Source of the DNA: an uncultured Clostridia bacterium
GTDB lineage: Bacteria; Bacillota; Clostridia; Peptostreptococcales; Anaerovoracaceae
Direction: 5' to 3'
DNA: 64,000 bases
NCBI GenBank assembly: GCA_938049335.1
Contig: CALIYX010000009.1
Span: forward strand, 127,258-191,257
Positions 1 to 64,000 of this stretch are shown here, one piece after another. The notes below the pieces were generated by a model. It did no database searches and was not told where the DNA came from. It worked only from the letters and a program-made list of their open reading frames with translations. Made by a program: the position numbers and the translations under genes. Every line of letters starts with the position of its first letter. The first letter of the stretch is position 1.

Positions 1-795
1 GTAAAGAACCAGATAAATCACACCTGCAAGTACGATAATAGCTGAAGGAATGAAGCTCTGCTCAATCTTTTCAGCAGGTGTCTCTGGCTTCTTAAATACT
101 GTTACATCATCTACAAGTAAGTTAGGGTCAACAGTGATAGTCTCGTCTGGAGATGGATGCATCTTAGCATTGATAAATGGTAAGAACAAAAGAATTATAC
201 CAACCATGATTAAGTTATATGGTGCAAAGATTGTGTGTGCTGTTGAGATAGCGTCAGAAACCGCACCACCTGTAGCTAGTTGAAGTGCATCCTTTCCTGG
301 TGTTGCAAGCGCTAGAGGAATTGATCCCGAAAATCCTGCATGCCAGATTACAAATCCCGAGTAAGCTGAAGCAATTAGAAGTCTGTAGTCTACGCCTTTA
401 ACCTGTCTTGCAATTTCCTTTGCAAGGATGGCACCAACTACGAGACCAAAGCCCCAGTTAATCCAGCAAGCTATAAGTGAGAAGAACGTTACAACAACGA
501 TACCCTGTGTAGGCGACTTTGCAATACTTGCAATAGTTGCAACGATTCTCTTAACTACTGGTGCATTAGCAAGCGCACTTCCAAGTACGAGTACCAAAGC
601 CATCTGCATTGAGAATGCGAGTAGATTCCAAACACCTACACCCCATCCTAGCTCAATCACCTGAAAAGGAGTTGCTCCAGTTGCAGGAATAGCTGCGACA
701 AAAACGATAATAGTTAGGACAATACAGAAGATAAATGGATCAGGTAGAAATCTGTTTACCAAGTGTACACATCCGTTAGTAAATTTCTTAAACAT
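1..795 (-). CDS. atoE: Short-chain fatty acid transporter, AtoE family (partial; 3' end lies beyond window start)
   Basis: The minus-strand frame is open from the ATG at 795 to position 1. GGAGG sits 5 nt upstream of the ATG. The translation MFKKFTNGCVHLVNRFLPDPFIF...WGVGVWNLLAFSMQMALVLVLG...INWGFGLVVGA...GFSGSIPLALATPG matches AtoE-family motifs from memory. The ORF track does not list it because no stop codon falls inside the window. Confidence 0.7.
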   Translation of the reverse strand, partial: MFKKFTNGCVHLVNRFLPDPFIFCIVLTIIVFVAAIPATGATPFQVIELGWGVGVWNLLAFSMQMALVLVLGSALANAPVVKRIVATIASIAKSPTQGIVVVTFFSLIACWINWGFGLVVGAILAKEIARQVKGVDYRLLIASAYSGFVIWHAGFSGSIPLALATPGKDALQLATGGAVSDAISTAHTIFAPYNLIMVGIILLFLPFINAKMHPSPDETITVDPNLLVDDVTVFKKPETPAEKIEQSFIPSAIIVLAGVIYLVLY

Positions 796-844
796 CTTGT
801 CCTCCTATGATTTAAGAATTGGATTAAAAAACAATTACAATTTA

Positions 845-873
845 ATTATATTCCCGCAATTTTGTGTAGTCAA
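845..873 (-). promoter_or_regulatory. Sigma-A promoter for atoE (TTGACT-17 nt-TATAAT)
   Basis: On the minus strand, TTGACT (plus 868-873) and TATAAT (plus 845-850) are separated by 17 nt. The start codon lies about 50 nt downstream. Confidence 0.5.
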
Positions 874-954
874 GATTTTCCCTTATTTGAAACTTTTGCA
901 TTTATTTGATTACAAAGCGTAATGAACAATAATAGACCTCAACTGTGCTATATT

Positions 955-996
955 CATCAAAAAAGGAAATATCCCGAGGACAAGCCTCGGGATATT
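955..996 (-). terminator. Rho-independent terminator after kamE
   Basis: On the minus-strand RNA the hairpin AAUAUCCCGAGG-cuugu-CCUCGGGAUAUU (12-bp stem) is followed by UUCCUUUUUUG. It sits 40 nt after the kamE stop. Confidence 0.6.
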
Positions 997-1036
997 GGTT
1001 TGGTACTTATATAATTATATTATAGGTTATAATTAC

Positions 1037-1831
1037 TTACTTTCTTGAAGCGATGTCAGCCTTATCCTGCCAACCTCTCTTCTGTACTTCCTGCATGATG
1101 TATGACATTACATGCTCTGCATACTTTCCTGGACCGAATCCAGCATCGTAACCTAGCTCCTGTGCTAGCTCGTGAGAGATACGAGGTCCACCACATGTCA
1201 TGATGATTTTATCTCTAAGACCTTCAGCTTCAACAAGCTCGATCATCTTTGTTAGATTCATGATGTGGATATCCTTCTGAGTTACAGTCTGTGAAACGAG
1301 AATTGCATCTGCATTTACTTCCTTTGCTTTTGCAATAAGCTCTTCGCAAGGAACCTGTGAACCCATGTTGTATGCTACAACGTTCTTAAATCTCTCAAGA
1401 CCGAAGTGTCCATGGAAGCCCTTCATCTGGATAATAGCGTCGATACCTACTGTATGAGCATCAGACTCAATTGATGCACCAACTACTACAATGTCTCTTC
1501 CTATGTTTTCGCCAATCCACTCACCGCACTCAACTCTGTCAAGAACGTTACCCTCAACCTTAGGAACTTTGATTGCTGTGTAGTCGATTGTCTGCTGAGC
1601 TGAACCGTAAACTACGAAGAATGTAAATCCAGGTGCTAGCTCGTGATAATATGTTACGCTAGGCTCGTCAAATCCTAACTTCTTTACATACTGCTTTGCG
1701 CATTCCTCAGCTTCTTCACCATAAGGTACAGGAAGTGTGAATGCCATTTCTACTTTACCGTCGTTTAGGGTATCACCGTAAGGCTTTACCTTTGTTAGAT
1801 CGCCAGTTGTCTGTACTGTGTTTTCTGCCAT
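1037..1831 (-). CDS. kamE: Lysine 5,6-aminomutase beta subunit (B12-binding)
   Basis: A ~264-aa protein carrying a B12-binding Rossmann-like domain, encoded immediately after kamD. The start was moved to the ATG that has GGAGG 8 nt upstream. The size and context match the kam cluster. Confidence 0.75.
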   Translation of the reverse strand: MAENTVQTTGDLTKVKPYGDTLNDGKVEMAFTLPVPYGEEAEECAKQYVKKLGFDEPSVTYYHELAPGFTFFVVYGSAQQTIDYTAIKVPKVEGNVLDRVECGEWIGENIGRDIVVVGASIESDAHTVGIDAIIQMKGFHGHFGLERFKNVVAYNMGSQVPCEELIAKAKEVNADAILVSQTVTQKDIHIMNLTKMIELVEAEGLRDKIIMTCGGPRISHELAQELGYDAGFGPGKYAEHVMSYIMQEVQKRGWQDKADIASRK

Positions 1832-1850
1832 TTTCATAACCTCCTTATCC

Positions 1851-3404
1851 TTACTCATGATCCATAAATAAATCTATGAATGGGTTGAAGTAGTTTTCAC
1901 CTCTTGTAGTTACACCTGCAAGACCGTGTCCGCCGTCTTTTGGACGCTTAACTCCACCGAAAATACCTTTTTCGATAGTTGTGAAAAGTCCTTCCTGTTC
2001 AACTTCTGCAAGTAGCTTGTCAGCCTTCTTGAGAACTTCCTGAGCACGAGTCTGGATAATTCCGTCCTTCTTGAACTCAACTTCATCACCGATGTCCTTA
2101 CAGTTGTTGAAAATGTACTGAGCATTTTCGATTGAAAGATATCTATCGTGCATATGAGGTGTGTGAATAGCCTCTGTAAGCATTCCCTGCAAGAGCAGTG
2201 ACTGCTTTGACCAGATTGCAACTAGGTTGAAGAGCGCATCCTGAATGTGGCCCATGAAGATGTTACCTGTCATGAACTTTGTAGGTGGCATGTACTTAAG
2301 TCTTGCCTTAGGGAAGATTTCTCTTGCCATGATAGCCTGTGAAAGCTCAAGAAGGAATCCATTCTCTGTCTTAGGATCCATCTCAAATGCGTGACCAAGA
2401 CCCATCTGCTCTTCTGAAATGTTTGCAAGTACAGCAAACTGTTCATTTATAAACTGTGATGCGGTTACTGTGTGTGCCGCCTCGATAGCGTCGTCTGTAG
2501 TTAAATAGTTATCCTCACCTGAGTTAAAGATGATTCCGCAGTATCCGATGATAACTCTGGACATGAACTGGTCAACTAGTGTTCTCTGCATGTTGATGTC
2601 ACGGAATAGGATACCGTAAATAGCGTCGTTAAGCATTACATCAAGTCTCTCTAGTGCACCCATAGCTGCAATCTCTGGCATGCACATACCTGATGAGTAG
2701 TTACACAATCTAATATATCTGCCAACTTCTTCTCCAACTTCATCAAGAGCCTTTCTCATGATTCTGAAGTTCTCCTGTGTAGCGTATGTTCCACCGAATC
2801 CCTCAGTTGTTGCTCCATATGGAACGTAGTCGAGAAGTGACTGAGCTGTTGTTCTGATTACAGCGATAATGTCTGCACCCTGTCTAGCAGCAGCCTGTGC
2901 CTGAAGAACGTCCTCGTATATGTTACCTGTAGCTACGATAACATATAGATAAGGTTCTGGACCTGATCCAATTCTGTCGAGATATTCCTGACGCTTTGCC
3001 TTCTGCATATCGATTCTCTCGAATGTCTTTTTGATTGATGGCTTGAGTGCTTCAGCGGCCTCCTCAACTGTACAGGTAGGAAGCTTTGTTACGTCTAGCT
3101 TACCCTCTGACATCTCTTCAGCGATAGTCTGAGGATCCTTGCCTGTCTGTACTATTGCATTACCAATCCAATATGCCACACCTGTCGATAGAACGCCTGC
3201 GTCCTTAAGCTGATCTACTACGACGTTAGGTAGTGGAGTGTCAACATCATCAACGCCGTCTACTCCCAAAAGTCTGAGAATTGTTCTCTCTGTTGACACA
3301 GTTGTGTGTCTTGAGATAAATTCCTGCATATCCTTGGCAATGTTAGCAGCATGATTTCTGGCACTTGCAACAACATCAAAGTCAAGATTTAGTTTGCTTT
3401 TCAT
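1851..3404 (-). CDS. kamD: Lysine 5,6-aminomutase alpha subunit (PLP/TIM-barrel)
   Basis: A 517-aa protein with N-terminus MKSKLNLDFD... The size and its adjacency to kamE and kamA match the known lysine fermentation operon. Confidence 0.75.
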   Translation of the reverse strand: MKSKLNLDFDVVASARNHAANIAKDMQEFISRHTTVSTERTILRLLGVDGVDDVDTPLPNVVVDQLKDAGVLSTGVAYWIGNAIVQTGKDPQTIAEEMSEGKLDVTKLPTCTVEEAAEALKPSIKKTFERIDMQKAKRQEYLDRIGSGPEPYLYVIVATGNIYEDVLQAQAAARQGADIIAVIRTTAQSLLDYVPYGATTEGFGGTYATQENFRIMRKALDEVGEEVGRYIRLCNYSSGMCMPEIAAMGALERLDVMLNDAIYGILFRDINMQRTLVDQFMSRVIIGYCGIIFNSGEDNYLTTDDAIEAAHTVTASQFINEQFAVLANISEEQMGLGHAFEMDPKTENGFLLELSQAIMAREIFPKARLKYMPPTKFMTGNIFMGHIQDALFNLVAIWSKQSLLLQGMLTEAIHTPHMHDRYLSIENAQYIFNNCKDIGDEVEFKKDGIIQTRAQEVLKKADKLLAEVEQEGLFTTIEKGIFGGVKRPKDGGHGLAGVTTRGENYFNPFIDLFMDHE

Positions 3405-5163
3405 CTTTTTTCTCCTTATTGATATATTTCTTCGCTCCTTCTATTATCTCCGCGCTGATTCCTAGCATCTTTGCAATATTTAGAGCGTCCTTAGGAACTG
3501 AACCGTTTTTGCCGACCTCGAAAAGTCGGTAATCCATGTACTTGGATATAATGTTTATCCTGTCTTTTCTTTTTGCGTACTTAATCTCTCTATCGAGAAG
3601 ATCAAAGTCCACATCTGCAAGCCCTCTGACCTGCATATTTATAACACCCTCCCTTTCGCTCACAGTCTCAAAGTGAGTCGTTATAAGCGATATGTAAGGT
3701 TTTGTTATCAAATAATCTACAACCGATTTCGTTAGAGCAAGACCTTCGATTGGATTTGTTCCACTCGCTATCTCATCTATCAAAATGAGAGATCTGTCCT
3801 TGCTGTGATCAAAGATTTCCTTGAGCTCCTCCATCTCAGATCCGAATGATGAAAGTCCTCTTTCCACTGATTGACTATCACCTATTAGCATCTGCATGTA
3901 GTTTGAAAGTCCAATCTTTGCCCTCTTTGCTGGAACGAAGAACCCGTACTGCGAGAGGATTGCTATCTGCCCAGAAAGCTTTAGGGAAATCGTCTTTCCG
4001 CCCATGTTGGCACCCGTTATACAGGTTACGCCATCCTTTAGTGAAATCGATACTGGGCAGTATTCCTTGCCCTTATTCATCAAAATTTCCTCAACCTGTA
4101 GATTCCTGCCTTCATCGAACTCTATTACATGTTCCTTGACAATCTCTGGTCTTACAAGATTTCTCTTTATTGAGAATAGTCCCTTGGCAAGCGCCAGTTC
4201 AAACTCTCCCATTATGTCACAGTTCTTGAGAAGAATGTTTCTGTACTCTCCGATTTTCTTCGATAGTATTTCTGCTATTCTTTCCTCTTCAGCCTCGATT
4301 TTGTCGTTGAGCGCTTCCATGCTCTGGGTTATCTTGAACACCTCTTCGCTAGGTCTTAGCTTAAAGGTTATGCTCATGTAATCCTGGTCAACCTCTTCGA
4401 GTTCCTTGAGACCTTTAATCTTTTCTAAGTCTGGGTGGGACCTTGCTACGACTATGTCAAACTTCGGTGTAAGCTGTACGCCTTGTTCTCTTCGCAGTTC
4501 TTCCCTCGATTTCTTCTGAACTCTTCTTATCTCAAGCTCCAGCTCTCGCTTTTCCTTTCGGTAAGAAGCCAGCTCCTCGCTGAACTCATCGTATATGTAG
4601 AAGGTGTTCATCCTGTCTTTTCTTGGGTCGAGAATGTCTAAGAGTTCCTCGGTATCCTCAAGAAAATATCTCTCAGGAATCTTTGCCTCTTTGATAGCTT
4701 CACTATCTGCTAAGCTTGTCTCAGCTGCCTCCTCGTCACTACCAGCCTTTGCCTGTGAAACACATCCGCAGGCCGGCCTATATGCTACGATTTCTCTCTC
4801 CTTGGTTATCTTTAGGAGTCTTCTCATCTGAAGGAGCAAAGACTTTACTTCGAAAATCTCCACAACCGATAGAACGCTATTTTCACTTCTTTCTATGGTT
4901 CCTGTGGAATCCTTTAGCTCCATGTAGATTTCTTGAATCTTGTCCTTTAGCATCGGATAAGCTTTGATGAAATCCACTATATCCTGAATCCTGTCAAGCT
5001 CCTCATTCAGCAGCTGTTCATCTCCGGGATAAAACGGCCTCGTAGCTTTTAGTTTTTTCTTTCCGAAGGGTGAGATTACATCGAGCTTCAGCATCACATA
5101 ATCGAGACCTGTCTCAGCCTTGGTCTTCAGATTTGCTAATCTTTTGTTTGCTCCGTTTTGCAT
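3382..5163 (-). CDS. MutS-domain-V-like ATPase (MutS2-related), conserved partner of kamDE
   Basis: A 593-aa protein with Walker A TGANMGGKTISLK and a following DE motif typical of MutS domain V. It lies between kamA and kamD, as in other lysine-fermentation clusters. Confidence 0.55.
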   Translation of the reverse strand: MQNGANKRLANLKTKAETGLDYVMLKLDVISPFGKKKLKATRPFYPGDEQLLNEELDRIQDIVDFIKAYPMLKDKIQEIYMELKDSTGTIERSENSVLSVVEIFEVKSLLLQMRRLLKITKEREIVAYRPACGCVSQAKAGSDEEAAETSLADSEAIKEAKIPERYFLEDTEELLDILDPRKDRMNTFYIYDEFSEELASYRKEKRELELEIRRVQKKSREELRREQGVQLTPKFDIVVARSHPDLEKIKGLKELEEVDQDYMSITFKLRPSEEVFKITQSMEALNDKIEAEEERIAEILSKKIGEYRNILLKNCDIMGEFELALAKGLFSIKRNLVRPEIVKEHVIEFDEGRNLQVEEILMNKGKEYCPVSISLKDGVTCITGANMGGKTISLKLSGQIAILSQYGFFVPAKRAKIGLSNYMQMLIGDSQSVERGLSSFGSEMEELKEIFDHSKDRSLILIDEIASGTNPIEGLALTKSVVDYLITKPYISLITTHFETVSEREGVINMQVRGLADVDFDLLDREIKYAKRKDRINIISKYMDYRLFEVGKNGSVPKDALNIAKMLGISAEIIEGAKKYINKEKKDEKQTKS

Positions 5164-5165
5164 AT

Positions 5166-6185
5166 CTACATCCTCACATCAATCACCGGAATATCTGGGA
5201 TAGCTTCCTTCATCGCCTCTAATAGGCTTCTGTTATCAAAGGTATATCCCGCCGGTGCCCATGGATTGACAGTTATAAGGGCGATTTCTATCTTATTTAG
5301 GACAGATACCCTAAAGCCCCTCTTTCGGAGCTTTCCCCAATCCATAGGATTTATGAATATCTTAGTCGGATCCTTGAGAACGAATCTGACCTGTTTTAGC
5401 TTCTTTGTGCTTATATCTGAAATTACGCTGTTTGTAAAAGCACCTGGGATGAAGACAAACTCGGTATCCTCTTCGATTGCCTCGTCTATGTGTCTAGCTG
5501 CCCCAAGTCCAGTGAGAAGGTCAAGCTTCTTAACCTCTCCGCTCTTACTTATGGTCATAATCTTGTCTTCGTGTTTATAAGATTCTATCGCATCCCTGTA
5601 AATTCCATCCTCAAGCTCATCTATTGAGTAGAGGTTTACAACATGCGCGGTTTCCTCGACAACCTTGTTCATCTTTCTTGAGATGACAGCTCCTGTCGCA
5701 AGGATTATCGCATCCGAAGTATCCGGAGATGCTATTGTTTTTCTGTCGATTGCGCCATCTATCAAAACCATATCGCAGCCTTCATTTAGCATATCCTGAC
5801 AAAGCATTTTCTGCTCAGCATTGATAACAGGTCCTGCGACCTGAACGTATCCTGCGGATTTTACCCTGCAAATCAAAAGGGTTCCTATCGCTGTTGAATA
5901 CTTGGTTTCTTTGACTACCTCTAGTCCGGCGTCTGACATGTCGTATAAGAACGACGGTACTGCCACGAGCGTATCCTCATCGAGGTAAACTCTAGGCTTT
6001 TCGGTTCCGGTTACAAGGTCCTCAGTCTCTCCGTCACGTCCGGTCGACGTAATACCCAGCATGACTCCCTCGTCCATCGCCTCTTCAATCAGGTAATTGA
6101 GGGCAGTGGTCTTGCCTGCATTTTTGGACATTCCCACTATGGATAAAGTCTTATATTTTTGTGATAAGTCATATATCAATCCCAT
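5166..6185 (-). CDS. P-loop NTPase of unknown function (kam-cluster associated)
   Basis: A 339-aa protein with an N-terminal Walker A GMSKNAGKTT. It is translationally coupled to the MutS-like gene. Confidence 0.45.
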   Translation of the reverse strand: MGLIYDLSQKYKTLSIVGMSKNAGKTTALNYLIEEAMDEGVMLGITSTGRDGETEDLVTGTEKPRVYLDEDTLVAVPSFLYDMSDAGLEVVKETKYSTAIGTLLICRVKSAGYVQVAGPVINAEQKMLCQDMLNEGCDMVLIDGAIDRKTIASPDTSDAIILATGAVISRKMNKVVEETAHVVNLYSIDELEDGIYRDAIESYKHEDKIMTISKSGEVKKLDLLTGLGAARHIDEAIEEDTEFVFIPGAFTNSVISDISTKKLKQVRFVLKDPTKIFINPMDWGKLRKRGFRVSVLNKIEIALITVNPWAPAGYTFDNRSLLEAMKEAIPDIPVIDVRM

Positions 6186-6254
6186 ATCAATTCCTTAATA
6201 TCTAATGTATGGGGGACCGAAGCCCCCCATATTAAATTTAACATATTGCGAGAA

Positions 6255-7514
6255 CTAGTGCTTGTTTCTCTCGTGTCTTGCAAGGTTAGCAGGCTCCATT
6301 GACTTAATCTGTAAGCCTTCTCCAAGTGCTGATACACCTGAAACCTTGATACCTTCCTTACCGTTTCTGTAGTTGAAGTTGCACTTAACCTCTGGCAAGC
6401 GTGGCTGTGTATAAGTTGTGATAACACCCTCGTAGTTTCTGAGAATGATCTTATCAGGTGTCTCTGAAATTACGTACTGTGGCATTACTGGAGTCTTACC
6501 ACCACCGCCTGGAGCGTCGATTACGAATGTTGGAACGCAGTATCCTGAAGTATGTCCTCTTAGACCTTCCATGATCTCAAGTCCCTTAGCCATTGTTGTT
6601 CTGAAGTGCTCGATACCAACTGATAGGTCGCAGATGTAGATGTAGTAAGGTCTTACTCTGTTCAAAACTAGCTCGTGAACAAGGTCCATCATGATTGACT
6701 TATCGTCGTTGATACCTCTTAGGAGTACGCTCTGGTTTCCTAGTGGAACACCTGCGTCAGCAAGCTTTCTCAAAGCTTCCTTAGCGTCAGCTGTGATTTC
6801 CTGTGGGTGGTTGAAGTGTGTGTTTAGCCAGATTGGGTGATATTTCTTAAGCATGTTTACGAGCTTGTCTGTTATTCTCATTGGCATAACAACTGGTGTT
6901 CTTGAACCAATTCTAACAATCTCAACATGGTCAATCTTTCTAAGTTCGCTGATGATGTATTCTAGGGTATCATCCTCAACAAGAAGAGCATCTCCACCTG
7001 ATAGAAGTACGTCTCTAACTTCTGGAGTCTTCTTGATGTATGCAATACATGCATCTATATCTTCTCTTGATCTAGCACCGTCAGTTTCACCTGCAAGTCT
7101 TCTTCTTGTGCAGTGTCTGCAGTACATTGAGCACTGGTCTGTGATGAGGAATAGAACTCTGTCTGGATATCTGTGTGTTAGTCCAGGAGCTGGTGAGTCT
7201 GCGTCCTCGTGAAGTGGGTCAGCATCGTCAGCAGGTGATCTGTGCATCTCCAAAAGTGTTGGAACAGCCTGCATTCTTACTGGGTCTGTTGGATCGTCTG
7301 GATCCATGATTGAAGCGTAGTAAGGTGTGATACCAACTCTGAAACCGCCGATAACCTTCTCGATCTCAGCTCTTTCCTTCTCTGTTAGGTTAACAACCTT
7401 AGCGATATCTTCTACTGTTGAGAGTCTGTGTGAAACCTGCCAGTGCCAGTCGTTCCACTGCTCTTCTGTTACATCCTTAAATAATGGAATATCTTTCCAA
7501 TTTCTAAGTGCCAT
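6255..7514 (-). CDS. kamA: L-lysine 2,3-aminomutase (radical SAM, PLP)
   Basis: It carries the CSMYCRHCTRRR (CxxxCxxC) radical-SAM motif and the KamA-like N-terminus FKDV...W.DW.WQ. The start was set to the ATG with AAAAGGAGAAAATC upstream (419 aa). Confidence 0.85.
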   Translation of the reverse strand: MALRNWKDIPLFKDVTEEQWNDWHWQVSHRLSTVEDIAKVVNLTEKERAEIEKVIGGFRVGITPYYASIMDPDDPTDPVRMQAVPTLLEMHRSPADDADPLHEDADSPAPGLTHRYPDRVLFLITDQCSMYCRHCTRRRLAGETDGARSREDIDACIAYIKKTPEVRDVLLSGGDALLVEDDTLEYIISELRKIDHVEIVRIGSRTPVVMPMRITDKLVNMLKKYHPIWLNTHFNHPQEITADAKEALRKLADAGVPLGNQSVLLRGINDDKSIMMDLVHELVLNRVRPYYIYICDLSVGIEHFRTTMAKGLEIMEGLRGHTSGYCVPTFVIDAPGGGGKTPVMPQYVISETPDKIILRNYEGVITTYTQPRLPEVKCNFNYRNGKEGIKVSGVSALGEGLQIKSMEPANLARHERNKH

Positions 7515-7667
7515 GATTTTCTCCTTTTCATTCATAGGTTAGCCTGTGAAATTTTTAATCCGAGATGGAGTAGTCATCACCCCACCTCGCAATAGTCATT
7601 TTGGGTCTATCAAAGCTTGATAACACTTTGATAGGATTGATAGTATTCTATAAGTACTTGTTTGCTA

Positions 7668-8729
7668 TTAAGCGTACATCTCGTTGAATAGCTTTCTTAG
7701 TCCTTCGTGCTCTCTTAGAACCTGAAGTGTGATCTCAGCGTGTCCAGCTGTGTAGCCGTTACCGATGATCATGTCAACGTCCTTACCAACACCCTCAGCA
7801 CCAAGAGCAGCCTTAGTGAAGCTTGTTGCCATTGAGAAGAAGTAAACTAGACCCTTGTCCTTTGTGCAAAGGATTGAAGCCATCTCTGTGTTTTCGATGT
7901 TTACACAGTTGATAACAAGGTCACAAAGCTCTCCATTTGTAAGCTCCATAACCTTCTCGTACATTCCAACTGCATCTGTAGCATCGTGGTGGAAGTATGC
8001 ATCAGCTAGGTCTAGCTCACGAGCTCTATCCTCTGATCTCTGTGATCCAGCAGCGCAGATAACCTGACCTGTAACACCAGCTCTCTTCTTTGCCTCGTAT
8101 AGGCACATTAGACCTGACTTACCGCCGCCACCGATAACTAGAACCTTCATTCCTGGCTTTACTAGCTTAGCAGCCTGTGCTGGAGCACCAGCAACGTCAA
8201 GAGCGGAAAGAGCAAGTCCTTCTGGCATATCCTCAGGTAGCTTAGCGTAGATGCCGCTCTGGAATAGGATAGCGTGTCCCTTGATGTCAACCTGGTCGAT
8301 AGCTGGTCTCATAGCTACGATCTCGTCGATTACAAGTGGTGTAAGTGAAAGTGAAACTAGTGTAGCAATCTTATCGCCAACCTTTAGGTCACCCTTCCAC
8401 TCTGGTCCGATTTCTTCTACTGTTCCGATAAGCATTCCGCCTGAACCTGTCCATGGGTTCTTGTGCTTACCAGCCTTAGCAACGATACCAAGCATTGTTT
8501 CCTTTATCTTCTCGATATCTTCAGCAGTTAGATCATCTCCAGGCTTCTTTCCACAAGCGTGGTCACAAATTGATGTAAATGAAGCTGAGTCGATGTTTAG
8601 TGTCTGAACATTGATCTTAACTTCGTTGTCATAGATCTCCATATCGTTATCTATAACGTCAGCTGGCTGTGGTAGAACACCCTTTGGTGAAATTACTCTG
8701 TGAGTACCGTATGGATTACCCTTTTTCAT
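7668..8729 (-). CDS. kdd: L-erythro-3,5-diaminohexanoate dehydrogenase
   Basis: A 353-aa protein with a GGGGKSG NAD-binding motif. The RBS is TAGGAGGAAGCTAAT-ATG. It is the first gene of the kam operon. Confidence 0.75.
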   Translation of the reverse strand: MKKGNPYGTHRVISPKGVLPQPADVIDNDMEIYDNEVKINVQTLNIDSASFTSICDHACGKKPGDDLTAEDIEKIKETMLGIVAKAGKHKNPWTGSGGMLIGTVEEIGPEWKGDLKVGDKIATLVSLSLTPLVIDEIVAMRPAIDQVDIKGHAILFQSGIYAKLPEDMPEGLALSALDVAGAPAQAAKLVKPGMKVLVIGGGGKSGLMCLYEAKKRAGVTGQVICAAGSQRSEDRARELDLADAYFHHDATDAVGMYEKVMELTNGELCDLVINCVNIENTEMASILCTKDKGLVYFFSMATSFTKAALGAEGVGKDVDMIIGNGYTAGHAEITLQVLREHEGLRKLFNEMYA

Positions 8730-8893
8730 ATTAGCTTCCTCCTAAAAATTATAAAAATTTTAACTAACTTAATTTGGCGTATATAATGTAATATACATTC
8801 TCCATATATTATAAATCAGTCTCTATTTTTTTCTATATGCTTGACTGCGTGTATACAAGGATTTAACAAAAAAATAACAAGCGAATTAATTTC

Positions 8894-8919
8894 GGTTCGC
8901 ATAAAATAGTGTGCGAACC
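8894..8919. promoter_or_regulatory. Perfect 8-bp inverted repeat GGTTCGCA-N10-TGCGAACC upstream of kdd (candidate activator binding site)
   Basis: The palindrome is read directly from the sequence. It lies about 165 nt upstream of the kdd start and about 70 nt downstream of the regulator's stop. Confidence 0.3.
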
Positions 8920-8988
8920 ATTTTATAATCATTTTTAATTAACGCTCGTTATTTTCTTGATTAGTAAGTTTAATTATTCCGTGTGTAG

Positions 8989-11055
8989 TTATATGTTGTA
9001 TTTGTTTTTCTTGCGAACGAGCTGAGTCTGACTTATGCCTATCGCCTTTGCTGCCTTACGAGTTGACCCATATTTTTCTATGGCATGCTTGATTATATTC
9101 TTTTCAAAATTCTCGACCATAACCTGCATGTTGACCTCTTCCACTGCCATGCTCTCCTCACCTGAGTTCATTACATTCATATCAAAGACATCTGCGTGAA
9201 GCTCCCTCATGACGTCAAGCAGAGTTATCTCTTCACTTCTTGCTGCAATCATAAGCCTCTGAACTATGTTCTCAAGTTCCCTAGTGTTACCCGGCCACTC
9301 GCACTGTCCGAGGTAGTCAAGAGCATCTGTGTTTATAGCTCTTTTGATAGAAAAAACCTTGCCGTAGGCATCGAGGAAATGCTCGACCAAAACAGGAATA
9401 TCCGAAGGTCTATCCCTCAAAGCTGGAACCCTAATTCTAACAACATTTAGTCTATAATACAGGTCTCTTCTAAATCCACCTGCGTCTATCAAATCCTCTA
9501 GCTCTCTGTTGCTTGCAGAAATGATTCTTACATTGAACTTAATCGGTTCCTGACCTCCGACTCTGAAGAACTCTCCATCCTGTATTACCCTCAAAAGTTT
9601 AGCCTGCATATCAGGTGGCAAATCGGCGATTTCATCGAGGAAAAGCGAGCCGTTGTCCGCAAACTCAAAGAATCCCTTTTTGCTCGTCTCAAGGCCTTTT
9701 GATTCGTCCTTCTCGACTCCGAAAAACTCAGCCTCAAGCATGGATGGTGCAATCGAAGCACAGTTCACTTTGATAAACGGCTGCATCTTTCTGTTGCTGT
9801 TCTTGTGAATTAGATTAGCAACCTTTTCCTTGCCGACACCAGTTTCTCCGGTAATCAAAACATTACAGTCGTACTTCGCAACGGTGAGCACCTCATCGAT
9901 GACAACCGACATCGCATGACTCGTAAATACGAAGTCCTCCATTATGGTTTGGTTTACACCGCTAGCGTTCACGAATCTGCTCTTGGCTCCACCATAGGAA
10001 GAATCATCCTTTAGTCTGATGGTCGTCTCCTCTGCATTCTCTATATATGGTGCTAAGTCTTTTACAATCTCAATATCGAACTTGTCGTAAGCCTCGAGGT
10101 AACCATCTGCGCACCTTATGTCTAGCTGTCTGGATATCGCTTCTGTTATATATAGGGCGATGTTGTAGTTATTTATCAGGTTTGCGAAGATGACCGTTCC
10201 TCCACTCTTTGTTGCAAGAATGTTGATTGTCTCTGCACCCTGAATATCCGCGCAGTTGACCGAAAGATCAAAGGCAGAATCGCCGTCGATATCAGCTATG
10301 CACTCAAGCGGCTTGAGGATATCCACATAGTGGACCTCTGTGAAAACCTTCTTAATAAGCTGGTTGATTCCCTCTCCCTTGAGCACCATATCCGTCTTGT
10401 GATCTAGCAGACAGATAACCTCTGCATCTTCTCTTGCTACCTTGCGTATCGCAAAGCCAAAAAGAAGATTTGATAGAAGGTTATTACCAACAACGAGGAA
10501 CTTTCTCTTGCCGACAGCTGTACTGCTTATTCTGTAGATTGTTCCAGATTCGTTGAAGGTGAACATCAAAAGCTTTAGCGGCAGCCCCTGAGGCCTTCTT
10601 ATTATCGGCACATCATTTGGCAAAATGCAGTAGCCCTCTGCCTCTATCTGTCCGAAGGACTTATCTATGGAAGTAATCTTATCTATATATAGCGGAAGTG
10701 ATGTCAGCGAAGCATTACATATAACCTCGTCACCAACCTTAAATCCCTTGAGATTTTCGTGTTCAGACCCTATCTCACTGACCACGCCGTAAAGCATTCC
10801 GCCTGTGTCTGTAACAGGATTGTGGAGCTTACCCCTTCGGATAACTATGTCCATTATCTTCTGCTTAATCTTTTGATCGTTGTCGTTTGCCTCAAGGCAG
10901 ATTTCCTTAAAGCTGGTTCCCTCTATATGAATTCTCCTGATATCTATACGAATCTCATCAGGAAATATATTGTGGTTATTGTCAAGCTGCCAAGCCGAAG
11001 TTGGAAGCACATGCTTTGGCTCTAGAACTCTATTGATGCCATAATTGTTATTCAT
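8989..11055 (-). CDS. Sigma-54-dependent transcriptional activator with an N-terminal Kdd-paralog (pseudo-dehydrogenase) sensor domain
   Basis: The central AAA+ domain carries GETGVGKE and the sigma-54 interaction region, and the C-terminus has a Fis-type HTH. The N-terminal ~380 aa align colinearly with Kdd encoded in this same window. Examples are GINRVLEPKHVLP against GTHRVISPKGVLP, and KLHNPVTDTGGMLYGVVSEIGSEH against KHKNPWTGSGGMLIGTVEEIGPEW. The NAD glycine motif is degenerate (VVGNNLLSN against IGGGGKSG). Confidence 0.8.
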   Translation of the reverse strand: MNNNYGINRVLEPKHVLPTSAWQLDNNHNIFPDEIRIDIRRIHIEGTSFKEICLEANDNDQKIKQKIMDIVIRRGKLHNPVTDTGGMLYGVVSEIGSEHENLKGFKVGDEVICNASLTSLPLYIDKITSIDKSFGQIEAEGYCILPNDVPIIRRPQGLPLKLLMFTFNESGTIYRISSTAVGKRKFLVVGNNLLSNLLFGFAIRKVAREDAEVICLLDHKTDMVLKGEGINQLIKKVFTEVHYVDILKPLECIADIDGDSAFDLSVNCADIQGAETINILATKSGGTVIFANLINNYNIALYITEAISRQLDIRCADGYLEAYDKFDIEIVKDLAPYIENAEETTIRLKDDSSYGGAKSRFVNASGVNQTIMEDFVFTSHAMSVVIDEVLTVAKYDCNVLITGETGVGKEKVANLIHKNSNRKMQPFIKVNCASIAPSMLEAEFFGVEKDESKGLETSKKGFFEFADNGSLFLDEIADLPPDMQAKLLRVIQDGEFFRVGGQEPIKFNVRIISASNRELEDLIDAGGFRRDLYYRLNVVRIRVPALRDRPSDIPVLVEHFLDAYGKVFSIKRAINTDALDYLGQCEWPGNTRELENIVQRLMIAARSEEITLLDVMRELHADVFDMNVMNSGEESMAVEEVNMQVMVENFEKNIIKHAIEKYGSTRKAAKAIGISQTQLVRKKNKYNI

Positions 11056-11227
11056 TTAATGTTCACTCCATTTTTCGAACCTTTTTCGGTTCATTTTGCT
11101 TATTTCCAATATTAACGCATTAAGTGCCTTTTTGCAACCGTTTTTGTGTGGACAGCCTCGCCGCCTAAAGCTATAATTTATTTATAAAGTATTATCAATG
11201 ACGTATATATGCAAAAGGAGAACAGTA

Positions 11228-11620
11228 ATGGAAGAGAAAATCACTTCAATGATTAGAGTTAGAATGTCAGCAAAGGACGCTCATTACGGCGGAAACCTTG
11301 TAGACGGAGCTCACATGGTACACCTATTTGGCGATGTTGCTACAGAGCTTCTTATCAAGTGTGACGGAGACGAAGGTCTTTTCTGCGCTTACGATAACGT
11401 TGAATTCCTTGCTCCAACATATGCAGGTGACTATATCGAAGCAGTTGGTGAAATCACAAAGATTGGAAACACATCAAGAAAGATGTCATTTGAAGCTCGT
11501 AAGGTAATCGTAGCTAGAACAGACATCAATGCTTCAGCAGCAGACTTCCTTGAGGAGCCAATCGTTGTAGCTAGAGCTACAGGAACTTGCGTAACACCAA
11601 AGGAAAGCAAGAGAAAGTAG
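11228..11620 (+). CDS. kal: 3-aminobutyryl-CoA ammonia-lyase (hotdog fold)
   Basis: A ~130-aa protein with RBS AAAAGGAGAACAGTA-ATG. Its size, the hotdog-like sequence and its position divergent from the kam regulator and operon support the call. Confidence 0.65.
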
Positions 11621-11647
11621 TTAAATACAGATTTCAATAAAAGCTAA

Positions 11648-11671
11648 GGCACCGAACTTCGGTGCCTTTTT
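11648..11671. terminator. Bidirectional rho-independent terminator
   Basis: The hairpin GGCACCG-aactt-CGGTGCC is followed by TTTTT. It lies between the kal stop and the stop of the convergent 218-aa gene. Confidence 0.65.
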
Positions 11672-11738
11672 GTTATAGTTTTATGATGCTGAATAGGATT
11701 TACTTTGATAAGATATACTACTCATTACAATATCTCTT

Positions 11739-12395
11739 CTATTCTCCAACAGAAACTGCTGTAATACTCACGTAATCCTTGCCTTCTAACGAATATTCTA
11801 TTTCGAAAATGCAAAACCAAATGCTATCGCCTGTGTCTTCAGGGTTATCACTGCCCGTTTCTTCCTCTTCAGCTTGGAAGGTCAGCTTGTCTCTTGGGAT
11901 AAAATCTGAGAGATACATGCTGAGATTTCCTGTTTTGTGGTCAAAGTCATATGCTACCCCAATGTCCTGTCTTTTCTTAGGGGAAACAGGCATCCCATCT
12001 GCTGTATAAAGGTTAATCTTCTGGATCTCGGGTACTAAATTCTTGGAGTCTTTATCTTTAAAGCTTATTTTTATATAGGAATCTTTCTTGTTCTTTATGG
12101 ATACAAAAGGAACATCTCCCTCTACCTTTCCACAGGTAGAGCTTCTGATTTTCATTTGCTTTGATTCCGAGAAGGATGAAAATTTTTCTGCATCGTAGGT
12201 CTTTATGAATGGTGATGCCGTTTCCTTAGAAGTTTCAACGTTTAGCTTGATATCCGTTTCATTTGTGATGCGGTCTTTATCGGCTGTTGGCCTATATGCC
12301 ATATGTAAGACGGCAAAGACTATCGCAGCGATACCGATTAATACGACAAAAGCAATAAGTAATTTTTTCCCAAAAAGCATAGATTTTGTTGACAT
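11739..12395 (-). CDS. Membrane-anchored hypothetical protein (N-terminal TM helix)
   Basis: A 218-aa protein with a hydrophobic N-terminus LLIAFVVLIGIAAIVFAVL. It is the last gene of the T7SS/toxin/immunity array. The T-DKDR stretch weakly resembles the N-terminus of the LRR lipoproteins. Confidence 0.45.
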   Translation of the reverse strand: MSTKSMLFGKKLLIAFVVLIGIAAIVFAVLHMAYRPTADKDRITNETDIKLNVETSKETASPFIKTYDAEKFSSFSESKQMKIRSSTCGKVEGDVPFVSIKNKKDSYIKISFKDKDSKNLVPEIQKINLYTADGMPVSPKKRQDIGVAYDFDHKTGNLSMYLSDFIPRDKLTFQAEEEETGSDNPEDTGDSIWFCIFEIEYSLEGKDYVSITAVSVGE

Positions 12396-12432
12396 AATAA
12401 TACCTCCTACATTTAATAATCACGTATATTAT

Positions 12433-12486
12433 TTAGATTATTACACACAACATCATAACTATAGTCACTGCTAAATACTTCTTCAT
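12433..12486 (-). pseudogene. 5' remnant (signal-peptide region) of a fourth LRR-lipoprotein paralog
   Basis: The reverse complement reads ATGAAGAAGTATTTAGCAGTGACTATAGTTATGATGTTGTGTGTAATAATCTAA. This gives MKKYLAVTIVMMLCVII*, identical in style to the N-termini of the three intact paralogs, and it is preceded by the same ~85-bp upstream repeat. Confidence 0.5.
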
Positions 12487-12571
12487 TTGTTCACCATATT
12501 TATTTTAATTCTATGTTCAACTTGATTTTGCAATTTGCGGAAACAGTACTATTTAAAGTCAATTAATTATG

Positions 12572-13279
12572 CTAATTATCTTTACGATTCTCTTCCCACC
12601 TCTCTATATCTTCTTTGGTCCAATATTTTATCTCGGCATTAGTTTCACCTATTATCTCGGTTCCTTCATCAACTTCGATTCTTCTTAGTTTAGGATTTCT
12701 TGATACATCTAACGCTTTCACATTAGTGTTATACACTTCTACTATTTCAAGGTTAGGATTATTTGATATATCAAGTTCTTCAAGAGGTCCATTAATGTAA
12801 TCAAAATACTTAAGCTTTTTCACTGAATTTAAATCAAGTTCTTTTACAGATGTGTTATATAGACTTATTGTTCTACAATTTTCATTAAAAATAATTTCTC
12901 CCAATCCTTTTGAACTATTGAGAATTACATATTTGAGTTTTTTGTTTTTACTAAAATCTAGTTTTTTTAACTTTGAATTTGCCCCTTCTTCAAATAGCTT
13001 TATTTTAAAAAATTCTAGTTCGGACACATTGCTTACATCTATAGAATTAATTTTTGAATAATATGGACTATAAAGATAGATGTTCCGTATGACATTATCT
13101 CCCACCTTTTCAGGAACAACAATATCAGGACCGGTTTTTTCTATGTCTATCATTGTAAGACGGTTGTCCTTATCTACAAAGAATCTGTCCTTATCCGTAG
13201 TAATTAAATTACAGCTACTTAATGCTACCACTATAACACACAACAGCATAACTATAGTCACAGCTAAATGTTTCTTCAT
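12572..13279 (-). CDS. LRR-repeat lipoprotein, paralog 3 (candidate T7SS immunity protein)
   Basis: The signal peptide carries lipobox ALSSC, and LRR units such as LDISNNPNL and LDVSRNPKL are present. The start was set at the MKKHLAV ATG, which has ATGGAGGAACAA upstream. Confidence 0.6.
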   Translation of the reverse strand: MKKHLAVTIVMLLCVIVVALSSCNLITTDKDRFFVDKDNRLTMIDIEKTGPDIVVPEKVGDNVIRNIYLYSPYYSKINSIDVSNVSELEFFKIKLFEEGANSKLKKLDFSKNKKLKYVILNSSKGLGEIIFNENCRTISLYNTSVKELDLNSVKKLKYFDYINGPLEELDISNNPNLEIVEVYNTNVKALDVSRNPKLRRIEVDEGTEIIGETNAEIKYWTKEDIERWEENRKDN

Positions 13280-13350
13280 TTGTTCCTCCATATTTATTTT
13301 AACTCTATATTCAACTTGATTTTTTATCAGCAAAAATAGTATTATTAAAG

Positions 13351-14187
13351 CTAGTTGTTCTTACGCAGTTCTTCCAATTTCTCTATATCTTCTTTAGTCC
13401 AATATTTTATCTCGGCATTAGTTTCACCTATTATCTCGGTTCCTTCGTCAACTTCAATGAATTTTAACTTGGGGTTATTGGATACATCTAAAACTTTCAG
13501 ATTGGTGTTATATGTTCGCACGGCTCCAAGATTTGGATTATTTGATATATCGAGCTCTTCGAGAGGAATCCCATAAAATTTAATACTTTTGAGTTTTTTC
13601 AACTTCTTTATATCGACAGTCTTTATATTGGCGTTTTTTATCCACACTTGATCAAGATTAGTATTATTGGAAAGATCAATACTTTCAAGCGGTCCGTTCC
13701 AATATGCGAAATCCTCAAGTTTTTTTAATAATTTAAAATCAAGTTCTTTTACCGATGTGTTATATAGATCTATTGACTTACAGTCTTCATTAAAAGTAAT
13801 TTCTTCCAATGCTTTAGCTTTATTGATAGTTACATGTCTAAGCTTTTTATTTTTACTGAAATCAAGCCTTTTGAGCTTTGAATAACTGCCGCCCCCCCAA
13901 AGTTCTAATGTGAAATATTCTAACTCGGATACATTGCTTACATCTATCGAATCAATCTTTGAAAAATATGAGCCTTCAAGATAGATTGTACGTATTACAT
14001 TATCACCAACCTTTTCAGGAACAACAATATCAGGACCGGTTTTTTCTATATCTATCATTGTAAGATAGTTATCCTCATATACAAAGAACCTATCCTTATC
14101 CGTGGTAATTAAATCACAACCGTCTAGTATTATCATTAGGACACAAGACAATATGATTGCAGTCACTGCTAAATATCTACTCTTCAT
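13351..14187 (-). CDS. LRR-repeat lipoprotein, paralog 2
   Basis: A 278-aa protein with lipobox ILDGC, RBS AGAGGAGAAA and a conserved C-terminal block EVDEGTEIIGETNAEIKYWTKEDIE. Confidence 0.6.
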   Translation of the reverse strand: MKSRYLAVTAIILSCVLMIILDGCDLITTDKDRFFVYEDNYLTMIDIEKTGPDIVVPEKVGDNVIRTIYLEGSYFSKIDSIDVSNVSELEYFTLELWGGGSYSKLKRLDFSKNKKLRHVTINKAKALEEITFNEDCKSIDLYNTSVKELDFKLLKKLEDFAYWNGPLESIDLSNNTNLDQVWIKNANIKTVDIKKLKKLKSIKFYGIPLEELDISNNPNLGAVRTYNTNLKVLDVSNNPKLKFIEVDEGTEIIGETNAEIKYWTKEDIEKLEELRKNN

Positions 14188-14272
14188 TTTCTCCTCTATG
14201 TTATTTTAACTCTATATTCAACTTGATTTTGCAATTTGCGGAAACAGTATTACTCAAAGCTAATTAATTTTG

Positions 14273-15109
14273 CTAATTATCTTTACTCTTCTCTTCCAGC
14301 CTCTCTATATCTTCTTTAGTCCAATATTTTATCTCGGCATTAGTTTCACCTATTATCTCGGTTCCTTCGTCAACTTCAATGAATTTTAACTTGGGGTTAT
14401 TGGATACATCTAAAACTTTCAGATTGGTGTTATATGTTCGCACGGCTCTAAGATTGGGATTATTTGATATATCAAGTTCTTCGAGAGGAACCCCATAAAA
14501 TATAATACTTTCGAGTTTTTTCAACATTTTTATATCGACAGTCTTTATATTGGCGTTTTCTATCCACACTTGATCAAGATTAGTATTATTGGAAAGATCA
14601 ATACTTTCAAGAGGACCATTAAAATAATCGAAATATTCGAGTTTTTTCATAGATTTTAAGTCAAGTTCTTTTACCGATGTGTTATATAGACCTATTGCCT
14701 CACAGTCTTCATTAAAAGTAATTTCTTCCAATGCTTTAGTTTTATTGACAGTTACATCTCTAAGCTTTTTATTTTTACTGAAATCAAGCCTTTTGAGTTT
14801 TGAGTAATTACTATCATACAAAAGATTTAACTTGAAAAACTCCAACTCAGATACATTACTTACATCTATCGAATTAATTTTTGAATAATATGGATCATAA
14901 AGATAGATTTTCCGTATGACATTATCACCAACCTTTTCAGGAACAACAATATCAGGACCTGTTTTTTCTATGTCTATCATCTTAAGACGGTTGTCCTCAT
15001 CTACATAGAACCTGTCCTTATCCGTAGTAATTAAATTACAGCTACTTAATGCTACCAATATAACACACGACAGCATAACTATAGTCACCGCTAAATATTT
15101 TTTATTCAT
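14273..15109 (-). CDS. LRR-repeat lipoprotein, paralog 1 (immediately downstream of the LXG toxin)
   Basis: A 278-aa protein with lipobox ALSSC. Its start lies 19 nt after the toxin stop and has a GGAG RBS. Confidence 0.6.
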   Translation of the reverse strand: MNKKYLAVTIVMLSCVILVALSSCNLITTDKDRFYVDEDNRLKMIDIEKTGPDIVVPEKVGDNVIRKIYLYDPYYSKINSIDVSNVSELEFFKLNLLYDSNYSKLKRLDFSKNKKLRDVTVNKTKALEEITFNEDCEAIGLYNTSVKELDLKSMKKLEYFDYFNGPLESIDLSNNTNLDQVWIENANIKTVDIKMLKKLESIIFYGVPLEELDISNNPNLRAVRTYNTNLKVLDVSNNPKLKFIEVDEGTEIIGETNAEIKYWTKEDIERLEEKSKDN

Positions 15110-15128
15110 TTTCTACTCCGTATTACTT

Positions 15129-16835
15129 TTACTCTTTTGTTCTTTTATTATCATATGCAGATTCTAAATTATCTAAATTTGTGCATATTTTTCCTTTGTA
15201 TGTGTATGGGGTTTTGGGTCCCATTTTATCATTAAGTGCATTAAGTTGCCCACTTACACTCTCAGGATTATAGTATACATCTGTCATCTTTATCGGCTTC
15301 ATTTTATAGTATTTGAATACCTTGTTGTAAAAAACGAGTCTATCGGTTGTCTCATTTGTTGGATACATTTTATAAATAAGTTCACCTGTCTTTGTCCCCG
15401 GATTCGCTATCGAAGCTCTTAATTTTAGTTTCTGTGCCATAATACCTATTCCATCGGACTTGATGCCGAAATCTTCATTTTTACTAGGCATATCTACTAT
15501 TTCAATACCCAAATCAGCTAGCCCATATGCAGCTTGCACTCCCACTGGTATCCCCGGGCATGCGACGTTTGCTCCAATCTCCACTGCTGCTTTACATATA
15601 ACTACTGCATAATCCCCTCCATCCTTTCGCATCAAATTCTTTAAATATTCATTCTTTAACGCGCCTACTTTATCCGTTGTTGATGAAATCATTGTGGATA
15701 CTTTAATCGTTGTATACGACTCTCTAAGTTCCATTGGTTTCGCATGATTGTGATCTGCTCTTCTATGTTGTCTATATTCATAATGATAACGACCATCTTT
15801 GAGTGAAATTTTTCCTGTTTCATATATATAATCTATAGTAAGTGCCGTATTCATCATTGTGCATCTTTCGAGAATACTTGAATCTACAAGTTCAGCGCTT
15901 TCCATGCAATATACCCTCGTTGCAACATCCATAGTTGCTGCAAGCTCATATGCACTGTCTTTCAACACCATTACCTCGTTAATTGTCTTCCTATAAGCAT
16001 GCTTAATAACCTTATTCAGGTCATCAGGTTTTGCCTTAAGGATTAGGAATTTTACATATTCTTGGTACGCTTTAAATTCTGCTGGTGTCATTTCAGCAAC
16101 AGATAAATTGGAAAACTTTTCTACGAAATCTTCGTTAAGCCTTCCCTTGGTCAGCATCTCTTTATTGTATTTGTCAAACAACTGCTTTTCCATATCAGCA
16201 GCCCATACAGGTAACTCTTGGAACCTAAATCCGTTTTTTCCCGATCCTTTAAGTTCTGCAATGCACCTACCTATCTTTGTCATAGCAGCTTTTTCCGCTA
16301 AAAACAGTTCATTTGTTTTTCTTTCTATCTCATCAATCTTTTCTAACTTACTATTCATTATAGCGATAATCTTTTCTGCCCTTGTCTTTATATAAGCATT
16401 TCTATTAATCTGCAATCCGCAATAACTAGCAATAATAGGACAAAGTTCAAGTTGCATCTGCTTATGCCTATATTCTTCAATTCTCTTAGCACATCTTGCC
16501 TTTATTCCTTCTTGCTCATATATAATGCTGTTAATGATGTCTTCATTGAGCTTCTCATCTCCTACACTCATTATCATGGTATCGCAAGCCTTGGATATGT
16601 TCTCAGCAGTAATTATAAACATATCCATCAGTGTTTCATAGCAATATAGTTGGTTTAATACCGCCTTCCCCGTCATGCCCTTTAGTTTAGGCGATCCAAA
16701 GGAATATCTGGCAATGGTAGACTTTGCTTTCTTGTAATAAGAACTATATTCATCGACATTACTTTTTATTTCGTTCATGCTCGTTCGAATTGAATGTGGA
16801 TTAACAATTCTTCCCATTGTCATTTTCTCCTTCAC
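15129..16835 (-). CDS. LXG-family polymorphic toxin (T7SSb substrate) with an unrecognised C-terminal toxin domain
   Basis: A 568-aa protein with an N-terminal helical region carrying an L-x-G motif (KLKGMTGKAV). It sits directly downstream of essC and two small helical proteins. The listed start is GTG; the true start is probably an ATG 12-18 nt in, which has an AAGGAG upstream. Confidence 0.55.
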   Translation of the reverse strand: MKEKMTMGRIVNPHSIRTSMNEIKSNVDEYSSYYKKAKSTIARYSFGSPKLKGMTGKAVLNQLYCYETLMDMFIITAENISKACDTMIMSVGDEKLNEDIINSIIYEQEGIKARCAKRIEEYRHKQMQLELCPIIASYCGLQINRNAYIKTRAEKIIAIMNSKLEKIDEIERKTNELFLAEKAAMTKIGRCIAELKGSGKNGFRFQELPVWAADMEKQLFDKYNKEMLTKGRLNEDFVEKFSNLSVAEMTPAEFKAYQEYVKFLILKAKPDDLNKVIKHAYRKTINEVMVLKDSAYELAATMDVATRVYCMESAELVDSSILERCTMMNTALTIDYIYETGKISLKDGRYHYEYRQHRRADHNHAKPMELRESYTTIKVSTMISSTTDKVGALKNEYLKNLMRKDGGDYAVVICKAAVEIGANVACPGIPVGVQAAYGLADLGIEIVDMPSKNEDFGIKSDGIGIMAQKLKLRASIANPGTKTGELIYKMYPTNETTDRLVFYNKVFKYYKMKPIKMTDVYYNPESVSGQLNALNDKMGPKTPYTYKGKICTNLDNLESAYDNKRTKE

Positions 16836-17142
16836 TTTCCCCTATTTTCTTACGCAGTTGTTTTATTTCACCGCTTAGCGAATCCATTAACTTTTCATGA
16901 CCTTGTTTTTCGACAATAAGTAGTTCACGCTGCTCACTTAGGATACCTCTTAAGCTATTATCAGAATACAAATAATCAATTTGTCCCTCTACTTCGTAAA
17001 TATCCTTTCTTCTTTCAAATTCTTCCTCAAAATAGTCCGCATCCAATTTTTTATGAATACTTTTCAAAATTTCCAAAATTTGATTGTCATACTTATCTCT
17101 ATAACCCATCATTTTTCTCCATTTAATCTGTCCACGAATCAA
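16801..17142 (-). CDS. Small helical T7SS-associated protein (LXG-associated targeting factor-like)
   Basis: A ~100-113-aa highly charged protein lying between the 91-aa gene and the LXG toxin. Confidence 0.4.
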   Translation of the reverse strand: MIRGQIKWRKMMGYRDKYDNQILEILKSIHKKLDADYFEEEFERRKDIYEVEGQIDYLYSDNSLRGILSEQRELLIVEKQGHEKLMDSLSGEIKQLRKKIGESEGENDNGKNC

Positions 17143-17144
17143 GA

Positions 17145-17420
17145 TTACTTCTTGCTGAAAAGCTGTGCTACTTTATCATCAAAGTCATTAAATGCATTAT
17201 ATGAACGTTCAATTTTCTCTGTATCATTTTTTAACGCCATATTCATATCTTTTATCACATTAACGCAAACATCATAGCACTCCGTGCTGTTCGTATTTCC
17301 TGCTATCGTAGTTTCCGTATCTTTTTCGGCAAGCTCCTTTATATCCATTTTTGCGGAAGAAACATCATTTTTGAGGTTTATAATTAATGCGCTTTCAATT
17401 ACTATTTCTTTACTATCCAT
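17145..17420 (-). CDS. Small helical T7SS-associated protein (WXG100/Lap-like)
   Basis: A 91-aa protein with RBS AAAGGAGAGCGT-ATG, located immediately after the essC stop. Confidence 0.4.
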   Translation of the reverse strand: MDSKEIVIESALIINLKNDVSSAKMDIKELAEKDTETTIAGNTNSTECYDVCVNVIKDMNMALKNDTEKIERSYNAFNDFDDKVAQLFSKK

Positions 17421-17430
17421 ACGCTCTCCT

Positions 17431-20400
17431 TTACATAAGCGGAATTTTAACCATTGTTACAACACCGTTTTCATACATATATGCCATTCCACGTTCTTTT
17501 CCCAGTTCGTTTTTCCTGATATTGAAAATTTGTTGGGATTGTGGATCTCCTAACACAACCCCGCTTTGCGAATTATCTCTCAACGCCTTTGATACTACGT
17601 CAAATCCCTTGAGTTTATTCGATGCTGAGGATGCGAATATCTGTATTTGCGTTACAATTCCTCGTCTAAGAAGCATACCATACTTAGTTCCATCATTTCC
17701 AAGTGCTTCAACAAAAGCATCTACATCTTCAATTATAAGTGATAATGGCTCAAGAGACATATAAAAATCTTTCATCTTTAAATCACCGGTATATTTGTCA
17801 TATGATTCTTCTCTGATTTTTATTAATTCTTCAAATTCTGATATAAAATCTTCAATTCCACCTGAAGGATCCGCATATATTACATTCTTATGTTTCTCAT
17901 AATCATCCATGTCTCTTGTTCTTGAATCAAATAAGAAAATCCTGCCGTCACCCAGCTGTGATAGAATAACTCTTATGGTATTCGTCTTACCTGATTGAGG
18001 AACTCCCAAAATAAGATGTATCTGAGATTTATAATCGAGATAGTACGGCATTACTTTCTCACTGTCGAGTCCTATTGCAATTCTCCTATCCCCATCTTTC
18101 TTGTCATATATAATATTTTCAAGTCGTACCTCATCAGGCAAAATTGAGATACGTTTTGCTTCTATACCATCATTGGACTCCTTGATTATCTCTATCAGCC
18201 TTTGCAACTCAATAGTATATTCTATATTGCTATTGCACTCACAAGGCATATATTCCTGCATCAGATATACATTATCTCTGCTCACAAGCGCTCTTCCTTT
18301 AATATCAGATAATTTGTAATCACTTCGTCCTATAAGGGAAGTCACTTCACTTGAGTCAGACATGAAATTGCAAATCCTCGCACCAAAATTATTCAGCACG
18401 GCATACTTCATCGCATTTGCTCTTGTTGCAGTTACAAGTGTATATATTCCTAAGCCAACCCCATCTCTCGTAAGCTGCGTAAAGAAATTCTCAAGCTCAT
18501 AATCAATCTCCTTGACTACATCATAATTATCAACTATTACAAGTATTGCAGGAAGCGTTTCGTAAAGTGCAGCATTGTACATTTCAAGAGATGTTGCATT
18601 AGCCCTCGCGAACTTCCGCTTTCTTTCCGATATTTCAGCTGTCAGCAAATTTCGCAACTTCCTGAATTTCTCTTCATCATCAAATGAAATGTAATCGGCT
18701 ACCTGTGGAAGTTCTTTAAGCCTGAATAAAGCTGAGTTACCGAAATCGATTATATACATATTGAGTGCTGCCGGAGAGTTATTCGATGCAAGCGACAAAA
18801 TTGCATTAGTTGCAGCAGTTGACTTTCCGACCTTTGATGTCCCGAATATCGCCATATTTCCTGCTTTTGAAAAATCATGGAAATATATCTCCTGTAGCTG
18901 CCTGTCAGGCATGTCGATTATTCCGACGGCATAAGACATATCTGGCACTTCACAGGTAACACCTTTACGAATTTCCGGATTTACTATCTGCTCAGGCAAC
19001 GGAGGAAACCACGGCTTAGCGACAGCCTTGCACGGTGTATCCTCATATATATTCTTAATATGCTTTACAACTGCATCAAGCTGTGTCAATTTATTAGTGT
19101 CATTTGACTCACCGGCACTCAGATCCTCATTTATGAGCATCCCCTGACCGAGCTCATTCAGTACAAAAATTCTATCATCGACTTCGTTCTTCTCCGCGTC
19201 CCTGCTGTATGCACCTCCACTATATGCTGACTGGAAAAGTTCATATATCTCATTGTTTCCTACCTGAAGATATGCGCGACCCGGCTGAGTGATATTGGCC
19301 GCATCACCACTGCGTAAAAGTTCTCGGCTGTCAGCCTCGTTCTGTACCTTTAGACAGAGCTTAAATCTGGAGTTACTCCAGATCTGATCGTCCACTATGC
19401 CTGACGGCTTTTGCGTAGCAAGAATTAGGTGCACTCCGAGACTTCGGCCAACTCTTGCTGTCGATACAAGTTCTGCCATAAATTCCGGTTGCTCCTTCTT
19501 TAACTCCGCAAACTCATCGGATATTATAAATAAATGAGGCATCGGTTCTGTTGCCTGCCCTGCCCTAAATTTTTCCGAATATTTGTTTATGCTGTTCACA
19601 CCGTTTTGATTGAAGACATCCTGGCGCCTCTTAAGCTCACTCTTGATCGAAGCAAGAGCTCTCATACTTTCTGTTCCGTCAAGATTTGTAATCGTTCCAA
19701 GAAGATGTGGCAGTTCCTTGAACAAATTCGCCATTCCACCGCCTTTGTAGTCTATCAGAAGAAACCCTACATCGTACGGATGAAAATTACAAGCAAGGGA
19801 TAGTATATATGACTGCAATATCTCTGACTTTCCCGAACCTGTCGTTCCTGCGACAAGACCATGAGGGCCGTGAGCTTTTTCATGAAGATCAAGGTTTACT
19901 ATGTCGCCTTTACCTCGGACTCCAAGCGGAACAGATAGTGACTTGTGTGTTGCATTTCTATTCCACAGCTCCTTGATATGAATTTCTTCTGGTGATTTCA
20001 CTCCGTATAGGTCAAGAAAGAATATGTTCTCCGGAATCTGCGTAGTTACTCCCTTATTATGAATAATCGGGTTTAAGCGTCTTGCAAATGTCTCGTAGTT
20101 AATCTCGTCAACGTCAAATTTGAGTTTCTTGTTTGCAAGATTTCCCTCAGTCATGAGGATACTTCCCTCATCTTTTGCTTCAATATTAAGAACCGTCTTT
20201 ACGTTCTCAGGTAAATTGTTCTCAATTTGGGTCATATATATCAGTGAAAATCCCAGTTCAACACCCTCCTCATTAAGGTGCTCCATTATATTGTGATTTA
20301 TTATAAGTTTAGACTCATCAATCAAGAACACATAATGGGGAATGTATCTTGTTTCTTTTTTCGACTCATCTCGTGTTATGCTCCTTGCCTTTAATTCTCT

Positions 20401-21699
20401 TGTTATATGACCGAGAACCTGATCACGTTGATTCTCGCCGGAAATTACGCCAGATACATTTATGTCCTTGATATCGGTATGTGGAAGCCAACGCATCCAT
20501 TCATATTCATCTTTACTGTCCTCACCGATTATCGGTACAATGCAAACATCGTGATAACTATGAAAAAAAGCTATTTGAGTTACAATATTCCTTAATCTTG
20601 CCCTGCAGTAATCTGGTCTGCCTACTATCCCGAGATGAGATTTCTTTAGATCAACAACATAAGGGATATCCTTTACAATTTTAAAATTTCCGTATACTGC
20701 AAGCATCTCTTTATATAGATCATCACCTGCTCTTCCATATACTTCATCATCACATTCGATCTTAAAGCTTGGGGCACAAGGCGCAGTTCCAATGGATATA
20801 CTTAGAAAATCATCATCATTGAAGTTTCTCTCATATATCCTGTTAGTATAGTGGCTGACCTCATCCTCGATTTCTTTGAGTGAAAGGTTTTGATATCTCC
20901 TCGCCTCCTTAAATTCTTCCGTTCTGTCATAAAGTTCCTTGCGTTTAGCAAGCAGGTATTCCTTATATGATGCTGTGTTTTCTCTGTTTTCAGCGATTTT
21001 GTTTTTCTTGTCATCAAAATACGTAATGGTTGTGACTATCATCGTTGCCCCGGTTGCAGCAACCATAACAAGCATGAATAATCCTCGGTTCATGAACATA
21101 CTCATAAGCACTGTGGCGATTATCATAACACAGCTGGGGAGTATCCTTTTTACAAGCTCTCCTTTTCTCTGTTTTTCACGTTTATCGGGAGTCTTAATTT
21201 GAACCTTTGCATATGGCTCGGTCTTGACGATTCTCGGTGAACGTTTATATATAGGATATTCATCAAACCTATCCGGTTTTTTTATATATGATACAAAATC
21301 GGTTTCAAATGTATTACCACATATTCCACATATTTCTAACCATCCGTCATGATAAATTATTTCGGTTGTGCCGATGAGGATCTTGTCACCAGATACTAAT
21401 TCAGCATTAACCTTCTTTATCCCATTAATAAAAATATAATCATCGGATTTAAGATTTTTACCAATAATTATTACATCTGGGGTCTTTGACATTAATCTGA
21501 GCATGCATGAATTATCATTGCCAATTTTAATTATTTCTCTTCCTAAGGTAGAAACCGCTTCATATCTTGTAGGTAGAAATAGCTGCGTCCTTCCCTCGGC
21601 ATCTATTTTATAAGAGAAAACATCGACACTATCTTCATTTGAATGAATTAGATGTTCTGTATATTTATCATTTTCAAATAGTAAAATTCTATAGTCCAT
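17431..21699 (-). CDS. essC: T7SSb ATPase EssC (FtsK/SpoIIIE family, N-terminal FHA, three P-loop domains)
   Basis: A 1422-aa protein with an N-terminal FHA-like region and a TM segment (~residues 190-230). It has three Walker A sites: GTTGSGKSE, GTSKVGKST and GVPQSGKTN. Confidence 0.85.
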   Translation of the reverse strand: MDYRILLFENDKYTEHLIHSNEDSVDVFSYKIDAEGRTQLFLPTRYEAVSTLGREIIKIGNDNSCMLRLMSKTPDVIIIGKNLKSDDYIFINGIKKVNAELVSGDKILIGTTEIIYHDGWLEICGICGNTFETDFVSYIKKPDRFDEYPIYKRSPRIVKTEPYAKVQIKTPDKREKQRKGELVKRILPSCVMIIATVLMSMFMNRGLFMLVMVAATGATMIVTTITYFDDKKNKIAENRENTASYKEYLLAKRKELYDRTEEFKEARRYQNLSLKEIEDEVSHYTNRIYERNFNDDDFLSISIGTAPCAPSFKIECDDEVYGRAGDDLYKEMLAVYGNFKIVKDIPYVVDLKKSHLGIVGRPDYCRARLRNIVTQIAFFHSYHDVCIVPIIGEDSKDEYEWMRWLPHTDIKDINVSGVISGENQRDQVLGHITRELKARSITRDESKKETRYIPHYVFLIDESKLIINHNIMEHLNEEGVELGFSLIYMTQIENNLPENVKTVLNIEAKDEGSILMTEGNLANKKLKFDVDEINYETFARRLNPIIHNKGVTTQIPENIFFLDLYGVKSPEEIHIKELWNRNATHKSLSVPLGVRGKGDIVNLDLHEKAHGPHGLVAGTTGSGKSEILQSYILSLACNFHPYDVGFLLIDYKGGGMANLFKELPHLLGTITNLDGTESMRALASIKSELKRRQDVFNQNGVNSINKYSEKFRAGQATEPMPHLFIISDEFAELKKEQPEFMAELVSTARVGRSLGVHLILATQKPSGIVDDQIWSNSRFKLCLKVQNEADSRELLRSGDAANITQPGRAYLQVGNNEIYELFQSAYSGGAYSRDAEKNEVDDRIFVLNELGQGMLINEDLSAGESNDTNKLTQLDAVVKHIKNIYEDTPCKAVAKPWFPPLPEQIVNPEIRKGVTCEVPDMSYAVGIIDMPDRQLQEIYFHDFSKAGNMAIFGTSKVGKSTAATNAILSLASNNSPAALNMYIIDFGNSALFRLKELPQVADYISFDDEEKFRKLRNLLTAEISERKRKFARANATSLEMYNAALYETLPAILVIVDNYDVVKEIDYELENFFTQLTRDGVGLGIYTLVTATRANAMKYAVLNNFGARICNFMSDSSEVTSLIGRSDYKLSDIKGRALVSRDNVYLMQEYMPCECNSNIEYTIELQRLIEIIKESNDGIEAKRISILPDEVRLENIIYDKKDGDRRIAIGLDSEKVMPYYLDYKSQIHLILGVPQSGKTNTIRVILSQLGDGRIFLFDSRTRDMDDYEKHKNVIYADPSGGIEDFISEFEELIKIREESYDKYTGDLKMKDFYMSLEPLSLIIEDVDAFVEALGNDGTKYGMLLRRGIVTQIQIFASSASNKLKGFDVVSKALRDNSQSGVVLGDPQSQQIFNIRKNELGKERGMAYMYENGVVTMVKIPLM

Positions 21700-21708
21700 T
21701 GTTCCTTC

Positions 21709-22992
21709 CTATTTAAGTAACTTCGGTTCATCATCACTATTATTTTGAGGATGTGCATCTTCATTCGAAGCTGATTTTTCGTTAGATTTCCTCTCTATAT
21801 CATTATCTTTTTTAATTGAATTACTATCATTTGTTAAGCCATACCGTTCTTCATTTACTGACTTAAGTAGTTTTTTTATTTTCTCGTCCAATGCATTTAA
21901 TGTTTCTGTTTTCTTTGAACCTGTCATTGATGCATCCTTGCTCACCTGTGCTTTTCTCTGAGCAAGTGCAAAGATACGATGCTCATTATCGCCAAATTTT
22001 TGAGCGTAGTCATCCGCAGTAATATAGTCATGTCTTCCAATCATGACCCAATAGTTTAGATAATCTTTATTTGTTCTGTATTGGTCAATTGCCTTCAGCA
22101 CATTCTCTTTCTGAGTTGACGTAAGTCCACTACTTTTTACTGCAGATACTGCTGCCATATATCTCGTAGAATTTGACATGTCAGTCTCATTGAGAGATTT
22201 CAAAGATTTTCCTACAGAACCGTAATCATTTGCGAAATACTGCTCAGTAGCTGTCATTATTCTATCATTTATTTTCCCTTTTATAAAATGTTCATAGCCA
22301 AAAAGAAAAATGGAAATAACCATAATTATGCACACTATGGGTAGTAATCTTTTATTTCTTATTATGTCATTTTTTTTAATCACGACAAAATTCTCGTTCT
22401 CATATTCACGTTCATTCTCTATGGCTTCGAGAATTATCTCACGCACTTCGGATGCAGATTTTGCCATAAACACTTTGTATAATATATCGCTTTGTAAAAA
22501 TAAATCTGCACCACCTCTTAAAAAGTCTTCATACGAATGTTCAATGTCAAGTGTTGTACCTATCAATGCTTTATACTCATCAAGAAAATTATTATCCTTG
22601 ATAGAGAATGTTCGATCTATAACATTCGGTCTAAAAGCCGCATCAATAAGAACGTTATTTGGATTTAAAGAAAACGAATATATAGGCGTGAGTTCTTCAA
22701 GCTCACCAGCTGCCAAAATAAAACCATATTTATCAATAAGACGCGCATTCCGTACACTGTCAAAAGTCTGAAAGTTTTCTGCGTCATACGTGAATATATA
22801 GTAGTCGTCGTCCGATGATATATTGCAATTAACTAGTCTTTTAGTTTTTATTACAAGTTGCTTTATTCCATCATCACCAACGGGATAATTAGTTTTTAAA
22901 CACCTTATTTCAATTTTCTTTCTTTTTATCTTTTCATCCGAATTTATTTTTGAAGATTTTGAGACTTTACTTGTCTTTTTTCTATTCTTCAT
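21709..22992 (-). CDS. essB: T7SSb membrane protein EssB-like (pseudokinase N-domain, single TM)
   Basis: A 427-aa protein with the central TM LLPIVCIIMVISIFLFGY. Its position between esaB and essC supports the call. Confidence 0.6.
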   Translation of the reverse strand: MKNRKKTSKVSKSSKINSDEKIKRKKIEIRCLKTNYPVGDDGIKQLVIKTKRLVNCNISSDDDYYIFTYDAENFQTFDSVRNARLIDKYGFILAAGELEELTPIYSFSLNPNNVLIDAAFRPNVIDRTFSIKDNNFLDEYKALIGTTLDIEHSYEDFLRGGADLFLQSDILYKVFMAKSASEVREIILEAIENEREYENENFVVIKKNDIIRNKRLLPIVCIIMVISIFLFGYEHFIKGKINDRIMTATEQYFANDYGSVGKSLKSLNETDMSNSTRYMAAVSAVKSSGLTSTQKENVLKAIDQYRTNKDYLNYWVMIGRHDYITADDYAQKFGDNEHRIFALAQRKAQVSKDASMTGSKKTETLNALDEKIKKLLKSVNEERYGLTNDSNSIKKDNDIERKSNEKSASNEDAHPQNNSDDEPKLLK

Positions 22993-23222
22993 ACTTCACC
23001 TATCTCCGTAATTTTATCTCCTGAAAAAATACCTTCTTCTTTGAATGTATTAAAAGTGCTTATAACACGCTCCTGTACAGTTGATCGCACAAACGACTTT
23101 GTTTTATATGGCAGATATCCATTTGTATTTAGTTCATTTATAACATCTGCTATAGTTCTATTTTCATCTGCTATCACACTTACTCTAATATCGCCTTGTT
23201 CTAAGGTTATGGTTATTCTCAT
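22989..23222 (-). CDS. esaB: Ubiquitin-like T7SS protein EsaB/YukD
   Basis: A ~77-aa protein starting MRITITLEQGDIRVSVIADENRTIADVINEL, which is YukD-like. The ORF-track start is 27 nt further upstream. Confidence 0.7.
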   Translation of the reverse strand: MRITITLEQGDIRVSVIADENRTIADVINELNTNGYLPYKTKSFVRSTVQERVISTFNTFKEEGIFSGDKITEIGEV

Positions 23223-23724
23223 ATTTTTTCCTGTTCCATCTGATAACAACTGTTGACATAATACATGTCAAGATTATACATAATGCAATTTTTTTATATT
23301 TTTGGATAAAAAGATTATTTATTTCTTTGTTACTTTCGACTTCTACTCCTGTATCTACCTTATCGAATAAAGAAAACGATTTCAATGTATTGTCGACTTC
23401 TTTGTCATAATTTATTATTCCTTTCCATTCGCCGTTAAACAAGCCTGAAATAATTTGAACTTGCTCTTTTTCCTTGTTACTTTTGATTGTATGCATACTC
23501 ACCATACTATCATTTGTAAATACCGCAAATCCATATTCGGCAAGTACATTTCCTTCCTTTTCGTTTTCTCCACTTATACTTTCTGGATTTATTATTAATT
23601 TGTTATCATTTGCATATATGCATGTAGGCATATATGAAATGAATATTAAAAAAATCAACACGATAAATAAAGCGATTTTGCATATTTTGCTTTTACTCCG
23701 TAATCTATAAATTACAATCATCAT
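23185..23724 (-). CDS. EssA-like small membrane protein (N-terminal signal/TM plus C-terminal TM)
   Basis: The hydrophobic N-terminus IALFIVLIFLIFISYMPTCIYA and the C-terminal TM IALCIILTCIMSTVVI give an EssA-like topology. It lies between esxA and esaB. The start was set at an internal ATG that has AGGAA upstream. Confidence 0.4.
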   Translation of the reverse strand: MMIVIYRLRSKSKICKIALFIVLIFLIFISYMPTCIYANDNKLIINPESISGENEKEGNVLAEYGFAVFTNDSMVSMHTIKSNKEKEQVQIISGLFNGEWKGIINYDKEVDNTLKSFSLFDKVDTGVEVESNKEINNLFIQKYKKIALCIILTCIMSTVVIRWNRKKYENNHNLRTRRY

Positions 23725-23780
23725 ATTCCTTTTATAACAAAAATTCTTCGACATCCAAAGACGCCGAAGAATAACTAATC

Positions 23781-24080
23781 TTATTTGAACTGTCCTGCGA
23801 TATTTGAATCTAGCTCCTGTGCAGCAGCTAAAGTTTGCTCTATCTGCCTTGCAATTGTTTCTACGAGTTCCCTTGTCTGATTAAGACCTGGTTTAAGACC
23901 AGCAAACTGCTCTACATATGCATTAGCAGCAGCACCTTCCCAACTATCTGGTAAACTGTTTATTACGTTCTGGATCTCACCTATTAGGTTTTCAAGATTA
24001 TTACCGTAATTTCTTAGGTTTAATGACGCTTGTGATAGTCCTTCAGCGTTAAGTCTGATTTGTGACATATTCCCCTCCAT
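23781..24080 (-). CDS. esxA: WXG100 secreted protein EsxA
   Basis: A 99-aa protein with a W-x-G motif (DSWEGAAA) and the helix-turn-helix length typical of WXG100. Confidence 0.8.
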   Translation of the reverse strand: MEGNMSQIRLNAEGLSQASLNLRNYGNNLENLIGEIQNVINSLPDSWEGAAANAYVEQFAGLKPGLNQTRELVETIARQIEQTLAAAQELDSNIAGQFK

Positions 24081-24088
24081 AAACTTAG

Positions 24089-25705
24089 TTAATTAACTGT
24101 ATTTTTTTCAACCAGCTTCACGGGCTGGATTAAAAACTTCATTACATCACTGCTGACTCTTCCGTTTACCTTTGCATTTGATAGCATCCCCTCAAATGCA
24201 CTCAGCCTTGATCTTGTATCTTTACTATTTGTCTCAACAGTATTTATAAAAGCAGTAACAGATTCACCAAGTGTATCGTGGTCTTTCAAATTAGTTTCGT
24301 TCAGAATTTTAACAGTATCAGATACGAACTTACTATTCAAAGAATATGCCTCATCGAGTTTTGTTCGGTTTTCTTCTTGTATTTTATTAAATCTGCTTGA
24401 TGTATCTTGTGCATCTTTAATGAATGCGTTTCTCACATTATCAATTTTGCTCTTATATGTGTTTGACCCCACCGACTCATCCATAGCTGATTTAATAAAT
24501 TCATTAGGTGCTAATCGTGAGGATTGTAGTCTAAGTTTTTCTTGATATCCCGCAACAGCATCTTGGATTGAATTCTCAATTGATTTTATATCCTCTTTAG
24601 TAGGTAGAACCTCATCAAATGATATTGTAGGTGATTTCCCTTTGATTTTTTCACTAATTGCATTTAAAGCTTCTTTTTTGACTTTAAGATCATTCTTAGC
24701 ATTGTCTATATTATGCAACTGTATATCTGTTGGATTCTGACTAATTAAATACTCATCCACCATTTCTTGATATTTTGTAACGGATGCTTCATAATCATCT
24801 ACACTCTTTTGATATACCGATAAATCATTTAGATATATATCATATCTAGTATTGAAATCAGCTATAGAATCAGCATATTTGGTAATCAGTCTTAACATTT
24901 CTTTGACCTTGGATACGCTATCATCTACTGCCTTAATATCAATATCTATATTAATTTCATCGCTTATACTTTTATGTGCGGATGCATATGCCGTCTTAAA
25001 TAAGTCATCAATTTCGTCTGCATAATTATTCCCACTATTTTGGTATGCATCCGTGTTTTGCTCTTTAAATTCCGGCATTTCCATTGGAATTGTTGGTTCC
25101 TTAAACTCAACTCTATAATTTCCTTCTGCAACTTTTCTTGCTGCAGCTAGGTTATTCCCATCATTATTGAAAACTTCTTTTATATTGTACTGACCAAGTT
25201 CAACCTCATCCATTAAGGCATTAATATATGCATATGAGAGTTTATTATTGAATGAATTATACACATCATAGATTTGGAAATATATATCATCAAATTTCTC
25301 TTTTTTACTAATACTATACTCAAGATTTATTGTCTGAGGATTTTTATAGTTAATGCTCAGTATACTTGAAGACAGATTTCCAGGAAAGACTATAATACCA
25401 GCATAGGTTCCATTTTTAAGGCCTTCTTCTGCGTCTATACTTGAAACTAGCTTAAAAGTTTTTTCGTCGAGAGTTTTAACAAATTCCTCAGAATAGTTTA
25501 TTATTTTACCTGAATATTCCACTCCAACATCTTGATTAACAATTGCTATTGTTTGTTTTCTTGATGATGAATCTTCTACATTAGATTTTTTTGTAACTTT
25601 ATTATTAGAACAACCTGCAAAAGCTACTACAAAAACTATTATCATTGTTAATAATATGACTAAAACTTTCTTATTTATCGTATTATCCTGAAGCATATTA
25701 TCCAT
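24089..25705 (-). CDS. EsaA/YhgE-Pip N-terminal-domain protein (short form lacking the C-terminal polytopic membrane domain)
   Basis: It has an N-terminal TM with a Cys (FAGCSNN), then the hallmark IAIVNQDVG motif of the YhgE/Pip/EsaA family, and a long coiled, charged ectodomain. At 538 aa it is much shorter than the ~1000 aa of canonical EsaA. Confidence 0.55.
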   Translation of the reverse strand: MDNMLQDNTINKKVLVILLTMIIVFVVAFAGCSNNKVTKKSNVEDSSSRKQTIAIVNQDVGVEYSGKIINYSEEFVKTLDEKTFKLVSSIDAEEGLKNGTYAGIIVFPGNLSSSILSINYKNPQTINLEYSISKKEKFDDIYFQIYDVYNSFNNKLSYAYINALMDEVELGQYNIKEVFNNDGNNLAAARKVAEGNYRVEFKEPTIPMEMPEFKEQNTDAYQNSGNNYADEIDDLFKTAYASAHKSISDEINIDIDIKAVDDSVSKVKEMLRLITKYADSIADFNTRYDIYLNDLSVYQKSVDDYEASVTKYQEMVDEYLISQNPTDIQLHNIDNAKNDLKVKKEALNAISEKIKGKSPTISFDEVLPTKEDIKSIENSIQDAVAGYQEKLRLQSSRLAPNEFIKSAMDESVGSNTYKSKIDNVRNAFIKDAQDTSSRFNKIQEENRTKLDEAYSLNSKFVSDTVKILNETNLKDHDTLGESVTAFINTVETNSKDTRSRLSAFEGMLSNAKVNGRVSSDVMKFLIQPVKLVEKNTVN

Positions 25706-25794
25706 TTATGCTGGCATATATTATATGCCAATTTCTCCTTATATTGTTTATAAATCTTGTTTTAAATATAGAATTAATATCTATTTTCACAACA

Positions 25795-25823
25795 ATTATC
25801 ATATACATTAAAATATCTGTCAA
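25795..25823 (-). promoter_or_regulatory. Sigma-A promoter of the T7SS operon (TTGACA-17 nt-GATAAT)
   Basis: On the minus strand the -35 is at plus 25818-25823 and the -10 at plus 25795-25800. The 5' UTR is about 85 nt. Confidence 0.5.
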
Positions 25824-25946
25824 GATTTATTTATATGGGAATAAACATTTTTCTCCAAATAGCTTTAAACCAGTTGATAAACCCCTTTTATTCACCCTAC
25901 ATTAAAACACCGAGTCAAAGTTACTAAACTCTGCTCGGTGGTTTGA

Positions 25947-26648
25947 TTATCCTTGTAATTTATCTATCTCTTCTCTTGTCAGCTTACGGTAGTGGCCTAG
26001 TGAAAGCCTTCCGATTTTGATGTCTCCTATAGCTATGCGCTGAAGCTCCTGAACCTGGTTTCCGACAGCTGCAAACATCTTTCTGACCTGTCTATTCTTA
26101 CCCTCGTGAATAGTAATATCCACGATAGTCGACTTAGGCAAATCTTTTACTATCTCAACTGAATCGGCTTTGACCTTATATCCTCCGATATCCACTCCGT
26201 TTATCAGACGGTGGCACTTTTGCTTTGATAGATATCCTGCAACATGTGCTCTATAGGTCTTGGGCAGCTCGTGCTTTGGATGCGCAAGCTTATAGGCAAA
26301 TTCACCGTCGTTTGTGAGAATTATCATGCCCGAAGTGTTGTAGTCAAGCCTTCCCACAGGAAAGAGCCTCTCCTCAAAATCCGTCACCAGCTCCATGACC
26401 GTAGCTCGTCCGAGCTCATCGCTCACAGTCGTAACGTATCCGACAGGCTTGTTCAGAAGAATATATACTTTTTTTTGCTCTGTATCGATGGTTCTGCCGT
26501 TTACCGTGACCTTATCACCCTCGCAGACCTCGTAGCCTGGGCTAGTCAAAACAGCCCCGTTGACCTTGACATTTCCGTTAGTAATAAGCTCATCAGCCTT
26601 ACGCCTACTGCAGATTCCTGCAGATGCTATATACTTATTTATTCTCAT
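25947..26648 (-). CDS. rluB: rRNA pseudouridine synthase, RluB/RsuA family (S4 domain plus catalytic domain)
   Basis: It has an S4-like N-terminus MRINKYIASAGICSRRKAD and the catalytic block GRLDYNTSGMIILTNDG. The start was set at the ATG with RBS AGAGGGAGAGAG upstream. Confidence 0.8.
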   Translation of the reverse strand: MRINKYIASAGICSRRKADELITNGNVKVNGAVLTSPGYEVCEGDKVTVNGRTIDTEQKKVYILLNKPVGYVTTVSDELGRATVMELVTDFEERLFPVGRLDYNTSGMIILTNDGEFAYKLAHPKHELPKTYRAHVAGYLSKQKCHRLINGVDIGGYKVKADSVEIVKDLPKSTIVDITIHEGKNRQVRKMFAAVGNQVQELQRIAIGDIKIGRLSLGHYRKLTREEIDKLQG

Positions 26649-26698
26649 CTCTCTCCCTCTTTGTAAAGGTTTGATCAAAACCTGCTCGCTAGGTCTTG

Positions 26699-28072
26699 CT
26701 AAAGATCGCTGATGGCGATTTCCTTCATTATCGCGCATTCCATACGCTTCTTGAAGAGCTCGCAGCCGAACTCGTAAACACCTCTGATATCGCCGGAAGA
26801 CTTAAAGCCATTAGCTGCACAGCCACCGCTACAATATAGCTTAGCCCAGCAATCACGGCAGTCCTCTCTAGCGTAGACATTGCACATTTTGAACTCATCC
26901 TTGATATCGTCTCTTTTGATTCCATCAAAGATATTGCCCATCAAATATTCAGGCTCACCAACAAACTGGTGACATGGATAGAGGTCTCCCTGAGGCGTCA
27001 CCGCAAAGTACTCTGTACCCGATCCGCAGCCCGAAATCCTCTTATATATGCAAGGTCCATGGTTCAAATCTATCATATAGTGATAGAAGGTGAAATCCTT
27101 GCCCTGCTTGTGCATCTCAATCATTTCCTTAGCAAGCTTTTCATACTGTTCAAAAATCACAGGAAGGTCTTCATTACTAAGCGCAAACTCGCTATCAGGC
27201 TCACAGACGACAGGCTCAAGTGACAGCTCATCAAAGCCTAGATATAGCATCTGCTTGATATCCTCGGTAAAGTCCGTATTGTACTTGGTATAGGTTCCGC
27301 GAATGTAGTAGCCCTTGCCACCGCGTGACTCAACGAGCTTCTGAAACTTAGGCACTATGACATCATAGCTACCCTTGCCGTCTGCAGTCGTTCTCTCACG
27401 GTCATGGACTTCCTTACGTCCATCTAGGCTCAAAACAACATTATGACATTCCTTATTGGCAAACTCAATAACCTCATCGTTTATGCCCATGCCATTAGTC
27501 GTAAGCGTAAATCTAAAGTTCTTACCGTGTTCCTTCTCAATCGACCTTGCGTAAGCAACCGTGTCCTTAACTACATCAAAGTTAAGAAGCGGCTCCCCGC
27601 CAAAGAAATCGACCTCGAGATTGCGTCTTGAACCTGAGTTTTCTATCAAAAAGTCAATGGCCCTACGAGCAATTTCCTTGCTCATGAGAGCGCTCTTTCC
27701 CTTAAATCTTCCCTGTCCTGCAAAGCAGTATGAACATGTCAAATCACATGTATGCGCAACATGAAGACATAGTGCCTTGATGTCTGTATGTCTGTTTTTT
27801 AGAACGCTTGCCTTAGGCTCGTAGATGTCCTCGGTAAACAGCTTAACCGCTTTCTTTAGTGAAACAACATCTTCATAGGTCTCGATTACCTCAGCCTCTG
27901 TCACATCCTCAAGATGCCCGTAGTTCTTCATGATGTATTCTACGATCTCGCCCTTAGTCTTCTCACAAAAAAGACGGATGATGTCATAAGCAACATCATC
28001 CACCACATGTACTGCTCCGCTATAAACGTCGATTACAATGTTGTAACCATTTAGCTTATACTGATGTACCAT
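26699..28072 (-). CDS. Radical SAM/SPASM maturase for the SCIFF ranthipeptide
   Basis: A 457-aa protein with a CxxxCxxC cluster (CDLTCSYC) and a C-terminal Cys-rich SPASM region. It is translationally coupled to the SCIFF precursor gene immediately upstream. Confidence 0.8.
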   Translation of the reverse strand: MVHQYKLNGYNIVIDVYSGAVHVVDDVAYDIIRLFCEKTKGEIVEYIMKNYGHLEDVTEAEVIETYEDVVSLKKAVKLFTEDIYEPKASVLKNRHTDIKALCLHVAHTCDLTCSYCFAGQGRFKGKSALMSKEIARRAIDFLIENSGSRRNLEVDFFGGEPLLNFDVVKDTVAYARSIEKEHGKNFRFTLTTNGMGINDEVIEFANKECHNVVLSLDGRKEVHDRERTTADGKGSYDVIVPKFQKLVESRGGKGYYIRGTYTKYNTDFTEDIKQMLYLGFDELSLEPVVCEPDSEFALSNEDLPVIFEQYEKLAKEMIEMHKQGKDFTFYHYMIDLNHGPCIYKRISGCGSGTEYFAVTPQGDLYPCHQFVGEPEYLMGNIFDGIKRDDIKDEFKMCNVYAREDCRDCWAKLYCSGGCAANGFKSSGDIRGVYEFGCELFKKRMECAIMKEIAISDL

Positions 28073-28073
28073 A

Positions 28074-28217
28074 CTAGTTCTTCTTCTCGCACTCCTGGTT
28101 AGCTACACCACATGAAGTCTTGCAAGCTGACTGGCATGATGTCTGGCACTCACCACAGCCGCCGTCCTTTAGGCTGTCCTTAAGATCTCTTGTCTCTATA
28201 GTCTTGATTCTCTTCAT
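28074..28217 (-). CDS. SCIFF precursor peptide (six cysteines in forty-five residues)
   Basis: I translated it from the minus strand as MKRIKTIETRDLKDSLKDGGCGECQTSCQSACKTSCGVANQECEKKN, 47 aa with 6 Cys. It carries the classic SCIFF motif GGCGECQTSCQSACKTSC. It is absent from the ORF track, which is cut off at 60 aa. Confidence 0.85.
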   Translation of the reverse strand: MKRIKTIETRDLKDSLKDGGCGECQTSCQSACKTSCGVANQECEKKN

Positions 28218-28294
28218 TATCGTACCTCTTTCGTAAAAAATCTGAATAAGTTCGCGTGTAAATCACCCATCAAAAGGTAAAATTACACACTGAT

Positions 28295-28323
28295 ATATTA
28301 TCTTTTTGGGTCCAACTTGTCAA
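28295..28323 (-). promoter_or_regulatory. Sigma-A promoter of the SCIFF operon (TTGACA-17 nt-TAATAT)
   Basis: On the minus strand the -35 is at plus 28318-28323 and the -10 at plus 28295-28300. Confidence 0.5.
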
Positions 28324-28360
28324 GCTACATAAAGCTCTAGGTCCCATCTGAAACGTATTT

Positions 28361-30004
28361 CTACTTTGTTGGCTTGTAGCTGCTCTTTAGCCCTACAATC
28401 TTATTGAATACCTTCTCATCTTCTGTGTTTAGCTTGCTATCTGCGATGTAGTATCCATGTCTAAAGAACTGGAAGCGTTCTCCCGCCTTTGCATCTGCAA
28501 GCGCTGGCTCTGCGTAGGCAATCTTCTCTACCTTAGATGCTTCATTAGGAACTAGATTTCCGTTCTCATCTTCTATCAAAAGTTGATCGTACTCTCTAAT
28601 CTTAATCTGAACAGCAGTCTTAGCATCAACGAAGTGGATTGTACCTTTAACCTTACGCTCTGTGAAGTCAAGTCCGCTTCTTGTTGCAGGATCATAGGTA
28701 CAGTGAAGCTCTTTGATGCTTCCATCTTCGTTTTTGATGACTTCCTCGCACTTGATGAAGTATGCGCCCTTGAATCTTACCTCGTTACCCGGAAAGAGTC
28801 TGAAATACTTCTTTGCAGGAACCTCCATGAAGTCCTCTCCATCGACGTAGAGTTCATTTGAGAATGGAATCTCTCTCACGCCCATCTCTGGAACATTCTT
28901 ATTGTTCTCTATCTCAACCATCTCTGTCTTGTCCTCAGGATAGTTTGTGATTACAACTTTGATAGGATTCTCAACTACGTTTCTGCTCTCAACCTTGTCC
29001 TGAAGGTCTTCTCTGACGCAGTGCTCAAGAAGTGATGATTCAACCGTGCTGTTAGCCTTTGCCACGCCTATTCTCTCACAGAAGTCTCTGATTGCCTCAG
29101 GTGTATAGCCTCTTCTTCTCAGGCCTGCAATGGTAGGCATGCGCGGATCATCCCAGCCCTCAACAACGCCGTCATCAACTAGTCCCTTTAGAAGTCTCTT
29201 GCTCATAACCGTTCCTGTTAGATTAAGTCTTGCAAACTCAATCTGGCGAGGTGGATTTTCCCAAAAGCCAACTTCATCCAAAACCCAGTTGTATAGCGGT
29301 CTGTGGTCCTCAAACTCTAGCGAGCAAAGCGAATGTGTGATTCCTTCAATCGCATCCTCTATAGGGTGAGCAAAGTCGTACATCGGATAGATGCACCATT
29401 CGTCTCCAGTGTTGTGGTGTGTGGCATGCGCAATCCTGTAAATTACAGGGTCTCTCATGTTTATATTAGGAGATGACATATCAATCTTTGCTCTTAGGAC
29501 CTTTTCGCCATCGGCGAACTTGCCAGCTCTCATATCCTCGAACAAAGCGAGATTCTCCTCTACACTTCTGTTTCTAAATGGGCTTTCCTTACCAGGCTCC
29601 TTAAGTGTTCCTCTGTACTCTTTAATCTGCTCTGCAGTAAGGTCATCTACAAAGGCCTTTCCTTTTTTGATTAAGGCAACAGCAGCATCGTACATTGTCT
29701 CAAAATATGAAGACGCCCATAGCTGTTTCTCCCACTTAAAACCAAGCCACTTGATGTCCTCTTCGATTGCATCAACATACTCTACATCCTCCTTGACAGG
29801 GTTTGTATCGTCATATCTGAGATTGCACTTTCCATTGTACTTTAGCGCAGTTGTGAAGTTGACGCAAATTGCCTTAGCATGTCCGATGTGTAGATAGCCA
29901 TTTGGCTCAGGCGGAAAACGAGTATATACCTCTTTGTATACTCCATCCTCCAAGTCCTTGTCTATGAAATTATGTATAAAGTTATTTGAAATAGGTTCGC
30001 TCAT
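28361..30004 (-). CDS. glnS: Glutaminyl-tRNA synthetase
   Basis: A 547-aa protein with a HIGH motif (HIGHAKA) and a KMSKS-like motif (VMSKR). RBS GGTAGGAGGCAAAG-ATG. Confidence 0.85.
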
Positions 30005-30155
30005 CTTTGCCTCCTACCGTTTATTAGCACCTTGTAGTATATCATAAAATCTACTTATTTTAAACAAGTATGGGAAATTAAATCCCCTAACTAGACTTAT
30101 GCTATACTACTTCTGTTGTCATTCTCCAAACCGGCAACGGAAAGGAGGTGCAAAA

Positions 30156-30251
30156 GTGCTTAAGCTATTGGCTTTCATATCGGCTATTATGGCAGAAGTA
30201 ATCGCACATTACATCTGCAAGTGGTTAGATAGTCTAAGTGATGACAATTAG
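30156..30251 (+). CDS. Candidate type I toxin: 31-aa Fst-like hydrophobic peptide (GTG start)
   Basis: The strong SD AAAGGAGGTG lies 7 nt before GTG. The translation is MLKLLAFISAIMAEVIAHYICKWLDSLSDDN, a TM helix with an acidic tail. A bidirectional terminator follows within 8 nt, and an extended -10 (TGcTATACT, 30101-30109) lies upstream. At <60 aa it is not in the ORF track. Confidence 0.5.
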   Translation: MLKLLAFISAIMAEVIAHYICKWLDSLSDDN

Positions 30252-30255
30252 CCCA

Positions 30256-30322
30256 ATGAAAAAGACGGAGTCGCACCTCCGTCTTTTTTGGCGTGCAAAA
30301 GTGCATGCCGTTGGCTTTTATT
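30256..30322 (-). ncRNA. Candidate antitoxin sRNA (~65 nt) convergent with the 31-aa ORF
   Basis: It is predicted from the promoter at 30329-30356 through to the shared terminator. It contains GCACUUUUGCAC, which is complementary to the SD and start region of the peptide mRNA. The 12-nt direct repeat GTGCAAAAGTGC occurs at 30148-30159 and at 30293-30304. Confidence 0.4.
30259..30288. terminator. Bidirectional rho-independent terminator (A-run/stem/T-run)
   Basis: The hairpin is AAAAAGACGGAG-tcgcac-CTCCGTCTTTTT with a 12-bp stem. Uridine tracts are available in both transcription directions. Confidence 0.7.
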
Positions 30323-30328
30323 ACCTAT

Positions 30329-30356
30329 ATTATATCACAGTGCAATTCGATGTCAA
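30329..30356 (-). promoter_or_regulatory. Near-consensus sigma-A promoter driving the antisense sRNA (TTGACA-16 nt-TGaTATAAT)
   Basis: On the minus strand the -35 TTGACA is at plus 30351-30356, the TG at 30336-30337 and TATAAT at 30329-30334. No protein-coding gene lies downstream before the terminator. Confidence 0.5.
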
Positions 30357-30409
30357 CTTTCCAAACTTCTGTATGGGAAATTCGCAAAGCCTGTATTTTT
30401 CAGATGCGT

Positions 30410-30775
30410 TTAGGCTTTTCGCATAGTTCTACTTGACACGAGATTTACACCCGTTCCTAGAAAATCAGCTATGATAACCTGGTTTACGGCAATCGGTGCC
30501 TGAACTTTGATAGTTTTTATTTCATCCATTGCCTCCTGCCACATGTCAAGCGGCATTTCTCCATCCGTTATGACTGGGATAACTCTGCTCAAAGCGCCCT
30601 CTATCCTAACCGTTGATGTAAGGATTCGCATAGGTCTTATTACCTCTTGGCGCGCGTAATTTAGACCTTCCTTACAGCCATATCCCTGTACATCTTTGAC
30701 CTCATCTCCCTCAAGCTGCACTGTTACATTGCAGCCCTTTGGGCAGTTGACACAAACTAATTCCTCTTGTCTCAT
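30410..30775 (-). CDS. DUF1667-family protein (Cys-rich N-terminus)
   Basis: A 121-aa protein with N-terminus CVNCPKGC. It is the third gene of the conserved FAD-oxidoreductase trio. Confidence 0.6.
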   Translation of the reverse strand: MRQEELVCVNCPKGCNVTVQLEGDEVKDVQGYGCKEGLNYARQEVIRPMRILTSTVRIEGALSRVIPVITDGEMPLDMWQEAMDEIKTIKVQAPIAVNQVIIADFLGTGVNLVSSRTMRKA

Positions 30776-30785
30776 TTCAATTCCT

Positions 30786-32033
30786 TTAGCTTTCTTTTAT
30801 TTGAACTAGCAGATCCCCTTCGGCATCCTCTAGCATGGTATTTGCAATAATTACCTGCTCCATCTCAGAAGGTATCAGGTGATCTTTATGGATTGACCTT
30901 ATCACCTTGCCACCCTTGCTGATTTCTATTGTAACATCTGTCAAAGGCTTTCTAACCCTGAAATAAAGAGTTACAGTCTTAGGCAAGTTTTCCTTATGCA
31001 GCTTTGCTGGAACCACGTAGCCGATGAGGTTTCCCGCTTTGACACTGCTGTAATCACCGCCCGAACCGTTTAGGTATCTGAGTGCACCTAGCGCAGCTTC
31101 TCCTGCCTGCTTTGTTACAAAGTCTGCTAGGTCGTGAACGTGAAGTCCGTTTCCGCATGCGAAGATTCCTGGCACTGACGTCATGTAGTTTTCGTCTACT
31201 ATAGGGCCGCGAGTGCTCATGTCCATGTCTACTCCAGCTTCCTCAGCAAGGCTGTTTTCTGGAATCAGTCCTACGCTTAGCAGAAGTGTATCTACATCAA
31301 AATACATCTCGCTTCCTGGTATAGGGTTTCTATTTTCGTCCACCTTTGCTAGTTCAATTTTTTCTAGTCTATCTTCGCCGTAAACATTTGTTACTGTATG
31401 TGAGAGATATAGCGGAATCCCAAAGTCATCGAGGCACTGCTTCATATTTCTTGGAAGCCCATTGCTGTAAGGCATGAGTTCGGCTACGCCTAAAACCTTT
31501 GCTCCCTCAAGGCTCATTCTTCTTGCCATGATGAGCCCTATATCACCTGAGCCTAGGATGAACACGCTCTTTCCTACCATGTAGCCGTCTATGTTTAGAT
31601 ATCTCTGAGCCTGACCTGCTGTGTAGACTCCTGTCGGACGTTCACCGGAAATAGCTAGAGCACCTCGGCTTCTCTCGTAGCAGCCTACAGATAGAATGAT
31701 GATGTCTGCCTGTAGCTTTTGATATCCCTCTTCTTGGTTTACATACTCGATAATTCTATCGCTACTCATGTGAGTTACCATGGTGTTCAGTTTGACTTCG
31801 ACACCGGCTTCAACTACCTGATCTTCGTATCTTTCTGCAAAACTTGGCCCGCTGAGCTGTTCCTTAAAGGTTGTTAGACCAAAGCCATTATGTATGCACT
31901 GGTTGAGAACACCGCCGAGCTCTGCATCTTTTTCGATGAGAACTACATCCTTGAGACCTTCCTGCTTTAGTTTTGCTGCCGCAGCTAATCCTCCGCAGCC
32001 TCCACCTATAACTACTGCCTGACACTGTCTCAT
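30786..32033 (-). CDS. FAD/NAD(P)-binding oxidoreductase (pyridine nucleotide-disulfide family)
   Basis: A 415-aa protein with N-terminal GxGxxG (VIGGGCGG) and a second dinucleotide fold (ILGSGDIG). Confidence 0.6.
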   Translation of the reverse strand: MRQCQAVVIGGGCGGLAAAAKLKQEGLKDVVLIEKDAELGGVLNQCIHNGFGLTTFKEQLSGPSFAERYEDQVVEAGVEVKLNTMVTHMSSDRIIEYVNQEEGYQKLQADIIILSVGCYERSRGALAISGERPTGVYTAGQAQRYLNIDGYMVGKSVFILGSGDIGLIMARRMSLEGAKVLGVAELMPYSNGLPRNMKQCLDDFGIPLYLSHTVTNVYGEDRLEKIELAKVDENRNPIPGSEMYFDVDTLLLSVGLIPENSLAEEAGVDMDMSTRGPIVDENYMTSVPGIFACGNGLHVHDLADFVTKQAGEAALGALRYLNGSGGDYSSVKAGNLIGYVVPAKLHKENLPKTVTLYFRVRKPLTDVTIEISKGGKVIRSIHKDHLIPSEMEQVIIANTMLEDAEGDLLVQIKES

Positions 32034-32034
32034 A

Positions 32035-33465
32035 CTAGCGATTCTCCCTTCCTAATATCTTTGATTTCTTTCTGTCAAGCACGACATCAACTGGCGAGCA
32101 GTTTAGCTCTCGTGCTAAGATTTCAACGACCTTAGGTTCGCAGAATCCTCCTTGGCATTTACCCATTCCTGGGCGAACGCGCTTCTTTACACCTTTGACG
32201 CTACGCGCACCGCATACCGCATTTATAGCTGCAACGATTTCTCCCTCTGAAATCTGCTCGCAGCGACAGACTATATTTCCATACTGTGGGTTTTCTTTGA
32301 TGACAGCATTCTTCTCTTCATCTGTGAGCTTTGCCATCACGATATCGCCCTTTCTAGTCATGACTGCATCAGGGTTTGGCACAAGCTCTAGTCTGTCTTT
32401 GATGTACTCTTCGATTACATACTCTGTAATTCCAGGCGAGCTTGCAAGCCCTGGTGACTCTATTGATGCAATATTTATGAAATTAGGATTATCCTCCCCT
32501 AGTGGCTCTATGATGAAGTCCTTTGATGTTGAGCTTGGTCTTGCGCCAGCAAATGTACGAATCGCCTTGTTTAGGGGAACTTCCTTTAGAATTCTAAAAA
32601 TGTTGTCCTTTATATACTTTATTCCGTCATCGCTTGTCGCTATGCTCGCCTCGTCTATAGGCTCGCTGTTAGGACCGATCAAAGTGTTTCCGTAGACTGT
32701 AGGCACAGCAAGTACGCCCTTTCCCTTCTCTGTCGGAACTGGGAAAATAACATTATCTACGATGTGCACATTCTTTTCTATGACAAAGTATTCTCCGCGT
32801 CTTGGCTTAATCTGAAAACCTACATTTTCTGTGATCATCTTGCAAATTTCTTCTGCACCAGTACCCGAGGCATTGACAACTAGTTTTGTACTAAATTCCT
32901 TGTCTCCTGCTTTGACAGTATAGCCGTATTCTGATTTTGATATGCTCTTAACCTCGTGGTTTAGGAAAAGCTCTACGCCATTTCCGATTGCAACCTGCAT
33001 GCATGCGATTGCAACTTCCCATGGGTAGATTACTGCTGTCGTCGGAAAGGAAAGCACCTTCGTTATGTTATCAACTAGGTTCGGCTCGCGAAGCCTTGCC
33101 TCATCACCTGTCAAAAACTCATGTGGTATATCCCTGCTCAAAGCCCTTCCTGCAAGGACATCAAGTTGCTTTTCCTCGTCGCTGCTACAAGCAACAACAT
33201 AGGCACCCGTTGTTTTGATAAGGCAGTTTAGATCCTCACAAAGCTTAGGGTACATACGCGCGCCCCTAACATTTAGCTTTGCCTTTAGCGTTCCGTCCTC
33301 TGGATCATAGCCTGTATGAACTATCGCAGAATTTGCCATAGTCGCTCCATTGGCCACGTCGTTTTCCTTGTCGACCACTGCTATCTTAAGCTTGTAGCGA
33401 GAAAGCTCTCTAGCCAGCATGGTGCCGCTAATTCCCGCGCCAATTATCAAAATATCAAAATTCAT
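32035..33465 (-). CDS. FAD-dependent oxidoreductase, GlpA/LhgO family with C-terminal BFD-like [2Fe-2S] domain
   Basis: A 476-aa protein with N-terminal IIGAGISG. The C-terminus CRCEQISEGE...CGARSVKGVKKRVRPGMGKCQGGFC matches the BFD-like domain. Confidence 0.6.
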   Translation of the reverse strand: MNFDILIIGAGISGTMLARELSRYKLKIAVVDKENDVANGATMANSAIVHTGYDPEDGTLKAKLNVRGARMYPKLCEDLNCLIKTTGAYVVACSSDEEKQLDVLAGRALSRDIPHEFLTGDEARLREPNLVDNITKVLSFPTTAVIYPWEVAIACMQVAIGNGVELFLNHEVKSISKSEYGYTVKAGDKEFSTKLVVNASGTGAEEICKMITENVGFQIKPRRGEYFVIEKNVHIVDNVIFPVPTEKGKGVLAVPTVYGNTLIGPNSEPIDEASIATSDDGIKYIKDNIFRILKEVPLNKAIRTFAGARPSSTSKDFIIEPLGEDNPNFINIASIESPGLASSPGITEYVIEEYIKDRLELVPNPDAVMTRKGDIVMAKLTDEEKNAVIKENPQYGNIVCRCEQISEGEIVAAINAVCGARSVKGVKKRVRPGMGKCQGGFCEPKVVEILARELNCSPVDVVLDRKKSKILGRENR

Positions 33466-33484
33466 TTTTCCTCCGAATTATTAC

Positions 33485-34822
33485 TTATTTATAGTAGCTT
33501 TCTGCAAGCTGTGTTAGTTCTGCAAACCTTGTATAGTATTTGCCTGGGCAAGCTGTTGGAACTATATCTCTATGACCGATTATAGGCTTCTTTCCGTACA
33601 TCTTCCAAAGATTTGCTATCAGTCTAGCCGTTGTATCAAAGTCACCATCTGTCATTTCAGGTCTGCACTCGATTCCTATGGTTCTTAGGTTGTAGTTCCA
33701 GTTTCCTGCATGCCAAGCTGTATCGTTTGGATTTACTATGCACTCAACTCTGCCGCCCTGCACAACATAGTGAGCTGAAGAATCTCCATTCATTCTGCAA
33801 AGCCAGCAAACTACTCCTGAGAAAGACTGTCCCTCATGTCCCCAGTGATGAATTACTATATAGTCTATTGGTTTTTCTGCTCTTCCGATGTTATAGTTAG
33901 GGCTCTGCCTTATGCCAAAGTCTATTCCATCAAAGTTAATATCGTCTCTAACTGCCCCGTCAGGTCCAACAAAGTACTTTGTTGCTCCAAAATGAAGGAA
34001 CTGGTTTGTGTAAATCTCGCCATCTTCATTAGAGAAATACCTCTTGCCATTTTGCTCTATCCACTGCGCTTTTCTGATAAACTCTCCAGTTTCATCAGCA
34101 TTATAGCTGTGATTGTTTGGCGCTTTGAAAACTCCAGTCATGGCTGCTCCATCTTTACCCATATAGTATCTATGATAGCCAAATTTAATAAACTGGTTTA
34201 CGTAGAGAACGCCCTCGGCATTAGAATAATAGTACTTTCCACCCTTCTCTATCCACTGAGCTTTTCTCTGTATTTCTCCTGTATCACTAGCGTTATAGTA
34301 GCTTCCGTCCTTACCTATAAATATGCCCTTTTGGATTGCGCCTTCTTTGTCAACGGAATACTTCTCGCCGTCATGTGATACGAACTGTTCTTTATAGATT
34401 TTACCATCTTCGTTAGATAGGTAACTATTTCCATTCTTCTCTATCCTTTGATCATTCCTTACAATCTCGCCATTGTTATTTGCATTATAGATCTCGCCAT
34501 CTCCGGCTTTGAAGATATCCTCGCCTGCAGCACCGTCAGCATCTAAATAATATCTATATGGACCAAATGACACAAACTGGTTCTTATATATTTCGCCAGT
34601 TTCACTCGTCAGATATTTTTTGCCATCCTGCTCTATCCACTGCGCTTTATTTGCTACAAGTTCATCTGTACCGGCCCTATATATGCAAACATCATTTGTA
34701 ACGTAAAGCTCTGCTCCTAGTGCCTGTTGATTGTTTTCATCTGCATAAGCATACATTACGCCAAATACTAGCACTATGCACAAAGCAAGACCAATTCTTA
34801 ATTTCAATCTCATAATATTCAC
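33485..34822 (-). CDS. Secreted N-acetylmuramoyl-L-alanine amidase (PGRP/amidase_2) with cell-wall-binding repeats
   Basis: It has a signal peptide and about 9 repeats of the form GEIYKNQFVSFGPYRYYLDADG (CW_binding_1-like). The C-terminal amidase_2 motifs are YIVIHHWGHEG, AWHAG, GIECR and HRDIVPTACPG. Confidence 0.7.
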   Translation of the reverse strand: MNIMRLKLRIGLALCIVLVFGVMYAYADENNQQALGAELYVTNDVCIYRAGTDELVANKAQWIEQDGKKYLTSETGEIYKNQFVSFGPYRYYLDADGAAGEDIFKAGDGEIYNANNNGEIVRNDQRIEKNGNSYLSNEDGKIYKEQFVSHDGEKYSVDKEGAIQKGIFIGKDGSYYNASDTGEIQRKAQWIEKGGKYYYSNAEGVLYVNQFIKFGYHRYYMGKDGAAMTGVFKAPNNHSYNADETGEFIRKAQWIEQNGKRYFSNEDGEIYTNQFLHFGATKYFVGPDGAVRDDINFDGIDFGIRQSPNYNIGRAEKPIDYIVIHHWGHEGQSFSGVVCWLCRMNGDSSAHYVVQGGRVECIVNPNDTAWHAGNWNYNLRTIGIECRPEMTDGDFDTTARLIANLWKMYGKKPIIGHRDIVPTACPGKYYTRFAELTQLAESYYK

Positions 34823-34847
34823 CCCTAAGCAAATTTAACATAGAAAC

Positions 34848-34878
34848 GGGAAGACGAAACTTCATTAACGTCTTCCCT
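34848..34878 (-). terminator. Hairpin terminator at the 3' end of the glycan operon
   Basis: The hairpin is GGGAAGACG-N12-CGTCTTCCC, located 23 nt after the stop of the last glycan gene. Confidence 0.45.
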
Positions 34879-34900
34879 TTGATGTACAATTAATCAGGTC

Positions 34901-35992
34901 TCAAAGTTTCTCTGATAGTATATCGCAAATTCTTTTTGATGCGTTTCCATCACCATATGGATTTACCGCCTTGCTCATCTTATCATATTCTTCAGGCTCA
35001 TTGATGAGCTTCATCATTTCTTTATATATATTATCTCCGTCGAGCCCAATGAGCTTTGTGCTACCTGCTTCTACACCTTCTGGTCTTTCAGTAGTATTTC
35101 TCATAACAAGCACAGGCTTTCCTAGCGAAGGAGCTTCCTCCTGTATTCCACCTGAGTCTGTGATGACAAAGAAGCATTTTTTGATGAAATTATGGAAATC
35201 TATCACATTTAAAGGCTCTATCAGCTTTATTCTAGGGTGATTTTCAAAAACCTCATAAGCAGCTTCTCTTACTGCGGGATTCAAATGAATCGGATATACC
35301 ACATAGAGATCAGGAACCTCGTTTACCACCTTTAGAATTGCTCTAAAAGCATTCTTCATCGAGTCGCCCAGGTTTTCCCTTCTGTGCATAGTTAGCAAAA
35401 TCATTCTGCCTTCATCTGAGATATATTCGTTTGTGTAGTTTTCCTTTACTGTTGTTTTTAGCGAATCAATAACGGTGTTTCCCGTTATGAATATGCTTTC
35501 GTCCCTTTTGCTCTCTTTTAGTAGATTTTGCCTTGCTGTCTCTGTAGGTGCAAAGTGAAAATCTGCAACTGAGCCTATGGCCTGCCTATTGAATTCCTCT
35601 GGGTAAGGTGAGTATTTGTTATATGTCCTAAGCCCTGCTTCGACATGTCCCACTGGAATCTTCAAATAAAATGCAGCAAGTGCCGCAGCAAAACTTGTCG
35701 TTGTATCTCCATGAACCAAGACAATATCTGGCTTTTCTCTCTTGAGTACGCTCTTAATTCTCTCTAGGACTAGGCCTGTGACATCAAAGAGATCTTGGTT
35801 TTGCTTCATTATTTCAAGATTGAAATTCTCTTTTACATCAAAGCATTCAAGCACCTGCTCCAGCATTTCTTTGTGCTGTCCAGTGACAAGAACAAACACT
35901 TCAAAATCATCTCTATTTTGTAGTTCCTTTATGAGTGGACACATTTTTATAGCTTCTGGTCTTGTACCAAAAACCACCACTACTTTTTTCAT
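34901..35992 (-). CDS. wecB: UDP-N-acetylglucosamine 2-epimerase (non-hydrolysing)
   Basis: The N-terminus is KVVVVFGTRPEAIKMCPLI with an HVEAGLRT motif. The start was set to the ATG after GGAGGCAGGA, so the ORF-track N-extension is treated as spurious. Confidence 0.8.
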   Translation of the reverse strand: MKKVVVVFGTRPEAIKMCPLIKELQNRDDFEVFVLVTGQHKEMLEQVLECFDVKENFNLEIMKQNQDLFDVTGLVLERIKSVLKREKPDIVLVHGDTTTSFAAALAAFYLKIPVGHVEAGLRTYNKYSPYPEEFNRQAIGSVADFHFAPTETARQNLLKESKRDESIFITGNTVIDSLKTTVKENYTNEYISDEGRMILLTMHRRENLGDSMKNAFRAILKVVNEVPDLYVVYPIHLNPAVREAAYEVFENHPRIKLIEPLNVIDFHNFIKKCFFVITDSGGIQEEAPSLGKPVLVMRNTTERPEGVEAGSTKLIGLDGDNIYKEMMKLINEPEEYDKMSKAVNPYGDGNASKRICDILSEKL

Positions 35993-36044
35993 TCCTGCCT
36001 CCTTAAGCATTGTACACTTGCTGGGTTTATTATCTGCAATCAGC

Positions 36045-37271
36045 TTACAGTGACTCGAATCCCCATTTATTATTCTTATCGATATTTCTAGTATCAAGAA
36101 CCAGTTTGCCCTTGAGTAGATCTAGATTCTGTATTATCTCATCATGAGCAACCATTATTATTACAAAATCAACATCTGCAAGGAATTTATCTAGATTATG
36201 GTACTGATTATCAACTATATCATTTTTGACCATAGGGTCATAAACCTTTAGCGGGCTTGCTAGATTCTCCTTTTGGTATTCGAGCATCTGCATTGTCGGA
36301 GAGTTTCTCACATCATCTACGTTTTCTTTATATGTGAGTCCGTAAATTCCCACTCTAGTAAAATCCTTTAGACCATTTTTCTTCATTATGTCATAAGCGC
36401 GTTTTAGAACGTACTCAGGCATGGAATCATTTATCTTACGTGCCTTGTAAATCAGTTCTGTCAAAAGTGGATATTCTCCGACTAAAAACCAAGGATCTAC
36501 AGATATGCAATGCCCACCGACACCCGGTCCTGGCGAAAGTATGTTTACCCTAGGGTGCATGTTCGATATCCTAATCACTTCGTTAACATCTACCCCGCCT
36601 TGTCTACAGATCTTTGCTAGCTCGTTTGCAAAAGCTATGTTTACATCTCTAAAGGTATTCTCAACTACCTTCGTCATCTCTGCCGTCTTAATATCGGTTA
36701 AATTGATTTCGTTCTTACAAAAGCTCTTGTAAACTTCCTTTACTCTTAGGGCTATTTCTTCGCTATCAGCTCCTACAGTTCTAGCGTTATTTTCGATTTC
36801 ATATATTATGTTTCCTGGCATAACCCTCTCAGGAGCATGTGCTAGGTTTATTTTCTTACCTGTTTTAGCAATATAATCTTCAATTATCGGTCTAACATAT
36901 TTGTCTATTGCACCCGGTGTAACAGTCGACTCTAAAACGATGATTGCATCATCTTCGGCAAATTCAAGCACGGATTTTGTTGCGTCCTCTACATATTTGC
37001 AATCGAGCTTCTTTGATACTGAATCATATGGTGTCGGTACGGTAATTATATAAAATGATGACTCAACAGGATGTGTCTTGAACTCTATTTCATTTTCAAG
37101 TGCCTTCTCTAAGAGCTCGGTCATGCCGGGTTCTTCAAATGTCACCTTTTTTTCACGCAGACTATCTATAATATCGCTCTTCACATCTGTACCGACAACT
37201 TGCTTCCCAGATTTAGCCAGTATCAGCGCAGTTGGAAGACCTATATATCCTAGCCCTATTACATTGATCAT
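36045..37271 (-). CDS. wecC: UDP-N-acetyl-D-mannosamine dehydrogenase (UDP-sugar dehydrogenase family)
   Basis: A 408-aa protein with N-terminal NAD fold GLGYIGLP and the catalytic Cys region GGHCI. It is encoded adjacent to wecB. Confidence 0.7.
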   Translation of the reverse strand: MINVIGLGYIGLPTALILAKSGKQVVGTDVKSDIIDSLREKKVTFEEPGMTELLEKALENEIEFKTHPVESSFYIITVPTPYDSVSKKLDCKYVEDATKSVLEFAEDDAIIVLESTVTPGAIDKYVRPIIEDYIAKTGKKINLAHAPERVMPGNIIYEIENNARTVGADSEEIALRVKEVYKSFCKNEINLTDIKTAEMTKVVENTFRDVNIAFANELAKICRQGGVDVNEVIRISNMHPRVNILSPGPGVGGHCISVDPWFLVGEYPLLTELIYKARKINDSMPEYVLKRAYDIMKKNGLKDFTRVGIYGLTYKENVDDVRNSPTMQMLEYQKENLASPLKVYDPMVKNDIVDNQYHNLDKFLADVDFVIIMVAHDEIIQNLDLLKGKLVLDTRNIDKNNKWGFESL

Positions 37272-37317
37272 GCTTGTACTCCTTTTGTAAAATACCCCTC
37301 AAAAATATCGTAATTCC

Positions 37318-38448
37318 TTAGAATAGTTTCTTAATCATTGACAAAAGTCTATTATTATATGCCTCAAAGGAAAACTCACTCTGCATGTTCAAAGAGTTCT
37401 CTCTAATGGCATTGTAAAATTCCTTATCGTCTCTTAGCTTCAGTATAGCTTCGCGCATCTCATCTACTGAGAGGTGATCTACGGCAAGCCCTATATTCCA
37501 CTCTTTAACAAGCTCAGACAAGTATGTGTTCTTCGCTACAATGATTGGCATACTAGCAAAGATTGATTCGTATAGCTTGTTTGGAAGAGCTATCCTTACA
37601 TTCTCCATCGATGCGTCATAAACAGAAAAAATACAGTCACATTTAGAATATAGCTCTGCAATTTCATCATCGTAGAAAAACTTACCACGGTATTCAATGA
37701 AGTCTTTTTTCTCTGCAAGCTCCTTGAAATAACTTCCGTTCTCAAAGCCTGCCATGAGAAGCTTAACCCCAGTTCCATCAAGAGCCTCAGTAAGTCTCTT
37801 AAGCTCATTTATATAACGGATTCCTCCAATATATCCAACGGTGAACGGTCTTCCCTCATTTTTCTTCCTAAGCTCTGCATAATTATTGAACAATCTACCA
37901 TCTGGCATGTTTGGCATGAATATTATTTTTTCCATATCAAAATGCCCTTCAAAGTGACCCAAAAAGCTTCTACTTGTAACAACAATTAAATCAACAAGTC
38001 TCAGCATATGAAGCTCCCTGCGTTTCAGATACTTAGACAGTAAATTGATAGGAAAACTCTTTTTCTCATCTGTGAGATAGTAATGTATATCTGGTACTTC
38101 GTAGATGATTTTAACATCAGCGTCTAGTTTGTTCTTGTACCTATATGCTATCACAAGGGTATCGTAGCTTTGCACATGGATAACCCTTGGCTTCAATTCC
38201 TTAATCAAAGCGAGTGCCTGCTTTATGAATTTCAGCGTTGGAACTATACGCTTCATAGGATTTGTTCTATTTGCAGATATATCTATCCTGTTAACAGATA
38301 CGTAGTCTCTACGAAGCTCAAGTCCTGCCTCACCATCCTTGTCCCAGTAAATCGTATGTATGTCAAAGCTGTCCTTTAGCAAATCCATACGCTTTACTAG
38401 TCTTGGAGGAAATGTGGAATTTATTAAAAATAAATATTTATCTCTCAT
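37318..38448 (-). CDS. Glycosyltransferase family 4
   Basis: A 376-aa protein with a C-terminal GT1/GT4 fold. Confidence 0.55.
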   Translation of the reverse strand: MRDKYLFLINSTFPPRLVKRMDLLKDSFDIHTIYWDKDGEAGLELRRDYVSVNRIDISANRTNPMKRIVPTLKFIKQALALIKELKPRVIHVQSYDTLVIAYRYKNKLDADVKIIYEVPDIHYYLTDEKKSFPINLLSKYLKRRELHMLRLVDLIVVTSRSFLGHFEGHFDMEKIIFMPNMPDGRLFNNYAELRKKNEGRPFTVGYIGGIRYINELKRLTEALDGTGVKLLMAGFENGSYFKELAEKKDFIEYRGKFFYDDEIAELYSKCDCIFSVYDASMENVRIALPNKLYESIFASMPIIVAKNTYLSELVKEWNIGLAVDHLSVDEMREAILKLRDDKEFYNAIRENSLNMQSEFSFEAYNNRLLSMIKKLF

Positions 38449-38482
38449 AGTCTTTTAAATTCACCCACTACTTACATAGTTT

Positions 38483-41125
38483 CTATTTCAACAGTACATC
38501 GTGCTGCTTATAGAATTCATCTATCATAAAATTGCTGTATTTTTCGTAGAAATCTTTGATTTTCTCGTCTCCGCTTTGCTCATATATCGCCTTTAGCATC
38601 ACTATGCACTTTGCAAACTTGTCATCGCTATCCAAGGCCACTAATTGCCCCTCCGATAAATGCATCAAATCGCCTGTCAAATATCCGTTTAAGTCGTATA
38701 GCGGCAATGTCCTCTTTAGCATTTCTACGCCTTTATCATAGCTCTCTTTCGCAATCTGCTTACTGCTATTTGATGCATCAAGTTGACTCCAGTCGTAAAG
38801 TCCTATGAGAACATAAAGCTGCGTATCAAGTCTATAATGTGGAGCTAGATTCGAATAATCCTCATAATAAGCGAATTTACCATCCTTGCCTAGGTAATCT
38901 GTAAATGCAGATTGTTTATCAATACTGCCATCAAAGCTTCTTAGGCATTTCTCATTTAGAAATCCAAGTGCCTTTTCCCCTGCCTCAAGATATCTCTCAT
39001 CACCAGTTAGTTTATACGCTCTTGCAAATACACTTAAGGCTCTTCCCTGTGCCTTTGCCGATACCCATCCGCTATTTATAGTGTCCTCTCTATATCTGCT
39101 ACCAAGCATCATAGGAATGGAGCCATCAGACTTTTGATGTTCCAAAAGCCAATTTGTGCAGCTTATAAATCTGTGCCTTGCTTCAGAGTTATTGTCTTCA
39201 ATTGCTTCTGTATACCATATCAAAGCATAGCTCGTAGCAAGGTCTACGTCGTACTCGAATTTATCTTCCCCTGCTATAATCTTTGGAACTCCGTTTTTGT
39301 CAAGCCTTACTCTTTGACCTACGTTCTTATCAGTCATTTCGTCTGGCTTCCAGTACGGACCCATAGCTTCATACTTGCTTTCGCTGAGTTTTTTATTATA
39401 GTAAAAGTCATCCATCTTTATGTGCATACCTCTGTTGAAGTATCTTGCATTGATGATATGCTCCTCCGGCATCAAAATCGAATACCTCTCGTCAAGCTTG
39501 TTTACGAAATAAGCCTCGTGACCAGATTCCTTTCCATCATCTGTGAAGTAATCAAAGCGATAGTAATGCCAGCCTTCATTTAGGCTTGCTAGCTCCATTT
39601 CGTATGTAAACTTTCCATCCTTGACGTCAAGCTTCTTTACTTCCTTGCCATCAAAAACAACCTTTACCTTGCTAACGCCCTTGCTAGGAATTCTTTCAAA
39701 TCTATAGCTCGCCTCCGTTTCAAATAAAGGCTTAAGCGGAAGCTGGAACTTATGTCTTACAGGGCTTGAAGTAAGCGCAGCATATGCCGCTCCTATTAGA
39801 CAAAGCAGTAATGCTATTATTGTTACTATGTACTTTTTCTTTATACTTTTCCTAGTAGCCCCTGTGATTAAAAGCTTTGATGCATAAGCGACAGATAGGG
39901 CTATTACTATCCACCAGTATGCTATACCTATGTAATTGCTAGAAGCAAATCCAACTATTACAAAAATAATATCCATAGGAATGAGCACAGCTCTTATTCT
40001 ATCTTTTTTCTCACCGCAAGCAATCATTACTGCCAGCGATAAGATGCAAATGCTTACAAAGAATATGAATATACCTAGTCCGTAGTTTGCAATTATTTCA
40101 AGCCACAGCGAGTGTGGATTGCTCAGGACATAGTTATGATCAAATGGAGCAAGAAATTTATTTACCCCGTATGGCCCGTATCCAAGTCCCTTGGCATCTC
40201 TAATTGCATGTGTAAACTCCATTATATAGGTGTTCATTCTTATATAGGCTGATCCAGTCTGAGTATTTACACCAGAAAACTGCTCGAAAACCTCGTTTCC
40301 TAGTCCTCTACCCCCTCTCTTTAGAGAAACGGTTATTATCAGCTTTTCTAGACCATAAGCGTATATAGCTCCAGCGATTAGCCATCTATATTTGACTGTC
40401 GATACAATTGAATAAATCAAAAGGCCTAAGCATATACCAAATAGGCAGATTACTGCATCATCCTTTAGAAGAAGGAACTCCATCAAAGATAATTCAATCA
40501 CATTCAGCGCATTAACATATAGCTTCTTCCCAAGCTGAGGAAAGAAAAGTGGTGAAAATAGCGCAAGACAGGCACAGTAATCGTTTTCGTTAAAGAAGAT
40601 ACCCGTCGCAACACTAGGAATGCCACTACTTGAATTAGCCACGGCTGAAACATTGTAGTAGCTTGATGTGGACAGGTGATTCCCCGTTACAATCTCAAAG
40701 ATTCCTAACAATGTCAAGGCTACTATCGATACTTTACAGAATAGGAAAATGCGATTTTCCATACCTTCCGTCTTCACGGCAAGGAGAACGCACAGTGCTA
40801 TGGAAAACTGTAAAACCATCTGAAGCAGCTCTTTAAAAGCATCCTTGTCTGTAATCGTTCCTCTTAGCAGCATTAAGGCTATGCTATATATGAACCATAC
40901 CGCCATGAGTATTACAAAAGATTTATCCAAGGATTCGAATTTCAGTTCCTTCTTTCTATATGCACGGTAGAAGAAAACGCACAAAAGTAGTGGTATCGCC
41001 ACTCTAAACAGCGTTACAACAATTCCGGCAACTCTAAAACCAAAGCCTATGCTCGCGCCAAAGAAGACAGAGAAGACTAGAGCTCCTATAAGTATGGAAT
41101 CTGTTTTCTGCTTGGATAAATTCAT
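38483..41125 (-). CDS. Fusion protein: Wzy/O-antigen-ligase-like polytopic membrane domain plus C-terminal D-glucuronyl C5-epimerase-like domain
   Basis: It is 880 aa. The first ~450 aa contain more than 10 hydrophobic helices. The C-terminal ~400 aa contain SGWVSAKAQGRALSVFARAYKLTGDERYL and YVLIGLYDWSQLD. These match the GWxSAMAQGQAIS...RAY and LIGLYDL signatures of GLCE-type uronyl C5-epimerases, recalled from memory. Confidence 0.55.
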   Translation of the reverse strand: MNLSKQKTDSILIGALVFSVFFGASIGFGFRVAGIVVTLFRVAIPLLLCVFFYRAYRKKELKFESLDKSFVILMAVWFIYSIALMLLRGTITDKDAFKELLQMVLQFSIALCVLLAVKTEGMENRIFLFCKVSIVALTLLGIFEIVTGNHLSTSSYYNVSAVANSSSGIPSVATGIFFNENDYCACLALFSPLFFPQLGKKLYVNALNVIELSLMEFLLLKDDAVICLFGICLGLLIYSIVSTVKYRWLIAGAIYAYGLEKLIITVSLKRGGRGLGNEVFEQFSGVNTQTGSAYIRMNTYIMEFTHAIRDAKGLGYGPYGVNKFLAPFDHNYVLSNPHSLWLEIIANYGLGIFIFFVSICILSLAVMIACGEKKDRIRAVLIPMDIIFVIVGFASSNYIGIAYWWIVIALSVAYASKLLITGATRKSIKKKYIVTIIALLLCLIGAAYAALTSSPVRHKFQLPLKPLFETEASYRFERIPSKGVSKVKVVFDGKEVKKLDVKDGKFTYEMELASLNEGWHYYRFDYFTDDGKESGHEAYFVNKLDERYSILMPEEHIINARYFNRGMHIKMDDFYYNKKLSESKYEAMGPYWKPDEMTDKNVGQRVRLDKNGVPKIIAGEDKFEYDVDLATSYALIWYTEAIEDNNSEARHRFISCTNWLLEHQKSDGSIPMMLGSRYREDTINSGWVSAKAQGRALSVFARAYKLTGDERYLEAGEKALGFLNEKCLRSFDGSIDKQSAFTDYLGKDGKFAYYEDYSNLAPHYRLDTQLYVLIGLYDWSQLDASNSSKQIAKESYDKGVEMLKRTLPLYDLNGYLTGDLMHLSEGQLVALDSDDKFAKCIVMLKAIYEQSGDEKIKDFYEKYSNFMIDEFYKQHDVLLK

Positions 41126-41126
41126 C

Positions 41127-42569
41127 TTAACCCCTTATTTTAGCCTTGATTCTGATAAGAATCGAAAAAATATCCTTTATCGCATTCCTGTAAATTATAC
41201 AGATAAAAGCGATCGACATAGCTGTGAGCAGGGCTCTAAAAACAAGTCCTATCTCATAGTGGTTCATAAATATTGAAAGAGCTATAATAGCTACATTGCT
41301 TATTAAAAGCTTTGATATGCCGTAATCGCACGGATATACTTTCTGCGCAAATACGTAGAGCAGAATCGCCATAACAAAGTAACCTACATATGTTGTATAT
41401 GCTGCAGCCTCTGGTCCATAGCTTGGAATAAAGACTATATTCAGCACTATGTTTAGCACTGCACCAATTACATTTGCCAGCAATATATATCCAGTTTTCT
41501 TTTCAAACGATAGGCCGTATCCAACTATAACTGAGACTCCGTACATAACCTGTCCAAAGAGAAGTCCTGGAAGAAGCAGGTAAGCTGCCCCATACGCGGT
41601 ATTTGACATTACTGCAATGATTTCCTTACCCCACATAGTCACAAAGATGCATATTATCATCAAAATCATATAGTAGAATCCCAGCACTCGCTTATACTGG
41701 TATTTGGCATCCTCATCATCCTTCTTGTCAAAGGCAAATGTGGTGTATGCTGTAAATACTGCATTTGATATAATCGATAGAACAGAGCTAAATCTTGCTC
41801 CAATTCCATAGATTCCTACCTCGGCTGCCGAGAAATAGTGCAGTATGAAGTATCTATCTGAAAGGTTCAAAAACCAAGCAGCAATCGCAGTCGGAATAAT
41901 AGGAACCGAGTACTTTAGCATTTGGTTTAAAAGAGCTTTATCGTACTCCCTATAATTAAATAGCTTAGGCAAGAAAATTAGGTATGCCAGAAGCTGAAAT
42001 AGCTGTACTATCGCAGAGCTTAGTATCAAAGCAAATGCCCCTAGGTGAAGTACAGATACAAACACTATGTTTGTGCCTATCATCAAAAGCGATGCGCTTA
42101 CATTTACCATAGCAAAGAGGAACATTCGATTCTCCATCCTTGCGTGTAAAGCGTATGGCGTATACCAAAGGTTAAAGCTTATGGTTATAAGCGAAACAGC
42201 AACGAGAATTTGGTGCTTTTCGGTATGGAATAGCCAAAGAGAAATATCCTTGCTGAATATCGCTATTATAAACGGCGTTATTCCGGCAATTATGAGCGTT
42301 ATCAGTGAGGTGTTAAACACCTTGCTCTTATGCTCCTCTGTTCTCTCATCAAAGTAAAAAGCACTGAAAGCGGAGTCTAGACCTAACATAAGAAGTGGCA
42401 TAAGTATAGCCGTCACATTGGTTATAGAATCCGAAATACCAAGCTCTGTCGGTGTCAAATACTTTGTATAAAGCGGTAACAGGAAAAAATTTATCGCTTT
42501 AATCATCATATTTGCAAGCACGAGTATTGCGCTTCCTTTTATGAAATTACCAAGTTTACTATCACTCAT
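41127..42569 (-). CDS. wzx: Oligosaccharide flippase (Wzx, MOP superfamily)
   Basis: A 480-aa polytopic protein. The N-terminal LVLANMMIKAINFFLLPLYTKYL is typical of the polysaccharide biosynthesis protein family. Confidence 0.7.
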   Translation of the reverse strand: MSDSKLGNFIKGSAILVLANMMIKAINFFLLPLYTKYLTPTELGISDSITNVTAILMPLLMLGLDSAFSAFYFDERTEEHKSKVFNTSLITLIIAGITPFIIAIFSKDISLWLFHTEKHQILVAVSLITISFNLWYTPYALHARMENRMFLFAMVNVSASLLMIGTNIVFVSVLHLGAFALILSSAIVQLFQLLAYLIFLPKLFNYREYDKALLNQMLKYSVPIIPTAIAAWFLNLSDRYFILHYFSAAEVGIYGIGARFSSVLSIISNAVFTAYTTFAFDKKDDEDAKYQYKRVLGFYYMILMIICIFVTMWGKEIIAVMSNTAYGAAYLLLPGLLFGQVMYGVSVIVGYGLSFEKKTGYILLANVIGAVLNIVLNIVFIPSYGPEAAAYTTYVGYFVMAILLYVFAQKVYPCDYGISKLLISNVAIIALSIFMNHYEIGLVFRALLTAMSIAFICIIYRNAIKDIFSILIRIKAKIRG

Positions 42570-42571
42570 AA

Positions 42572-43633
42572 CTAAAGCTCTTTTACTTCCTCAAAGGCAG
42601 CTCTTCCGCTGAGTTTCTTTGCCTTGCCTTCATATATTTGACCAATAACCTTGCCATTTTTCTTACAGTCGTGGTAGCTTTCTATATACTTTCTACCAGC
42701 AACGCCAAGGTCATGCCTAAGCTTTCCGTCATTTATCAGTCTCTCTAATTCACTCTCTATGTTAAGAGGTGAAGCGCTAACTATAGGTAGCTCCTCTGGC
42801 AAGTTCTTCTGCATATTATCTGTTATATATGTAATTACAGGCTTGCCCATACCCATGGCTTCAATTGCGAATACGCCGTAGGTTCCTCCGAGAATCTGAT
42901 CTACTATTATATCGGCCTTCGTATATTCCTTGAAGGCATCTTCCTGATTCATATTTTCAACTAATATGTATTCTATCTCGTATTTTTTCTTCAGATTTTC
43001 CACAGCCTTATGTACATGGCTTGTTCCCTTAACACCTCTATTTGATGGTGCATGAACAATGGTCACCGTCTTTTTATCCGGATCAGGATATTTAGGCTCA
43101 AATTTATCTGGCTCTATCCTTAAAGGAACAACAAATGGCTGAAGCTCCGCCGGAAAATGTGGAAGAAGCTCATCGTCGTGAACAATGAAAGCCTTAGCAT
43201 ATTTCCCTAGCTTAAGCATTCTTGTTCTAAGCTTCTCTTCATTCGTCAAGCCGACCTCCCTCCAGTAGTGGTTCATTCTATATGCTATAGATTCCTGCCT
43301 AACGTCTGAGCCATGAAACTCAAAGAAAATATTCTTTTTTAGGAGCTTCAAAAATGGCAGGTCTAAATTCCAAGGCAAAAGACTATGCCCAAAGTGGAAA
43401 TGGTAGGTGTCATACTTAAAGCTACACTTCAAGAAATTGAAGAATACCCTTACTGCATATATAGGATACATGTGTTTCTTACCTTGCACCATCATCATAC
43501 ATTCATCGTATGGATAGTGAACTGGAGACTCGTCCCACAGTATCAGCTTTGCATCATATCCGTTGCTTCTCAACCCTTTTACAGAGTAGTAGGCCTGACC
43601 AGCAACCTCTCTCATTCCATGCATTATTTTCAT
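42572..43633 (-). CDS. Glycosyltransferase (GT4-like C-terminal domain)
   Basis: A 353-aa protein with the EAMGMGKPVI E-x7-E region. Confidence 0.5.
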   Translation of the reverse strand: MKIMHGMREVAGQAYYSVKGLRSNGYDAKLILWDESPVHYPYDECMMMVQGKKHMYPIYAVRVFFNFLKCSFKYDTYHFHFGHSLLPWNLDLPFLKLLKKNIFFEFHGSDVRQESIAYRMNHYWREVGLTNEEKLRTRMLKLGKYAKAFIVHDDELLPHFPAELQPFVVPLRIEPDKFEPKYPDPDKKTVTIVHAPSNRGVKGTSHVHKAVENLKKKYEIEYILVENMNQEDAFKEYTKADIIVDQILGGTYGVFAIEAMGMGKPVITYITDNMQKNLPEELPIVSASPLNIESELERLINDGKLRHDLGVAGRKYIESYHDCKKNGKVIGQIYEGKAKKLSGRAAFEEVKEL

Positions 43634-43693
43634 AATTAATTTTATAACACTAGCCTCTAGTATTAATTCTCCTTTTGTTTTTGAGCAAAATTA

Positions 43694-44767
43694 CTATTTG
43701 TTAAGCAAGTCCGAAATCACCTGCTCAACTCTCTTTTCCCAGGTGTTGTTCAATGCAGCTTTTTTTACATTTTCTAACAAAGCGTGGTAAAGTTCGTCAT
43801 TAGTATAATACTCTAAAATAGCATTTTCTATGCTATCTGCACCTTCCTTGCAGATTAGTCCGCTCTCGTTTTGCTGTATAAATCTTGCCATAGCTGGACA
43901 GTCCGTAGAAATCATCGGTAGTCCGTGGCTCATACACTCTAGTACCTTAACAGATATAGCCATGTCCATATAGAAATGTCTCTTCTTTGGAAGGACTCCA
44001 AGGTCACACCTTGCATAAATAGGTTCTAGAGCTTCTCCCGATGCTTCTATAACCTCTATCCAGTCGCTTTTTAGAAGCTCACTATTTTTAAGATGTACAA
44101 GCTCTTCCTTCTTTGTTATCAGGTTGAACTTCACTCTAAATCCACTTTTATTTATGCGGTCAAGTGCTATAAGCAAGTCATCTATGCCATCAGCCTCTCT
44201 GACTCCACCTGCATAAAAAATTTCTCTAGCGCCTAGCTTGACTTCGCCTCTAGGCTCATTGCATCCTGGTGGCAGTACGCCTACCCTTCTAAAGTTCACA
44301 GATTCTAAAATCTTTATGCATTCCTGTGACGGGAAGTAGACTACATCGCAGTATTTTCTAAATGCCACAAGATCTCTCCTGTGCATCATTTTTAGAATCG
44401 TTTGCTTCCAAAGAGGCGTTCCCTTCCATGCCCATTTTGAGAACTTCCAGTAAAAATCTCTATAGAACAAGCCTATAGGAACTCCCATCTTATGAACCTT
44501 CTTCAAAAGTGAAAGATCTATTTGATTGAAGAATGGACCCGAAGGTGGCTCGACATAGCATATATCCGGCTTATTGTTATCAAGCCAGTCTAGTATTTCC
44601 TTTACCTTTGCCTGTCTTTCCTTTCTTCTGTTCTGTTGTCCTTCTAGGAGCTTGACTTCATGACCTAGGTTTACAAGCGCATTGTACATTCTGAATGGCC
44701 TTACTGAAGATCCCGATGAAAGCTCTCCAAAGTCAGTAAATGTTATATATAAAACTTTTAATTTCAT
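43694..44767 (-). CDS. Glycosyltransferase family 4
   Basis: A 357-aa protein with a GT4 fold (ECMSHGLPMISTD). Confidence 0.55.
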   Translation of the reverse strand: MKLKVLYITFTDFGELSSGSSVRPFRMYNALVNLGHEVKLLEGQQNRRKERQAKVKEILDWLDNNKPDICYVEPPSGPFFNQIDLSLLKKVHKMGVPIGLFYRDFYWKFSKWAWKGTPLWKQTILKMMHRRDLVAFRKYCDVVYFPSQECIKILESVNFRRVGVLPPGCNEPRGEVKLGAREIFYAGGVREADGIDDLLIALDRINKSGFRVKFNLITKKEELVHLKNSELLKSDWIEVIEASGEALEPIYARCDLGVLPKKRHFYMDMAISVKVLECMSHGLPMISTDCPAMARFIQQNESGLICKEGADSIENAILEYYTNDELYHALLENVKKAALNNTWEKRVEQVISDLLNK

Positions 44768-44775
44768 AGAGTGTC

Positions 44776-45681
44776 TTATTTCCTCTTCATCTCTGCAATT
44801 AATTCCTCGTGACTTCTAGCAAAGTTCCCGCTTACAGCTTCTCCCTCGCCCACTGATTTGGTAACAACAGCTCCCATATTTGCCCTGCTACCTGGGCCTA
44901 AATCAATGCCATTTCTGATAACTGCACCTAGTCCAATCCAGACATTGTCACCGATGTTACAACGACCACCTATTGTAGCGCCAGATGCGACAAGACTAAG
45001 CTTTCCAATTTTGACACCATGGGCAATATACACAAGATTATCTATGCTGCTGTAATCATCAATAATTGTATTGTCCCATGGATAAATAGCTTTATCTAAG
45101 CATACATTGTGCTGTATCTCGACATTCTTGCCTATCCTTACACCGCCGACATGCTCTACCAAAAAGCTCTCTGTTCCTTCTCCGTTTTTCTTAAACTCAA
45201 AACCAGTTCCACCGATTACAGTGCCTGCTCTAATTACCGAGTTATCTCCTATAACCGTATTTTCTTTGATCGATACAAATTCCTCTATTGTCACATTGTT
45301 TCCTATCGTAACATTCATATCCGCAATATATGCCATCTTGCTGATATTACAGCCCTCGCCTATAGTAGTCGGATGGTTTTCCCTTCTATATCCATCTGTT
45401 TTAGTCAGGTAGTTGTGTAGCGAGAAAAACACAGCTCTAGGGTATTCTGTTGCAATTACTCCATAGTTTCTGTCTTTAGACTTTAGCTCTTCTGCAACTT
45501 CCCTTTTGGTTATTAGCATTGAAATGCCATCAGGAACATTTTCGACAAAAGATATTTTTTCGGCAAATGTACACACATCTGAGCCATCATTGTAGCTGAC
45601 TAGCCCTAATGACTCCACCGGCCTTTCATCCATCACCTCAAAGGCAATTCCCATTTTTTCTAAAATCTCACTTAAAAACAT
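44776..45681 (-). CDS. LpxD-like left-handed beta-helix (hexapeptide) acyltransferase, paralog A
   Basis: A 301-aa protein with an N-terminal domain followed by hexapeptide repeats. It is paralogous to the genes at 45713-46642 and 50843-51745. Confidence 0.55.
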   Translation of the reverse strand: MFLSEILEKMGIAFEVMDERPVESLGLVSYNDGSDVCTFAEKISFVENVPDGISMLITKREVAEELKSKDRNYGVIATEYPRAVFFSLHNYLTKTDGYRRENHPTTIGEGCNISKMAYIADMNVTIGNNVTIEEFVSIKENTVIGDNSVIRAGTVIGGTGFEFKKNGEGTESFLVEHVGGVRIGKNVEIQHNVCLDKAIYPWDNTIIDDYSSIDNLVYIAHGVKIGKLSLVASGATIGGRCNIGDNVWIGLGAVIRNGIDLGPGSRANMGAVVTKSVGEGEAVSGNFARSHEELIAEMKRK

Positions 45682-45712
45682 TTATACCTTCTTTCGAAAG
45701 AACCACCTAGAT

Positions 45713-46642
45713 TTATTTATCACCCAAAATTGACTTTAGATGCTCTATGTAGAGCTTGTGATCAATTGCAAAGTTTCCCGAAACCTGAGAATTATCAGCA
45801 ACATCCTTTGTAACTACTGCTCCCATAGAAATCTTACAATTCTTACCTACCTTAGTCATAGGCGCAATACATGACTGGACACCAACAAAAGTATTATCTC
45901 CAATCTCTGCCCAACCTCCAAATGTTATGTTTGCTGCAGCAATAACATCTTCACCAATCCAAGTATCATGGCCTACCATTATGCAATTGTCTATGGATGA
46001 ATATCGCCCTATCTTGGTTTCCCCGCCTATTACACCCTTTTGGATGCTTACATTTGTATGGATTGTCGATCCCTCATATAGGTGAACAGTTCCTGAACTA
46101 TATACAAGTTTTTTCTTTGGCCCCTCTCCATAGTAATAGAATGCAGGAGAGCCTATAACTGTGCCGCTCATTACTCTAACATTATCGTCTATGACAACGC
46201 CGTCATAAATTACAACCTGAGGATCTATGGTTACGTTATTTCCTATCCTTACATTCTTAGGTGAAATCACAGCTGATTCTGCAATATTGCAATTTTCGCC
46301 TATGACAGTATCGAAGTTAAGTTCTCTTTGTTTTGATATAGCCTCATGTGCTTGGAAGAAAACAGTTTTAGGATCATCTGATGTGCATATACCTCCATCA
46401 AATTCTTTACTTATATCCTCTGCTATGTCTTTAGGACATATTATGCAACTTACACCTGCATCCCTAACAGCCGGAAAATATTTCATAGACATAATGTATG
46501 AGATGGTTTTGAGGCTTTCATCAAATCTGAGTCCTGAAAGCATGACAGTCTCGAACTCGCCATCATTAACCACTTCAATTTTTTCATCTATAACACTGTT
46601 TAATTCTGATAATTTCATGTTTACCTCCGTGGGCTTAATCAC
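45713..46642 (-). CDS. LpxD-like hexapeptide acyltransferase, paralog B
   Basis: A 309-aa protein with hexapeptide repeats. Its C-terminus is similar to paralog A (VVTK.V.....VSGNFA). Confidence 0.55.
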   Translation of the reverse strand: MIKPTEVNMKLSELNSVIDEKIEVVNDGEFETVMLSGLRFDESLKTISYIMSMKYFPAVRDAGVSCIICPKDIAEDISKEFDGGICTSDDPKTVFFQAHEAISKQRELNFDTVIGENCNIAESAVISPKNVRIGNNVTIDPQVVIYDGVVIDDNVRVMSGTVIGSPAFYYYGEGPKKKLVYSSGTVHLYEGSTIHTNVSIQKGVIGGETKIGRYSSIDNCIMVGHDTWIGEDVIAAANITFGGWAEIGDNTFVGVQSCIAPMTKVGKNCKISMGAVVTKDVADNSQVSGNFAIDHKLYIEHLKSILGDK

Positions 46643-46645
46643 ACT

Positions 46646-47386
46646 CTAAATATAGTCTTTTTCGTTAAGGATCTCGCTAGTGTTACTTATATTTTCTTTG
46701 ATTGCCAAGTATCTATCGCGTACGCTAGAGTCAATTATCTTTTTTAGGGCATCTCCTATTGATATTTCTTTCTCGTAATACCAAAGCGGATGAACTAGCA
46801 TTTGAATCTTATTAAACTTCTTTTCTGCGATTATACCATCGACATCTTCTCTCCAGCGCCTTCTGCTATCGGAGACATATTTGATATCTCCATCAAAAAA
46901 GACCTTGTCATAGGCATTTATTATTCCATCGGTCTTTATGTTCATATCGAGTGTAATCTTGTCAGGTCTGTGCATTGACATAAATCTCACCGGTTCCCCT
47001 ATGATATCCGATAGGATCTTCGCCTCCTGCGTAATAGCTTTGCCGTAGTCAAAACTCCTCCTATCAGTTTCAGAACAGTAGACTGTATCATCAAAGTGTA
47101 AGCCGACATTATGGCCTAATCTAACAAGTTCTTTAATCAAATGCCTCTCTCTATTTCCTCCAATATTATAGAAGTTTGTAAACATCAGAATAAAATAGGT
47201 TGACGAAACACCGAGTTCATTTTCAATTTTAGCCATTTCAACAGCCTTTTCTAGCGACATGTCTACATCATGCCTTAGGATTATTTCCTGATCATATCTA
47301 TTATAGTTAGAGTAACCACAGAAAGAATATCCCTGCTTCTTTGCTAGCTCTATTATGTTTTTATACCAAGAATGGGTAAATTCCAT
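46646..47386 (-). CDS. Polysaccharide deacetylase-family protein (divergent)
   Basis: A 246-aa protein with an RHDVD motif resembling the NodB Asp-rich motif. Confidence 0.4.
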   Translation of the reverse strand: MEFTHSWYKNIIELAKKQGYSFCGYSNYNRYDQEIILRHDVDMSLEKAVEMAKIENELGVSSTYFILMFTNFYNIGGNRERHLIKELVRLGHNVGLHFDDTVYCSETDRRSFDYGKAITQEAKILSDIIGEPVRFMSMHRPDKITLDMNIKTDGIINAYDKVFFDGDIKYVSDSRRRWREDVDGIIAEKKFNKIQMLVHPLWYYEKEISIGDALKKIIDSSVRDRYLAIKENISNTSEILNEKDYI

Positions 47387-47403
47387 TATCTTTCCTCGCC
47401 TAT

Positions 47404-48639
47404 CTATTCCTCAATTAACTCAATTAATTTATCTGTAAGTCTCTTAAAATCAAACTCCTTAGCTAACATGCTGGCATTATTACACCACATATTATATCTA
47501 TCTTCATCGCCGTTAAGCATATCTGCAATCAGCTCTGCCATCTCAAGCGGTCCATCAGAGTTCTTAGCAATTCCGATTTGATTTTTGTTTATTATGCCAA
47601 ATTCATTTTCCTCGCAATCCATTACAATTGGTTTTCCACTTGCAATGTAGTCAAAGAGCTTATTACCACTTATTCCATACTTAGACAGGCCTCCTATATC
47701 ACCGTCCATAAGGTTTAGATCGCTTTTGCTCAAAACGTAAGGAATGCATTCCTTCTCAACTCTTCCCTTAAAAACAATATTAGTAAGTCCTTTTTCCTTA
47801 ACCTTTTCTCTAAGTAGTTCTAGCTGATCACCACCACCGTAAACTATGATTTTGATGTTGCTTGCAATCTTTGATAGATGCTCTGCTATATCTATAAAGT
47901 TACCGGGCTTATTTGCAGCTCTAAGAGATCCCGTATATAGAACTTTCTTGAAGCTGTCATCATCTAAATCTACATCTTCGAAGCTCTTAGTCATCTTATT
48001 CTCATTGTATACTTCTAGATCTATACCGTTATTTATGAAGTGAATCTTCTCCTTTGAAATATCCTTCTCCCAGCCTCTATCCGAAATATACTTGCCGGCA
48101 CCTGGCATCGTGAATATAAGAGTGTCTGCTCTCCTGTATAGCCTTCGTTCCCCTCTATACATAAGCTTTGTTAGTATGTGATTTCTAGGAATAATTTCAT
48201 ATTCCACAAGGCTTTCCGGCCAGAGATCCCTTACCTCACAGATGCACTTAACACCTAGTTTTTTAGCAATTTTAATACCAGCAAGCAATGTCAAAGGATG
48301 AACTGAAGATGCAAAAATCACATCTGGCTTATCATAATTTTTAACCACACGAAATATGCGCCTATAGAACTGGTACATATTCTTTACGCGGCTCTTTCCG
48401 TTGCCTACATAATTAGATGTCTCTATAAGCGTGTACTTGAGGCCGTCTACTTCTTTGTCGCAGTAGCCAGACTCTCCCACATCAAAATTTATATCCGTGT
48501 CGTGCACTGTCGACGCACAAAATATCCTCACGTCATAGCCAGCTCTAATTAAATACTTTGCAAACCAGTAGTGTCTTCCGCCATGATCGAGCATCGTATC
48601 AGTTGCATAATGATTAAAAATCCAAACTTTTTTGTTCAT
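47404..48639 (-). CDS. Glycosyltransferase family 4
   Basis: A ~411-aa protein with a GT4 fold (EVRDLWPESL). Confidence 0.55.
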   Translation of the reverse strand: MNKKVWIFNHYATDTMLDHGGRHYWFAKYLIRAGYDVRIFCASTVHDTDINFDVGESGYCDKEVDGLKYTLIETSNYVGNGKSRVKNMYQFYRRIFRVVKNYDKPDVIFASSVHPLTLLAGIKIAKKLGVKCICEVRDLWPESLVEYEIIPRNHILTKLMYRGERRLYRRADTLIFTMPGAGKYISDRGWEKDISKEKIHFINNGIDLEVYNENKMTKSFEDVDLDDDSFKKVLYTGSLRAANKPGNFIDIAEHLSKIASNIKIIVYGGGDQLELLREKVKEKGLTNIVFKGRVEKECIPYVLSKSDLNLMDGDIGGLSKYGISGNKLFDYIASGKPIVMDCEENEFGIINKNQIGIAKNSDGPLEMAELIADMLNGDEDRYNMWCNNASMLAKEFDFKRLTDKLIELIEE

Positions 48640-48644
48640 AATTT

Positions 48645-49763
48645 CTAGTATGCGCTCTTTACAACATCGCATATTGTCTTTAGCTCATCATCTGTTAGAT
48701 ATGGATGCATAGGAAGACTCATAACCGTCTTGCTAAGCTTTTCGCATTCAGGTAGAACTACGCCTTCATTTGCTTCTGCATATGCAGTCGACTTGTGCAT
48801 TGGAATAGGATAGTAGACCATGGCTGGAATACCATTGTCATTAAGTGTCTTAATTAGCTTTTCTCTTTCCTCAGTTGACTTTAGTTTAAGTGTAAACTGA
48901 GCCCATGATGAGCCGTAACCTTCAGGTACTACCGGTGTTTCTACTATATCCTTTAGTTCCTTTGTATAGTAATCAGCCACATGATTTCTCTTGACCAGCT
49001 CATCATCAAAGATATTCAGCTTTTCGATAAGCACTGCTCCCTGAATAGTATCAAGTCTGCTGTTTAGACCAATCTGAATGTTATCATACTTGTCTGATCC
49101 CTGTCCGTGGACATGGATGGACTTCATCTTTGCATAAAGCTCATCTGAGTTTGTGAATATCGCACCACCATCACCGTAGCACCCTAGTGGCTTAGCTGGG
49201 AAGAATGATGTACCTGCAACATCACCGAATGAGCAAGCCTTCTTTTCACCGATAGTTCCACCGAATCCTTGTGCAGCATCCTCTAGGACAAACAAGTTAT
49301 ACTTGTCAGCAATTCTTCTTATCTCATTGAAATCAGCAGGAAGTCCAAATAGATCAACGGCAATAATGCCCTTTGGCGCAAGTTTTCCTTCAGCAAGAGT
49401 CTTTTCTATGGTCTCTTCTAGAGCCTTAGGATTAATATTAAATGTATCTCTGCATGAATCTACAAATACTGGTGTTCCTCCAGCAAGGCTTACGCTTTCA
49501 CCACTTGCAAAGAATGTGAATGATGGTACGAAAACCGCATCAGTCTTCTTTACTCCATATGCCATTAGTGGAATTGTCAAAGCATCTGTACCACTTGCGC
49601 AAGCGATTACATGCTTAACTCCAACATATTCTGCAAGTCTTTTCTCAAGCTCTGCAACTTCAGCTCCTCCTATGAAGTGCTTGTGTGCAAGAATCTCCTG
49701 AATTCTCTCGTTTACCTTTGCCTCTATAACATCGTACTGTCTGTGTAGATCAATAAATTGCAT
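48645..49763 (-). CDS. DegT/DnrJ/EryC1 aminotransferase (WbpE-like, UDP-2-acetamido-3-amino sugar)
   Basis: A PLP fold with a GTDAL block and a downstream Lys region. It is paired with the adjacent Gfo/Idh/MocA oxidoreductase. Confidence 0.6.
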   Translation of the reverse strand: MQFIDLHRQYDVIEAKVNERIQEILAHKHFIGGAEVAELEKRLAEYVGVKHVIACASGTDALTIPLMAYGVKKTDAVFVPSFTFFASGESVSLAGGTPVFVDSCRDTFNINPKALEETIEKTLAEGKLAPKGIIAVDLFGLPADFNEIRRIADKYNLFVLEDAAQGFGGTIGEKKACSFGDVAGTSFFPAKPLGCYGDGGAIFTNSDELYAKMKSIHVHGQGSDKYDNIQIGLNSRLDTIQGAVLIEKLNIFDDELVKRNHVADYYTKELKDIVETPVVPEGYGSSWAQFTLKLKSTEEREKLIKTLNDNGIPAMVYYPIPMHKSTAYAEANEGVVLPECEKLSKTVMSLPMHPYLTDDELKTICDVVKSAY

Positions 49764-49817
49764 AACTACATCCCCTCCAATATCTAAATATCTAAATGAA
49801 ATATTTTTGTTCAAAAA

Positions 49818-50804
49818 CTATATTAGTTGCTTATCTGCTTCTTCTAAAATCTTTAGCATTCTAATTGCTGAGTCTGGACCTGTTACGGACTCATGATTAT
49901 TCTCTATGCAGTCTCTGAAGTGGTCAAGACTGTTGAACAGAGCATCACCTTGTTCAAGCGAAGGTATGATACCGTCCCCAATTCTTGTTTTTACAACAAA
50001 GTCTTCGTATTCCATATTCTCAACGATTTTAACATCAAAACCCTTGTCATAAACAATTAACTTGTTCAATGCATCAACATCATCGTATACTATCATCTTC
50101 TTAGTTCCTGCGATGATAATTCTTCTCTCCTTGATTGGAGATAGCCAGCTTGAGCGTAAGTTAGCTAGGAACTTATCGAATTTGATGTTAAGGAATGTTA
50201 TCGATTCTCTCTTAGTATAGATTTTCTCTCCCATAGCGCTTACTGCAATAGGCTCTGCTCCATCAGATAGATAATCTATGATAGAAAGATCGTGAACACT
50301 TAAATCCCACATTGAGCTCACATCATTCTTAAGCTGACCAAGATTTATTCTTGAGCAATCGAAATATAGTAAATCTCCAAGATCTCCACCATCAATTATT
50401 TCCTTAATTTTTTTGATCACTGGGTGGTATACCATTATGTGGTCAACATGTATTTTTAGATTCTTTTCCTTTGCAAGGTCCCTCAAAATAACAGCCTGCT
50501 CTACCGAATCTGTGAAAGGCTTTTCTACATATACATTTTTTCCTGCAAGTAGTGCCTCTTTTGCAAGCTGAAAGTGAGCGCTAGTCTCTACTGCAAGTGC
50601 TACTGCCTCTAGCTCAGGATCCTCTAGTAGGTCTCTAAAATTCTCTGTGTATGTAACGGACTCAGCATAAGTATTCTTTGCAAGCTCAATTCTCTCAGGC
50701 TTTTTGTCGCAAAGATATTTGAAATCAAAATTCTTATTTCTATAAATATTTCTCGCTACATTCGGTCCCCAGTATCCAAATCCAACTAAACCGATCTTAA
50801 CCAT
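49818..50804 (-). CDS. Gfo/Idh/MocA oxidoreductase (WbpB-like UDP-GlcNAcA 3-dehydrogenase)
   Basis: A 328-aa protein with N-terminal VGFGYWGPNVARN. Confidence 0.55.
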   Translation of the reverse strand: MVKIGLVGFGYWGPNVARNIYRNKNFDFKYLCDKKPERIELAKNTYAESVTYTENFRDLLEDPELEAVALAVETSAHFQLAKEALLAGKNVYVEKPFTDSVEQAVILRDLAKEKNLKIHVDHIMVYHPVIKKIKEIIDGGDLGDLLYFDCSRINLGQLKNDVSSMWDLSVHDLSIIDYLSDGAEPIAVSAMGEKIYTKRESITFLNIKFDKFLANLRSSWLSPIKERRIIIAGTKKMIVYDDVDALNKLIVYDKGFDVKIVENMEYEDFVVKTRIGDGIIPSLEQGDALFNSLDHFRDCIENNHESVTGPDSAIRMLKILEEADKQLI

Positions 50805-50842
50805 TTCTTACTCCTTGTTGCTAAATTATATCCTTGAATTAA

Positions 50843-51745
50843 TTATTTACTCTTTTTGTGTGCCTTAGCCGGCGTGCCAAATACTGTTAGTCCTGATTCA
50901 ACATCAGACATAACAACACTATTCATGCCGACTGTAACATTATCTCCTAGCTTAATCTGATTCATAATAACAGACGAAGCTATATATACATTATCACCAG
51001 TCTCAACAGAACCGTACAAATACGTTCCTGAAACAAGTGTATTTTTCTTTCCGAGGATGCAGTTGTGACTCACCTGACAAAGCGCATCTATCGATGTCTC
51101 ATCTCCAATAACGGTATCATCGATGGTTCCTCTAGAAACTGTTGTTCCAGTTCCTATGTAAACGGATTTACCAATCTCAACACCACCATAGTGGCTCAGC
51201 ATTTTTCTGTGTCCATCAGCACCTTCTACATATCCAAGGTCTGCATCACCTATGCAAACGCCTGATTCTATGATGGCGTTTTCTCCAATTTTGACATTTC
51301 CCTTTATGGAAACATTGTTTCCAATAATGCTATTTATGCCAACTTTGATATTTCCATCTAGACTGCAGTTGTGTCCGATTTTTACACCCTCTCCAATCAC
51401 GCATTCGTCTGAAATATAGGTGTTATGTCCTATATTTTTTGACTGGTCTGCTTCATTACTTGTCTCTGCAAAGTACTCAACTAAGGAGAAAAATACTCTC
51501 TTTGAGCTAACGGTGTAAATTATATTTGGACAGCTTATGCTCTCACCAGTTTGCGTAATAACAAGTTTGCATCCGGATATATCCATACCCTTAGGAATTG
51601 ATTCTAATTTTTTTATCCATGTGAAGGTTCCCTGCTTGTAGTTCTTTAGCGATGAAAAACCGTCTATCTCACAGTTTTCATCTCCACTGAACTTGAAGCT
51701 TTCTCCACTTTCTTTTAGATATTCTAGAAGTTCTTTAATCTTCAT
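50843..51745 (-). CDS. LpxD-like hexapeptide acyltransferase, paralog C
   Basis: A 300-aa protein with hexapeptide repeats across the C-terminal two-thirds. Confidence 0.55.
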   Translation of the reverse strand: MKIKELLEYLKESGESFKFSGDENCEIDGFSSLKNYKQGTFTWIKKLESIPKGMDISGCKLVITQTGESISCPNIIYTVSSKRVFFSLVEYFAETSNEADQSKNIGHNTYISDECVIGEGVKIGHNCSLDGNIKVGINSIIGNNVSIKGNVKIGENAIIESGVCIGDADLGYVEGADGHRKMLSHYGGVEIGKSVYIGTGTTVSRGTIDDTVIGDETSIDALCQVSHNCILGKKNTLVSGTYLYGSVETGDNVYIASSVIMNQIKLGDNVTVGMNSVVMSDVESGLTVFGTPAKAHKKSK

Positions 51746-51754
51746 TTTTCTCTC

Positions 51755-52411
51755 TTATTTCCCGATGTTTAGGTTTTCTCGTATCTCTTTTGCCGGATTA
51801 CCATAAGCCACTATCTTATCTGAAGTATCTTTAGTTATCACAGCACCAGCTCCAATAATGCAATCTGAACCAACGGTTCTTCCGAGTGTTACAATTACTC
51901 CATCATCAATAAGTGTGTTCGATTTTATTTTGACGCCTCCCGAAAGGACTACACCAGACGCAATATAGACATGATCCTCAATGACATTGTCGTGATTTAC
52001 CTGTGAACCTGTATTTACCACAACATTGTCACCTATCGTAGGATTAGGTGTTATCAAGCAGCCACACTCTATTAATATACCTTTGCCAAGCTTAGCACCT
52101 GGTGCAACAACAGCGTTTGGATGTATTATGTTTACAGCCTCCCAGCCCTTTGCCACAAAGTTGTTATATACCTCTCTTCTATACTTCATACTGCCAAATG
52201 AGATGAAGAATTTATTTGTATTGTATTTTGCTTTTAGAGCATCGAGGTCTTCATATATTTCATCTATATGGACGCCGTTTATGGTCTTACCTCTGTTTTC
52301 CGGATTTCCGTCGATTGCACAAGCAACCTCATATTTATCTTGCTCTCTTAAATTGTAAAGAACAACATTAAAATGCTGTCCTGTTCCAACTAGGATTATC
52401 TTCTCCTTCAT
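51755..52411 (-). CDS. PglD/NeuD-family sugar N-acetyltransferase
   Basis: A 218-aa protein with an N-terminal Rossmann-like domain (ILVGTGQHFNVV) and a C-terminal hexapeptide domain. Confidence 0.6.
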   Translation of the reverse strand: MKEKIILVGTGQHFNVVLYNLREQDKYEVACAIDGNPENRGKTINGVHIDEIYEDLDALKAKYNTNKFFISFGSMKYRREVYNNFVAKGWEAVNIIHPNAVVAPGAKLGKGILIECGCLITPNPTIGDNVVVNTGSQVNHDNVIEDHVYIASGVVLSGGVKIKSNTLIDDGVIVTLGRTVGSDCIIGAGAVITKDTSDKIVAYGNPAKEIRENLNIGK

Positions 52412-52420
52412 AGCAATCCT

Positions 52421-53047
52421 CTAATTATTTCCTGTAAAATCTTCCATAGTAGCTGCTGAATCTGAGTTTATTCCTTCTCTCTTAAGCACGCAGTATATGG
52501 TTTTAAAAAATATTGATACATCTAGTCCAAATGAAACCTTGTCGACATATTCGATATCCTTGTTGAACTTCTCAGTCCAAGTTATCGCATTTCTTCCTGA
52601 CACCTGTGCAAGTCCTGTAAGCCCTGGTCTTACATCGTGTCTTCTTTTTTGCTCATCACTATATAATGGCAAGTATTTAACTAAGAGAGGCCTCGGCCCA
52701 ACAATGGACATATCGCCCTTTAGTATATTGTAAAGCTCAGGTAGTTCATCTAGGCTTGTTGATCTAAGTTTCTTACCAAAGCTAGTTAGTCTATACTCGT
52801 CATCAAGCAGATTCCCATTCTCATCCTTGGCATCAGTCATGGTTCTAAACTTATATAGCTTAAACACCTTACCGTTTAGTCCAGGTCTTTCCTGCTTAAA
52901 GATTACAGGCCCTCCAAGCTTTACTCTTACAAGTATTGCAAGAATTATAAGTAAGGGGCTAAAGATTATTATGCTTAGCGCCGCTATGAGAAAATCCATA
53001 AACCTCTTTATTAATTTGCAGTACAATCCATTTGATTTTGATTTCAT
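52421..53047 (-). CDS. Undecaprenyl-phosphate sugar-1-phosphate transferase (PglC/WbaP C-domain family)
   Basis: A 208-aa protein with one N-terminal TM and the conserved block KLYKFRTM...DELPQL-like (DELPELYNILKGDMSIVGPRP). Confidence 0.75.
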   Translation of the reverse strand: MKSKSNGLYCKLIKRFMDFLIAALSIIIFSPLLIILAILVRVKLGGPVIFKQERPGLNGKVFKLYKFRTMTDAKDENGNLLDDEYRLTSFGKKLRSTSLDELPELYNILKGDMSIVGPRPLLVKYLPLYSDEQKRRHDVRPGLTGLAQVSGRNAITWTEKFNKDIEYVDKVSFGLDVSIFFKTIYCVLKREGINSDSAATMEDFTGNN

Positions 53048-53089
53048 TCTTTACCTTAAATTCGTTTCTATTTCTATTTAAATATTCAT

Positions 53090-54145
53090 CTATTTCTTTA
53101 GAAGTTTATTCTTTAGGTACTTCTGCGCGTGCTTGTCATAGAGTTCCTTGCAAAGTATTGAAAGCGCTACACAAAGTACAAAAGAGACTAGCAGCTTACC
53201 CTTATTAGACTCAAATCCAGTGAGCCCACAAACCTTAGCTGAAAGTCTCCACAGGAATACCTGCAATATGAAGAAGTAAAATGTAAGACTTCCTGCATAC
53301 TTTATAAGCTTGCTTTTTGTTAGTAAGCGAGGCTTAAACTTAATTGAAATTAGCATAGCCAAAGCTATTAAATAGTAGTACAGAGGTGTAGTTACATATA
53401 CTATTCCCATCTTATAGTGCAGTGTAAAAGCTGTTATCAATCCTGTGATAATCAGATTTACTGCCATCATAAGGGCTGCTTTCTTATTATTCCCTTTATC
53501 GTCCTCAGTAAATGCCATGCAAAGTGCTGCTCCAAATGCCACCTGCATTGCACGAAATACAGGGTTTACATATCCAGGTTGCACCCCAAATATCTGTAGC
53601 ATAACCACTTCCGAGTATACTAGAACAGAGAATATAACTGATGTTACTAGGTATATACACCTTCGGTTCATCTTGAGCAGCTCTTGAACTAGCGGATATA
53701 TGAAATATCCTAGAAGCAAAGAACTTATAAACCACGTCGCTCCACTGTGCGATATTCCAAATAGACCGCCGTACATGGATTGCAATCCAAGAAGCTCAAC
53801 TGGTGTTGAGTATATCTTCTGCTGAAGCGTGTTCTCTACAAGTACATACGAGAGCATATGCACCAAAATGTAGATCGGGAAAAGCGTTATGAACCTCTTC
53901 TTATAGAAAGTTCTAAGTTCTCCCGCGTCGAGCAAGTTTCTATTGCTATTGTTATAGTATATGGAAAAACCAGATACGACAAAGAAGCAAACCATTATTG
54001 GTGATGTAGTCGCACATATCAAGCCATCTACTAAGCTACTCCCATATGTACATCCGAACATCGTTATGGAATGCCTCATATATATAAGAACTGCACAGCA
54101 GATCTTAATTATATCCAGTATCGCTAGATGTTCTCGTTTTTCCAT
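53090..54145 (-). CDS. Membrane acyltransferase family 3 (O-acetyltransferase)
   Basis: A 351-aa polytopic membrane protein. Confidence 0.55.
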   Translation of the reverse strand: MEKREHLAILDIIKICCAVLIYMRHSITMFGCTYGSSLVDGLICATTSPIMVCFFVVSGFSIYYNNSNRNLLDAGELRTFYKKRFITLFPIYILVHMLSYVLVENTLQQKIYSTPVELLGLQSMYGGLFGISHSGATWFISSLLLGYFIYPLVQELLKMNRRCIYLVTSVIFSVLVYSEVVMLQIFGVQPGYVNPVFRAMQVAFGAALCMAFTEDDKGNNKKAALMMAVNLIITGLITAFTLHYKMGIVYVTTPLYYYLIALAMLISIKFKPRLLTKSKLIKYAGSLTFYFFILQVFLWRLSAKVCGLTGFESNKGKLLVSFVLCVALSILCKELYDKHAQKYLKNKLLKK

Positions 54146-54198
54146 AAACCTATATCCTTATAAATATATTGAATTATCTCTTTCCCTTACTCTTCGGA

Positions 54199-55521
54199 TT
54201 AAAGAACGTCAATCTTTTCTCTATTCTTAACTTCCTTCATTGCATTCTTAGAATCGAAGATAGCCTGAGCGTTCTTCTCTATCATGTCGTAGTCAACGTT
54301 TGTGTGTGCCGCAGCAACAAATACTATATCGTAGCTAGCAATTGCTTCAGGACTTATATCAGTTAATCCGACATATTCCTTACCGTGCGCTCTGAACTTA
54401 GGAATGTATGGGTCGAAGAAATCAACATCTGCACCTTCGCGCTGCAAGATTTCGATTACATCGATAGCTGGGCTTTCTCTGTAATCATCTATATCAGCCT
54501 TGTATGCTACTCCAAGAACTAGTACCTTTGATCCATTCAAAGCTTTCTTTGCGCGATTCAAAACCTTAGCAGCTCTGTCCACGCAGTACTCTGGCATCTT
54601 GTCGTTTATCATCATTGATGCTTCGATCATAGAAGTGTGGAAGCCGAACTCTCTTGCCTTCCATGTTAGGTAGTATGGATCTAGAGGTATGCAGTGTCCA
54701 CCTAGACCTGGTCCTGGATAGAAAGCCTGGAAGCCGTATGGCTTTGTCTTAGCAGCATCAACAACCTCCCAAAGGCTGATATTCATTCTATCGCAAAGGA
54801 TAGCAAGCTCATTAACGAGTCCGATATTGATATTTCTGTATGTGTTCTCTAGAATCTTCTCCATCTCAGCTACAGCTGGTGATGAAACCTCGTGAACATC
54901 TCCTACGAGAACTTCGCGATACATCTTTGCTATAACTTCGGTTGCATCCTTGCCAATAGCTCCAACAACCTTAGGAGTATTCTTTGTCTTAAACTGCTTG
55001 TTGCCTGGATCTACTCTCTCAGGTGAAAATCCGAGGTAAAAGTCCTCTCCGCATTTAAGTCCAGAACCTTCTTCTAGGATAGGCTTGATTAGCTCCTCTG
55101 TTGTTCCAGGGTATGTTGTTGATTCTAGAACAACCATTGTGCCTGGCTTTAGGTGCTGGGAAATAGCTATTGTTGAGTCCTTAACATAGCTGATATCTGG
55201 CTGCTGGTGAGAATCAAGTGGTGTTGGAACACAGATAGCGATGAAGTCAACATCCTTAACAAATGAAAAGTCGCTTGTTGCAGAAAGCTGTCCTGCATTT
55301 ACAAGCTCTACTAAGTCGTCATCCACGACATCTCCAATGTAATTGTGTCCTTTATTAACTAGGTCAACCTTCTCCTGCTGTACATCAAAGCCTATTGTCT
55401 TAAAGCCAGCCTTTGCCTTCTCTACTGCAAGTGGAAGACCTACATATCCAAGACCTACAACGCCTACAACTATCTCGTGGTTTTCAATTTTCTTAATAAG
55501 GGTTTCTTTAATATTTTTCAC
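54199..55521 (-). CDS. UDP-N-acetyl-D-glucosamine 6-dehydrogenase (WbpA/TviB-like)
   Basis: A 440-aa protein with VGLGYVGLPLA and the catalytic region GGHCIPLDP. Confidence 0.65.
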   Translation of the reverse strand: MKNIKETLIKKIENHEIVVGVVGLGYVGLPLAVEKAKAGFKTIGFDVQQEKVDLVNKGHNYIGDVVDDDLVELVNAGQLSATSDFSFVKDVDFIAICVPTPLDSHQQPDISYVKDSTIAISQHLKPGTMVVLESTTYPGTTEELIKPILEEGSGLKCGEDFYLGFSPERVDPGNKQFKTKNTPKVVGAIGKDATEVIAKMYREVLVGDVHEVSSPAVAEMEKILENTYRNINIGLVNELAILCDRMNISLWEVVDAAKTKPYGFQAFYPGPGLGGHCIPLDPYYLTWKAREFGFHTSMIEASMMINDKMPEYCVDRAAKVLNRAKKALNGSKVLVLGVAYKADIDDYRESPAIDVIEILQREGADVDFFDPYIPKFRAHGKEYVGLTDISPEAIASYDIVFVAAAHTNVDYDMIEKNAQAIFDSKNAMKEVKNREKIDVL

Positions 55522-55661
55522 TTCTATACCTCTAAAGAATTACATATAAAATCTTACAAAAGTCTCTAATTTATCACTCTTCATTTTACCTCAAATGCAG
55601 TGTCTGTGCAAGTTTTTGCAAGCTCTACTAGCCTCTTACAGGCTCTATATTGAGGCTTGTT

Positions 55662-56942
55662 TTATTCGAAACACTTTCTAATCGTTTCGATTATTATATC
55701 CTGCTCCTCCACCGTCATCTTGTTATCGCTCGGCAGACAAAGGCCTCTATGGAATATGTCCATCGATACATCTAAAGGCCTGCCATCTGAGCCCACCGTG
55801 CCACCTGAGATGTAGGCGTTTGTAGTACATCTTCCGCTTCCCTCTCTCGTAACAAAAGGATTCATACGGAATAATGGTTGCGCATGCATAGCCTTCCAAA
55901 TTGGTCGTCCCTCTGCATTTATCTCAACTAGGCGCTCGAGAATTTCTGTAGGGCAGGTCTTTCCTGGCTCACTTATATATAGTGCTTCAGAATCGCTTCT
56001 CACCTGTTTGCACATCGCAGACTCGTCAATGATTGCGCATGAGAGCCAGTAGTTGGGCTCACTGTTTTTCTCATCAAAAGGATTCATCGAAATCGGAAGG
56101 CCTTTGAAGCCTTCTTTGTATCTTTCGTAGATCGCCTTCTTTTGCTCGATATGCTTATCAAGATACGGCATCTGACCTCTTGCAACTCCTGCAATAACAT
56201 TGCTCATTCTGTAGTTATAGCCTACTTCCTCGTGCTGGTACCAAGCTGCTGCCTCTCTTGACTGAGTTGACCATTTCCTAACCTTCTCGGCCGCCTTCTC
56301 GTCGTCTGTAAGTAGCATTCCTCCTGAAGATCCAGTAATTATCTTATTTCCGTTAAAGCTTATCGCATTAAATTGTCCAAATCCACCAGTCTGCTTGCCT
56401 TTATATGTCGCTCCAAATGACTCAGCAGCATCCTCGACGATTATGGCACCATGCTTATCGCAAATGGCTTTTATCTCGTCTATCTTTGCTGGAGTGCCGT
56501 ATAGGTGTGCTATGACAACAAGCTTTACCTCTGGATATAGCTCAAAGGCCTTCTCAAGTGCAACTGGATCCATATTCCAGGTTTCGTACTCTGAGTCTAT
56601 GAAAACGGGCACGCCGCCTTCATAAAGAACAGGATTAACTGTAGCAGAGAAGGTCATATCGGTACAGAAAACCTTATCGCCCGGCTTAACTCCAGCAAGC
56701 TTAACTGCTAGGTGGAGCGCCGATGTTCCCGAAGCAAGAGCAACAGCATCCTTGGTCTCAGCCTTTTCGGCTACAAGACGCTCTAGCTCATTTATGTTTG
56801 CCCCAACCGTGGACATCCAATTTGTTTCGTATGCCTCCCTCATGTAGTCCATCGACTCTTGATAGATTGTAGGCGTTGCTAGCCATACCTTTTTTTCGAA
56901 CTTAAATGCGGTTTCTTTTGACATAAGATTTTGCACGGTCAA
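55662..56942 (-). CDS. DegT-family aminotransferase (PglE-like, UDP-4-amino-4,6-dideoxy-HexNAc)
   Basis: A 426-aa protein with a PLP fold. The listed start is TTG. Confidence 0.55.
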   Translation of the reverse strand: MTVQNLMSKETAFKFEKKVWLATPTIYQESMDYMREAYETNWMSTVGANINELERLVAEKAETKDAVALASGTSALHLAVKLAGVKPGDKVFCTDMTFSATVNPVLYEGGVPVFIDSEYETWNMDPVALEKAFELYPEVKLVVIAHLYGTPAKIDEIKAICDKHGAIIVEDAAESFGATYKGKQTGGFGQFNAISFNGNKIITGSSGGMLLTDDEKAAEKVRKWSTQSREAAAWYQHEEVGYNYRMSNVIAGVARGQMPYLDKHIEQKKAIYERYKEGFKGLPISMNPFDEKNSEPNYWLSCAIIDESAMCKQVRSDSEALYISEPGKTCPTEILERLVEINAEGRPIWKAMHAQPLFRMNPFVTREGSGRCTTNAYISGGTVGSDGRPLDVSMDIFHRGLCLPSDNKMTVEEQDIIIETIRKCFE

Positions 56943-57027
56943 AGACCCTGCTCTCCTTTCGTAAAATCAACTAAATGCTGACATATTTATTGTTTAAGCG
57001 CAAATTGCGTTTAGATCTAAACAAAAT

Positions 57028-58365
57028 CTAACTTCTAAGCTTCTCAATCTCCTTCTTGAGATAGAATGGCTGTATTATGCAGTACGGTACTATTACTAGG
57101 ATATTTGACAGCACAACTATGATCCAGGCATTTGGATAGAGCATGGTTCCAAAATAGACAACACTATATTTAACAATGACTCCTATGCTGTAGCAAATGC
57201 ATAAAACCATGACCTTACCAAATCCGTAGGCAAAGGTCTCCTGAACTGACTGAAGCATCATGATGCTTCCGTAGACTGCAAAGATAAGCGCATAGCTATA
57301 GTCCACCTGAATTGCATGATCGCCTAGCCATATGTTTACGACAAACTGCATAACTGCAATTATACAAAACTCCCCTATGACTCCAACTATTACTGCAAGA
57401 TTAGCTGTCTTGTATATCTTCTTCACCCAAAGGTAGTCTCTCTCTTCCTGAGCCTTTGTAACCGCAGACCATACAGGAGTAAGCGCAAGCGCAAACACAG
57501 TGCCTGCCATTGAGAAAAGCCTATAGTATATCGAGAAGTAAACCTCATACTTAGGTGATGTAAACTTTGTCACTAGATAGTCATCTGTTAGCAAGATCAA
57601 AAGGTGGAGTATCTGAGTCCACAGAAACAAAATTCCTATGTTTATAGTCTTTGTTGCTGCTTCCTTCTCAAAGTATTTAAGACTAACGCCACAACCCTTG
57701 AGCTGCTCATCTCTAAATGCAACTAGCGTCACAGCTATGTATAGGATATTTGAGCTAACTACAAATACAATCGCAAGCCTTATAAGGTTATCGCTTATCG
57801 ATGAAGAAGGTAATAGTAGTACCGCTAAAAACTGAAATAAGGATGTCAAAAAGGCTATCATATTGTTCACTGCAGACTTCTGCAGTGCATATAGAATATA
57901 GATTACGATTTTAAAAACAAACTGTAATATTATTCCTACATAGATGATTTTTACCGTAGTTGCTAGAGTTGCCTTATCTACGACCGATTCTGATATATTG
58001 AAAAAAATATTCCAATCAACATAACCTAGAGCTATCGTGCCGATTCCAAGTAGAACCAGAGCTATGACTGTAATCATTATGTACGCCGACGAGATATATG
58101 TCTTTATCCTCTGTTTATCTCCCCTTACGAATTCTCTTGTCAGGCAATTTCTGAGTCCGTTACCTATTCCAATATCGAACATGAATATCCAGTTTGAGGT
58201 CGATAGAATCGTAAACCAAACTCCTAATACTAGCTTATTCTCAAAAAATCCCATATAAATAGGCAGAGAAAAGAAAGATAACAACATACCGAGGCCTTTA
58301 AACATAAAAGCTCCGGAAATGTTCTTGAATAAAGCTCTATCGCTACTACTCTTTAATATCTTCAA
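57028..58365 (-). CDS. Second oligosaccharide flippase (Wzx/MOP family)
   Basis: A 445-aa polytopic protein. Its N-terminus resembles the polysaccharide biosynthesis protein family. Confidence 0.6.
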   Translation of the reverse strand: MKILKSSSDRALFKNISGAFMFKGLGMLLSFFSLPIYMGFFENKLVLGVWFTILSTSNWIFMFDIGIGNGLRNCLTREFVRGDKQRIKTYISSAYIMITVIALVLLGIGTIALGYVDWNIFFNISESVVDKATLATTVKIIYVGIILQFVFKIVIYILYALQKSAVNNMIAFLTSLFQFLAVLLLPSSSISDNLIRLAIVFVVSSNILYIAVTLVAFRDEQLKGCGVSLKYFEKEAATKTINIGILFLWTQILHLLILLTDDYLVTKFTSPKYEVYFSIYYRLFSMAGTVFALALTPVWSAVTKAQEERDYLWVKKIYKTANLAVIVGVIGEFCIIAVMQFVVNIWLGDHAIQVDYSYALIFAVYGSIMMLQSVQETFAYGFGKVMVLCICYSIGVIVKYSVVYFGTMLYPNAWIIVVLSNILVIVPYCIIQPFYLKKEIEKLRS

Positions 58366-58388
58366 AATTAATTCTCCACCCTATTTTT

Positions 58389-59519
58389 CTAAATTATGCT
58401 AGAATAAGCCTCACTTATCTGCTCGGATATAGTCTTAGCACTAAACCTCTCTGATATATCCTTAGATATCTTCTCATGGTTGTATCCCTTTGCGTTTTCG
58501 TGCATAAACCTCATAGCTTCCACGAGTTCATTTAGGCTATCCCGCTCTATCAAAAGGCCGTTTTCCTCACTGACAAAATCCTCTGGCCCACCACACCTAG
58601 TTGCTATAACCGGAAGTCCTGAGGCAATTGCCTCTATGTATGCAAGTCCAAAGGTTTCACTCTTTGATGTGAGAACAAAGCAATCTGCCAAGGAAAGCTC
58701 CTCACAGATTTTCTTTCTATCAATTTTACCTAGCATTCGCACATGACTTGATATGCCATACTTTCCTATTTTCTCTTCTATAAAAGCTCGCTCCTCACCA
58801 TCACCAGCGATGGTCATGCTTAGATTTTTTCCTTCTTTGATTAGCTCAGCCACAGCGTCGATAACAAGGTCTATTCTTTTGTTAGGCGTTAAATTTGCCA
58901 CAGTAATAAAGCTGAAAGGCTTGCTCTCGCAGCCCATAGCATCCTCTGCCCTAACCTTAAAAATATCTGTATCCACTATATTACTTATGCATATAGGCTT
59001 AACCCCAAAGAGCTTCTCCATCCTCTGGCAAAGCGCTTTACTAACCGCAATTACAAGGTCTGCCTTCGCGTACATGCTACCATATTTTTGAATTTGAGCG
59101 CTTGTGAGTTCTGTATTTATGAACGAAGAATGCTCAGTTATAACCTGTTTATATCTTCCATCCAGCGCCTTTTGTGTCATATAGCTTATATCAAAAAAAT
59201 GCGAGTGAACTATGTCAGGCTCGCCATGCTTTGATATAGCATGCTTTAGAAGTTTCTTGAGACCGAGAGTTCCAATACTTATCAAAACAGGCTTAGGGAC
59301 TGCACCTACAGGCACATTCATCTCCTCAACCTTGATTCCATCTCGCTCATAGCTTACGAGTCCCCAGCTTCGCTTGCGACGAAAAGATCTTAAGTCAAGG
59401 GATAGCACCAAAACATCATGCCCCGCCTCCGCCAGCGCCTTGGCTTGATCGTGTTCAAAAATTCCCAGAGTTTGGTTGTTTTCGCTAGGTACACCCCTTG
59501 ATACAATAAAAATCTTCAT
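58389..59519 (-). CDS. Glycosyltransferase family 4
   Basis: A 376-aa GT4 protein. Confidence 0.55.
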   Translation of the reverse strand: MKIFIVSRGVPSENNQTLGIFEHDQAKALAEAGHDVLVLSLDLRSFRRKRSWGLVSYERDGIKVEEMNVPVGAVPKPVLISIGTLGLKKLLKHAISKHGEPDIVHSHFFDISYMTQKALDGRYKQVITEHSSFINTELTSAQIQKYGSMYAKADLVIAVSKALCQRMEKLFGVKPICISNIVDTDIFKVRAEDAMGCESKPFSFITVANLTPNKRIDLVIDAVAELIKEGKNLSMTIAGDGEERAFIEEKIGKYGISSHVRMLGKIDRKKICEELSLADCFVLTSKSETFGLAYIEAIASGLPVIATRCGGPEDFVSEENGLLIERDSLNELVEAMRFMHENAKGYNHEKISKDISERFSAKTISEQISEAYSSII

Positions 59520-59540
59520 CTCTTGCTCTCTTTGCTAAGA

Positions 59541-61379
59541 CTAATTTCTCTTATTTTCGGTAATTCTATAGGTCTTGCAAACTCCCTCGACCATGCCCTT
59601 GATGTTTCCGTCATTCTTCTCAGATTCTCGAATAAGCGCATCTAGGCTTGTCAAAAATTCTTCGTCATCCATCTTGATAGGCTGACCAACAAATATCATA
59701 TTGTTTTCGGTCTTGTTAAGCCCCTCTTCATCCATCAAAACTTCCTCATAAAGCTTCTCTCCAGGTCTCAACCCCACAACCTCTATCTCAATGTCCTCAT
59801 GAGGTCTAAAGCCCTTCATCTTGATAAGATTCTCCGCAAGTTCATATATCTTTACCGGCTCACCCATGTCAAGAACAAAGATTTCTCCACCCTCTGCAAA
59901 TAAGCTTGCCTGAAGTACTAGAGAAACTGCCTCAGGTATGGTCATAAAGAATCTTCTAATGTCCTTATGTGTAACTGTAACTGGGCCACCTTCTTCAATC
60001 TGCTTGAGAAATAGCGGAATAACTGACCCGTTGCTTCCGAGCACATTTCCAAATCTGACAGCCGAGTATCTCGTATGCTCAGATTTACGTGCATAAACCT
60101 GAACTATCATCTCACATATTCTCTTGGATGCCCCCATGACATTCGTAGGTCTTACTGCCTTATCGGTCGAAATCAAAGTGAAATTATCAACAAGATATTT
60201 ATCGGCAAGCTTAACCACATTGAGTGTTCCTAGGCAATTATTCTTGATTGCCTCATTAGGAGAATCCTCCATCAAAGGAACATGCTTATGTGCTGCAGCA
60301 TGATAAACGATCTGAGGTCTATACTCATAAAACAGTGCGTCCAGTCTATCGTAGTCTCTAATAGATCCTATCAAAGTTATAATCTCTGCATATGGGAAAT
60401 GTCTCTCAAGCTCCATCTGAATCTCATAGGCGTTGTTTTCGTAAATGTCAAAGATGATAAGTCTCTTAGGCTCATATCTTATAACCTGTCTACAAAGCTC
60501 AGACCCAATTGAACCACCGCCTCCAGTTATGAGCACGGTCTTATCTTTGATAAAATTATTGATGCCCGTAGCATCTACCTCTATCGCATCTCTTCCGAGC
60601 AGGTCCTCGTAGCTTATCGCTCTAAGCTCTCTAACAATCGAAGAAGAAAGGCTCTTAGCAACCGATGGAAGAATCTTGACAGGAAGCTTGGTTTCCTGGC
60701 AAATAGCGATTATCTTCTTGATATCTTCTGATGCAGCAGATGGCATTGCAATGATAATCTCATTTACATTGTATTTCTTTACAGCACGCTTAACATCATC
60801 TCTAGTTCCTACAATTGGAACGCCCATCAGCATTTTGCCCCTCTTGTTTACATTGTCGTCTACAGCGCAAACAATCTTGGATGTTGATCCTGTCTTGTTG
60901 ATATCCTTAATCAAAATCGAAGCAGCTGAGCCAGCACCAATTACAAGAATAAATTTGTTTATCTTGCTGTCACCGTAGGTTCCTCTAATACTTCTATATA
61001 GCTGCTTACTGAATCTTAGCACAGCAAACATAAATACGATTGCAATGAAGTGCATAGGGTAGTAGCTTCTCGGCATGTCGTACTGCATGAGCACGTGGAA
61101 GGATATTATCAAAGCCTCTATAACAAAAGATGCTCTAAATATATCCATTAGTTCCTTCATAGACGCGTAGCTCCAAACTCTGTTATAAAGCCTGAAAGCC
61201 AGCATAATCGCTATAGTAATAGTGATGTAGACAGGAGCAGAACGCAAAACATAGTCTAGGTATTCAGCTGGAAGCTCTCTTATGTCAAATCGCAGCGCTA
61301 TAGCAAATAGGGCGCCAAGCTCTACTATGACCGCATCCAAAACCATCAATACTGCAATTCTTAAATTCTTGCTATTCAA
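59541..61379 (-). CDS. Membrane-bound UDP-GlcNAc 4,6-dehydratase (PglF/CapD/WbpM family)
   Basis: A 612-aa protein with four N-terminal TM helices followed by two Rossmann folds (GAGSAAS and TGGGGSIGSEL). Confidence 0.75.
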   Translation of the reverse strand: MNSKNLRIAVLMVLDAVIVELGALFAIALRFDIRELPAEYLDYVLRSAPVYITITIAIMLAFRLYNRVWSYASMKELMDIFRASFVIEALIISFHVLMQYDMPRSYYPMHFIAIVFMFAVLRFSKQLYRSIRGTYGDSKINKFILVIGAGSAASILIKDINKTGSTSKIVCAVDDNVNKRGKMLMGVPIVGTRDDVKRAVKKYNVNEIIIAMPSAASEDIKKIIAICQETKLPVKILPSVAKSLSSSIVRELRAISYEDLLGRDAIEVDATGINNFIKDKTVLITGGGGSIGSELCRQVIRYEPKRLIIFDIYENNAYEIQMELERHFPYAEIITLIGSIRDYDRLDALFYEYRPQIVYHAAAHKHVPLMEDSPNEAIKNNCLGTLNVVKLADKYLVDNFTLISTDKAVRPTNVMGASKRICEMIVQVYARKSEHTRYSAVRFGNVLGSNGSVIPLFLKQIEEGGPVTVTHKDIRRFFMTIPEAVSLVLQASLFAEGGEIFVLDMGEPVKIYELAENLIKMKGFRPHEDIEIEVVGLRPGEKLYEEVLMDEEGLNKTENNMIFVGQPIKMDDEEFLTSLDALIRESEKNDGNIKGMVEGVCKTYRITENKRN

Positions 61380-61404
61380 AGCTGTTATTCCTCTCTTCGC
61401 CTTA

Positions 61405-62478
61405 CTAGAACTCGCCCTTCATATCTGTTGAAGCAAATTCCTTAAGCGGGAACTTAACTGGGGCCGCAGTCTTCTGGCTCTTGTAGATTGAAAGCACAAC
61501 CTCAAGCGCATTTCTTCCTGCAACAGCGTCAACATATGGCTTTCTGTCGTTTTCTATAGCGTCCATCACATCAGCAAATAGGCTTGTGTGACCATTTCCG
61601 TAAACATTGCTTGTCTCTTCCTCAAGGCCTTTGTTTTCCTTATCCTCTTCAGTCTCAACAGCAAAGTCCCAAACATCTATATTGTTCGTTGAAGTTCCGC
61701 CAATCTTGACAGTTCCGTTCTCTCCGAAGATGTATAGAGTTTCCTCAAGGTTCTTAGGGTAGACATTTGTTGTGCCCTCAATAGTTCCGATTGCGCCATT
61801 CTTGAACTTGATAACAGCCATTCCAACATCCTCAGCCTCAAGGTAGTCGTGGAACTGCTGTCTTGTTGCTCCGTAGATTTCCTCAATCTCATCACCCATC
61901 ATCCATCTGAGAAGATCGATACCGTGGATGCACTGGTTCATCAAAGCACCACCATCCTGTTCCCATGTACCTCTCCATGGAGCCTGCTCATAGTATCCTG
62001 CGTTTCTATTCCATCTAACATGGATTGAACCGTGTGAAAGCTTACCGAATCTGCCTGATTCAACAGCCTTGCGAAGTTTCTGAATCGCAACATTAAATCT
62101 GTTCTGGTGGCATGCGCTAACCTTAACATTCTTCTCCTCTGCAAGATCGATGATCTTATTAGCATCCTCTATGCTCATAGCCATAGGCTTCTCTATTATT
62201 AGGTTTACACCCTTATCTATACAGTGCAGAGCTATCTCAGCATGTATTCCGCTTTCGGTTGCAATACTTACAAGCTCAGGCTGCATCTCCTCAACCATCT
62301 TCTTGTAGTCAGTGTATCTCTTGATAGATTCATCCTTCTCAAGACCATACTTAGCAAGAAGCTCTTCCATCTTCTCCTCAATGACATCGCAAACAGCAAC
62401 AATCTCTAGCTCGTTGTTAATAGCTGCCTTCATGTGGTTAACTGCAATTCTTCCGCATCCTATGAGCGCGTATTTCAT
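61405..62478 (-). CDS. Gfo/Idh/MocA-family oxidoreductase (first gene of the glycan operon)
   Basis: A 357-aa protein with N-terminal IGCGRIAVNH and RBS CAGGAGGATTTTATC-ATG. An upstream extended -10 (TGgTATAAT) is present. Confidence 0.6.
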   Translation of the reverse strand: MKYALIGCGRIAVNHMKAAINNELEIVAVCDVIEEKMEELLAKYGLEKDESIKRYTDYKKMVEEMQPELVSIATESGIHAEIALHCIDKGVNLIIEKPMAMSIEDANKIIDLAEEKNVKVSACHQNRFNVAIQKLRKAVESGRFGKLSHGSIHVRWNRNAGYYEQAPWRGTWEQDGGALMNQCIHGIDLLRWMMGDEIEEIYGATRQQFHDYLEAEDVGMAVIKFKNGAIGTIEGTTNVYPKNLEETLYIFGENGTVKIGGTSTNNIDVWDFAVETEEDKENKGLEEETSNVYGNGHTSLFADVMDAIENDRKPYVDAVAGRNALEVVLSIYKSQKTAAPVKFPLKEFASTDMKGEF

Positions 62479-62673
62479 GATAAAATCCTCCTGAAATCAT
62501 ATATAAAATCTTGTAATACAGTTTATTATCCTAGCTTTTGCCCATCAAAATGAGCCCAAAATTAATTCTATCTATTATACCATATATACGCCTCAAATAA
62601 AAGTCCGCAATCCTTAAGAAATACAATACTTATATGACTTTTTTTGTTCAAAATACACAGTCTAAAATCAAAA

Positions 62674-62705
62674 GCCCTCCCTACTGTTCTCACAGTAAAG
62701 AGGGC
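62674..62705 (-). terminator. Rho-independent terminator after the CWB2 gene
   Basis: On the minus-strand RNA the hairpin GCCCUCUUUACUGU-gaga-ACAGUAGGGAGGGC is followed by UUUUGAUUUU. Confidence 0.55.
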
Positions 62706-62751
62706 CTGCAAAATCATCCTATTTTGATATTAAAAATTTACAGATAAAACA

Positions 62752-63996
62752 TTAGTCGCCAATTATGCTTATAGCGGTATCTGTGATCAAACGACTGCCT
62801 CCTAGCACCAGCAAATCCTTTATAGAATTTGCTTTTACATATTCCCTTGCATAGTCAAAGTTGTTCTCGTTTATCAAAATCATAGGTGCACCGCGCCTTT
62901 CTGCAAGAACTCCTCCGCAAAGACCATCAGGGAAATTATCACCATAGCTCAAAACAACACTATTTGGTTTATTGAAGAAGTATTTAGCGATGGCTATAGA
63001 CGTCTCATATCTATCAGCTCCAAATACTCTAGTAGTATTTCCCATTGACTTAAGCCAGCCTTCTGTCGCGCTACCTATGGTTCTATATCCACCGATAATT
63101 GCGTATTTTCTACTGTTTATGCCCTTCAAAAAAGCCTTCTGTTCATTGCTCAATGCATCTCCAACTAGAAGAATAGGTCTTCCCGAGGCCGATGCCGAAA
63201 GGCTATCTGCAAAGCCATATCCCGAGCACACAAGTATCTCCTCGTTGTTTACATTAGCCTCCTTGAGTATAGCTAAATTAGTTGCAAAGCGGTCATCTCC
63301 AGAGATTCTTTTAACAGTAAAATTGCCTGATAGTCGAGTTCTCATATACTCTGGAACTACACGTGTCCCGCCTATTAAGTACACCTTGTTAGCCTTGCTT
63401 GCGCTGAGGTTTTGATTGATATAGTCAATCGCCGCCTCCATATTGTGCTCGTTCACAAGTAGAAGCGGAGCATTGTTTATCTTTGCTAAATAAGCGCCAG
63501 AAAGTGCATCGGCATAGTTGTCACCATTAGCCACAACTGCAGCGCTAAACTTGTCAACATTCATACTCGCCTTTAGTTCATTTGCAACCCTAAGAGATGT
63601 CTCATAGCGGTCGCTACCAGCTATTCTCTTGCTCAAAGTTGACTTATTAAAAACAAGAGTAACCGAACGAATCTCAAGATACTGTTTCTTACCCTCAGCC
63701 TTAAAACGTGCATAATCCGCACCCGTCAAAGTGTAAGTAATATCATCGCTTGGGCTGTTGCTGGCCCTTCCTGACTGCACATATTTCACAGTTCTCTTAT
63801 ATCTATAGTCAAGGCTTGAAATCTCAATACCGCTATCCGTTCTATACTTCTCCTGATATCCTATTTCACCGCTTCCTGAGCTTCCACCCGCAAACTTCAG
63901 CTTGCCTGATATTCTCAAAAGATCAAGCACGTGAGTCCTCATATCTCCATACGCAAGTTCAACAATAGGATTTCTTGATGAGTTAGCATCACTCAT
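62752..63996 (-). CDS. Cell-wall-binding repeat 2 (CWB2) surface protein, likely N-terminally partial (continues beyond window end)
   Basis: Three CWB2-like repeats are present, with the recurring elements GSDRYETS, NGDNYADALSG, RISGDDRFATN, GYGFADSLSAS, GADRYETS and YGDNFPDGLCG. The visible N-terminus has no signal peptide, and the frame stays open to the window edge. Confidence 0.6.
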   Translation of the reverse strand: MSDANSSRNPIVELAYGDMRTHVLDLLRISGKLKFAGGSSGSGEIGYQEKYRTDSGIEISSLDYRYKRTVKYVQSGRASNSPSDDITYTLTGADYARFKAEGKKQYLEIRSVTLVFNKSTLSKRIAGSDRYETSLRVANELKASMNVDKFSAAVVANGDNYADALSGAYLAKINNAPLLLVNEHNMEAAIDYINQNLSASKANKVYLIGGTRVVPEYMRTRLSGNFTVKRISGDDRFATNLAILKEANVNNEEILVCSGYGFADSLSASASGRPILLVGDALSNEQKAFLKGINSRKYAIIGGYRTIGSATEGWLKSMGNTTRVFGADRYETSIAIAKYFFNKPNSVVLSYGDNFPDGLCGGVLAERRGAPMILINENNFDYAREYVKANSIKDLLVLGGSRLITDTAISIIGD

Positions 63997-64000
63997 ATTT

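Follow-up and report, generated by a model that had tools for sequence, protein, structure and literature searches.

Does a protein that joins a Wzy/WaaL-type membrane domain to a homologue of D-glucuronyl C5-epimerase (GLCE) itself act as an epimerase? The question is raised by a gene in a 64-kb stretch of DNA, hereafter the window, from a [Eubacterium] sulci-like member of the Anaerovoracaceae (an oral Eubacterium-like bacterium). The gene is a single reading frame of 880 codons without interruption. The encoded protein consists of a 12-TM domain with the WaaL/Wzy fold (aa 1-425), a further transmembrane helix (TM13), a β-sandwich and an (α/α) domain, in that order. An earlier note, made from the DNA letters, had described a fusion of a Wzy-like membrane domain to a GLCE-type domain. 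It is borne out by the reading frame and by Pfam, PDB and fold matches. The signatures quoted at the time are also present; GWVSAKAQGRALSVFARAY spans aa 686-704 and LIGLYD spans aa 773-778 of the protein. Coordinates are collected in the table.

Features of the fusion gene and of the surrounding glycan locus, numbered along the window
Feature	Coordinates	Strand	Remarks
Fusion gene	38483..41125	(-)	Complete 880-aa ORF; Wzy/WaaL-fold membrane domain and GLCE-like ectodomain
Polytopic membrane domain, presumed repeat-unit polymerase	39851..41125	(-)	aa 1-425; ~12 TM helices, Wzy/WaaL (GT-C-like) fold; hydropathy, AF2, Foldseek
Large extracytoplasmic loop of membrane domain	40109..40327	(-)	aa 267-339; best-conserved part of the protein, mean pairwise identity 0.77
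TM13, fusion junction marker	39770..39838	(-)	aa 430-452; follows K/R-rich cytoplasmic loop RKSIKKKY
Extracytoplasmic β-sandwich (Ig-like) domain	39467..39727	(-)	aa 467-553; GWHYYRF motif; AF2 strands, pLDDT ~88-93
Mixed helix/strand linker before α domain	39248..39466	(-)	aa 554-626; AF2 secondary structure
(α/α) barrel-type domain homologous to GLCE C-terminal catalytic domain	38522..39247	(-)	aa 627-868; PF06662, phmmer, Foldseek
Remodelled active-site segment 1, EDYSNLAPHYRLDTQLY	38813..38863	(-)	aa 755-771
Remodelled active-site segment 2, YDLNGYLTGDLMHLSEGQLVALDSDDKFAKC	38606..38698	(-)	aa 810-840
Wzx-type flippase (Polysacc_synt/MatE)	41127..42569	(-)	Immediately upstream of fusion; stop codon 1 nt from fusion start codon
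GT4/GT1-type glycosyltransferase	37318..38448	(-)	Immediately downstream of fusion; conserved in L001, L005, L006
WecC-like dehydrogenase, 408 aa	36045-37271	(-)	Closest to UDP-ManNAc dehydrogenase; passes generic NDP-sugar dehydrogenase model only
WecB UDP-GlcNAc 2-epimerase	34901-36097	(-)	With WecC-like gene spans 34901..37271
WbpB-like (GFO/IDH/MocA) and WbpE-like (DegT) pair	48645..50804	(-)	3-amino / 2,3-diacetamido uronic-acid branch
Small PglC-like phosphoglycosyl transferase (Bac_transf)	52421..53047	(-)	Initiating enzyme of the locus
NDP-sugar 6-dehydrogenase, WbpA/TviB-like or WecC-like, 440 aa	54199..55521	(-)	Passes generic subfamily model only

Both halves belong to known families and their covalent union is very rare. 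Just one among 1.84 billion cluster representatives spans the two. Independent assemblies nevertheless yield the full-length architecture (878-883 aa) in at least 10 sequence clusters, so the fusion is not an assembly artefact. It is also carried by an isolate genome, [Eubacterium] infirmum NCTC12940. The orthologues share 41-95% identity, and no member is known outside [Eubacterium] sulci/infirmum-like Anaerovoracaceae. No description of a Wzy-GLCE fusion was found in the literature searched. Labels in public records vary: 'D-glucuronyl C5-epimerase', 'O-antigen ligase and related enzymes' and 'hypothetical' are all in use.

Hydropathy and the AF2 model place ~12-13 hydrophobic helices in the N-terminal part, comprising 12 plus TM13. 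The modelled membrane domain (pLDDT 90.6, pTM 0.90) has a sole significant PDB match in Foldseek, the WaaL O-antigen ligase 7TPG (7TPG_B; E 4.4e-7, TMq 0.54, TMt 0.60, 443 columns). The family assignment made earlier stands by fold and by helix count but not by Pfam score; Wzy_C (PF04932) matches aa 231-356 with 21.9 bits (E 1.6e-4), below the cutoff of 31.7. Scores under this threshold are usual for divergent Wzy proteins. Likewise, the homologue P0015 has just a 'weak' precomputed Wzy_C match. Within the large external loop, R296, G315, G317, P337 and H338 are invariant among 78 family sequences, as are E343 and G349 beyond it. H338 and G349 make up an H-x10-G motif, which we take to be a form of the Wzy/WaaL external-loop motif. 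RX10G/RX15G loop motifs have been described (PMC12004945). More than 75 stand-alone homologues of the membrane half exist (430-480 aa). These stop at about position 415-426 of the fusion profile and adjoin Wzx in Wbp-type loci. A C-terminal ectodomain of 430 aa is absent from all of them and from the searched literature.

According to the positive-inside rule, the K/R-rich loops at aa 51-68, 371-376 and 425-432 are cytoplasmic. The same rule places aa 453-880 on the outer side of the membrane, together with the conserved loop. Thus, the predicted topology supports an extracytoplasmic location for the GLCE-like domain, and is compatible with action after flipping.

The locus encodes Wzx, a PglC-like initiating transferase and five glycosyltransferases. 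The fusion gene is its only Wzy candidate, and the only Wzy-like ORF within the window. Wzx is also followed by the fusion in the orthologous loci L001, L005 and L007; in L007, the next gene downstream encodes a Polysacc_synt_2 dehydratase-like protein instead of a glycosyltransferase. From this genetic context, the fusion protein is presumed to be the Wzy-type repeat-unit polymerase of its locus, rather than a ligase. The scanned ORFs of the locus include no Wzz/CpsC-type co-polymerase, which fits a chain-handling role for the ectodomain but is no proof of one.

The gene content is best explained as a locus for a Wzx/Wzy-dependent cell-surface glycan in which N-acetyl- or diacetamido-hexuronic acids are plentiful. 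This agrees with the type of locus first proposed. The fusion had also been tied to two uronic-acid donors, and here the proposal needs correction. Both nucleotide-sugar dehydrogenases are real, but they pass only a generic model, and whether the 440-aa protein is TviB/WbpA-like or WecC-like is ambiguous. Furthermore, WecB and WecC follow the fusion in this window only and are absent from L001, L005 and L007. It is the WbpB/WbpE-like genes that are conserved. The DegT gene occurs in all three orthologous loci and the GFO/IDH/MocA gene in L001 and L005; the latter is not on the short L007 contig.

TM13 corresponds by homology to the N-terminal signal-anchor found in stand-alone, membrane-anchored epimerase homologues. 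Moreover, profile positions 428-880 align end-to-end with residues 4-450 of three such proteins of ~450 aa (P0018, P0019 and P0039). The β-sandwich is common to the fusion and to stand-alone relatives including P0018 and P0048. In the linker, Y591, D609, G612, P614 and Y625 are conserved. Pfam C5-epim_C (PF06662) matches aa 679-864 (E 1.3e-28, 100.3 bits, cutoff 23.3); this establishes family membership, as the earlier note expected, but is too weak a check for function. A phmmer search of the PDB returned zebrafish GLCE (E 4e-19) and human GLCE (E 3e-17). The AF2 model of aa 460-870 (pLDDT 80-97) has GLCE structures 4PXQ, 6I01 and 6HZZ as its best PDB matches in Foldseek (E ~1e-10, 27-28% identity, rmsd 2.4-3.8 Å, ~225 columns). 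Describing the GLCE fold as rare in bacteria was an overstatement. There are dozens of diverse bacterial representatives among the best 150 matches, and the listing in Raedts 2011 already contained many homologues from prokaryotes, including Bermanella marisrubri RED65_08024, Clostridium spp. and a Gae-type protein of E. coli O112ab.

We suggest that a polymerase gene was joined head-to-tail to a gene that encoded an extracytoplasmic enzyme of the GLCE family, anchored in the membrane. The fusion partner would have consisted of a signal-anchor, the β-sandwich and the (α/α) domain. Hence, the former signal-anchor would now be TM13 and, as a result, the ectodomain would be tethered outside the membrane, beside the conserved external loop of the polymerase. 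Mean pairwise identity among orthologues is 0.57 for the ectodomain versus 0.69 for the membrane domain, and no truncations of the ectodomain occur among full-length orthologues. The ectodomain is thus still under constraint, in the form of purifying selection.

The catalytic residues of human GlcE are E499, Y500, N510, Y560 and Y578 (PMC13308652), and Y500, Y560 and Y578 are critical for activity (PMC12561193). We compared these positions in an 86-sequence L-INS-i alignment, with 69 non-fusion homologues and 16 fusion-clade sequences. Non-fusion homologues keep E499 in 60 of 69 cases, Y500 in 64, and N510, Y560 and Y578 in 67 each. The fusion clade has D, V/Y/I/N, D, G/S/V/E and D, respectively. 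In the first remodelled segment of the window protein, E499 corresponds to D756, Y500 to Y757, N510 to D767 and G511 to T768. In the second, Y560 corresponds to G818, Y578 to D835, H579 to F837 and H582 to C840. Although Y757 is kept in the window protein, it is V, I or N in most orthologues. There is no Tyr or His in aa 832-840 of the window protein. An equivalent of Y578 is kept just in P0008 and P0010, the two most divergent fusion-clade members, which have Y rather than D at position 835. A separate phmmer alignment to GLCE likewise has no Tyr at Y560 or Y578.

Loss is not general across the domain. Canonical domains share 40 columns that are conserved at 85% or more, and 24 of these persist in the fusion clade. 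The other 16 are changed, and include all five catalytic positions, H579, H582 and G511. Retained parts of the cleft scaffold are W687, S689, Q693, G694, R702-A-Y704, LIGLYDW, Y810-D811 and D819-L820. GWxSAxAQG, RAY and LIGLYD are scaffold or cleft motifs, not catalytic residues. Other residues are fixed specifically in the fusion clade, namely R765, Q769 and Y771 in the first segment and Y815, K836 and K839 in the second. D767 is fixed too and H822 is nearly invariant. Conversely, the formerly catalytic positions 757, 818 and 840 are now variable among orthologues, a pattern indicative of relaxation. The fusion sequences form a monophyletic group inside a larger clade of 37 tips; the other 21 members keep N510, Y560, Y578 and H579. 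Replacement of the GLCE catalytic residues is thus limited to the fusion clade, and the canonical Tyr/Asn/His set was probably lost after the fusion event.

With the catalytic set lost, and the cleft scaffold kept and re-decorated, the ectodomain most likely does not mediate GLCE-type C5 epimerisation. We tentatively favour a Wzy polymerase whose putative glycan-binding ectodomain derives from an epimerase but probably does not epimerise. New polar residues would have become fixed in the cleft scaffold after the fusion. The domain may then serve the polymerase as a built-in module for binding or handling uronic-acid glycans. It would hold the growing Und-PP-linked chain or the nascent polymer, and so could affect processivity, chain length or hand-off. 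It would resemble a pseudo-enzyme turned lectin. Chi-lectins derive from chitinases, and AlgG has a reported structural, polymer-protecting role in alginate secretion that is separable from catalysis. Some observations count against this reading. The fixed clade-specific residues at the former site are equally what a retooled catalytic site would show; Y757 is kept in the window protein and the two distant orthologues have the Y578 equivalent.

Alternatively, the ectodomain could be a C5-epimerase with a retooled, non-GLCE catalytic set (K836, Y815, Y771, D767 or H822, for example), acting on the polymer or a lipid-linked chain. We consider this unlikely, though deserving of real weight. For instance, ManNAc3NAcA in the repeat unit could be converted to L-GulNAc3NAcA as the chain leaves the fused polymerase. 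A tethered epimerase acting at polymerisation on 2-acetamido- or 2,3-diacetamido-hexuronic acid of the nascent chain would be a physically coupled polymerase and epimerase with a mechanism new to the GLCE fold, and is similarly unlikely. Lys, Tyr, His and Asp can all serve as acid/base at uronate C5 in other epimerases and lyases. The GLCE homology and fold are unambiguous, the location is extracytoplasmic, and the domain has fixed clade-specific polar residues in its former active site while under purifying selection. Loci of canonical relatives carry WbpB/WbpE-like or uronate dehydrogenase genes, so the substrate class of the GLCE family fits. Furthermore, archaeal Agl32 achieves uronyl C5-epimerisation with a non-GLCE residue set (PMC13308652). 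However, all three tyrosines critical for GlcE are absent or unconserved, and variability at 757, 818 and 840 points to relaxation rather than to a substituted precise geometry. The canonical set persists in the closest relatives, whose loci are comparable; hence, substrate class does not explain the remodelling. An epimerase using the canonical GLCE mechanism and its conserved Tyr/Glu, as first envisaged, is extremely improbable. Significant Pfam and PDB matches would agree with it, as would alignment of Y757 with Y500 and of E755/D756 with E498/E499 in the window protein. It is contradicted at the sequence level by the replacements at Y560 (G818), Y578 (D835) and N510 (D767), by loss of H579 and H582, and by the lack of conservation of Y757 in orthologues. 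These positions (D756, the unconserved Y757, D767, G818 and D835) retain the canonical residues in non-fused homologues.

A switch to a lyase or hydrolase, trimming or releasing polymer for chain-length control or turnover, is very unlikely in our view. Uronate epimerases and lyases share the C5 proton-abstraction step, carboxylates (D756, D767 and D835) now occupy former catalytic positions, and Foldseek also matches the ectodomain to (α/α) barrels of GH76, polysaccharide lyase 5NOK, GH88 and GH9 (E 1e-5 to 1e-2). Yet there is no specific match to the catalytic motif of any GH or PL family, and D835 varies, with Y in its place in P0008 and P0010. To our knowledge, no polymerase is known to be fused to an enzyme that depolymerises what it makes. 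The remaining alternative bears on just the N-terminal half and could be combined with each of the readings of the C-terminal half. The membrane domain could work as a WaaL-like ligase or as an O-oligosaccharyltransferase. Flipped glycan would then be passed to an acceptor in the form of a lipid, the wall or a protein (e.g. CWB2/S-layer proteins), and the ectodomain would aid donor or acceptor selection. The only solved structural match of the membrane domain is to a ligase, Pfam Wzy_C mixes ligases and polymerases, and a gene for a CWB2 cell-wall protein flanks the locus. According to a 2025 review, no Wzy structure has been experimentally defined (PMC12004945). Hence, the match to WaaL, as the sole significant one in the PDB, cannot discriminate polymerase from ligase. 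The locus contains Wzx with no other Wzy candidate, and homologues with the N-terminal half only occur in the typical Wzx-Wzy arrangement. We therefore judge a ligase clearly unlikely.

If the ectodomain is a glycan-binding pseudo-epimerase, the protein would be a natural case of a Wzy polymerase that carries a chain-handling domain of its own. It could offer a tractable single-polypeptide system for how Wzy holds polymer and, given the varied public labels, a cautionary case for annotation. If it is a retooled epimerase, polymer-level epimerisation would be mechanically coupled to polymerisation. Separately, anchored or CWB2-fused canonical GLCE homologues occur in Wbp-type loci of Clostridia. 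Judging by these canonical relatives, epimerisation of hexosaminuronic acids outside the cytoplasm, at the polymer level, may be widespread in Gram-positive anaerobes. This would be a testable source for L-configured diacetamido-uronic acids.

The ectodomain shares with GLCE a homologous C-terminal (α/α) domain, with the GWxSAxAQG, RAY, LIGLYD, YD and DL motifs, preceded by a β-sandwich. Both proteins place these domains on the non-cytoplasmic side of the membrane. In contrast, the fusion clade lacks E499, Y500, N510, Y560, Y578, H579 and H582, and has a 12-TM Wzy-fold domain where GLCE has a type-II anchor and an N-terminal β-hairpin. GLCE acts on heparosan, which cannot be the substrate of the fusion. 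Bacterial GLCE homologues are of the same family, and the nearest (P0018, P0019 and P0039) share the module of TM anchor, β-sandwich and α domain; unlike the fusion, they keep the canonical EYNYYHH pattern and have no Wzy domain. In Clostridia, these nearest homologues are encoded in glycan loci of the uronic-acid or Wbp type. GLCE homologues have other fusion partners as well: P0087 carries CWB2 wall-binding repeats, and P0048, P0057 and P0073 carry an unrelated multi-TM domain of ~300 aa.

Wzy polymerases and the WaaL ligase resemble the membrane half in having 12 TM helices, an external loop with invariant Arg and His, and H-x10-G. The WaaL fold match and the gene position after wzx complete the likeness. 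The fusion differs in bearing a 430-aa C-terminal ectodomain and in its Pfam score, under the gathering threshold. AlgG, the periplasmic mannuronan C5-epimerase, is a functional analogue only, as a polymer-level epimerase in export or polymerisation machinery. Polymer-level uronate epimerisation is noted in PMC13308652. AlgG has an unrelated fold, the right-handed β-helix, works in a synthase-dependent pathway and has no polymerase fused to it.

The fusion is an uninterrupted open reading frame (ORF) of 880 aa from an oral anaerobe of the Anaerovoracaceae. The earlier note described a Wzy/WaaL-type membrane domain joined to a GLCE-type domain, and this architecture is borne out. The motifs it listed are found at aa 686-704 (GWVSAKAQG...RAY) and aa 773-778 (LIGLYD). 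Pfam C5-epim_C (PF06662) matches aa 679-864 (E 1.3e-28; 100.3 bits, cutoff 23.3). Among all PDB sequences, GLCE was the sole type of phmmer match (zebrafish 4PW2, E 3.7e-19; human 6HZZ and 6I01, ~3e-17). In a first AlphaFold2 run, using the full-length protein, aa 460-870 had pLDDT 80-97 and the membrane domain 30-77. The modelled C-terminal module comprises a beta-sandwich (467-553) and an alpha domain (627-868). Foldseek comparison of this module with the PDB ranked GLCE structures first (E ~1e-10, 27-28% identity, rmsd 2.4-3.8 Å over ~225 columns). Other (alpha/alpha) barrels followed, namely GH76, polysaccharide lyase, AGE-type epimerases and GH88.

Hydropathy gives the N half ~12 hydrophobic helices, with a large loop at aa 267-339. 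Its match to Pfam Wzy_C (PF04932) scored 21.9 bits, below the cutoff of 31.7. A second AlphaFold2 run, with aa 1-455 and 78 stand-alone homologues, gave pLDDT 90.6 and pTM 0.90. The WaaL O-antigen ligase 7TPG was the only significant PDB match of this model (E 4.4e-7, TM 0.54-0.60). R296, H338, E343 and G349 do not vary, and the external loop contains an H-x10-G motif. Hence, the architecture is real. An assembly or frameshift artefact was rejected; many independent assemblies and an isolate genome have the identical architecture. Loops rich in K/R (aa 51-68, 371-376 and 425-432, the last RKSIKKKY) would be cytoplasmic by the positive-inside rule, as judged from hydropathy and not from a dedicated predictor. 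Hence, loop 267-339 and everything beyond TM13 (aa 430-452) would lie outside the cell. The catalytic loops of Wzy and WaaL proteins are located outside, and the predicted topology agrees with this.

We next consider the distribution of the fusion. Its 90% cluster includes a protein from a [Eubacterium] sulci MAG. [Eubacterium] infirmum NCTC12940 has an orthologue with 69% identity, and a Eubacterium sp. MAG has one with 54%. Public annotations of these proteins are inconsistent. Word-indexed searches with the full protein and each half returned 10, 11 and 2 matches, and the family structure was not visible. An exhaustive HMMER search of 1.84 billion cluster representatives, with a profile built from 10 orthologues (E<=1e-3), matched 1746 proteins. 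Only one representative, P0007, spanned both halves. The remainder were either stand-alone Wzy-like proteins (430-480 aa, profile positions ~5-420) or proteins matching the C-terminal half. The latter include ~450-aa proteins (P0018, P0019, P0039, P0062) that align with 428-880 and have a signal-anchor TM, beta-sandwich and alpha domain. In others, the GLCE-family domain is fused to an unrelated ~300-aa multi-TM domain (P0048, P0057, P0073; 724-763 aa), three CWB2 wall-binding repeats (P0087; 737 aa) or a CarboxypepD_reg domain (P0031; 583 aa). N-only homologues end where C-only homologues begin. Hence, the simplest history would be that a wzy gene fused head-to-tail with one encoding an extracytoplasmic, anchored enzyme of the GLCE family. 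Unfused genes of both types occur in Wbp-type or uronic-acid glycan loci. No adjacent pair was found around P0015, P0016 and P0043 (N-type) or P0018 and P0019 (C-type), a set of few contigs of which the C-type ones are short. Hence, we infer the ancestral gene pair from domain boundaries only.

The fusion gene lies in a long co-directional glycan locus on the - strand (~34.9 to 62.5 kb). A single nucleotide separates the Wzx stop codon from the fusion start codon. HMMs of each half, run against all six-frame ORFs, detected no second Wzy-like or separate GLCE-like ORF in the window. The gene order core common to the orthologous loci is WbpE-like, GT4, 246-aa ORF, GT(s), Wzx and fusion. Two of these loci (L001 and L005) also keep the WbpB-like and LbH genes, as well as the GT after the fusion. 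The WecC/WecB pair is in none of L001, L005 and L007, and so is specific to the window.

Features of the window and of orthologous loci; numbered rows follow transcription order
Order	Feature	Position	Strand
1	GFO/IDH/MocA oxidoreductase		
2	PglF/CapD-like dehydratase		
3	GT4 glycosyltransferase		
4	Flippase-like membrane protein, 445 aa, no Pfam match	57028-58365	-
5	DegT aminotransferase		
6	NDP-sugar 6-dehydrogenase		
7	Acyl_transf_3 protein		
8	PglC-like initiating transferase		
9	PglD-like acetyltransferase		
10	LpxD-like LbH protein	50843-51745	-
11	WbpB-like and WbpE-like enzymes		
12	GT4 glycosyltransferase		
13	Conserved 246-aa protein, no assigned function	46646-47386	-
14	LpxD-like LbH protein	45713-46642	-
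14	LpxD-like LbH protein	44776-45681	-
15	Two further GTs		
16	Wzx		
17	Fusion protein	38483..41125	-
18	GT		
19	WecC-like dehydrogenase		-
19	WecB	34901-36097	-
20	Choline-binding amidase (Amidase_2)	33485-34822	-
	CWB2-repeat cell-wall protein	62752-63996	-
	SCIFF-type peptide	28074-28217	-
	Radical-SAM/SPASM maturase	26699-28072	-
	Type VII secretion module	12572-22992	-
	YukC/EssB-like protein (type VII module)	21709-22992	-
	FtsK/SpoIIIE EssC-like ATPase, 1422 aa (type VII module)	17431-21699	-
	LXG-domain toxin-like protein (type VII module)	15129-16835	-
	246-aa gene, L001	3711-4451	
	246-aa gene, L005	3739-4479	
	246-aa gene, L007	2702-3442	

Several other genes of the locus merit description. 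The three LbH acyltransferases are paralogous (~300 aa). Their best NCBIfam match, in this Gram-positive glycan locus, is LpxD (UDP-3-O-acyl-GlcN N-acyltransferase; 123-174 bits, below cutoff). They may N-acylate 3-amino sugars with a group other than acetate. The 246-aa soluble protein had no Pfam, NCBIfam or significant PDB sequence match; its gene follows GT4 in every fusion-containing locus. Loci of N-only homologues also have unannotated ~250-aa genes: in L008 such a gene immediately precedes the Wzy-like gene, and in L009 it comes several genes after it. The 445-aa multi-TM ORF, also without a Pfam, NCBIfam or significant PDB sequence match, looks Wzx/MOP flippase-like by eye and is a possible second flippase. 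WecB, as listed, has a TTG start and a 53-nt overlap with the upstream dehydrogenase. Because profile matches start no earlier than aa 38-57, translation probably begins at an internal codon. A CWB2-repeat protein and an Amidase_2 with choline-binding repeats flank the locus. Hence, the locus may make a wall polymer that anchors proteins of these types. The amidase is 445 aa in the window and 630 aa in L005.

Elsewhere in the window, a 47-aa Cys-rich SCIFF-type peptide (…GGCGECQTSCQSACKTSCGV…) has a radical-SAM/SPASM maturase directly downstream. The same pair is annotated as SCIFF and Radical_SAM in L005. The window also encodes a type VII secretion module, in which the LXG-domain protein is followed by three paralogous LRR proteins (~255-278 aa) in a low-GC stretch (31-35% GC).

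According to PMC13308652, citing Debarnot 2019, the catalytic residues of human GlcE are E499, Y500, N510, Y560 and Y578. Of these, PMC12561193 describes Y500, Y560 and Y578 as critical for activity. In the phmmer alignment, PDB chains 6HZZ and 6I01 show a Y-to-F difference exactly at the position mapped to Y578, which confirms the numbering. We aligned 86 C-domains and the human fragment using MAFFT L-INS-i.

Human GlcE positions in 69 non-fusion bacterial homologues and the fusion clade (n=16)
Human	Non-fusion	Query	Fusion clade
E499	E in 60/69	D756	D; N in one member
Y500	Y in 64/69	Y757	V/Y/I/N, variable
N510	N in 67/69	D767	D, invariant
Y560	Y in 67/69	G818	G/S/V/E, variable
Y578	Y in 67/69	D835	D; Y only in P0008 and P0010, the two most divergent
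H579	H in 62/69	F837	F; V and I in one member each
H582	H in 64/69	C840	T/C/I/S, variable

Locally, the alignment leaves no ambiguity: YYEDYS...HYRLDTQLYVLIGLYDW pairs with LYEEY...YVLNGDLFALLGLYDW, LYDLNGYLTGDLMH with YYDYYGWSSYDLLQ, and LDSD-DKFAKCIVMLKAI with FDSS-YAHFCHISLLKAI. Neither Tyr nor His occurs at any position of query aa 832-840. In canonical domains, 40 columns are conserved to 85% or more, and the fusion clade keeps 24 of these. The 16 changed columns include every catalytic position. Around these, R765, Q769, Y771, Y815, K836 and K839 are fixed only in the fusion clade. Neighbour-joining recovers the fusion clade as monophyletic and nested within a 37-tip clade, the 21 other members of which keep N510, Y560, Y578 and H579. 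Hence, loss of the catalytic set is derived. The GLCE-like alpha domain is not decaying: across 10 orthologues, pairwise identity averages 0.57 in this domain, compared with 0.69 in the membrane domain and 0.77 in the external loop. Isoelectric point and net charge do not discriminate fusion from canonical alpha domains (mean pI 6.3 versus 6.1).

The N half would most simply be the locus's Wzy polymerase, because it is the sole candidate, follows Wzx and has a WaaL/Wzy fold. It could also, with lower probability, be a ligase or O-oligosaccharyltransferase; the WaaL match does not decide between these roles, since there seems to be no Wzy structure to compare with. Judged from sequence, the C half derives from an enzyme of the GLCE family, lies outside the membrane, and has lost the canonical catalytic set while keeping the cleft scaffold. 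The earlier note proposed polymer-level C5 epimerisation coupled to polymerisation or ligation. The GLCE homology and fold stand, but the mechanism is weakened by replacement of the catalytic set; canonical GLCE chemistry is very improbable. Three of the former catalytic positions are variable, a sign of relaxation, and fixation of new polar residues argues that the cleft is still used. We tentatively favour, at a little under an even chance, a C half that would now bind or handle glycan for the polymerase, in chain retention, processivity, length or hand-off. An epimerase retooled with new residues is a less likely prospect, worth keeping in mind. Other chemistry, by a lyase or hydrolase, is doubtful.

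A 2011 catalogue (PMC3068255) lists prokaryotic GLCE homologues encoded in polysaccharide gene clusters, and activity is reported for one bacterial family member (Raedts 2013, as cited in PMC13308652). Hence, the fold is not especially rare in bacteria, contrary to the earlier note, and the idea that this family epimerises polymers in bacteria is not new. Catalytic residues are intact in the GLCE-family domains of the P0087, P0048/P0057/P0073 and P0031 fusions. Anchored stand-alone forms (loci L003 and L012) adjoin flippase, WbpB/WbpE-like, uronate-dehydrogenase and AsnB-like genes. Such canonical forms suggest that Clostridia may epimerise hexosaminuronic acids extracytoplasmically at the polymer level. 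A lead on extracytoplasmic epimerases encoded in Wbp-type loci of clostridia is gained as well. Nothing relevant came up when full texts were searched for Wzy and C5-epimerase in combination. What is new is a rare, lineage-restricted fusion whose epimerase-derived domain is catalytically degenerate or remodelled. The fusion offers a testable model in which a polymerase carries its own domain for handling glycan. A review describes Wzy polymerases as proteins of 10-14 TM helices and leaves catalytic-type ectodomains unmentioned (PMC12004945); in contrast, the fusion has a GLCE-derived ectodomain.
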